Part shown: positions 1-32,000 of the stretch, piece by piece
How the letters are laid out: each line of letters opens with the position of its first letter
How positions within the stretch are numbered: the first letter of the stretch is position 1
Assembly (NCBI GenBank): GCA_041659405.1
Contig: JBAZYK010000008.1
Location: 1-32,000, forward strand
DNA length: 32,000 nucleotides
Direction: 5' to 3'
Origin: Candidatus Altimarinota bacterium
Lineage (GTDB): Bacteria; Patescibacteriota; Gracilibacteria; UBA1369
Notes under the pieces: generated by a model
Seen by the model: only the letters and a program-made list of their open reading frames with translations
Databases searched by the model: none
What the model was told of the DNA's origin: nothing
Program-made: the position numbers and the translations under genes

Positions 1-50
1 TCTTTCAACCCATCAGGCAAAAGATCCCATAACAAGTCATGTTCCAACAT
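1..50 (-). CDS. possible 5' end of a gene running off the left edge (partial)
   Basis: ATG at 48-50 on the minus strand opens MLEHDLLWDLLPDGLK... and reads out of the window. Only 16 codons are visible and no motif is present. Confidence 0.15.
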   Translation of the reverse strand, partial: MLEHDLLWDLLPDGLK

Positions 51-220
51 AGCAATTTCGTTAAATGATAATTGCTATCATTAAAACTTGATTGCGTAAC
101 TTTTTCAAACTAATTATCTACTGATCCCAAGAACAAGCCAAATTCAGATCATTGACGCCTTCCCGGTCCAGAATTTTGAGTCACGCAATATAAATTGAGT
201 TTTTGCAAATGTGCCCTTGC

Positions 221-2695
221 TTAGTCCTTTTTTTCGGGAGCAAATTCATTCTCTAACTTCTTCCCATACCATTCCACAAATTTATTCGGAGGATCGAATG
301 AAACAAATTCAGGCCAACTTTTAACTTCATTTTGAGCTTTGGTATCCCCCAAAATTGCCAAACGGACTTTATATCCATAATCATTCAAGATTTTATCTTT
401 CAAAACTTTCCGCTCACCTTTGTTGCCTTTTGCCTTGTTGCTTGCGTATTCTTCCAGATCTTCAATACGGCCTTTTAAGCCATTTAAAGTCGGTAATTTA
501 GCATAAAGTTCTTTCTTGAAACCGGGAACAAATTTCTCCACATCTTCAAAATCACCATTATCTACACCAATTGCAAACGGACGTTGCTTTGCTGATTCAC
601 GCAGCAAGTGAGTGCCATTTTTATCAACGGCAGTTCGATATTTGTTAGTCAAATATTCACAGATTTTATTGATAGATCCGGTATCGTTTCCATCAACAAA
701 AAATTTCAATCTGAACATTTCTTTTTGAGTATCGTTCATTGCAGCATAATCAATCTTGTCATTTTGACCAAACAGGTCTGCACCTTCACCAATTTTCTTG
801 TCCTTTTCGTCATCTTTGCCAACTGTAGAATTAAGTTTTGCAAGTTTGAACTCGGTAGTGCCCGGAAGTGGCATGCTCACTAAAGCAGTTGCAATGTCCT
901 CGCGGTAAAAACTTTTTCCTTTTTGCATCGCAAAAGTTGTAATATTTTGTAGAGCCAGTTGGGCATCATCATAATTTACATCACCGGGTTTGTAATTGGT
1001 CTTTAAATAATCTTTCAAAAATTCCTGCGCATTCGTTAACGCACCGTCGATTCCGGCCTGGAAAGCTTCATCTCCGGGAACCATGCCGGTTTTATTTTCA
1101 GCAACCAAATAAATTTTCTGCTTTCCGCCCACCGCTTCATCAACAAAATATTTAACATTATTTTTTTTGTAATGTACAGGATCTTTATCCGCTTCATGAA
1201 AAGCCTTAATAAACCCGGGAGCTTCATCTTTAGTTGTTCCACGCACATACTGATCAAACTGTTCAGTGGTAATCATCTTTTGTTCCAATTTTTCCTCTAC
1301 ATATTTTTTAAAATCGGCTTCAGTTGGTTCTTTACCTTTATTATTACCATTCCACCAACCCGTAAAAAAGTCCGAGGTTGCCTTCCAGCCCTGTTTTGCG
1401 TACTCTTTTCCGCCTCTCCAGCCTTTGCCGGCATACTCTTTTCCGGTTGCCCATGCGGCTCCTGCGCCCATTACAGCACTATTGTAACCTCTTTCAGCCA
1501 ATCCCTGAACACTATCCGCCATTTGACTCAAGGTACTACCGGGCAGATCAAGCTGTTTGTCTTCAACCAATTCGTTGGTTACAACTTCGGTCCATTTTGC
1601 CGGAGGATTCCAGTTTTTATATTTATCTCTCAAGTTCACAACGTGACCATCAACCGAGCGACCATCATATTTACTAAAGAAAACATCCAATGCTATAAAG
1701 ATTTGTTCCGGCTTCATGTCGCTCTTACTTACCGATCCCATGTCGATGGAAGTTTTTCCATGAGCTTTGGCGTCCTTGTATTTTTCAGCCAAATAATCAA
1801 AAGGCTTATCACCAAGATAGACCGTACTGTCCCTTAAAATCATGGCCTTTTCTGTGCTGGTTTTAAAAGCTTTGGTCCAAAATTCAGGTAGAGCGGTTTT
1901 TTTTGTGACGGCCTTGTTTAAAGCATCAAGCGGACCTTCGCCTGTGGCCAATTTGAAAATTTTACTACCAACATAAATGCCTCCACCAAGTTTTAATATG
2001 CCAAAAAGTGATTCCTTGATTTTTTTGACATTTTCGTCATCAGACTGCAAGAACATTGCTGTCGCAAGCAAAAGGCCACCAACCACCACAAACTTTTCGG
2101 TTCCGTCCATTTTTCTAAAATTTGTTTGCAGATTTTTGTATAGACCGGCCATGTCTTCGGTCAGTGTTGTGCCAACTTCGGTCTTTTGTTCCTGCAGAAT
2201 TTGAGCCATAGCATCCTGGCCTTTTAAATAACGATCAAGATATCTGCGATGAAAATCATATTTATCAAATGCCTGGCTCATCTTTGTTCTTAGGCTTTCA
2301 GCTTGTGTGCCCGTGATTTTTTTATCATCAAGCACTTTATCCAGATCGGAGTCAAAAACAGCTCTATCTTGTACATTAAACAATTTTGGCATCTGCCATT
2401 CTTTAATTTTAGTTTCAGCTTCCTGCATAACAGCTAAATCCGGGCCAGCAGGTTCGTATTTTTGTACATATTCAATTGCCGTGGAAAGATCAAAAGATGG
2501 CTTATCCGCACTATTATCAAAAAAGTTTTCTTTGTTGATGCCTTTCTGCTGCAAAAAGCTTTCCGCTTCACGGAATTTTGAGCTTACTTTTCCTTCCGGT
2601 TTGGCAGCTTGTTCAGGCAATTTCCCCGCTTGTTCTGGAGGAGTTACCACATCAACCGGTCGCACAATTTCTGGATTTGGATTTGTCTCACCCAT
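221..2695 (-). CDS. hypothetical protein, 824 aa, K/E/D-rich, one short hydrophobic segment (FVVVGGLLLATAMFL)
   Basis: Long uninterrupted ORF with an ATG start. An extended -10 promoter lies 24 nt upstream. Plus-strand ORFs inside it are low-complexity shadows. No catalytic motif recognised. Confidence 0.8.
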   Translation of the reverse strand: MGETNPNPEIVRPVDVVTPPEQAGKLPEQAAKPEGKVSSKFREAESFLQQKGINKENFFDNSADKPSFDLSTAIEYVQKYEPAGPDLAVMQEAETKIKEWQMPKLFNVQDRAVFDSDLDKVLDDKKITGTQAESLRTKMSQAFDKYDFHRRYLDRYLKGQDAMAQILQEQKTEVGTTLTEDMAGLYKNLQTNFRKMDGTEKFVVVGGLLLATAMFLQSDDENVKKIKESLFGILKLGGGIYVGSKIFKLATGEGPLDALNKAVTKKTALPEFWTKAFKTSTEKAMILRDSTVYLGDKPFDYLAEKYKDAKAHGKTSIDMGSVSKSDMKPEQIFIALDVFFSKYDGRSVDGHVVNLRDKYKNWNPPAKWTEVVTNELVEDKQLDLPGSTLSQMADSVQGLAERGYNSAVMGAGAAWATGKEYAGKGWRGGKEYAKQGWKATSDFFTGWWNGNNKGKEPTEADFKKYVEEKLEQKMITTEQFDQYVRGTTKDEAPGFIKAFHEADKDPVHYKKNNVKYFVDEAVGGKQKIYLVAENKTGMVPGDEAFQAGIDGALTNAQEFLKDYLKTNYKPGDVNYDDAQLALQNITTFAMQKGKSFYREDIATALVSMPLPGTTEFKLAKLNSTVGKDDEKDKKIGEGADLFGQNDKIDYAAMNDTQKEMFRLKFFVDGNDTGSINKICEYLTNKYRTAVDKNGTHLLRESAKQRPFAIGVDNGDFEDVEKFVPGFKKELYAKLPTLNGLKGRIEDLEEYASNKAKGNKGERKVLKDKILNDYGYKVRLAILGDTKAQNEVKSWPEFVSFDPPNKFVEWYGKKLENEFAPEKKD

Positions 2696-2718
2696 ATCAA
2701 ATTAAAATAAATCTTTAT

Positions 2719-2727
2719 ATTATAGCA
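2719..2727 (-). promoter_or_regulatory. extended -10 promoter TGCTATAAT for the 824-aa gene
   Basis: The minus strand reads TTTTTTGCTATAATA (plus 2718-2732). The same 15-mer occurs at 8649-8663 upstream of the 951-aa gene. Confidence 0.5.
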
Positions 2728-2824
2728 AAAAACGCCCTTTTCAGCAATGCACCAGCCACAAAACCGCACTAAAAAACTTGCAAGAATGCAAAAGTATGGC
2801 AAATAGGGCGAAAAGGACAGAAAA

Positions 2825-3247
2825 TTACTTCCCCGAAGCCAATTTCTTACGAAGAACCTCAATATCCTGCTCGTTTTGGGAGGTGCGGGAGGATTTAAGG
2901 TCGGTCATAAATTCATCTTCGGCCTGACCAAGCTCTTTTTTCATATTTTTAAGATCATCCTGATCAAGTTCTTTTTGTTTTTGAACGGCATTTTCCAACA
3001 GGGGAACCGCCTTTTTTTGTGATTCCGCAAGTTCGGCCTTTTTAGAAGCCAAATCTGCCTCATTAACTTTTACGGCAAACTCCAGTTTTTCCGCATGATC
3101 ATTAAGTTCCTGCACAAAAGCTGCTGCAGCCACTTGATCAAAATCACTATTTTGAAGCCGCCCAGCCCAATAATTTTTGCGCTCTTCCGAAAGCCCGCAA
3201 TCATCAAGCATCTCTGTAAAACTTTGAATTTGTTGAGGAGTAATCAT
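2825..3247 (-). CDS. hypothetical small acidic coiled-coil protein, 140 aa
   Basis: ORF with ATG start, same strand as and tightly spaced with its neighbours. E/K/Q-rich heptad-like sequence. Confidence 0.7.
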   Translation of the reverse strand: MITPQQIQSFTEMLDDCGLSEERKNYWAGRLQNSDFDQVAAAAFVQELNDHAEKLEFAVKVNEADLASKKAELAESQKKAVPLLENAVQKQKELDQDDLKNMKKELGQAEDEFMTDLKSSRTSQNEQDIEVLRKKLASGK

Positions 3248-3314
3248 AAGGAAAATTTATTTAATTCTATTTAAAATGTTGGTTAACGCACTTTTTGCGG
3301 CTTTCCCCCTGCCT

Positions 3315-5333
3315 TTAAGATTTTTTGGTTGTAGGTTCAGACGATTGCGCCTTTGCCTCAGGTGCAGCCGATTGTACAGGCGCGGGTTTTGATGCAGTGG
3401 GCGGTTTGCTTAATTCATCCTTGGTAATAGCTATTCTTTCGTCAGTGGTTTTCCCAGCAGTAGCGGCATCAGCAAGTGGCGCGGGCGCAGGAGTTGGCGC
3501 AGATGTTGCGGCACTCGAATCAGGCACTGCGGCCGGAGTTGGAGTCGCAGGCTGTTTTGGTGCGCCAAACGACGCAATAAAATCCTTCGACAGTTTAAAA
3601 GAAGCTGGAGCCTGTGGAACATAATTTAGACCATCAGCAATTTTCACAGGTACTGGAACAGATTCTTTAGCAACTGTCGGAGTATCAAATAAATCAGGCA
3701 CCGTTGGTGCCGGAGCCTCAACCACAACAGGCTCGGTGATAACTGCCGGAGAAGTATCTATCAGCCGTTTAAGATAATCAAAATGAGTAATCAGATTCAT
3801 ACCTTTCATTCCAAGTCCTTGTAAACGAGCGGCGGGGGAGTCATCTTTTTTTGCTGCAGATTGCTGAGAAATATTCATTAAATCTTCAAAATATTTATTT
3901 AATTCATCTACACTTCCACCTTTACCTTTTTGCATATATTTTTCAACTTCCTTAACTACTTTTAAAATATTATCAGGATTTATTGGTGTAACAAAGAAAT
4001 CCTCATTGAGTGCTCCCTTTTTTCCATCCAATTTTCCCGTAAACAAAAACTTCAAAACAATAACATCGGGATCATCTTTTGGAAGATCCACATTTGGGTC
4101 TTTGCGTAGCCAATTTAAAAATTCCGTATTATTATTTCTTAATTTCATAATAAGGCCCTCCACTTCTCCACTTAGTGGATCAGTTCCAAAAAATTCTTTC
4201 CAGCGTTTTGCAACAGCAAACTTTTCCGCCGCGATTTCTTTTTTATCTACAGGAACAGTATATGCAGTTTTATCCTCTATGGTTTTGTATTGATTAGCTT
4301 CACTTGGCATGACCTGCATAACGCCTGGCTTAATACCCAAAACCTGGTTTAAATAATATTCCATGTAAATAATGCCATTTTTTTCGCCAAATTTTCTAAC
4401 TCTTTCCCTCAGCGCTTTAATATCCTTGTCATATTCTTCCGGATCCATTTCCGCTTTATTTGCTAACAACAAACCAATTTCCGATTCGGGATCTTCTTTT
4501 GAGCCAAAATTTGCTTTGAAAATTCCCAAACCGCGGTCTTGTAGCGTTGTTATTTCTTCCATGGCCATTTTCAGCTCTGACTTTTTTCCCTCATTTTTTT
4601 TCTGAGCTTTTGCCAGTGCTTTTACAGTATTCTTTTCATCATAATGTTTTCCGGCTTCCTGTTTTAATGATCGTGCCGCAACCCTTACCCATTCACCGGA
4701 AGTAAACCAATTACCTTGTGAATCCTGGATAAATCCAGCCATATCTTTAGCCAGTTTTCTGGTATTTTTCTGACTTACTTTTAGTAATTTAATGCGAAGT
4801 TCATACTTTCTGATTTCAGCCTCTTTTTCTTCAACCTGTTTCATTAATTCATCCAATTCTTGGACATCTAAGCGCTTATTACGCCATAAAAGTCGGTTTT
4901 TAACGGTAACTTTGGTTTTTTTGTGTAAACCCGCAGGCGCATGGCTAAGACGTTTTTTCTTTTCGTCATCTTCCATTTCATCAGGATCCTTTTCATCATC
5001 GCCAACGGTACCATATTGCCCATTGTCGTTTGCCGGACGATATTTTTTATCAATCAAAATAACTCTACCCTTATATTGCTTTATGGCTTCACTATCACGC
5101 TTGGAACGAGCTTTTGCTTCAAGATCAACTACTTTAGCCATCACCCTGTCGTAGATTTTTCCTGAAGCTGCGCCATAACTTTCAGCTTCGTTTTGGGCAT
5201 CTTCAATAAGCTCATTAAACCGCTCACTGTTATCGTGAGCTTTTACAGCCTTTTTGGCCGTTACTTCAACGAGTTCATTTAGGTATGCCTCTTCGTGATT
5301 AGGGGCGTTTTGTGCCACTGATTCGTGTTTCAT
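3315..5333 (-). CDS. hypothetical protein, 672 aa, with a C-terminal Pro/Ala/Thr-rich low-complexity tail of about 110 aa
   Basis: Long ORF with ATG start. The C-terminus reads ...PAPTVPDLFDTPTV...PATPTPAAVPDSSAATSAPTPAPAPLADAA...SKPAPVQSAAPEAKAQSSEPTTKKS. The tail region is locally GC-richer. Confidence 0.8.
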   Translation of the reverse strand: MKHESVAQNAPNHEEAYLNELVEVTAKKAVKAHDNSERFNELIEDAQNEAESYGAASGKIYDRVMAKVVDLEAKARSKRDSEAIKQYKGRVILIDKKYRPANDNGQYGTVGDDEKDPDEMEDDEKKKRLSHAPAGLHKKTKVTVKNRLLWRNKRLDVQELDELMKQVEEKEAEIRKYELRIKLLKVSQKNTRKLAKDMAGFIQDSQGNWFTSGEWVRVAARSLKQEAGKHYDEKNTVKALAKAQKKNEGKKSELKMAMEEITTLQDRGLGIFKANFGSKEDPESEIGLLLANKAEMDPEEYDKDIKALRERVRKFGEKNGIIYMEYYLNQVLGIKPGVMQVMPSEANQYKTIEDKTAYTVPVDKKEIAAEKFAVAKRWKEFFGTDPLSGEVEGLIMKLRNNNTEFLNWLRKDPNVDLPKDDPDVIVLKFLFTGKLDGKKGALNEDFFVTPINPDNILKVVKEVEKYMQKGKGGSVDELNKYFEDLMNISQQSAAKKDDSPAARLQGLGMKGMNLITHFDYLKRLIDTSPAVITEPVVVEAPAPTVPDLFDTPTVAKESVPVPVKIADGLNYVPQAPASFKLSKDFIASFGAPKQPATPTPAAVPDSSAATSAPTPAPAPLADAATAGKTTDERIAITKDELSKPPTASKPAPVQSAAPEAKAQSSEPTTKKS

Positions 5334-5364
5334 ATATTTTTGTTTTAATTTTTATATTTGAGAT

Positions 5365-5724
5365 TTAGTTTTTCTTCGCCCTTTCCATGGCCTTGGCGAT
5401 TTCGCTGGAGTCGTAGGTCAATTCCTGGTAGAGGTCATCAAGTGATTTTTCAAGATGTGCCTCCATTTGTGGAACTCCTGCCGCCACTGTCATCAAAGCT
5501 TCAAAATCTTCCATTTTTGGATTTTTCTGGAGCAGATCGGCAACTTCGGCAACCTCTTTATCGCTAAAGTAGCTGGTTACAGTCGCAATAATGCGATTGG
5601 TGGTCCTTACCGCAATTGCTTCTTCCAGTTCTTCCAAAATTTCTGGAGTGGCATCGGTAAGTTTGCAGCCGGCAATAACTTTTTTTACGTATTGCACCAG
5701 GTCGAAGTTTTCAATTTTAGACAT
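5365..5724 (-). CDS. hypothetical small acidic protein, 119 aa
   Basis: ORF with ATG start, 31 nt upstream of the 672-aa gene and 36 nt downstream of the 951-aa gene. Acidic helical composition. Confidence 0.7.
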   Translation of the reverse strand: MSKIENFDLVQYVKKVIAGCKLTDATPEILEELEEAIAVRTTNRIIATVTSYFSDKEVAEVADLLQKNPKMEDFEALMTVAAGVPQMEAHLEKSLDDLYQELTYDSSEIAKAMERAKKN

Positions 5725-5760
5725 AAATTTTTATTAAAATTTTTATAAATAAGAAATATT

Positions 5761-8616
5761 TTAATGACTTTCCGGTGGCTTGTGCTCGTCCGGCTTAGGG
5801 GATTCAGCTCCACCATGCGCGGGCAACTCCTTGGCCTTTTTGCTGCCCTTTAAACCTTTTACAAAATTAATACCAGCTTTCCCCATGTCATATATTTCTT
5901 TTGCCGCTAATGCTTTTCCAAATAATTTCCAGGCATTTGTTAAAGTCTTAGTAGCAAAATGATGGAGCAGCGCTTCGCCACTTAAACCATGAGCTTTTGC
6001 TTCTTCATATTCTTTAATAATTGTGGCTTTTTGTTCAGCCTCAAGCACATGCGGAGAAAGCGTCCTCAATTTCTTATATAAATTCTTTTCGATATCCCCA
6101 CTCTGTTTTTGTTCAAGCTCAACTTGCGTCTTTACATGCTCCAGCATACGCACGGAAATCTCCTTTTTCTTATCATCTTCATTTTCCGGATGTTCCGCTT
6201 TGTAAATGCTTTGGCGCGTAATAAGTTCAGCTTCGGCAATGCGAACGTTATTGATAAGGACTTCAATATCCCAATCAAAATCATAAATTTCCACAGTTCT
6301 AGAGTGTCCATGCCCTTCATCGATCTTTTTATATCTAAAGATGCTTTCAAGACCTTGAGCAAATTCACGCAGTTTTTCCGCATCCATTGGGTGCTCGTTT
6401 AAAATATTGCGAATATCCGCAACAGTTGAGTGTTTTGTAAGATGTCTAAAATGGATAAGGTCGTCCTGGGCAATCGTTTCAATGGCATCCTGAGCCGTAT
6501 AGACGTTGGAGCTAAAGCGATTTTTTTGGATAAATTGCGTTTTGCGGCGCAACCAGCCTCTAAAGCCACCCATATTAGCCTCGGCCAGTTCATTATTGGC
6601 CGCCCCATGAACCCCGGCAGAACGCGCATCCGCAACCGCCAAATTGGCAGCAATATTTGCATATCGATCATTCATTTCCGGATTGGTAACACCCCTTGCC
6701 TCAAAATCCTGTTTCTTCAACAAGAACAAAAGCTGACGCGGCGTAGCCTTGCTCTTTGGATTGAGGTATTCCTTGTGTGTTTTGATTTCTTTTTTGAGCC
6801 TTGCTTGAAAATCTTCGGTAAATTTTTCACTGAAGAATTTAAAAAATCCAGAATCTGGTTGTGAGGAAACAACAGGTGCCGCAGTAGCTCCAGCTGCAGC
6901 AGGAACGATTGGAGGAAATAATTCAACACTTGTTGTTAGATTTGATGTTGATATTGCTATTAACTGATTCAGTCGTGGATCTATTTTGCTCGGTTCGTAA
7001 TCCACTGGAGGAGTTTTCGTCTTATCTTCTTGAATATCCTTATCAATTTTTGTTGTGCATGACTCACTATCAAAAACAGATGTAATTATTCCCGCTGCAC
7101 GTTTGAATTTACCCTCAAGCGCATTTACTTTTTTCAAAAGCTCTGATTTTTTTTCTCTTGCTGCCTTTAGGTTAGTCTCAGCATTTAAGAGGTTTTTTGC
7201 AACATCTGCCGCCGTTTGTCGTGCATTTGCCTGCATCTGCGCTGTGACTGGCCCCCCAGCGACTGCTGGTGTTGGTTTTGTTCTAGCTGAATTATAAGTT
7301 TCTTCAGCAGTTGCAAAGTTTTCATTTACCATTGAAGCTTCACCATAAGCCCCGATCAACTCTTGCAAATCTTTCTCATCAAAAAGAACCTTTTCCTGTT
7401 CTTCGATTTGCTCTTTTAGCTTAATCGATTCCGGCGTTTCTTTTCCTTCTTCAGTAGGTTTCTTTTCCTTGCTCGAAGGCAAGGCTCCATAAATTTTATT
7501 AAGTTTTTTTAGTAATTCAGCAGCACCCTTGGTTTTATAAATGTGTTCAAGTTCTAAAAGGAGTGCAGCATTATCAGCATTTTTAATGTTATACAAAGTT
7601 TCACCATTTGGAGTCTTATCTTTAAAAATTCTCTCAAATAGAACTGTATATGCTTCTTTTTCATCTGAACCATCGGCCCCATCTTTCAAAACATCCCTGA
7701 ATTTTTTGAGTTTATCGGGATCATGCCTGTCTTTACTAAACATTTTCGCTCTTTCCTCTGTTTCGATTTTGCGTAAAGCTACAAATTTATCGAAAACGTA
7801 TCTAAGGTCCGAATTTTTTGGGCCAAAGATAAAGAAAGTATCTCCACCCAGGTTGTAAGTCGTTTCTGAAATTTTTTTCAGCTGTGTATAAGTTAGACCC
7901 TTTAAAGAAACTAACAATTTACCAATATCAGATACAGGCGCAATACCAACCACTGCCAACATACTATTGACCGTCGTAGAAGCATTATCTAAAACATGTT
8001 CTAGATGGCTGCTCATGGATTTCATTAAACTCTCCTTCATCGCATCCAGCCCTCGGTTATTGCCAAAGTCTTGTTCTATTCGGCTGTCTACCATGTCGCC
8101 CTCTATAAAAATATTGCTTTTAATCTCTGGTCTTCCTTTGTACCTGTTATAAATGTTTACAAAAAAATCAATAAGGCCTTTAGGTACAATCTTGCTTTTT
8201 CCCTTTACAATCGCATGTCCGGCTTTGGTAGTTTTTTCCATAACCAAGCCTTTATCCCCAACTTCATGATGCATGCTTTTATGAACACTATGCTCAGAAA
8301 CCATTTTATCTCCGTGCTCAACAAAATCACGCAAACGTTTATGCATGCGGGCTTCCAAAATCTTGTCGCCAAAGTGGTGGCCAAGCGCGGCTGCAACATC
8401 GCCATGTACACCAAGTTGTGTATTGGTAACGTGCTTTTTGTCAGGTGAAGCATATAGCCGATCTATTCTTTCCTGACGCGCCAATTCAACTTCATGCAGC
8501 GCTTCATTCAGATGTTCATCATCCGGATTTGGTGGCGTGGATGAGCCATGGCTGAAAACCAATCTTTTAGGAATGGTGCATGACGATAGCGATTTATTTT
8601 TGCAGAAAAGTAGCAT
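5761..8616 (-). CDS. hypothetical protein, 951 aa
   Basis: Long ORF with ATG at 8614-8616. The promoter TGCTATAAT lies about 35 nt upstream. His-rich N-terminal third and K/E-rich remainder. No recognised domain. Confidence 0.8.
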   Translation of the reverse strand: MLLFCKNKSLSSCTIPKRLVFSHGSSTPPNPDDEHLNEALHEVELARQERIDRLYASPDKKHVTNTQLGVHGDVAAALGHHFGDKILEARMHKRLRDFVEHGDKMVSEHSVHKSMHHEVGDKGLVMEKTTKAGHAIVKGKSKIVPKGLIDFFVNIYNRYKGRPEIKSNIFIEGDMVDSRIEQDFGNNRGLDAMKESLMKSMSSHLEHVLDNASTTVNSMLAVVGIAPVSDIGKLLVSLKGLTYTQLKKISETTYNLGGDTFFIFGPKNSDLRYVFDKFVALRKIETEERAKMFSKDRHDPDKLKKFRDVLKDGADGSDEKEAYTVLFERIFKDKTPNGETLYNIKNADNAALLLELEHIYKTKGAAELLKKLNKIYGALPSSKEKKPTEEGKETPESIKLKEQIEEQEKVLFDEKDLQELIGAYGEASMVNENFATAEETYNSARTKPTPAVAGGPVTAQMQANARQTAADVAKNLLNAETNLKAAREKKSELLKKVNALEGKFKRAAGIITSVFDSESCTTKIDKDIQEDKTKTPPVDYEPSKIDPRLNQLIAISTSNLTTSVELFPPIVPAAAGATAAPVVSSQPDSGFFKFFSEKFTEDFQARLKKEIKTHKEYLNPKSKATPRQLLFLLKKQDFEARGVTNPEMNDRYANIAANLAVADARSAGVHGAANNELAEANMGGFRGWLRRKTQFIQKNRFSSNVYTAQDAIETIAQDDLIHFRHLTKHSTVADIRNILNEHPMDAEKLREFAQGLESIFRYKKIDEGHGHSRTVEIYDFDWDIEVLINNVRIAEAELITRQSIYKAEHPENEDDKKKEISVRMLEHVKTQVELEQKQSGDIEKNLYKKLRTLSPHVLEAEQKATIIKEYEEAKAHGLSGEALLHHFATKTLTNAWKLFGKALAAKEIYDMGKAGINFVKGLKGSKKAKELPAHGGAESPKPDEHKPPESH

Positions 8617-8649
8617 TTTAGTGTTGGTTTTTGAGAAAAATATCTAACT

Positions 8650-8658
8650 ATTATAGCA
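8650..8658 (-). promoter_or_regulatory. extended -10 promoter TGCTATAAT for the 951-aa operon
   Basis: The minus strand reads CGGCTTTTTTGCTATAATAGTTA. The 15-mer TTTTTTGCTATAATA is identical to the site at 2718-2732. Confidence 0.5.
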
Positions 8659-8685
8659 AAAAAGCCGTTAGTATGCCTCAAAACC

Positions 8686-11415
8686 ATGTTGACGATACGC
8701 CACGATCATGATACATTCACCTCCAACATAATTTCTACAACAATGACCAAAGGGCGCTTCATTGAAGATTTAGTACATGGTATACCCATATATCCTTTCA
8801 GTTCGACACCTGATGGTAGAATTGTTGGAGAGCTTCATCGTGGACGGATTGAGGCAAGAGATTTTCAAAGAGAAAGTTTAGCTGTTCAGGCAAATGCTTT
8901 GCGGGAAATAGCAAAACTACACGGAAACCAAACACAAATCAGCCCATCAGAATTCAGGGGCGAACAAACACGGGACGTGCTTATGGGGATGACAGGACAA
9001 TTGTATGATCTCCATAGCGCACAAAAGGATACAGTTAGACAACTAGAGGGCTTAAATCAGACCACCGCTCAAGGTTTTGGTGTCTTGCATGGTGATATGG
9101 GCGCGCTAAAAGGCCCTGATAACGGAACAAGTTCATTAGCTGACTTGATCAGAAAGGATTTTGGTTTATCAGAAGCATTGAGTGCTTATTTTAAAGGTGT
9201 CCTAAATAAGCAAGGAGAAGGGGAGATATTTTGGCTCCTTTACCATAAAGTGAGCATTCAAAAAGAAACAGAAGATGGAATTAGAAAAAAAATAGAAGAA
9301 GGTCTTGCCGATAGAGGGCGATCTCTTAATGAATTTCCAGAAATTAAAGACGCATTACGTTTATTAGACCACTACGATGTCAGGTATGACCTTGTCGGTA
9401 CTCAGAAAAAAACAAAAATTCTCGCTTTCTTAGCGAGCGAGTTCCAAATTGCCGATTTAAGAGTCTTTGTTAGACAAATGGAAGAGTTATTTACTCTTTT
9501 TGAACAAGCCAAAGCTCAGCCCATTAGAGAAGAAACTCTTTTAAGTTTAGCCAAAAATAATTATTTAACAGAGCCGATGCGTAATAGAGTTATGGAACTC
9601 TATCCCGAAGCGAGAAAAGACGCATCACTTACTACAATAAACTATAGTTTACTGGATTTACTTCGCGCAAACGTGGATGCCACAAGGCAAAGGACATTTC
9701 AAATTGCTGAAGGACTTGCAGTAATTGATCAGAATGAGGAGGCTTTAGCCCAAAACAGGCAAATGCTTGAGCAGGGTGAAAGTGCAAATGAAAAAAGTGA
9801 CATGATGATAAAGCAGGGTGACCACGCAATTAGGCAAAGACAAGTAATCACCGCGCAGGGCGCATATGGACTTGCACAAAACGCGCGTGCTATTGAGCAG
9901 AGGCAGGTAATCACAGCACAAGGCACAGTCGCAATTGCACAGGGCGCTCGCGCAATTGGACAGCGCGCTCGCGCAATTGGACAGCGCAATTTAACAAATT
10001 ACCGGCTTGGATCAATTTTAGACACAATGATAGACGTAAATGACAGTATAATAGATTTAACAGCTGTTGTTGAGGGTTTTTCCGACATGGTAAATGACGG
10101 TTTATCGCAAATTGACCAAACATTGAGTAATGGGTTTCAAGCAGTTGACCAAACATTGAGTAATGGGTTTCAAAGAGTTGATCAAACATTGAGTAATGGG
10201 TTTCAAGCAGTTGATCAAACATTGAGTAATGGGTTTCAAACCGTTGACTCTGGGCTTAAAAATATCGTAACGGAAATGGTGATAACTCGTGCCGCTGTAA
10301 TCGCCGATCTTGAAAGAATCGAGCGAGGAATTGGCACTGCTGCACAACAAGTAACAGAAGCTATAAATCGCGGCAATATAGCACTTGAAACCTTGGTACA
10401 TCTGAATAAAACCAGCCACAATGTTGAAGCTGGACAATATTTTGATGATGCCAAAGAATGTTTATTTACGGCTAAAACAAGGAATGACGTAAAAGATGCA
10501 TACGAAGGATTTTGTAAAAGTGCAGAAATCGTAAAATCAAGTGCTGAATATCAGTATGGTGCAGGTTATACATCTGAGCTTTTAGGAATGTTAGATGAGG
10601 CAAGCAGCCGCTATGAAAAGGTCACCACACGCGCTAAAGATGAGCAAAAAGACTTGGCTTCTAATGCTTTTGTCGGCATTGCCCGAATTCAACACCGACA
10701 AGGTGACACCGAAAACGCACTTGAAAACACAGGAAAGGCAATCGAATCAAATAAGAATAATGAAACTGCCCAATTTGATCAGTGCAAATACCTTTTATTG
10801 CTAGGTTTTGTTGATGAAGCTCTGAAAAATCTGGAAGAGATGATCAAGGCCAAGCCTTTATACTTTGCAAAAATGAGGGCCGAGCCAGCTTTTAAGCTGA
10901 TTCCTGTTGAAAAATTAAGAGAATTTTGGAAAGTTTTATTAGATGCAGATGCCATAAAATCACCCAAAAGTTTAGTCCTACTTTTAGAAGATATGATCGA
11001 AACCGAAAGTCTTGATTTGGCGAATACTGTGTTTTTTAGATTATTGGAAACAAATCCTAAAGCTTTACTTGATCGGAAAATTTGGTTACATCCGGGATTT
11101 AACAATCTGCTAAATAATGAAATAATTGCTGAAATAACTGTTTTTATAGAAACAAAAATGAATTTATTAGTTGAGGAAGATTGTTACATTATTTGCTCAC
11201 TTTTAAATTATTGTGGAACAACCGAAGTATCATTGCTTAAAGCATTTAAAATAGGATTGGAACAGGATCCTCTTTTTTATTCAGATTATCAGCCGGAAGC
11301 AAAGCGAAAATTAAAGGCAAAATTAATAAAATGCATGGGTAACCAGACAGAATCAATCCTGCGGAAATTAAAGAAAGAATGCGGAACTGATACTAAGTTT
11401 GACTGGGTATTTTAA
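8686..11415 (+). CDS. hypothetical 909-aa protein with heptad-based and 11-residue tandem repeats and a TPR-like C-terminal region (alternative start ATG 8743)
   Basis: Long ORF. The centre has a 21-aa repeat x2, ARAIGQR x2 and DQTLSNGFQxV x4. The C-terminal third has helical-pair, TPR-like patterns (AFVGIARIQHRQGDTENALENTGKAIE...). Start is ambiguous between 8686 and 8743. Confidence 0.8.
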   Translation: MLTIRHDHDTFTSNIISTTMTKGRFIEDLVHGIPIYPFSSTPDGRIVGELHRGRIEARDFQRESLAVQANALREIAKLHGNQTQISPSEFRGEQTRDVLMGMTGQLYDLHSAQKDTVRQLEGLNQTTAQGFGVLHGDMGALKGPDNGTSSLADLIRKDFGLSEALSAYFKGVLNKQGEGEIFWLLYHKVSIQKETEDGIRKKIEEGLADRGRSLNEFPEIKDALRLLDHYDVRYDLVGTQKKTKILAFLASEFQIADLRVFVRQMEELFTLFEQAKAQPIREETLLSLAKNNYLTEPMRNRVMELYPEARKDASLTTINYSLLDLLRANVDATRQRTFQIAEGLAVIDQNEEALAQNRQMLEQGESANEKSDMMIKQGDHAIRQRQVITAQGAYGLAQNARAIEQRQVITAQGTVAIAQGARAIGQRARAIGQRNLTNYRLGSILDTMIDVNDSIIDLTAVVEGFSDMVNDGLSQIDQTLSNGFQAVDQTLSNGFQRVDQTLSNGFQAVDQTLSNGFQTVDSGLKNIVTEMVITRAAVIADLERIERGIGTAAQQVTEAINRGNIALETLVHLNKTSHNVEAGQYFDDAKECLFTAKTRNDVKDAYEGFCKSAEIVKSSAEYQYGAGYTSELLGMLDEASSRYEKVTTRAKDEQKDLASNAFVGIARIQHRQGDTENALENTGKAIESNKNNETAQFDQCKYLLLLGFVDEALKNLEEMIKAKPLYFAKMRAEPAFKLIPVEKLREFWKVLLDADAIKSPKSLVLLLEDMIETESLDLANTVFFRLLETNPKALLDRKIWLHPGFNNLLNNEIIAEITVFIETKMNLLVEEDCYIICSLLNYCGTTEVSLLKAFKIGLEQDPLFYSDYQPEAKRKLKAKLIKCMGNQTESILRKLKKECGTDTKFDWVF
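8689..8717 (+). promoter_or_regulatory. candidate sigma70-like promoter TTGACG-17 nt-TACATT
   Basis: TTGACG at 8689-8694, a 17-nt spacer, then TACATT at 8712-8717. It lies inside the first codons of the tracked ORF, which suggests the real start is ATG 8743. Confidence 0.35.
9835..9985 (+). repeat. in-frame repeat: 63-nt unit x2 (QRQVITAQG...ARAI) followed by a perfect 21-nt unit x2 (gcgctcgcgcaattggacagc, 9944-9964 and 9965-9985)
   Basis: Direct reading of the sequence. The units are multiples of 21 nt (heptad register). The region is locally GC-rich. Confidence 0.85.
10114..10245 (+). repeat. 33-bp tandem repeat x4 encoding DQTLSNGFQ(A/R/T)V
   Basis: Units at 10114, 10147, 10180 and 10213. 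The 24-nt core caaacattgagtaatgggtttcaa is identical in all four. Differences occur only at unit position 3 and positions 28-30. Confidence 0.95.
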
Positions 11416-11424
11416 TTTTATTTT

Positions 11425-12483
11425 ATGAACACTTCTTCAACAGAAAATCCGGAACTGAAAGTTTTTGTTAAAATCAACAGTCAAACGCTGCTGGCAGGCA
11501 ACAAAATGAACCTTAATGTTGATGCATTAGTTATGAGAGGTAACAGCACCGTCAGCCACAAACCTGTAATTTTTGAAGTTGCTGGTAATCAAAAACAAGT
11601 AACAACACCTGAAAATGGGCTAATTGAAAACAGGGGTCTTGTTTTTGATTATGTTGAAGGTGTTAGAACAAAGCTAAAAGCTTGGGCTAAGGGATCAGAG
11701 ACTCAGGTGAGTGAATATGATGTAACTCTGGAAAGTTATGGAAGTACGTTGTTAGATAGTGCAGCAAAAACTGTAAGAGCGGAAATAAGTGAAGAGTTTA
11801 AACAAAGAGAAGAAAAGTTAAGCGAGGAGTTTAAACAAAGAGAAGAAGAACTGATAAGGGACTTAGAAAGTAAAAATAAACAATTGGTTCAAAAACCCGA
11901 AGAAGAATTGTCCCGGGCAAATGCTGAATTTCTTGCTTCCCCTAATCGAAAAGCAGAATATGCGGCTCGTAAAGCTATGTTAAAAAATAAAGAACAAGCT
12001 ACCGGTATGCCAACTTTTGAAGAATGTATAGAAGCAATGAAGAAAAAAGGTAATAAAGTGCTTAATGCCTTGAGAGCAAAAACACAAGACCCAAGACTTA
12101 CCATAGCTGTTATAGTTGGAAAAGATGGTAAAGTTAAGAGTTTTAGACCGGGTTTTATAGAAGCAAAAGCGGATCCTGATTTTTTAAGAGATAAAGCCAA
12201 TCCTAAAAATTATGTAGGAAAACATTACGATAAAGTTTATGCTGACCTAAGCCCGCACGGGTTACGTGAGCCGGATTTTGATGAATATTGTGCAATTGAT
12301 CAATTTGGTCACGGTTATACTATGCTTGATATGGAAAATAGGGTGGATAAAGTCGCATCGGTGCCGCTCGCGGATGAGTTTACTGGTAATCCCTATCAGT
12401 ACTGGAATCTTCCTGGTGATCAGAATGAGTACCTTGTTTCGCGTCCTTCGGTCTGGGGAGATGATCTGCCACCCAAAAACTAG
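11425..12483 (+). CDS. hypothetical protein, 352 aa, paralog 1 (N-terminal beta-rich Ig-like region, coiled-coil centre, conserved C-terminal domain)
   Basis: ORF with ATG start 9 nt after the 909-aa stop. Clear similarity to the next gene along its whole length. Internal duplication EEFKQREE(K/E)L x2 at about 11790-11860. Confidence 0.8.
   Translation: MNTSSTENPELKVFVKINSQTLLAGNKMNLNVDALVMRGNSTVSHKPVIFEVAGNQKQVTTPENGLIENRGLVFDYVEGVRTKLKAWAKGSETQVSEYDVTLESYGSTLLDSAAKTVRAEISEEFKQREEKLSEEFKQREEELIRDLESKNKQLVQKPEEELSRANAEFLASPNRKAEYAARKAMLKNKEQATGMPTFEECIEAMKKKGNKVLNALRAKTQDPRLTIAVIVGKDGKVKSFRPGFIEAKADPDFLRDKANPKNYVGKHYDKVYADLSPHGLREPDFDEYCAIDQFGHGYTMLDMENRVDKVASVPLADEFTGNPYQYWNLPGDQNEYLVSRPSVWGDDLPPKN
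12028..12155. repeat. 128-nt block nearly identical to 13162-13289 (1 mismatch)
   Basis: Aligned by eye. atagaagcaatgaagaaaaaaggtaataaagtgcttaat[g/a]ccttgagagcaaaaacacaagacccaagacttaccatagctgttatagttggaaaagatggtaaagttaagagttttagaccgggttt. Confidence 0.9.
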
Positions 12484-12525
12484 TCTTCAAATTTTAGTTT
12501 TATTTAATTTTTTCTTTTTATACAT

Positions 12526-13701
12526 ATGCCTCCAACAGAAAATTCGGAAACAAAAGTTTTCGTTAAAATCAACAGTCAAACGCCGCTAACGGGTAACAAA
12601 ATACACCTTAATGTTGATGCATTAGTTGTGAAGGGGAGTCACACCATCTCACATCAACTTGTGATTTTTGAAATTGGCAGTCACCAAAAACAGGTAACCA
12701 CACTTGAAAATGGGCTAATTGGAAATATTAACCTTGTCTTTGAGTATATTGAGGGTGTTCGAACAAAATTAAAGGCTTGGGTTAAGGGGGCGGAGAATCA
12801 GGTGAGCGAATATGATGTAATTCCACAAAATCACGAGAATGTCTTAAAGGATTCTATTGAGCGACGTTTGCATGGAGAGTTTCAAAGTAAAAAAGAAGCT
12901 TTAATGCGAGGTTTTGATAATAAAGAAACAAGTTATGGCAATACAATCGATGAAATGGCTGAAAAAATAAAAAGATTAGAAGGTAGACTTCAAATCGGCG
13001 AGCCTGAATTAAAACAATTGGTTCAACAACCCGAGGAAGAACTATCACGGGAAAATGCTGAATTTCTAGCTGATCCTAAGCGCAAGGCTGAATATATTGC
13101 ACGTAAAGCTAGGTTGAAAAATAAAGAACAAGCTGCCGGTATGCCTACTTTTGAAGAATGCATAGAAGCAATGAAGAAAAAAGGTAATAAAGTGCTTAAT
13201 ACCTTGAGAGCAAAAACACAAGACCCAAGACTTACCATAGCTGTTATAGTTGGAAAAGATGGTAAAGTTAAGAGTTTTAGACCGGGTTTGATAGAAGCAT
13301 ATCCGTCTCCTCATTTTTTAAGAGATAGAGCTAATACGGAAAATAATGCAGGAAAACATTACGATAAAGTTTATGCTGACCTAAGCCCGCACGGGTTGCG
13401 TGAACCGGATTTTGATGAATATCGTGCAGTTTTTGAAACGGTGCAGGCGATGGGCGATGGGCTTATCGATACCAAATATATGTATACAATGCTTGATATG
13501 GGAGAGCGAAAGGATAAAGGCGTAGCGGTGCCGCTTGCTGCTGAGGCCTTTGGTGGGCCTGGTATACTTTTGTTATATCCTCCTCATGTGGGGGCATCCC
13601 TTGTTTCGCGTCCCTCCACCTGGGGGGACGATATGCTGCACGCAACCGGAGGTGAGTGTGCGCCAATGAATCCGTGGAGTGAGGGGCTCGTGCGCAGATG
13701 A
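12526..13701 (+). CDS. hypothetical protein, 391 aa, paralog 2
   Basis: ORF with ATG start. The N-terminal 100 aa and a region of about 130 aa align with the 352-aa neighbour. The centre and extreme C-terminus diverge, and the C-terminal 80 codons are GC-richer. Confidence 0.8.
   Translation: MPPTENSETKVFVKINSQTPLTGNKIHLNVDALVVKGSHTISHQLVIFEIGSHQKQVTTLENGLIGNINLVFEYIEGVRTKLKAWVKGAENQVSEYDVIPQNHENVLKDSIERRLHGEFQSKKEALMRGFDNKETSYGNTIDEMAEKIKRLEGRLQIGEPELKQLVQQPEEELSRENAEFLADPKRKAEYIARKARLKNKEQAAGMPTFEECIEAMKKKGNKVLNTLRAKTQDPRLTIAVIVGKDGKVKSFRPGLIEAYPSPHFLRDRANTENNAGKHYDKVYADLSPHGLREPDFDEYRAVFETVQAMGDGLIDTKYMYTMLDMGERKDKGVAVPLAAEAFGGPGILLLYPPHVGASLVSRPSTWGDDMLHATGGECAPMNPWSEGLVRR
13162..13289. 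repeat. partner of the 12028-12155 near-identical block
   Basis: Same alignment, offset 1134 nt. A second perfect 48-nt block pairs 12216-12263 with the equivalent segment of paralog 2. Confidence 0.9.
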
Positions 13702-13708
13702 AAGCGCG

Positions 13709-13728
13709 GGGTGAGTGTATACTCACCC
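13709..13728 (+). terminator. hairpin after paralog 2 (gggtgagt-gtat-actcaccc), no U tract
   Basis: 8-bp perfect stem with a 4-nt loop, 8 nt after the stop codon. It is followed by ataaaac rather than a T run, so terminator function is uncertain. Confidence 0.3.
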
Positions 13729-13780
13729 ATAAAACATTCCACATTTTCGTCATCAGAATTTACAGATTTGATGTGGATTT

Positions 13781-14947
13781 TTGGGCATGTTAGAGGGAAA
13801 ATTTGAATACAAACTCACATGGAATTCCATGGATTTTATTCAAGATTTAACCAAAGAAAATATGCAAACAAATATTCAAAAAATAACGGTTCAGGAAAAA
13901 ATTCTGCATGAAAAATTTGTAACGTTTGGTAGGAACGCCAAGGAATGGATTTGGAAGTGCTCTTTGCTGCTTCCGGAGATCGAAAAACAGGAAATTTGGA
14001 AGAAAAAAGGTTTCGGGGACATTTACGAATATGCGGCAAAGTTGGCGGGGATGAGCCATCCTGCGGTCGATGATGCTTTGTGGGTTTTGAAAAAAATTGA
14101 AGACAAGCCGGCTTTGCTGAAAGTTGTGGAAACAAAAGGAATTAATGCTGTGCGGCCGGTGGTCACGATTGCAACCCGAGAGAATATGGATTTTTGGGCT
14201 GAAAAAGCTATGCAAATGAGTCATCATACTTTACAAACTTACGTTCGGGAACTTAGAAAAGAAATGCCATTTACGCACGAAGCGCTTATTTCTACTGCGG
14301 GCGGGGCGGGCTTCGCACATGATAATTTTGAAAATTCAGAATTAATCAATTCTACCAAAAATCAAATTGGCTTATTTGAACCAAAAAATGACGATTTTCG
14401 TCGGGACGTTCCGAAATTCAACACCAAAACAGAAAATGGACAAATTGTCACTTTGCCATTGGGGGAGCCAAAAAAACTTGTGGCCATGCAGCTCGATCCG
14501 GAAATTCTGGAGCAACTGGAAAAATTAAAAGGTGAAAATGGCGATTGGAATGATCTGATGAAACAACTTTTGCAGATGCGGGAAGAACATCTTGAAGAGC
14601 AAAAACCGGAACCGATGAAGACCGATTCGCGGCATATTCCGGCCAAAATCGACCGATATGTTACTTCAAGAACAAATGGCCAGTGTGCATTTCCGGGCTG
14701 CAATAAAAAAATCAACATCAAGCATCACACGCAAAGATTCGCACTCGAAAAAACTCATGATTCTGACCGGCTTTATGGCTTATGTAAAGCACACGAACGG
14801 ATTGCACATTTGGGGTTAATCGAGAATGAAGATTTGTCGCCGAAGTTATGGAAAGTCCGAAAATCGGCTGATATAACCAGTGAAATAGGCAAAGCAAAAT
14901 TCGCAATTGATCAAATCGTGCAAAAGTTTAGGACTTCGCCTGCATGA
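13781..14947 (+). CDS. HNH endonuclease domain protein (N-terminal helical/HTH-like region, C-terminal HNH)
   Basis: The C-terminus reads CAFPGCNKKINIKHHTQRFALEKTHDSDRLYGLCKAHERIAHLG, i.e. a CxxC...HH...CxxH HNH/zinc-finger pattern. The tracked start is TTG at 13781. ATG 13787 or a later ATG is equally possible. Confidence 0.75.
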   Translation: MGMLEGKFEYKLTWNSMDFIQDLTKENMQTNIQKITVQEKILHEKFVTFGRNAKEWIWKCSLLLPEIEKQEIWKKKGFGDIYEYAAKLAGMSHPAVDDALWVLKKIEDKPALLKVVETKGINAVRPVVTIATRENMDFWAEKAMQMSHHTLQTYVRELRKEMPFTHEALISTAGGAGFAHDNFENSELINSTKNQIGLFEPKNDDFRRDVPKFNTKTENGQIVTLPLGEPKKLVAMQLDPEILEQLEKLKGENGDWNDLMKQLLQMREEHLEEQKPEPMKTDSRHIPAKIDRYVTSRTNGQCAFPGCNKKINIKHHTQRFALEKTHDSDRLYGLCKAHERIAHLGLIENEDLSPKLWKVRKSADITSEIGKAKFAIDQIVQKFRTSPA

Positions 14948-15059
14948 TGAGAAAGTTGCGCGTGATCAAAAGTGCGAAAAATTAGATGTAATAATTAGAA
15001 CTGTTGAAAAAATTTGGAAGACAATGTAGGATGCACAAGCGTTTCAAAAAAAATAGGCA

Positions 15060-15159
15060 CCAGAGTCCAACGCCCTAAATCCAACGTCCAGGCATGGGCC
15101 AGAGTCCAACGCCCATAAATCCAAAATCATATTTCCTCAATTCTACATCCTAAATCCAA
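15060..15159. repeat. direct repeats upstream of tig: CCAGAGTCCAACGCCC(T/AT)AAATCCAA x2 plus a third TAAATCCAA
   Basis: Copies at 15060-15084 and 15099-15124. TAAATCCAA occurs at 15076, 15116 and 15151. TCCAACG occurs at 15066, 15081 and 15105. Confidence 0.85.
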
Positions 15160-15163
15160 AACC

Positions 15164-16438
15164 ATGAACGTCACTCTCAAAAATCTTCCAAAATCGCAGA
15201 TTCAGCTTACGATTGAAGTTGCGGCGGAAAAAATGGAAAAATACCGTGCGCAAGCCGTAAAGCAGATCTCTCAAAATGTTAAAGTTCCGGGTTTTAGAGC
15301 GGGGCATGTTCCTTTTGATATGCTCAAGGAAAAAGTTGGCCAAGACGTTATTGATGATTACACGATTGAAATCGCGCTTCCGGAAAGCTATACCGAAGCC
15401 GTTATGAAGGAAAAAGTTCAGGCAGTTTCTCGTCCTAAAATCAATATTCTGGAAAAGAATCCGCTTAAATATGAGGCAACTGTAGCCATTTATCCGGAGG
15501 TTAAAGTTTCCGGTTATGAAAACATTAAAATCGCCAAAGAAGAGCCAAAAGTGGAAGAAAAAGAAATTGATGACATTCTTGCCAATGTGCAAAAACGTCA
15601 CGCAACCTACAAAACAGTTGATCGTGCTGCGCAAAAAGGCGACCGCGTGGAAATTGATTTTGAAGGTTTTGATGATGGCGGCGCGTTGCTTGAAAACACC
15701 AAAAGCTCTAATCATCCGCTGGTAATAGGAGAGGGAAGTCTTGTTCCCGGTTTTGAGGATGAGCTTGTGGGTTTAAAGGCCGGCGAAAAGAAATCATTCA
15801 AGGTGACATTCCCAAAGGATTACTTCCACAAGCCATTTCAGGGCAAAGCGGTTGAATTTAAAGTAGACATGAAGAAGGTTGACGAGGTCACGATGCCGGA
15901 ATTGACTCCTGAATTCCTTAAAACCGTTCTTGGTGAAGATAAGACCCTTGAAGAAATCAAGAAAATCACCCGTGAAAATCTTGAGCACGATAAAAAGCAT
16001 CAGGAAGGCGTTCGTCGTGAAAATCTATTTTTAGAAAAGCTGGTCGATTGTACCAAAGTTGAAATCCCGGAAGCGCTTGAGGAAGAGGAAATCGACGGCA
16101 TGATCGACGAATTCAAAAATGAACTCAGTGAACGTGGTATTCCTTTTGATAAATATCTTGAACAAACCAAAAAGGAAATTAAAGAAATTCGTGACGATCG
16201 CCGCAAAGAGGCAGTTAAGCGCTTAACTCTGCGCTTTGGCTTGCAGCAAATTTTTGAACAGGAAAAGATTGAAGTTACTCCGGAAGATCTCCAAAAAGAA
16301 ATCGATCACGTTGTGGGTTTATATCCGCAGGGCGAACAGGCCAAAGTCCGCAAAGAGTACACAGAAGGCACTTATATGATGCGCCGTCTGGAAAATAAGA
16401 TGCGCATGGACAAACTGTTTGAAAGATTTCTGGGCTAA
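15164..16438 (+). CDS. tig: trigger factor
   Basis: The N-terminus MNVTLKNLPKSQIQLTIEV...VKVPGFRAGHVPFDMLKEKVG is the characteristic ribosome-binding domain. An FKBP-like middle region (GDRVEIDFEGF...) and the length (424 aa) also fit. Confidence 0.93.
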   Translation: MNVTLKNLPKSQIQLTIEVAAEKMEKYRAQAVKQISQNVKVPGFRAGHVPFDMLKEKVGQDVIDDYTIEIALPESYTEAVMKEKVQAVSRPKINILEKNPLKYEATVAIYPEVKVSGYENIKIAKEEPKVEEKEIDDILANVQKRHATYKTVDRAAQKGDRVEIDFEGFDDGGALLENTKSSNHPLVIGEGSLVPGFEDELVGLKAGEKKSFKVTFPKDYFHKPFQGKAVEFKVDMKKVDEVTMPELTPEFLKTVLGEDKTLEEIKKITRENLEHDKKHQEGVRRENLFLEKLVDCTKVEIPEALEEEEIDGMIDEFKNELSERGIPFDKYLEQTKKEIKEIRDDRRKEAVKRLTLRFGLQQIFEQEKIEVTPEDLQKEIDHVVGLYPQGEQAKVRKEYTEGTYMMRRLENKMRMDKLFERFLG

Positions 16439-16532
16439 TGGTAAAATCACAGGCGTTAACTCGCATTCACGCACAAAGTGTCTTTCTGCCGTGAATAAAG
16501 CGAGCTCGCATGAGTTTCTTACAAAACGCTAT

Positions 16533-16796
16533 ATGAATATGAAAGGATTTTTCGCCACAGGATCAATAATTTTCAGTGTTCTGATTCTGATTTTGGCTTT
16601 TGAAAGCATTGGTGGGGCAAAATTCCAGTATTTTCTTTTCTATTTCATTTGGCTTGATCCATCATTTAACCCATTTTTTCTGGTGCTTGGAATTGCAGCA
16701 ATTGGAGTAATTGCCGGGATCTTTTTTACGGGACTAATAATGTCATCATTGAAAAATAAAGACGACGAAGAAGCCCCGGGCGGAGAGAACTTCTAG
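16533..16796 (+). CDS. small membrane protein, 87 aa, two predicted TM helices
   Basis: In-frame ATG at 16533 (MNMKGFFATGSIIFSVLILILAF...FFLVLGIAAIGVIAGIFFTGLIM). The tracked start 16419 overlaps the tig end and is rejected. Confidence 0.55.
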   Translation: MNMKGFFATGSIIFSVLILILAFESIGGAKFQYFLFYFIWLDPSFNPFFLVLGIAAIGVIAGIFFTGLIMSSLKNKDDEEAPGGENF

Positions 16797-16805
16797 CACT
16801 TTCTC

Positions 16806-16834
16806 TTGCAATGTGAATCAAAAACTTATACATT
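16806..16834 (+). promoter_or_regulatory. candidate promoter TTGCAA-17 nt-TACATT
   Basis: TTGCAA at 16806-16811 and TACATT at 16829-16834, 50 nt upstream of the regulator ATG. Confidence 0.35.
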
Positions 16835-16843
16835 TGGGCCGAG

Positions 16844-16864
16844 CTGAATAAAATATGTATTCAG
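16844..16864. promoter_or_regulatory. palindrome CTGAATA-N7-TATTCAG, candidate operator
   Basis: Perfect 7-bp inverted repeat between the candidate -10 and the ATG of the wHTH regulator. No T run follows, so it is unlikely to be a terminator. Confidence 0.35.
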
Positions 16865-16883
16865 ACGTTGCTTAGTTTCCCCA

Positions 16884-17444
16884 ATGCTCAAAAGGCTTTT
16901 TACCTCCAGCACACGCATAAAACTCCTTACACTCTTCCTGTTAAATCCGGACCAGGAATTTTTTATTCGTGAGTTAACCCGCAAACTTAACGAGCAGATT
17001 AACTCGATCCGTCGCGAGCTGGATAACCTCAAGAAAATTGGCTTACTTAAGAGCAAAGAGCGTAATCGTAAAAAGTATTATATTGTGAACAAAAATTTTA
17101 TTATTTTTCATGAGCTCAAAAATATCATCATGAAAGCCATGAGCGACAAGGAAAATCTGGTTAAAAAAATGCTCCAGTTTGGCGATATTGATGTGATTGT
17201 TTTAGCCGGCCAGTTTGTAGATAAAGAGGCTCCGGTCGATCTTTTGGTTGTTGGCACCGTAAATCGTGAAAGTCTGGAAAATTACCTCCATGATGAAATG
17301 CAGACCAATCACCCTGTGAAATTCAGCTTGATGAGCCGCGATGACTACATGTATCGCCGCAAGTGTAAGGACAAATTCCTCCATGACATTGTCGACGATC
17401 AGGACAATATGGTGGCCTTAAATCGTTTGGAGAAAAGTGAATAA
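16884..17444 (+). CDS. winged-helix (ArsR-like) transcriptional regulator with an extra C-terminal domain
   Basis: The N-terminus RIKLLTLFLLNPDQEFFIRELTRKLNEQINSIRRELDNLKKIGLLKSKERNRKKYY matches the wHTH pattern. 186 aa. Confidence 0.65.
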   Translation: MLKRLFTSSTRIKLLTLFLLNPDQEFFIRELTRKLNEQINSIRRELDNLKKIGLLKSKERNRKKYYIVNKNFIIFHELKNIIMKAMSDKENLVKKMLQFGDIDVIVLAGQFVDKEAPVDLLVVGTVNRESLENYLHDEMQTNHPVKFSLMSRDDYMYRRKCKDKFLHDIVDDQDNMVALNRLEKSE

Positions 17445-17543
17445 AATTTTGACTTGCATTTTTCAAGTCAGATCCGTAGACTGCTAAAGCATTTTGAGGT
17501 GAACTTGCCGTTCATCGCATTCAAATCCTAAAAAGTTACCACA

Positions 17544-18089
17544 ATGACTCATACATTAGTACAAGAAATAGAAAAGCAATTTACCAAGAAAGACGTTCCG
17601 GTATTGCGCCCAGGTTACGCTGTTCGCGTTCACCAAAAGATTAGGGAAGGTGAAAAAGAACGTGTTCAGATTTTTGAGGGCCTCGTGATCTCTTTAAATA
17701 GCGGTCATGGCGTTAGCAAAATGGTGACTGTTCGCAAAGTAATCGAAGGAATTGGCGTGGAGAAGATTTTCCCGCTTCATTCACCAAACATTGTAAAAAT
17801 CGAGATTGTTAAGACTTCCGGTGTTCGTCGCGCTAAGCTTTATTACATGCGTGGTTTGGCTGGTAAGTCTGCCAGACTTCGTTCCAAACTTGGTTTGATG
17901 GCCGAAGATGAAAAGATGACAAAAGAAAAAACTAAAGAATTAGCGGAAGAGTTATTGGAGGAAGAAGAGGTAGTTGCTCCAGCAGAAGAAGTAGTTGCAG
18001 AAGCTCCAGAAGTAAAAGCGGAAGAAACAACTGCAGAAGCTCCGGAACCAAAAGCAGAAGAAGTAACTGCTGAAGCGGAACAAAAATAA
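17544..18089 (+). CDS. rplS: 50S ribosomal protein L19 with an acidic C-terminal extension of about 60 aa
   Basis: VPVLRPGYAVRVHQKIREGEKERVQIFEGLVIS...RRAKLYYMRGLAGKSARL is canonical L19. The tail EELLEEEEVVAPAEEVVAEAPEVKAEETTAEAPEPKAEEVTAEAEQK is additional. Confidence 0.93.
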   Translation: MTHTLVQEIEKQFTKKDVPVLRPGYAVRVHQKIREGEKERVQIFEGLVISLNSGHGVSKMVTVRKVIEGIGVEKIFPLHSPNIVKIEIVKTSGVRRAKLYYMRGLAGKSARLRSKLGLMAEDEKMTKEKTKELAEELLEEEEVVAPAEEVVAEAPEVKAEETTAEAPEPKAEEVTAEAEQK

Positions 18090-18144
18090 CTCGCAACAAA
18101 ACTTGCAAAAATAATTGCAGCACGAGTTTGATCACATGCAACCT

Positions 18145-18173
18145 AAATCCGGTCGAAAGACTGGATTTTTTGT
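18145..18173 (+). terminator. intrinsic terminator after rplS
   Basis: aaatccggtc-gaaa-gactggattt followed by TTTTG. The stem has one G-T pair. Confidence 0.7.
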
Positions 18174-18264
18174 TTGTAGATAGGCAGAGTCAAGGAAGTG
18201 CGCGGTGGTAAATTTAATTGAGACCATTATCGCATGTTGCACGATTGTTGATTCACCAGTATTT

Positions 18265-18990
18265 ATGCCTTTACAGCCATTTTCCAAATTTCTTCCCCAA
18301 GGTTTTAAGGCCGATTTTACCGAGGTTTGCGGGATTGATGAAGTTGGAAGAGGTTGCTGGGCCGGGCCGCTTGTGGCGTGCGCTCTAATGTTTAATGAGG
18401 ACATCAAAATAAAAGATCTCAAAGATTCCAAGCAACTCACCAAAGAAAAGCGGGAGGAGGTTTTTGAAATGCTAAGTCAGGCTAAAAAAGAGCAGAAAGT
18501 TTTTTTTGGAGTGGGTATTTCTGAAGTTCACGAAGTGGATGATTTAGGCGTAATTAAGGCCAATAATTTGGCTTTTGTAAGAGCTTTGAAGGAAATGGTA
18601 AAAGCGGGGGCGGCGCAAAATTCCGGATTGAAAAAATTCAAAGCTTCAGAAAACATTAAAAAATCGCAGAGGAAGTTTTCCGCGCCAAAATTTTTGCTGG
18701 TTGATGGCAGAGATAAACTGCTTTTGCCATATCCTTTTGCAACTGTAATCAAAGGCGACGAAAAAATTAAAATGATTGCCTGCGCTTCTATTATTGCCAA
18801 AGTCACACGTGACCGCATGATGTGCGAACTCGCCAAAAAATATCCGGAATATGGATTCGAGCTTCACAAGGGCTACGGCACGGAACGTCATCAGCAAGCC
18901 ATAAACGAGCATGGTATTACCGCAATCCACCGCCGTCATTACAAACCGGTTTATATGACATTTCAAGCCACTTTGCCGTTTGGGGATTGA
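18265..18990 (+). CDS. rnhB: ribonuclease HII
   Basis: GIDEVGRGCWAGPLVACA catalytic motif near the N-terminus, then DSKQLTKEKRE and ASIIAKVTRDR...YGF..HKGYGT. Start is placed at ATG 18265 rather than the tracked GTG 18205. Confidence 0.88.
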   Translation: MPLQPFSKFLPQGFKADFTEVCGIDEVGRGCWAGPLVACALMFNEDIKIKDLKDSKQLTKEKREEVFEMLSQAKKEQKVFFGVGISEVHEVDDLGVIKANNLAFVRALKEMVKAGAAQNSGLKKFKASENIKKSQRKFSAPKFLLVDGRDKLLLPYPFATVIKGDEKIKMIACASIIAKVTRDRMMCELAKKYPEYGFELHKGYGTERHQQAINEHGITAIHRRHYKPVYMTFQATLPFGD

Positions 18991-19057
18991 ACGATCTGCC
19001 AATCTAACACAGAGCACAGGAAAAGCTTTCTGTGAAAATGCCAGATTCAGCCGCGCC

Positions 19058-20248
19058 TTAAAGATTTTTAAGAATTTCACTCAAATATCGGCTATTTTGT
19101 TCAGCCAAATTTTTGAAAATTGGTTTTTTATACGCCAGATTTTTTTGGATCAGTTCGTAGTTATCGAGCAGTTTTTCAAAATTGTCCTGCAGATCTTCAG
19201 CTTCAAAATGGCTCCACTTAAGTAAATATTCTTCTTTTTGCAAAGAATGTACAAAAGAAACCACCTTTTGGCTATAGGCCAAAGCCAAAAAAGGCGTTTC
19301 GGTCAAAGTTGCGAAAATCAGACTATGCAGGCGCATGCCAACAACGGCCTTTGCTTTCGCCATCAATTTTAAAACCTCACGATAATCGGAAGTGAATTCA
19401 AAAATTTCCACGGCATTTTTATTCAGAACAGAATTATAAATTTCCTCCAATGGTTTTACGTCATTATCCAAAACAAACTGAAAGGGGACTAACACAGTCC
19501 TTAAGCCTTTTTTTTGATAGAGCCAATCAATAAATTTGGCCAATTTTTTTAGTTTTGATTCATCGTGAGAACTCCATGGGCGAACGGAAAGGACAACATA
19601 ATTTTCGCGCTTTGCGGAAAGTGACATGCTTGTTGTCTGCGTTAAGCCTGATGCGTCCGGACCTTCAAACTCCACATCCAGGAAAAAAGCCGGATCGGTC
19701 AGAACATGGGCATTATGTATGCCGAGTTTTTGCAGGACGATAGCCGAAGAAGCATCTCGCACAGTAATAACTTTCGCTTTTTTAAAGACAACTTTGGTCA
19801 TGTGTCGGCCAAAAAATGTCATTAAAGGTCCAACACTTTGCCCCAAACAAAAAATCGGTTTATTGAAAAAACGGGCAGCTGCAGCCTGAATCGACCAAAT
19901 CAAAATCGCCAAAGGCCGTTCATCCGTAAAAAGTCCGCCTCCACCCAAAATAAAAATGTCACAATTTTTAATGGCACGCAAAGTTTCTAGCAGCCCTTTT
20001 TTAGTTAAAGCTCGCCAAAAAGAACGAAAGCCGGCAGGAAGAAGATGGACGGTTTTAAGTTGGTTCTCATCAGCAAAATTAGTTTGGTGCGCCTGCGCCG
20101 TTTCTTCCGGATTATGGCTCATTACCGTGATATTCGCCGGAGTCGCTTTTTTCACCAACGCCAAAATTCCATCCAAAATCGCCTCATCCCCAAGATTAGA
20201 AGCGCCATAATTGCCACAGATGACGATATTTTGTTTATTTTGAGCCAA
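19058..20248 (-). CDS. polysaccharide pyruvyl transferase family protein (CsaB-like)
   Basis: The N-terminal GNYGASNLGDEAILDG motif and the later GGGGLF..., LGQSVGP and MRLHSLIFA segments are typical of the family. The start codon is TTG (20246-20248). Confidence 0.75.
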   Translation of the reverse strand: MAQNKQNIVICGNYGASNLGDEAILDGILALVKKATPANITVMSHNPEETAQAHQTNFADENQLKTVHLLPAGFRSFWRALTKKGLLETLRAIKNCDIFILGGGGLFTDERPLAILIWSIQAAAARFFNKPIFCLGQSVGPLMTFFGRHMTKVVFKKAKVITVRDASSAIVLQKLGIHNAHVLTDPAFFLDVEFEGPDASGLTQTTSMSLSAKRENYVVLSVRPWSSHDESKLKKLAKFIDWLYQKKGLRTVLVPFQFVLDNDVKPLEEIYNSVLNKNAVEIFEFTSDYREVLKLMAKAKAVVGMRLHSLIFATLTETPFLALAYSQKVVSFVHSLQKEEYLLKWSHFEAEDLQDNFEKLLDNYELIQKNLAYKKPIFKNLAEQNSRYLSEILKNL

Positions 20249-20336
20249 AGTGGATGTAATAAAGAAACCTTACTTCGATTGTATAAAACAGACGAGGAAA
20301 CTGACAGCCCATTGTGGGCCTTAGCGTTGACAAAAA

Positions 20337-20345
20337 TGCTAAAAT
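20337..20345 (+). promoter_or_regulatory. extended -10 TGCTAAAAT (TTGACA at 20327-20332 is too close to serve as its -35)
   Basis: Same TGCTAnnAT pattern as the promoters at 2719, 8650 and 26255. It points into the GC-rich block. Confidence 0.4.
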
Positions 20346-20449
20346 ATAGTATCCTTCGCCTCCTGGTCACGAGTTTTCGTGATGAAGGTCGATTTGCACT
20401 TAAACGTGCCGTTTGACACTTCTTCATGACTTGAGATCAGTCGTTCTTT

Positions 20450-20464
20450 GAAAAGTCGCATTAG
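20450..20464. repeat. left copy of a perfect 15-bp inverted repeat (gaaaagtcgcattag)
   Basis: The reverse complement ctaatgcgacttttc occurs at 21509-21523. The pair brackets the GC-rich segment. Confidence 0.9.
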
Positions 20465-20705
20465 TACGATCTCTAACAGAGATCGATATGTATATAAGTT
20501 ATTGGCTACAGGCCAAACAGCCTTCAGGGGCTCAAATTTGCAAGCAAGTGCACGGGATTGCAGGCAGATTTGGGTCTCTGAAGGTTGCTCGCGCAACAAC
20601 CCAAGGAAGACTCGGTTCGCGCAGAATTTTGCGTGGATCTCTCAGCAGTTCGTTTCGTACGAAACCTCAAGAGGACCGCTTCGGGCAACCGGACGGTTTA
20701 GACAC

Positions 20706-21374
20706 ATGCGTCGACGCGTTCTCGGTTACATGGGCGCAGTCGTTGTTGCCATCATGGCTATCAACGGCTGCAAAAAGGGGCCGCCCTGCGACCCCCAGAG
20801 CGAAGTTTTGCTCAACGACGTGTGTCGTGACTGGTGCGATCCGGGAAACCACGCACGTGGTGCGAAGATCGACGGCGAGTGCGTCAATGCCTCGTCCGTT
20901 GACCCCAGCTACCAAGAGCCTGGGACCACTGGCAGCACCACGGTCAACAACACGACCACGGTGAACAACACGACCACGGTGAACAACACGACGGGTGCTG
21001 GTGGAAGCACGAGCACGACGACCACCACGGCGACCAACACGGGCGCTGGCGGCGGTACGGGCTCGACTATCACCTTCGCGTCCGACGACATGATGCTCTT
21101 GGGCAGCGATGGAGGGTTCTACCCCCAGCTCACGAGCAAGTCGTTCTCGTTCACGGGTGGTATGTCATTCGCGCTGACGGCGCAGAACTACATCGACGTC
21201 TCGGTGCAAGGCTGCAACATCAACGCGTACGACTACAGCCCTGCTGGATGGGATAAGAACACCCTCGGCAACGCACTGGCCGGAACGCCGGGTAAGCTCG
21301 AGCCTCTCACGATCCCGATCAGCGCGTTCCCCGGGAAATTCGGCAGCTTCATCTTCGATGTGACCTGCCCGTAG
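20706..21374 (+). CDS. GC3-rich putative lipoprotein, 222 aa, Cys-rich N-terminal region and Thr/Asn/Gly-rich linker
   Basis: MRRRVLGYMGAVVVAIMAINGC reads as an n-region, an h-region and a lipobox-like NGC. Codons strongly prefer G/C at the third position, unlike every other gene in the window. The tracked TTG start 20448 is rejected because the signal peptide begins at ATG 20706. Confidence 0.7.
   Translation: MRRRVLGYMGAVVVAIMAINGCKKGPPCDPQSEVLLNDVCRDWCDPGNHARGAKIDGECVNASSVDPSYQEPGTTGSTTVNNTTTVNNTTTVNNTTGAGGSTSTTTTTATNTGAGGGTGSTITFASDDMMLLGSDGGFYPQLTSKSFSFTGGMSFALTAQNYIDVSVQGCNINAYDYSPAGWDKNTLGNALAGTPGKLEPLTIPISAFPGKFGSFIFDVTCP
20937..20990 (+). repeat. 18-bp tandem repeat x3 (accacggtSaacaacacg) encoding TTVNNT x3
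   Basis: Units at 20937, 20955 and 20973. Units 2 and 3 are identical and unit 1 differs at one base. Confidence 0.95.
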
Positions 21375-21390
21375 CCCCATCCGGCAGTTC

Positions 21391-21481
21391 GGAAGGGGAG
21401 ACGCCTATTGCGCAATGCATAGGTTCGCGGTTTTACTACCGCACGTTATCAACGCCATGTTGATCGACGGTCTCCCCTTCC
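21391..21481 (+). other. 91-nt cloverleaf-like element: 12-bp closing stem plus three internal hairpins
   Basis: ggaaggggagac (21391-21402) pairs with gtctccccttcc (21470-21481). Inner hairpins are cctat/atagg (21404-21423), gcggt/accgc (21427-21442) and atcaac/gttgat (21448-21464). It starts 17 nt after the lipoprotein stop and has no U tract. Confidence 0.5.
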
Positions 21482-21508
21482 TGGAGCAGTGGATGTTAAC
21501 TTTAAACT

Positions 21509-21523
21509 CTAATGCGACTTTTC
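21509..21523. repeat. right copy of the 15-bp inverted repeat (ctaatgcgacttttc)
   Basis: Exact reverse complement of 20450-20464. Confidence 0.9.
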
Positions 21524-21619
21524 TATCCTAAATTTTTGATTAAAATTTCAAGTCAGCTAAATCGAAAACTAACCCTAAATAAAAAAGGGGATTTTATGTT
21601 ATTCAAAATTTTTTAATAC

Positions 21620-21755
21620 GGGCTGGGCAGTGCAATTTGAAGACATGTGCAGAGCGCAGCTGCCCGATGGATCATGATCCGGAGGGCTTCGCGAGGCCGT
21701 ACATGTTAGGCCGAGTGAAACAGCGAAGCGTTCTTCAAATTGCACTGCCCAGCCT
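21620..21755. other. GC-rich element closed by a perfect 23-bp stem around an 88-nt structured interior
   Basis: ggctgggcagtgcaatttgaaga (21621-21643) is the exact reverse complement of 21732-21754. The interior contains ggatcatgatcc, ggcttcgcgaggcc and two acatgt palindromes. It lies between the convergent lipoprotein and kinase genes. Confidence 0.6.
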
Positions 21756-22683
21756 GCAATGATCTATTTTTAATTAAATCAACTCCTCCCCAAAATTCTC
21801 TTCGTAGCGCTTTTTAAATTCCTGCCACGTGAATTTGTGGCCCTGCGTTCCGTGATTTTCCAGATTGTATGTTGCGGCAAGGGCGCCGATTTTGCAGGAT
21901 TTTTCCAGACCGTAATTCATTTCCATTCCAGCCAAAACTCCGGCTCTGAAGGCATCTCCGCAACCTGTGGGATCAACAATGTTAGAAGCCTTCACCGCAT
22001 GCACAAAATAATTGCCATCGTAGTCGCGCACACTGGCCCCACGGTCGCCGTGAGTCTCAATGTAGCATGGTGTCATCGTGCTGAGTTTTTCACGCGTTAT
22101 ACCCAGTTTTTTAGCTAAAAGCTCCGCCTCGTAATCATTCGCGATCAAAAGTTCCGCGCCTCCTATCGCCGTCAGCAACTGCGCCGGTGATAAACTGCCA
22201 ATTTGCTGCGCCGGATCAAAAATATATTTAATTTTATGTTCGGAACATTCCTGGCTTAATCTAACCATTCTCGCCGCGTCATCAGGCGCGATAATCGCCC
22301 AGGTGATCGCCCGATCCGCATAATCTTTAATTTGAATTGCATGTGGAGCGCTGCCCATAGCCCCAATCTGAAACATCGTGATTTGATTCAAACTTTTATC
22401 CGTCAAAATGTAAGCACTTGCTGTATAAAACTCCTTATTTGTCACAATACTCGAAGCGTCGATTCCATTGTCTTCAAGCCATTTTTTGTACTCATCAAAA
22501 TCTTTTCCGGCCACGCCAACAAGCAGCGGATCGCAACCCAACAACTTCAAAGTATAAGCAATATTCCCGCCGGTTCCACCATAATGCACCTTCTTGCTGT
22601 TAGACGTAAAAGTCACACTCAAACTATCCAGCTTTTGCGGCAAAAGCATGTCTTTAAAATACCCGTCATATTCCATTACATGG

Positions 22684-23484
<801 letters not shown>

Positions 23485-23529
23485 ATGAGTGTTATAATGC
23501 TATTAAGCCGGTGCCTTAGCCAGAATTTA

Positions 23530-23537
23530 CCCCCCCC
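23530..23537. repeat. C8 homopolymer (G8 on the coding strand) abutting the rfbD stop codon
   Basis: 23530-23537 is cccccccc. On the minus strand it reads taGGGGGGGG and includes the last base of the TAG stop. It lies in the 52-nt rfbD-rfbA spacer. Confidence 0.95.
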
Positions 23538-24448
23538 TACAGTTTTGCGATGTAATCTTTAAGCGCCTCATCCCATGGCCTTAAAGGTGGCAGTTTATTG
23601 TTGATCAGACCGGAATAAGTTGGTCTTGCCGCAGGGCGTACATACTCCGCGGAAGAGCATGGTACCACATTGACCGGCATATTTGCCAAGTCGAAAATTT
23701 TCTTGGCGAAATCAAACCAGGTCGTCTCTTTTTCATTGGTAATATGATAAATACCGGAAGGGTATTCGTGGCTTTCTACAAGCCATTTTACCTGTTCCGC
23801 CAAATCAACCGTATAAGTCGGTTTACCATGTTGATCATTGACCACTTTCAAAGGTTTTGCCTTTGCCCCGGCCTTTAGTTGTTCACTGCCAAGTTTAAGC
23901 ATGGTATCAACAAAATTCTTGCCGTGCTTACCAAAAAGCCAGGAAGTGCGGATTAAAAAGTATTTTCCACCCTCCGGCAAATCTTCTGCTGCAAAGCCTT
24001 CCGGGATCTGATCATCTTCGGCATATAAAAGTTCCATTTCTTCAATCAAAAGTTTTTCTCCAAGTTCTTTACCTCTACCATAAGCGTTAATTGGATTGGT
24101 TTTGTCCTCCTCTTTGTAACCTTTAACCTTCTGGCCATCAAAAACATAATCGCTACTAAAATGGACCAGGGTTGCGTCTATTTCTCTTGCAGCCTGAGCC
24201 AAAACTCCCACAGAAAGACCATTAACCTCATCGGCTTTTATCTCTTCTTTTTCGGCCAGATCCACATTGGTGTAACCGGTAGCGTTGATAACAACGTCCG
24301 GCTGAATCGTCATAAATTTTTCAAAAACCGCATTGCGATCGGTAATATCAAGATCGGCAAAACCCAAAGCAATCAGATCTTCTTTACCGAAAGCCCGAAC
24401 CAGGTCTTTTCCGAGCATGCCGTCTTTTCCAAGAATTAAAATTCGCAC
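23537..24448 (-). CDS. rfbD: dTDP-4-dehydrorhamnose reductase
   Basis: (V)RILILGKDGMLGKDL Rossmann motif, INATGYTNVDLAE and SSDYVFDG. The start is most likely GTG 24448. The tracked TTG 24472 would overlap the proS stop. Confidence 0.85.
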   Translation of the reverse strand: MRILILGKDGMLGKDLVRAFGKEDLIALGFADLDITDRNAVFEKFMTIQPDVVINATGYTNVDLAEKEEIKADEVNGLSVGVLAQAAREIDATLVHFSSDYVFDGQKVKGYKEEDKTNPINAYGRGKELGEKLLIEEMELLYAEDDQIPEGFAAEDLPEGGKYFLIRTSWLFGKHGKNFVDTMLKLGSEQLKAGAKAKPLKVVNDQHGKPTYTVDLAEQVKWLVESHEYPSGIYHITNEKETTWFDFAKKIFDLANMPVNVVPCSSAEYVRPAARPTYSGLINNKLPPLRPWDEALKDYIAKL

Positions 24449-24458
24449 ACCAATCAAA

Positions 24459-26204
24459 TTATGAATTAACAAAATCTTTTATTTCCCCCAAAACCTTATC
24501 CAATTTTACCAGTTTTCCATCTTTTTCATTGCGCAATTTCCATTCCACAGAGCCTTCTTTAAGCGTTCTATTGCTGATGGTAATACGCAATGGAATTCCA
24601 ATCAAATCCGCGTCATTAAATTTCTTTCCGGCTGAATCATTGCGATCATCGTAAAGAACTTCCACGCCAGCTTTAAGCAGCTCTTTATAAATCTTTTCCG
24701 CTTCACTTTTCACAGCCTCATCCTCACCTAAATGCATCATGTGCACAAGGAAAGGAGCTACCGATTTTGGCCAGATAATGCCTTTTTCGTCATGGCTGGC
24801 TTCCACAATTGTTCCCACCATGCGAGTCGTTCCAATACCATAACATCCCATCACAACCAAATTGCGTTCGCCTTTTTCATTGGTGAAATAAAGATCAAAA
24901 TTTTTGGAATATTTGGTGCCAAGTTTGAAAATATTTCCGGCCTCCACCGCTTTGATTTCTTCCAATGGCAGATCACATTTGCTGCATTTGAAGCCTTTTT
25001 CCACGGTAAGAAAATCAGCAAAAGTTTCAATTACAAAATCACGACCAACGTTTACATTTATAAGATCAACATTCTTTTTATTCGCGCCCGTCACAAAGTT
25101 TTTAACTTCTTTGATGGAATTATCACCAATAAAAGAAAGTCCTTCCGCACCCGCAACCTCACCCGGTTTATGCTTTGGTCCGCCTGTAACATTTTGCATG
25201 CCAACAGGGGAGATAAATCCTTGCACTAAGCCAAGTTCTTCCAGTTCTTTTGGGGATGCAGTCCTGATTTCCGCACCCAAAAATTTGCCAAGTTTATATT
25301 CATTAACTTGCAGATCACCGCGAATACAAACTCCAACAAAACCTCCACCAACTTTATAAATGATGGTTTTTAAAACTTTTGTCTCCGGAACATCATGCGC
25401 TTTTGCGCTTGCCTCAATGTTAAATTCACGCTCAACTTTTACTTCTTTCATCGGAAGTTCCTTTTCATCCGCATGAGGATTGTGGATTTTTCCTTCCGCC
25501 ACTTCCAGATTTTGCGCAACATTACATTTTTTACAAACCATAATTTTGTCTTCACCCGCAACGGTTTCCACCGAAAATTCATGGGAAAGTTTGTCACTAA
25601 AAATACCGCCACCAGCCTCAACCACATAGGCTGTAAGCCCACATCGGCGATAAACATTCATATAAGCTTCCTTTACTCTTTCATAATATAGATCCAAATC
25701 CGCATCGGAAGTATGAAAACTGTACATGTCTTTCATGCCGAATTCACGACCGCGCAATAAGCCGGATTTAGCGCGAGGTTCATTACGAAATTTGGTTTGA
25801 ATTTGATAAACCGAAAATGGTAAATCTTTGTAACTTTTAACGAATTTGGCAGCCAAAGGAGTTACCGCCTCTTCATGGCTTGGGCCAAACACAAAGTCCT
25901 TATCCCCGGCGCCCTTGGTCCTATACAAAATTGCATCGGCGGTTTTGTTGCGGCCCGTTGTTTCCCAAAGTTCCAATGGATGAAGCGAAGGCATCAAGAT
26001 TTCCTGTCCTTCAACCGCGTTCATCTCTTCGCGAATAATGTTCTTAACCTTCTCCAAAACTCGCAATCCCAAAGGCAAAAAATAATAGACCCCGGCTGTT
26101 AATTTATCCGCAAAACCGGCCTGGGTAAGATACTTGGCATTAATGGAATCGCTGTCGTGTGGAGCTTCCAGTTTAGTTCGACCAAAAAGTTTAGAATATC
26201 GCAT
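24459..26204 (-). CDS. proS: proline--tRNA ligase
   Basis: MRYSKLFGRTKLEAP..., class II motifs (FRNEPRAKSGLLRGREF, GCYGIG) and an anticodon-binding C-terminus. Start is placed at ATG 26204. The 30 upstream codons of the tracked ORF contain the promoter. Confidence 0.92.
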   Translation of the reverse strand: MRYSKLFGRTKLEAPHDSDSINAKYLTQAGFADKLTAGVYYFLPLGLRVLEKVKNIIREEMNAVEGQEILMPSLHPLELWETTGRNKTADAILYRTKGAGDKDFVFGPSHEEAVTPLAAKFVKSYKDLPFSVYQIQTKFRNEPRAKSGLLRGREFGMKDMYSFHTSDADLDLYYERVKEAYMNVYRRCGLTAYVVEAGGGIFSDKLSHEFSVETVAGEDKIMVCKKCNVAQNLEVAEGKIHNPHADEKELPMKEVKVEREFNIEASAKAHDVPETKVLKTIIYKVGGGFVGVCIRGDLQVNEYKLGKFLGAEIRTASPKELEELGLVQGFISPVGMQNVTGGPKHKPGEVAGAEGLSFIGDNSIKEVKNFVTGANKKNVDLINVNVGRDFVIETFADFLTVEKGFKCSKCDLPLEEIKAVEAGNIFKLGTKYSKNFDLYFTNEKGERNLVVMGCYGIGTTRMVGTIVEASHDEKGIIWPKSVAPFLVHMMHLGEDEAVKSEAEKIYKELLKAGVEVLYDDRNDSAGKKFNDADLIGIPLRITISNRTLKEGSVEWKLRNEKDGKLVKLDKVLGEIKDFVNS

Positions 26205-26254
26205 AAAAAATAAACGTGAGAAACGTAAATAAAGGCATAAATAAATCCACGGGT

Positions 26255-26263
26255 ATCTTAGCA
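26255..26263 (-). promoter_or_regulatory. extended -10 TGCTAAGAT for proS
   Basis: The minus strand reads cctgTGCTAAGATaccc, about 50 nt upstream of ATG 26204. Confidence 0.4.
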
Positions 26264-26319
26264 CAGGAGAACCCTGATCGCCATAAGATCTCATCGCTAC
26301 AATTTACACACCGACTCAC

Positions 26320-26349
26320 AAAAAGAGCCTCGCGACGGAGACTCTTTTT
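26320..26349. terminator. bidirectional intrinsic terminator-like hairpin
   Basis: aaaaagagcctc-gcgacg-gagactcttttt forms a 12-bp stem with one C-A mismatch. It has an A5 run before and a T5 run after, so either strand sees a U tract. Confidence 0.55.
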
Positions 26350-26466
26350 ACCGGTTTGGAACGAAGTAGCTTGAGAACAACAACCACATTATAAACCAAC
26401 ACGGCAAATAAAAACAAGATTTTAGATTTAATTCACAATTGCTTTAAAAAATTTTAATCTTTCTTC

Positions 26467-26475
26467 TGTATAAAT
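26467..26475 (+). promoter_or_regulatory. extended -10-like TGTATAAAT upstream of the tRNA
   Basis: TG at 26467-26468 and ATAAAT at 26470-26475, 18 nt before tRNA position 1. Confidence 0.35.
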
Positions 26476-26492
26476 GGAGATGCTCAATGCAT

Positions 26493-26561
26493 GGGCCCGC
26501 GTTTGGTAACAAAAGTTGCTTCGAGAACAACTTCACGGGGGTTCGATTCCCCTCGGGTCCA
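26493..26561 (+). tRNA. atypical tRNA: GGG...G3:U70 acceptor, A73, reduced D-arm, 5-nt variable loop, anticodon loop TTCGAGA (CGA)
   Basis: Acceptor gggcccg/cgggtcc with G3-T70. T arm ggggg-ttcgatt-cccct. D arm tttggtaacaaa. Anticodon stem gttgc/acaac has a C-A mismatch (alternatively agttg/caact with a 9-nt loop). No encoded CCA. Confidence 0.65.
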
Positions 26562-26580
26562 CATCACACATTGGGCTTTT

Positions 26581-27690
26581 TTATCTAGTCGTCGGCTGTG
26601 GAGCTTTGCTAACCACCTTAAATTCCTTCAAAGATGAATGCTCTCTTTCAACCAAGTTGTTCACCCATTTCTGATTTTTTTCGTACCATTGAAAGGTCTT
26701 CTGAATGCCTTCATCAAAAGTAACCGAAGGCTGCCAGCCAAGTTCATGCTCGATTTTAGATGGATCCATGGCATAACGGCGGTCGTGCGCCCGGCGATCC
26801 TCCACAAAAGTAATCAAATCCGCGCTTTTACCCAAAAATTTCAAAACATGACTGGTGATCTCCAGATTGGTGTATTCATTATGACCGCCAATATTGTAAA
26901 CCTCACCATAGTTTTTGCTCTGTACGATAAGGTCGATAGCCGAACAGTGATCCTCAACATAAAGCCAATCGCGAACATTTAGTCCATCGCCATAAACCGG
27001 AAGTGGCTTATCCTGGCTGGCTAATCGGAAAAAGAAGGGGATTAGTTTTTCCGGAAATTGATAAGGACCATAATTATTGGAGCAGCGACTAATGGTAATC
27101 GGCATTTTGTAAGTCTCAAAATAAGACTGCACCAAAAGGTCCGCAGCAGCCTTGGAAGCCGCATAAGGACAATTTGGATTGATTGGAGTTTTCTCGGTAA
27201 AATAATCTTTTGAGCCGGTTCCAAGATCACCATAAACTTCATCCGTGGAAATTTGATGATAACGCTGCACCTTGTTTTCACGTGAAGCAAGCAGCAAATT
27301 GTGCGTTCCCAGAATGTTGGTTTGCACAAAAATATGCGGATCAATAATGCTGCGATCAACATGAGTTTCCGCCGCAAAATTCACAATAATATCAAATTTT
27401 TCAGTCGCAAAAAGCTGATTTATAAATTTTTGATCAGCAATATCGCCCTGAATAAAGCGGACAGCGGCATGGTCAAAATGCTGGATGGCTTGTTCTTGCG
27501 CTTTTCCGCCGTTTTCCGCCTTCCCGGGAAGGAATTCATCATCCAGTAAACTGGCAATATTATCCAGATTTCCGGCATAAGTCAGCTTATCCAAAACCAC
27601 AATTTCATCATTTGGATACTTCTTGGCACGAAAATGCACGTAATTGGAGCCAATAAACCCCGCTCCGCCAGTTATAAGAATTTTAGACAT
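26581..27690 (-). CDS. rfbB: dTDP-glucose 4,6-dehydratase
   Basis: MSKILITGGAGFIGSNYV, AAETHVDRSI, STDEVYG and PYAASKAAADLLV (YxxxK). Start is at ATG 27690, not the tracked 27717. There is an insertion of about 30 aa (DDEFLPGKAENGGKAQEQAIQHFDH) after the first beta-alpha unit. Confidence 0.92.
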   Translation of the reverse strand: MSKILITGGAGFIGSNYVHFRAKKYPNDEIVVLDKLTYAGNLDNIASLLDDEFLPGKAENGGKAQEQAIQHFDHAAVRFIQGDIADQKFINQLFATEKFDIIVNFAAETHVDRSIIDPHIFVQTNILGTHNLLLASRENKVQRYHQISTDEVYGDLGTGSKDYFTEKTPINPNCPYAASKAAADLLVQSYFETYKMPITISRCSNNYGPYQFPEKLIPFFFRLASQDKPLPVYGDGLNVRDWLYVEDHCSAIDLIVQSKNYGEVYNIGGHNEYTNLEITSHVLKFLGKSADLITFVEDRRAHDRRYAMDPSKIEHELGWQPSVTFDEGIQKTFQWYEKNQKWVNNLVEREHSSLKEFKVVSKAPQPTTR

Positions 27691-27713
27691 AAATTTTTGA
27701 TTTGAATGGATTC

Positions 27714-27980
27714 TCATGAAAGCGATTTGTAAACAAATTTCCTGTGCCTAATGTAACAGATTTCGATTCTATACTTCTTGCCAAATACACGAAAAACAGC
27801 CCTATAATCGCCAATACGCATCCTGAAATAGTCCTTGAAACCAGATAGTTTCTCCAATCCGGCGACATCTGGAAAATTTTCCAATTCCCGGATTTTAACA
27901 AAAATTTTCTCTACAAAATGACTTTCGATTTTCCTTAAGTCCTTTTTGACAGACTGTTTAAAATCAATTTGAAATTTCAT
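27714..27980 (-). CDS. RelE/ParE-family type II toxin
   Basis: MKFQIDFKQSVKKDLRKI...FRMRIGDYRAVFRVFGKKYRIEICYIRHRKFVY matches the ParE/RelE toxin pattern (RxGDYR, hRHRxxxY). 88 aa. Confidence 0.85.
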   Translation of the reverse strand: MKFQIDFKQSVKKDLRKIESHFVEKIFVKIRELENFPDVAGLEKLSGFKDYFRMRIGDYRAVFRVFGKKYRIEICYIRHRKFVYKSLS

Positions 27981-28153
27981 GATTTTTTTAAAAATTTACG
28001 TTTCATCTCTTCAAAAGAAACAGTTTTTTCGTTTTTGCGTTCGGCAATCACAGATAAATCATGCAAATCTTCGTTCATCTGCTGATACTGTTTTATCGAA
28101 ATAATAACCGCAACTTTTTGCCCTTTTGCATCAGTAATAAATTGATCTCCCAT
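27977..28153 (-). CDS. putative type II antitoxin, 58 aa (Phd/YefM- or RelB-like), not in the ORF track
   Basis: My translation is MGDQFITDAKGQKVAVIISIKQYQQMNEDLHDLSVIAERKNEKTVSFEEMKRKFLKKS. The stop overlaps the toxin start in ATGA (27977-27980), the classic TA arrangement. Confidence 0.7.
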   Translation of the reverse strand: MGDQFITDAKGQKVAVIISIKQYQQMNEDLHDLSVIAERKNEKTVSFEEMKRKFLKKS

Positions 28154-28177
28154 AATTTTGTGCGTTAAAGTAACCCA

Positions 28178-28183
28178 ATTATA
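28178..28183 (-). promoter_or_regulatory. -10 TATAAT for the toxin-antitoxin operon, within the palindrome-like ttataccaatctataa
   Basis: The minus strand reads gattggTATAATtggg, 25 nt upstream of the antitoxin ATG. The overlapping imperfect inverted repeat could be the autoregulatory operator. Confidence 0.4.
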
Positions 28184-28215
28184 CCAATCTATAACATTAT
28201 CCTAAACAGAAGCAG

Positions 28216-28243
28216 TTGACGGGGGGGGGGATTATGTTAACAT
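28216..28243 (+). promoter_or_regulatory. candidate promoter TTGACG-(G9 + attatgt)-TAACAT with the homopolymer in the spacer
   Basis: TTGACG at 28216-28221 and TAACAT at 28238-28243 give a 16-nt spacer at the present G count. About 100 nt upstream of the surface-protein ATG. Confidence 0.35.
28221..28230. repeat. G10 homopolymer
   Basis: 28221-28230 is gggggggggg in an otherwise AT-rich intergenic region. Confidence 0.97.
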
Positions 28244-28340
28244 GGATTGATTACAATAAATTTAACCAAAAAACCTCATGAAACAATAAAAAACCAAAAA
28301 TTACAAAAGCCATAAAACTTTATTTTTTTACTAAACAAAC

Positions 28341-29459
28341 ATGAAAAACCAAAAACTATACTTAACACTCGGAGCCGTCGGCGTGCTCCTGGTTGCAGTA
28401 GTCGCCGTCGTAGCCTTACAGGGAAAAGGTGGAAACCTTAGTGGATATTTGGGAAGAGTAACAAATAATAGTCCAATCAATCAAAGTCTTCCAGTAGTCC
28501 CAAACACCCCAGTCACCTCAACCACAGCTTCTACAAATGTGAATTTACGTTTAACGCCACCTCCAACTCCCACAGCTACGATAGACTCCGCGACCAAATT
28601 ACCAAAAATCGCACCACCGGATAAAACAGCTCCCACTGTTTCGATAGACTCTCCAACGGACGGACAAACTATTCACGGAAATTTTACAGTCATCGCTTAT
28701 GCAAATGATAATATAGGCGTAACAAAAGTAGAATTCCGTTCAGGTTTAGGGTATGTATTATTACCCGCCGGGACTCTAACAAAACCTGATCCACAAACTA
28801 ATGCTTATAAATATACATTAAACACTTCAGGCGTTCCCGATGGTCTAAACCTGCTTAGCGTTTGGGCATACGACGCTGCAGGTAATGTTGGCAAAAAGAC
28901 AATAAGCATTAAACTTGATAACACGGGGCCCGACTTAAGTATTAGTATTCCAGATATGCACTCATTAGCGGATACATGTGCTGCTATTGAATCCAAGGCT
29001 GGTAGCTCCTTTGATGGTAACTGTTCTGGTCTTCTGGGCAATGGTATAATGTATGAGAAGCTTGTTCCGCTGAGTTTCAATGTCAACGCCGATGCATCTG
29101 ATGCCTCTGGCATAAGCAAAGTTACTTTTAGCATAGATAATGATATAGATAACGCAAAATGGGGCGCTACAGTTGATCCTGCCCCTTTTACTTTTACTCA
29201 GCAAATAGCCCACCGTAACCTCGACGAGGACATAAATCATAATAATATGGATTCTCAAGTTGCTTATGATGTGCCGTTAGGTAACCACTTTTTATATGTT
29301 CAAGCGTGGGATAAAGCGGGCAATATGACAAACAAAACAGTAAAATTCTCCGTAGACAATATACATCTTGTGTATAATCCTGATTCAAATCAACCCCCTA
29401 AGTCCATTGTCTATGATGCTGTTATTCCATTTATTAGAAACATACAAATCACAAATTAG
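28341..29459 (+). CDS. membrane-anchored/secreted surface protein with two Ig-like (bacterial Ig fold) domains
   Basis: N-terminal anchor MKNQKLYLTLGAVGVLLVAVVAVVALQG and a Pro/Thr linker. Two repeats follow the pattern PTVSIDSPTDGQTIHGNFTV...DNIGVTKVEF...AYDAAGNVGKKTISIKLDN and ...SGISKVTFSIDN...VQAWDKAGNMTNKTVKFSVDN. Confidence 0.8.
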   Translation: MKNQKLYLTLGAVGVLLVAVVAVVALQGKGGNLSGYLGRVTNNSPINQSLPVVPNTPVTSTTASTNVNLRLTPPPTPTATIDSATKLPKIAPPDKTAPTVSIDSPTDGQTIHGNFTVIAYANDNIGVTKVEFRSGLGYVLLPAGTLTKPDPQTNAYKYTLNTSGVPDGLNLLSVWAYDAAGNVGKKTISIKLDNTGPDLSISIPDMHSLADTCAAIESKAGSSFDGNCSGLLGNGIMYEKLVPLSFNVNADASDASGISKVTFSIDNDIDNAKWGATVDPAPFTFTQQIAHRNLDEDINHNNMDSQVAYDVPLGNHFLYVQAWDKAGNMTNKTVKFSVDNIHLVYNPDSNQPPKSIVYDAVIPFIRNIQITN

Positions 29460-29509
29460 TAAGTAATAAGTCCTAATCTATAATCATACAACCTGATAAT
29501 AGACACACT

Positions 29510-29549
29510 CCCCGGGATCTTGTGCATAAAACACCAGCCCGGGGTTTTT
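29510..29549 (+). terminator. terminator-like hairpin ccccggg...cccgggg followed by TTTTT
   Basis: 7-bp G/C stem (29510-29516 with 29538-29544), a 21-nt loop and a T5 tract at 29545-29549. 50 nt after the surface-protein stop. Confidence 0.55.
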
Positions 29550-29607
29550 GTTACATACAAAGTGGGCTAATATTAGACGAATGATGGACGAATAATTTTT
29601 GGCCTCG

Positions 29608-30006
29608 CTACGCTTCGGCCTGCTCCCCCAAAAACACCTCAAAATCGTAGATATATTTGTCCTTTTCGTAGTTCATGTTTGAGATCGCGCATAAAACAGC
29701 GCCGGGGGAAAATTTGCCGAATTCGCGCCAGCACATGCCTTCCATAACGATTGCATCTTCCGGACCTTTCATTTCAAACTCATGCCATTTTTCGCCATCG
29801 TGAATGCGAGCTGTCATTGTTCCTTCCATGGCAACATAAATTTTCTTTTCGCCGCGAACAGCGTGCCCACCACGATCCGCCAAAACCCCAGTCACATAAT
29901 AAACCCGCTTCACCGGCCAATCCACATAATCCTTCAACTCAACAGCACTCAAACTGCCCCGTGGATCCGCATGTGTAGGAATTTTAACCCTCTTAAACTT
30001 CTCCAT
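29608..30006 (-). CDS. FdtA/WxcM-like cupin (putative dTDP-4-keto-6-deoxyhexose 3,4-ketoisomerase)
   Basis: 132 aa. The N-terminal KIPTHADPRGSLSAVE (HxDxRGxL) motif and the size fit the FdtA/QdtA family rather than RmlC (about 180 aa). Confidence 0.65.
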   Translation of the reverse strand: MEKFKRVKIPTHADPRGSLSAVELKDYVDWPVKRVYYVTGVLADRGGHAVRGEKKIYVAMEGTMTARIHDGEKWHEFEMKGPEDAIVMEGMCWREFGKFSPGAVLCAISNMNYEKDKYIYDFEVFLGEQAEA

Positions 30007-30014
30007 AAAATTGA

Positions 30015-31991
30015 TTATAGCGTCCTAATTCGTTTTTCAATCTTATAAGCCTCAAGTTCATCTCCCTCCATCAACGGCATAAACCCTTCATAACGCATCC
30101 CGCATTCATTGCCGTCCGCGATTTCATGTACTGGCTTTTCCCCATGTCTAAGCGAAATAATCTGCCCTTCGCCAACCAGTAGATCCTTTCTGAATACACG
30201 TAATTTAACCTTATTTTCTATATAACCCTTAAGAACCTTACAACCAACAACCATATCTTTTTTGCCGGTCATAAACACCATTTTAACCTGAGCTCTTCCC
30301 AAAATATTTTCGATCATTTCAGGTTCCAAAAGACCCGTTAAAATCTTCTTAACATCATCGAGCAGTTTATAAATAATCGTATAGTTTAAAACTTCAACTC
30401 TTTCACGATCTGCCAATCTTTTAACATTCAGATTTGCCTCAACATGAAAACCCATCACGATTCCATTTGCAGCCGCAGCCATCAATACGTCCGATTCATT
30501 GATTGCCCCAACTCCGGAAAGAATAATTTTAACACCAACATCTTCATTTTTAATTTGAGCGAGCGACTGCTTTAAAGCTTCCAAAGAACCTTTTGTATCA
30601 GCCTTTAAAACCAGTTTCAATTGTTTGAGTTGTTTTGAACTGATCTGGGAAATAATTTCACCCACACCACGTTTTTCCAGCAAGGCCGCGTCCTTTAGAG
30701 TCTTAACGTTCAGAGCCTGAGATCGCGCCGCATGTTCATCTGCAGTAACCCGTAAAATATCGCCGGAAAAAGGCGTTTCTGCAAGGCCGGCAATTAAAAC
30801 AGGAGTTGAAGGAGGCGCAAACTTCATGCTTTTTCCAGCCGCATCTTTCATAACTTTAACGCGCCCATAAGTTGAACCGATAACCACATTGTCCATAACT
30901 TTCAAAGTTCCCGTATTGATAATTACGGTCGCAATCGGGCCCAAACTTTGGTCCAAATGCGCTTCAATTACAGTTCCAATAGCACCACGATTTGGATTTG
31001 CGCGGAGGTTTTCCATATCCGCCAAAAGCAAAACCATATCCAAAAGTTGTTGAATTCCTTCGCCTTTTAAAGCCGAAACCGGCACCATAATCGTTTTTCC
31101 ACCCCATTCTTCCGGAACCAGACCAAACTGACCAAGTTCACCTTTTACACGTTCAGGAGCCGCGCCCGGTTTATCAATTTTGTTTATTGCCACAATAATT
31201 GGCACTTCCGCGTCTTGAGCATGATGAATAGCTTCTTCGGTTTGTGGCTTAATGCCTTCATCCGCAGCTACAACCAAAATCGCAATATCTGTAACTTTAG
31301 CTCCACGCGCACGCATAGCCGTAAACGCCTCGTGACCGGGAGTGTCAAGAAATGTGATCTTGCGGCTATTTTTTACCACCTGATAAGCACCAATATGCTG
31401 CGTAATTCCACCGGATTCACCGGCAACCACATTGGTTTCACGAATTGCATCCAATAAAGTTGTCTTACCATGATCAACGTGCCCCATCACCACCACAATT
31501 GGCGGACGTTGCTGCAAATCAGCCGGATCATCTTCTTTTAACATGCCTTTAATATTTCCGGAAAACACATCTTCAGCGCTTGCTTCAGTGCGCTTCTTTT
31601 TAATTTTGATGCCAAGATCGTCTGAAATAATTTGAGCGGTATCGTAGTCAATTTGTTGGTTGATGTTAGCCAAAATTCCATTTTTCATCAATTCACCAAT
31701 AATTTTTGCCGCACCAAATCCGGTTTTTTCGGCAAATTCTTTTACGGAAATAACCTCGGCAATTTCAATTGTTCTATCCGACAAAGGTCGTAAAACTTGT
31801 GGTTCAAACTTTTTAGCAGGTTTTTTACCACCGGCGTCTTTTCCGGCCATCTGTTTTCTTTGGCTGCGGATAAGCTCACGATCAAGTTCCTGGGCAATTA
31901 ATTCATCATAAAGTTCAGCCTCTTCCAAAGGTTTTTCCGTTCCACCCAAAATCTCCTCGGTAATATCAACATGAGGGCCTTCTTCCTGCAC
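30015..31991 (-). CDS. infB: translation initiation factor IF-2 (N-terminus may continue beyond the window edge)
   Basis: G domain [29 protein letters not shown], then the IF-2 domains II to C2. The tracked start is GTG 31991, but the frame stays open to base 32000. Confidence 0.92.
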
Positions 31992-32000
31992 AGACTTAGC

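Follow-up and report, generated by a model that had tools for sequence, protein, structure and literature searches.

Why should a single gene position in a Gracilibacteria genome hold a short block of strikingly high GC content, and is this block a foreign arrival, a product of the host lineage itself or an artefact of assembly? The question touches on CPR bacteria, which are attached to other cells; to our knowledge, the surface molecules that mediate this attachment, and the variation of these molecules, are hardly known.

A GC-rich block that is real and inherited

The window, that is, the whole 32-kb stretch of DNA analysed here, has a GC content of 40%, against ~59-62% for the block at 20505-21497. 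Among 1-kb windows across the 32 kb, the GC content stayed between 0.34 and 0.45 with the sole exception of 20501-21500 (0.588), and the tetranucleotide distance was also maximal in this interval (0.70, against a median of 0.31). The lipoprotein gene within the block had a GC3 of 0.794, compared with 0.378±0.064 (maximum 0.519) in the 22 other genes of the window (z=6.5). With GC of 0.59-0.62 against 0.40, the GC3 outlier and the tetranucleotide peak, the block departs from its host in composition and codon usage as a horizontally acquired island would. The abrupt change reported in the initial annotation was confirmed by both sliding GC and tetranucleotide distance, and its hand counts were reproduced exactly (0.58 for 20941-21000, 0.72 for 21001-21060 and 0.30 for 19081-19140). 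It had described the codons as ending almost always in G or C, which is right as to the outlier status of the gene but mildly overstates the actual figure of 79%. The extent that it gave, 20440-21760, is close to the segment without nucleotide similarity to the AT-type relatives described below (~20360 to ~21760), whereas the GC-rich core is narrower, with boundaries at 20505 and 21497. An alternative code in which the host reads UGA as glycine was ruled out, as 4 of the 23 genes terminate in TGA and the ORFs read with table 11 are unbroken.

A composition switch of this abruptness could also be produced by an assembly chimera or a contaminating GC-rich fragment, as the annotation had considered, and the only non-syntenic homologue of the gene lies on a contig of 993 nt. 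The same locus was found with 100% identity in the Logan assembly of SRR6484324 and with 99.77% identity in the ENA assembly ERZ27249449, where one 18-nt repeat unit is the sole difference; a biological repeat-number polymorphism is thus present within the block. The related strain L015, with flanks ~92% identical to those of the window, carries the GC-rich block with both junctions, and its lipoprotein gene has a GC3 of 0.786 in a host of 43% GC; the right junction recurs in L016. Since the junctions are identical in independent assemblies and recur in diverged strains, whose flanks have co-diverged by ~8%, the block is not an assembly chimera, an explanation that we regard as practically eliminated. 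The GC-rich block is real and inherited.

A variable gene for a probable lipoprotein at a conserved locus

The block contains a CDS (20706-21374, + strand, like all features given below) for a probable surface lipoprotein of 222 amino acids, recognized from its ORF, its dN/dS and its homology to the gene at the same position in relatives. The product begins with a signal and lipobox (residues 1-22, lipobox-like AINGC), followed by a Cys-rich module (residues 23-80), a Thr/Asn/Gly-rich linker (residues 81-118) with TTVNNT repeats of 18 nt (20929-20990 in the DNA), and a variable β-sandwich C-terminal domain (residues 119-222). The mature protein has 7 Cys and is rich in T, G, S and N, in agreement with the lipoprotein-type signal and the Cys-rich and Thr-Asn-Gly-rich mature part read from the sequence earlier. 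Lipobox-like motifs also occur in the homologues (YIAAC in L015, FASC in L001, APAC in L013 and L014), and the N-terminus is hydrophobic in all of them; the NCBIfam lipoprotein match of the product was below threshold. The protein is probably exposed on the cell surface. The dN/dS between alleles was 0.36-0.58, which shows that the ORF is coding, and together with the conserved Cys and motifs this excluded a large non-coding RNA in place of a gene.

The position of this gene, hereafter the slot, is conserved in the clade. It adjoins a PfkB kinase gene in a neighbourhood of surface-glycan genes (rmlA/rmlD/rmlB-like, FdtA and pyruvyl transferase). In L013 and L014, the AT-type relatives, the order is RmlD-RmlA-kinase-[lipoprotein]-pyruvyl transferase-RNase HII-L19, and the slot holds a distant homologue (27-33% amino acid identity) with host-like GC3 of 0.25-0.26 and the same orientation, architecture and promoter. 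The window lipoprotein matched the slot gene of these relatives at E=8e-11 by tblastn, and in the more distant L018 the slot likewise holds a lipoprotein of host composition. Among the contigs listed in the protein search with a kinase identical to that of the window, the longest measures 84 kb. Gene order and sequence comparison establish the AT-type and GC-type genes as homologous in position and, at the level of distant protein similarity, in sequence. No empty site was seen between the pyruvyl transferase and the kinase in close relatives, where the annotation had proposed to look for one: L013 and L014 carry the homologue there, and L015 and L016 share the GC-rich block. Its description of the block as filling one intergenic gap is therefore misleading, as a resident gene was replaced. 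A counterpart of the block with host-like composition, which it had named as evidence against a foreign block, was seen as distant protein homology only and not at the DNA level.

Searches for a source of the gene gave few results. No GC-rich donor was found among 15 billion proteins, and an exhaustive profile search of 1.84 billion representatives with searches of 5.8 billion clusters returned only four relatives of the lipoprotein family. Three of the four sit at the same locus of the same clade and the fourth (P0001, in L001) is on the unplaced 993-nt contig; the family therefore has five known full-length members, each at the slot or unplaced. In phage and plasmid collections, tblastn and blastn gave only low-complexity matches to the ACGACCACG repeat, and an origin from a phage or plasmid is not supported. 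The suggestion of a horizontally acquired surface antigen consequently stands in part: the gene probably encodes a surface lipoprotein and its composition looks foreign, but it is homologous to the slot gene of relatives and has no detected donor.

Comparison of the alleles showed that they are much more diverged than their surroundings. Between the window and L015, nucleotide identity was 92.2% in the flanks and 91-100% at 20201-20600, fell to 49-70% in the CDS and rose again to 99% at 21401-21500; at the protein level, the lipoproteins were 47% identical and the neighbouring proteins 87-97%. For the GC-type genes, the lipoprotein had a dS of 1.17 and a dN of 0.68, against 0.29 and 0.022 for the neighbouring kinase, while in the AT-type pair the dS of the lipoprotein (1.32) was near that of the kinase (1.06). 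All GC-type alleles had a GC3 of 0.79-0.81 despite a dS of ~1. The lipoprotein alleles are far older than their flanks. Their relationships also disagree with those of the strains, as the CDS of the window is nearer to that of L001 than to that of L015, though L015 is the closer relative. In L016, the 3' UTR is identical to that of the window, and the C-terminus appears by eye to be nearer to that of L001 than to that of the window. The L001 leader is a mosaic in which blocks matching the window and L015 alternate. The alignments show the alleles and the leader to be mosaic and phylogenetically incongruent, and the mosaic leader, with the disagreement between allele and flank trees, indicates an exchange of old alleles through recombination within the conserved non-coding arms. 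That the exchange proceeds by recombination would be read from these mosaic patterns; adaptive loci have been described as recombination hotspots in bacteria (PMC11879095).

Predicted RNA structure around the gene

A sigma-70-like promoter (TTGACA ... TATAGT/TATCCT, 20327-20355) was located by promoter scan upstream of the slot gene, which it serves, divergent from the pyruvyl-transferase gene. It is common to the AT-type relatives, aligning with TTGACA..TATAAT of L013 and L014, and nucleotide homology to these relatives ends ~20 nt downstream of it. The distal leader (20358-20449) has a host-like GC content of 40-50% and a hairpin at 20366-20383 in the fold of the full transcript; it is 96-100% identical to that of L015 and is missing in the AT-type relatives, whose leader is only ~35 nt. 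It is followed by the left arm (GAAAAGTCGCATTAG, 20450-20464) of a perfect 15-nt long-range inverted repeat, detected by repeat search, whose right arm (CTAATGCGACTTTTC, 21509-21523) precedes a U-rich tract. A repeat of 15 nt was attained in none of 1000 simulations. In the predicted MFE structure of the 1.2-kb transcript, the arms pair at 15 of 15 positions with a probability of 0.99, and both arms are present in L015 and the right arm also in L016.

Three-way alignment and folding identified a segment specific to the window lineage (20465-20502), which stands in place of 14 nt of L015 and carries the hairpin CGATCTCT-aac-AGAGATCG at 20467-20486. The GC-rich core begins with a long leader hairpin (20518-20587) of 24 bp, including 5 G·U pairs, and a 4-bp tip; one of its G·U pairs is an A-U pair in L015, and the presence of G·U pairs speaks for folding as + strand RNA. 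The proximal leader (20572-20705) is conserved at 87-90% with L015 and L001. Because this conservation extends over different reading frames in the three sequences, the proximal leader is non-coding, and an upstream extension of the ORF to 308 amino acids from the TTG at 20448 was excluded, since indels shift the reading frame of the conserved leader between the window and L001. The proximal leader is predicted to fold into a helix GGGUCUCU/GG-AAGACUC (20572-20613), alternative to the long leader hairpin, a GNRA-capped or extended hairpin (20614-20639), a hairpin domain (20640-20672) and a GCAA-capped hairpin (20673-20699), with an unpaired GGUUUAGACAC at its 3' end preceding the ATG of the lipoprotein gene. 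In the two conformations predicted for the leader, 20572-20579 would pair either with ~20526-20533 in the 5' arm of the long hairpin or with 20604-20613. Separate folds of the window, L015 and L001 sequences agreed. Across the sequences, 100% of cells were paired, against 22-49% with the partners slid, and three compensatory pairs were seen; the observed covariation was attained in 43 of 500 shuffles, a weak statistic because only 3-4 GC-type sequences are available.

Downstream of the gene, a four-way junction is predicted at 21391-21481, in which a closing stem (GGAAGGGGAGAC/GUCUCCCCUUCC) and one further folded pair enclose three hairpins. The closing stem is invariant in sequence, and the fold had a z of -8.3 in the window and -7.7 in L001, where all three inner hairpins are kept with changed arm sequences. 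A small separate GC-rich hairpin at 21620-21757 belongs to a 133-nt insertion (21597-21731) that is specific to the window and absent from L015 and L016. Through this insertion, 21620-21643 can pair perfectly with 21732-21755 in a hairpin of 24 bp, whose loop of 88 nt is GC-rich; L015 and L016 have only the 3' arm of this hairpin, and the insertion, which has no other copy, probably lies outside the cassette proper. Against dinucleotide shuffles, the fold z was -6.3 for the 5' region, -5.1 for the 3' region and -7.5 for this second hairpin, which bears out the unusual structure that the initial annotation had attributed to the non-coding sequence on both sides. No counterpart of the leader or the 3' junction was found in the AT-type relatives L013 and L014.

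Known RNA families did not account for these elements. Rfam 15 gave no match at gathering score over the window and only a chance miRNA match (E=1.4) in 20200-21900, and viral motif scans for the RNA elements of the cassette gave none. Eight genome contigs from unrelated phyla (L002-L009) matched the 3' stem pattern, all as chance purine-rich hairpins with different flanks, and the single metagenome match to a leader 21-mer (L010) was a chance match within a peptidase ORF. The leader and 3' junction would most likely control translation or stability, and the ends of the transcript are themselves predicted, with a start near 20360 and a 3' end at 21523 or beyond.

The 15-bp repeat at 20450-20464 and 21509-21523 could instead be read as the terminal inverted repeats of a non-autonomous DNA transposon, MITE-like or passenger-carrying, mobilised in trans. 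Such a perfect repeat bracketing the core and its UTRs (1074 bp) is very unlikely by chance, the composition is foreign, and no autonomous functions lie inside. The flanks of the arms (...GTTCTTT|GAAAAG and CTTTTC|TATCCTA) share no repeat, so that no target-site duplication is seen. Neither the arms nor the block occurred a second time in the 32-kb window or the compared loci, and the placed copies are all syntenic, at one locus. No tRNA was found in the window, and a Pfam scan of 22 host ORFs, with all genes adjoining the block among them, gave no match to an integrase, transposase or RT; the annotation had likewise noted no integrase, transposase or tRNA next to the block. Neither integrase, tRNA nor direct repeats adjoin the block in the window. 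In addition, the arms sit in host-like rather than GC-rich sequence, and the repeat is explained equally well as an RNA helix. We consider a transposon improbable, and the non-autonomous mobile cassette proposed earlier finds no support at this locus.

The 3' junction raises the further idea of an integron-type or other structured-site cassette, in which the four-way junction would be a single strand that recombines in folded form. The arrangement does resemble a cassette with attC, as one ORF precedes an imperfect palindrome with conserved outer stem and variable centre, and the foreign composition would suit it. A regex search of 21361-21540 found no RYYYAAC or GTTRRRY core site, the same Pfam scan of host ORFs gave no integrase and no cassette array, and the gene, preceded by a long leader of its own, lies behind a resident promoter. 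The G·U pairs imply folding of top-strand RNA and not of bottom-strand DNA, and crossovers occur at scattered positions along the leader, a pattern expected of homologous and not of site-specific exchange. An integron-type cassette is very improbable, even more so than a transposon.

Origin of the GC-type gene and comparison with known systems

The explanation that we favour, and hold to be moderately probable, is a hypervariable lipoprotein cassette in which a GC-rich homologue displaced the AT-rich resident in situ and old alleles are exchanged by recombination. According to this model, the slot beside the PfkB kinase, inside the cell-surface sugar cluster, would hold a fast-evolving lipoprotein gene across the whole Gracilibacteria clade. 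In the sub-lineage of the window, a GC-rich homologue would have displaced the resident AT-rich gene with the native promoter retained, bringing with it a structured leader of ~350 nt and the 3' four-way junction, and the 15-bp helix between the ends would close the transcript into a single RNA domain. Several anciently diverged GC-rich alleles would circulate among close strains and be exchanged by homologous recombination, with crossovers located in the conserved non-coding arms, so that divergence would rise and fall near the CDS borders. The conservation of the arms is proposed to result from their being folded functional RNA and from their role as recombination arms. Diversifying selection on the surface protein would most likely keep the alleles distinct, and the selective agent may be recognition of host, prey or phage.

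The foreign origin of the GC-type gene, which this model implies from its composition, has points against it. No GC-rich donor was found in protein, phage or plasmid searches, the near-saturated synonymous sites with GC3 ~0.8 in genomes of 40-43% GC are hard to square with long residence, and the precise arrival of a ~30%-identical homologue in the orthologous slot lacks an explanation. These points bring in another explanation, in which the GC-richness was made and kept locally, the AT-type gene becoming GC-type in situ under a locus-specific GC-favouring force that also sped up its divergence. Candidate forces are GC-biased heteroduplex repair at a recombination hotspot, selection for a base-paired transcript and, in line with a proposal made for Borrelia vls, a composition that promotes recombination. 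The types are homologous and share locus, orientation and promoter, and the absence of any detected GC-rich donor and the GC3 that all GC alleles hold despite their dS fit this explanation. Moreover, each of the three GC-type CDSs has a more stable predicted fold than its shuffles with synonymous codons (z=-3.0, -3.6 and -4.5), unlike the AT-type CDS (+1.7) and eight host genes (-2.0 to +2.6), and a precedent is given by vls cassettes, at 49% GC in Borrelia genomes of 28.6% GC, which have been interpreted as selectively maintained (PMC11499132). However, polarised substitutions showed no W-to-S excess (12:20 and 13:12, against 30:40 for the kinase, all small numbers), no precedent is known among bacteria for a sharply bordered GC3 shift from 0.25 to 0.79, the AT-type relatives have no counterpart of the leader and 3' junction, and the mosaic patterns already indicate exchange among pre-existing alleles. 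We regard a local origin as possible but rather unlikely. We would be just as hesitant to see in the closing helix, switch-like leader, structured CDS and 3' junction a GC-rich RNA-structured cassette that is not foreign at all, driven and held in situ; the forces then supposed are suggested with equal reserve, either a process particular to the locus and linked to its hyper-recombination, or selection in favour of extensive base pairing in the transcript.

The locus is a compact and well-delimited case of strain-level hypervariability in a CPR bacterium, with three unusual properties: its alleles are much older than the genomes carrying them, its GC3 is ~0.8 in hosts of 40-43% GC (~0.38 for the window) without a detectable donor, and it has two new conserved RNA structures. 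These are a leader of ~200-350 nt, with GNRA hairpins and a possible alternative pairing, and the 3' four-way junction, both predicted and joined by the long-range helix. If the composition is imported, this would point to an unsampled GC-rich gene pool exchanging with Gracilibacteria. If it is locally maintained, the locus would be an independent case of the vls-type GC anomaly, this time in a CPR lineage and with no silent cassettes, and would offer a way to study the influence of recombination, or of selection on RNA structure, on bacterial base composition.

Displacement of the resident by a GC-rich homologue, the explanation favoured here, resembles xenologous displacement or a genomic islet, in which a homologue of foreign composition takes the place of a resident gene at the locus of the latter. 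It differs in that no donor lineage was found, both genes belong to a family known only at the slot locus, and the replacing gene is in turn polymorphic, existing as several old alleles. Integron gene cassettes share the single ORF and the 3' imperfect palindrome with conserved outer stem and variable centre, but here core sites, integrase and array are absent, the promoter is resident and the long leader is the gene's own. DGRs are common in CPR bacteria, and DGR targets are similar in the variable C-terminal lipoprotein domain, the AAC-rich codons and the hairpin right after the stop codon; the allele differences here, in contrast, affect all four bases (A is involved in 43-47%) throughout the CDS, with no RT Pfam match in the host ORFs scanned and no template repeat in the window. 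The vsp/vlp genes of Mycoplasma likewise belong to reduced genomes and combine conservation of the 5' non-coding and signal region with a highly variable, repeat-containing lipoprotein sequence downstream. They form multi-copy families per genome, undergo phase switching and are as AT-rich as their host, whereas one GC-rich copy was found here in the search of the window and the L015 contig.

The O-antigen rfb and capsule cps loci have alleles older than the species, exchanged via conserved flanks, with an atypical AT-rich composition of unknown donor. The present locus is like them in its deep alleles, atypical GC, conserved flanks and surface-glycan neighbourhood. They are multi-gene, AT-rich and have housekeeping genes as arms, while here a single GC-rich gene has structured UTRs as arms. 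The vls locus of Borrelia, with the expression site vlsE, is a variable surface lipoprotein gene of 49.1% GC in a genome of ~28.6% GC, with inverted repeats at the junction of the expression site and recombination-driven variation (PMC11499132), and it resembles the present gene as a GC-rich variable lipoprotein gene in an AT-rich genome with inverted repeats and variation that here, too, would arise by recombination. Blastn and tblastn of the GC-rich block against the masked 32-kb window and the L015 contig gave no second copy and no silent cassettes, unlike the silent donor array of vls, and the GC skew of the CDS is small (-0.029), against ~0.52 for vls (PMC11499132). There is no similarity in sequence or fold between vls and the window lipoprotein, the variation here is between strains and not within a clone, and the structured leader, four-way junction and long-range helix set the present locus apart from vls.

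A GC-rich gene among core chromosomal genes

The window had a GC content of about 40%, with each 1-kb window at 0.34-0.45 except 20501-21500, which reached 0.588. In 300-nt windows, GC rose from 0.39 (20200-20499) to 0.58-0.62 (20600-21399) and was back at 0.40 by 21500-21799; a recount of the three hand-counted segments of the initial annotation gave exactly the same values. The tetranucleotide distance to the window average was highest on the block (0.70 versus a median of 0.31), and the GC3 of its gene was 0.794, against 0.378±0.064 (maximum 0.519) in the 22 other genes of the window (z=6.5). By GC, GC3 and tetranucleotide distance alike, the block looks compositionally foreign, as first described.

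The sole plausible gene in the block (20706-21374, + strand) encodes a probable surface lipoprotein of 222 aa, in which a hydrophobic signal ending in AINGC is followed by a Cys-rich module, a Thr/Asn/Gly-rich linker and a C-terminal domain, with seven Cys in the mature part. The conserved Cys residues and motifs, together with a dN/dS of 0.36-0.58, show that this ORF is a real gene. Its 308-aa upstream extension was rejected because the leader, the 5′ non-coding arm of the block, although conserved, is read in differing frames between strains. The linker consists of 18-nt repeats at the DNA level, and the copy number of the TTVNNT-encoding unit (20929-20990) is polymorphic; the richness of the linker in N-x-T motifs suggests a glycosylated stalk. 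The AlphaFold model was confident only for the C-terminal β-sandwich (pLDDT about 80), which had no significant match in PDB or BFVD, and the lipoprotein had no match in Pfam, NCBIfam or PHROGs.

An assembly chimera had initially been considered. The locus was found with its block in two further assemblies, the Logan assembly of SRR6484324 (100% identical over 7.6 kb) and the ENA assembly ERZ27249449 (L011), where the loss of one TTVNNT unit (about 2450) was the sole difference over 7.7 kb. The GC-rich gene was also found in diverged strains, at the same junctions in L015 (Logan SRR22388057; flanks 92% identical to the window, GC3 0.786 in a contig of 43% GC) and at the same right junction in L016 (NCBI JAHZTO010253989). 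Since a chimera could not co-diverge with its flanks, this explanation was discarded.

The neighbors of the block are core chromosomal genes (IF-2, ProRS, trigger factor, L19, RNase HII and rhamnose/surface-sugar genes), and NCBI annotation places the adjacent kinase in a Candidatus Gracilibacteria MAG. TGA is the stop of 4 of 23 genes, and therefore the standard genetic code applies in the host. No tRNA was found, and a scan of 22 host ORFs detected neither an integrase nor a transposase, in agreement with the initial annotation, and neither a recombinase nor a reverse transcriptase. The TIR-transposon reading is weak because target-site duplications, a second copy and a transposase were not found in the sequences compared and every placed copy lies at one locus, and with it the proposed non-autonomous mobile cassette was abandoned. 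An integron cassette was rejected, as attC core motifs and an integrase were not found, and so was a DGR target, as the alleles differ on all four bases across the whole CDS and the window contains neither an RT nor a template repeat. The block is real, neither a mobile cassette nor an artefact, and more than a simple islet.

Other features of the window were also recorded. Eight successive ORFs at 221-14947 (824, 140, 672, 951, 909, 352, 391 and 388 aa) had no Pfam domain, the sole signal being one sub-threshold TPR match in the 909-aa ORF; they form a long series of uncharacterised proteins, possibly of the surface or specific to the lineage. In the ORF calls, the kinase begins 44 nt inside the end of the upstream glucose-1-phosphate thymidylyltransferase gene (22684-22727, minus strand), and the ORF listings of L011-L016 show this overlap too.

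The slot between the kinase and the pyruvyl transferase

The block had been described as filling an intergenic gap, and the comparison with relatives for an empty site found a homologous lipoprotein gene instead. In L013 and L014 (kinase 79-82% identical to that of the window), the gene order was that of the window, and the slot between the kinase and the pyruvyl transferase contained, on the same strand, a gene of 240 or 228 aa with host-like composition (AT-type; GC 0.38-0.39, GC3 0.25-0.26). Its product had the same architecture (lipobox, Cys-rich module, Ser/Thr-rich linker and C-terminal domain), with the C-terminal motifs SDDM, FTG..SF, (D/A)FPG and the terminal Cys in common, and was 27-33% identical to the window lipoprotein (tblastn E=8e-11 for the C-terminal domain). 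Window and relatives could be aligned at the promoter (TTGACA at 20327, TATA box around 20345-20355), then lost nucleotide similarity near 20360-20375 and regained it only at the kinase stop, about 21760-21774. The AT-type gene had a leader of ~35 nt and ordinary Rho-independent terminators. In the more distant L018 (kinase 61%), a lipoprotein gene of host composition was convergent on the kinase, the N-terminal CGNPQC motif being the sole recognisable likeness. The genes of L013, L014 and L018 point to a slot that has held a fast-evolving lipoprotein gene since long ago, and whose AT-type resident was probably displaced by a GC-rich homologue in the sub-lineage of the window. A single metagenome assembly, GCA_020049755.1 (NCBI), yielded both L014 and the GC-type L016, so the two types coexist in one habitat.

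Single-sequence and profile searches of 5.8 billion protein clusters and an exhaustive HMMER profile search of 1.84 billion representatives returned four relatives only, the AT-type L013 and L014 and the GC-type L015 and L001; L016 is an additional, partial GC-type allele. The protein, phage and plasmid searches found no homologue in any GC-rich organism, phage or plasmid. The suggested acquired surface antigen was upheld in part: the product is a probable surface lipoprotein of foreign-looking composition, but it is homologous to the gene of relatives in this slot, and the searches gave no donor. L001, a Logan contig of 993 nt, comes from SRR22388063, whose run accession is near that of L015; it ends on both sides where its sequence turns identical to L015-type flanks, which would fit an allele bubble in a de Bruijn graph.

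No Shine-Dalgarno motif was recognisable before 13 start codons of the window (e.g. 8686, 15164, 17544 and 22727), nor before the GC-rich gene and the AT-type gene of L013. L19 (17544-18089) carries an acidic Glu/Ala-rich C-terminal extension of ~60 aa and has 181 aa, versus 162-163 aa in L013 and L014.

Structured RNA elements around the gene

Both non-coding flanks had much stronger folds than their shuffled controls (z=-6.3 and -5.1), and no Rfam family matched. The leader contains a long 24-bp hairpin (20518-20587) with five G·U pairs, one of them A-U in L015; these pairs would be mismatches if the other strand folded. Three hairpin domains lie downstream of it. One, at 20614-20639, ends in a GAAA cap in L015 and a GUAA cap in L001 but is extended in the window; another, at 20673-20699, has a GCAA cap in all three sequences. 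In their alignment, the 55 predicted leader pairs were standard in 140 of 140 cells, versus 22-49% with partners slid by 1-3 columns; pairing was kept in all seven variable pairs, with both sides changed in three. The covariation shuffle control, a weak one with three sequences, reached the observed value in 43 of 500 shuffles, and the conserved pairing is no more than suggestive. The segment GGGUCUCU (20572-20579) could pair within the long hairpin or with GG-AAGACUC (20604-20613). All three sequences can still form the latter helix, although its 3′ strand has four substitutions and an indel; the two predicted pairings suggest a structural switch.

The 3′ element, a four-way junction (21391-21481), starts 16 nt after the stop codon. 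Its closing stem of 12-13 bp and about 15 nt on either side were sequence-invariant, the three inner hairpins were still paired in L001 with changed sequences and loop sizes, and independent folds of the window (z=-8.3) and L001 (z=-7.7) agreed in topology. Gene, leader hairpins and 3′ element all lie between the two arms (20450-20464 and 21509-21523) of a perfect inverted repeat of 15 nt, a length reached in 0 of 1000 simulations. In the fold of the predicted 1.2-kb transcript its arms paired at 15/15 positions with a probability of 0.99, and in L015 the left arm pairs at 14/15 positions with a contiguous right-arm stretch (8823-8836). The GC-type CDSs also folded better than synonymous-codon shuffles (z=-3.0, -3.6 and -4.5), an excess found neither in the AT-type CDS (+1.7) nor in eight host genes (-2.0 to +2.6).

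Several differences between strains adjoin these elements. A second long-range complement (20427-20437 and 21545-21555; 11 nt, 1 mismatch) lengthens the closing helix in the predicted fold of the window; in L015, most of its 3′ partner is lost to a deletion of 16 nt. A segment specific to the window lineage (20465-20502) immediately follows the left arm of the 15-nt repeat; it stands in place of 14 nt of L015 and contributes a small perfect hairpin, CGATCTCT-aac-AGAGATCG. A 133-nt insertion in the window (21597-21731), missing from the close strains L015 and L016, repeats in exact inverted form the 24 nt already present beside the kinase stop and brings in an 88-nt loop of about 60% GC, giving a perfect 24-bp hairpin (21620-21643 and 21732-21755; z=-7.5 versus shuffles). 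The intergenic region of the block has in this way gained a second GC-rich insertion, independent of the first.

Probable allele exchange and the source of the GC-richness

Nucleotide identity between the window and L015 was 92.2% in the flanks, 91-100% at 20201-20600, 76% at 20601-20700, 49-70% in the CDS (20701-21400) and 99% at 21401-21500. The lipoproteins were 47% identical, compared with 97% for the kinase, 87% for the pyruvyl transferase and 91% each for RNase HII and L19. By the Nei-Gojobori method, the lipoprotein gene had a dS of 1.17 and a dN of 0.68, against 0.29 and 0.022 for the kinase. Protein-level selection alone is insufficient for this hypervariability, since synonymous sites also diverge far beyond the flanks, and the GC-type alleles predate the genomes carrying them. 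For L013 and L014, the lipoprotein dS (1.32) was near that of the kinase (1.06), with a dN/dS of 0.11, as in ordinary vertical descent.

In every domain the window CDS resembled L001 more closely than L015 (78% versus 58% aa in the Cys-rich module, for example), and L016 had a 3′ UTR identical to that of the window with a C-terminus nearer, by eye, to that of L001. Judged from these sequences, the CDS kinship and the L016 pattern disagree with the flank kinship, and the trees are incongruent. The leader is also a mosaic, as L001 has CCCAAGGAAGACTCGG in common with the window, and an 8-nt deletion with a GNRA hairpin plus the CCGAGCAATCGGG segment in common with L015. Mosaic and incongruence are both marks of pre-existing alleles that have recombined, the crossovers falling in the non-coding arms. 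We consider, with moderate confidence, that this is a hypervariable surface-antigen locus, created by in-situ displacement and exchanged by recombination.

The GC-type alleles kept a GC3 of 0.79-0.81 throughout, although about one substitution per synonymous site apart and carried in genomes of 40-43% GC. Either an unsampled GC-rich gene pool feeds the locus repeatedly via the conserved arms, or the GC-richness is generated and maintained locally. Local generation and maintenance is the chief alternative, and we regard it as rather unlikely. The composition could then be kept up by selection for a base-paired transcript, by a bias linked to recombination or by a requirement like that of vls. 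This variable-lipoprotein locus has 49.1% GC in a genome of about 28.6%, a difference believed to have selective causes (PMC11499132), and shows that such a locus can remain GC-rich in an AT-rich genome. A recent survey disputes biased gene conversion as the source of GC variation in bacteria (PMC11879095). Polarised changes (W-to-S:S-to-W) were few, with 12:20 and 13:12 counted for the block and 30:40 for the kinase.

The locus resembles vls in being a variable-lipoprotein locus that stays far more GC-rich than its genome (PMC11499132). Unlike vls, the block had no GC skew, and no silent cassettes were found in the window or the L015 contig; a vls-type locus was rejected for want of these defining features. 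What distinguishes it is a GC-richness without a known donor and two previously undescribed structured RNA elements linked by a long-range helix.
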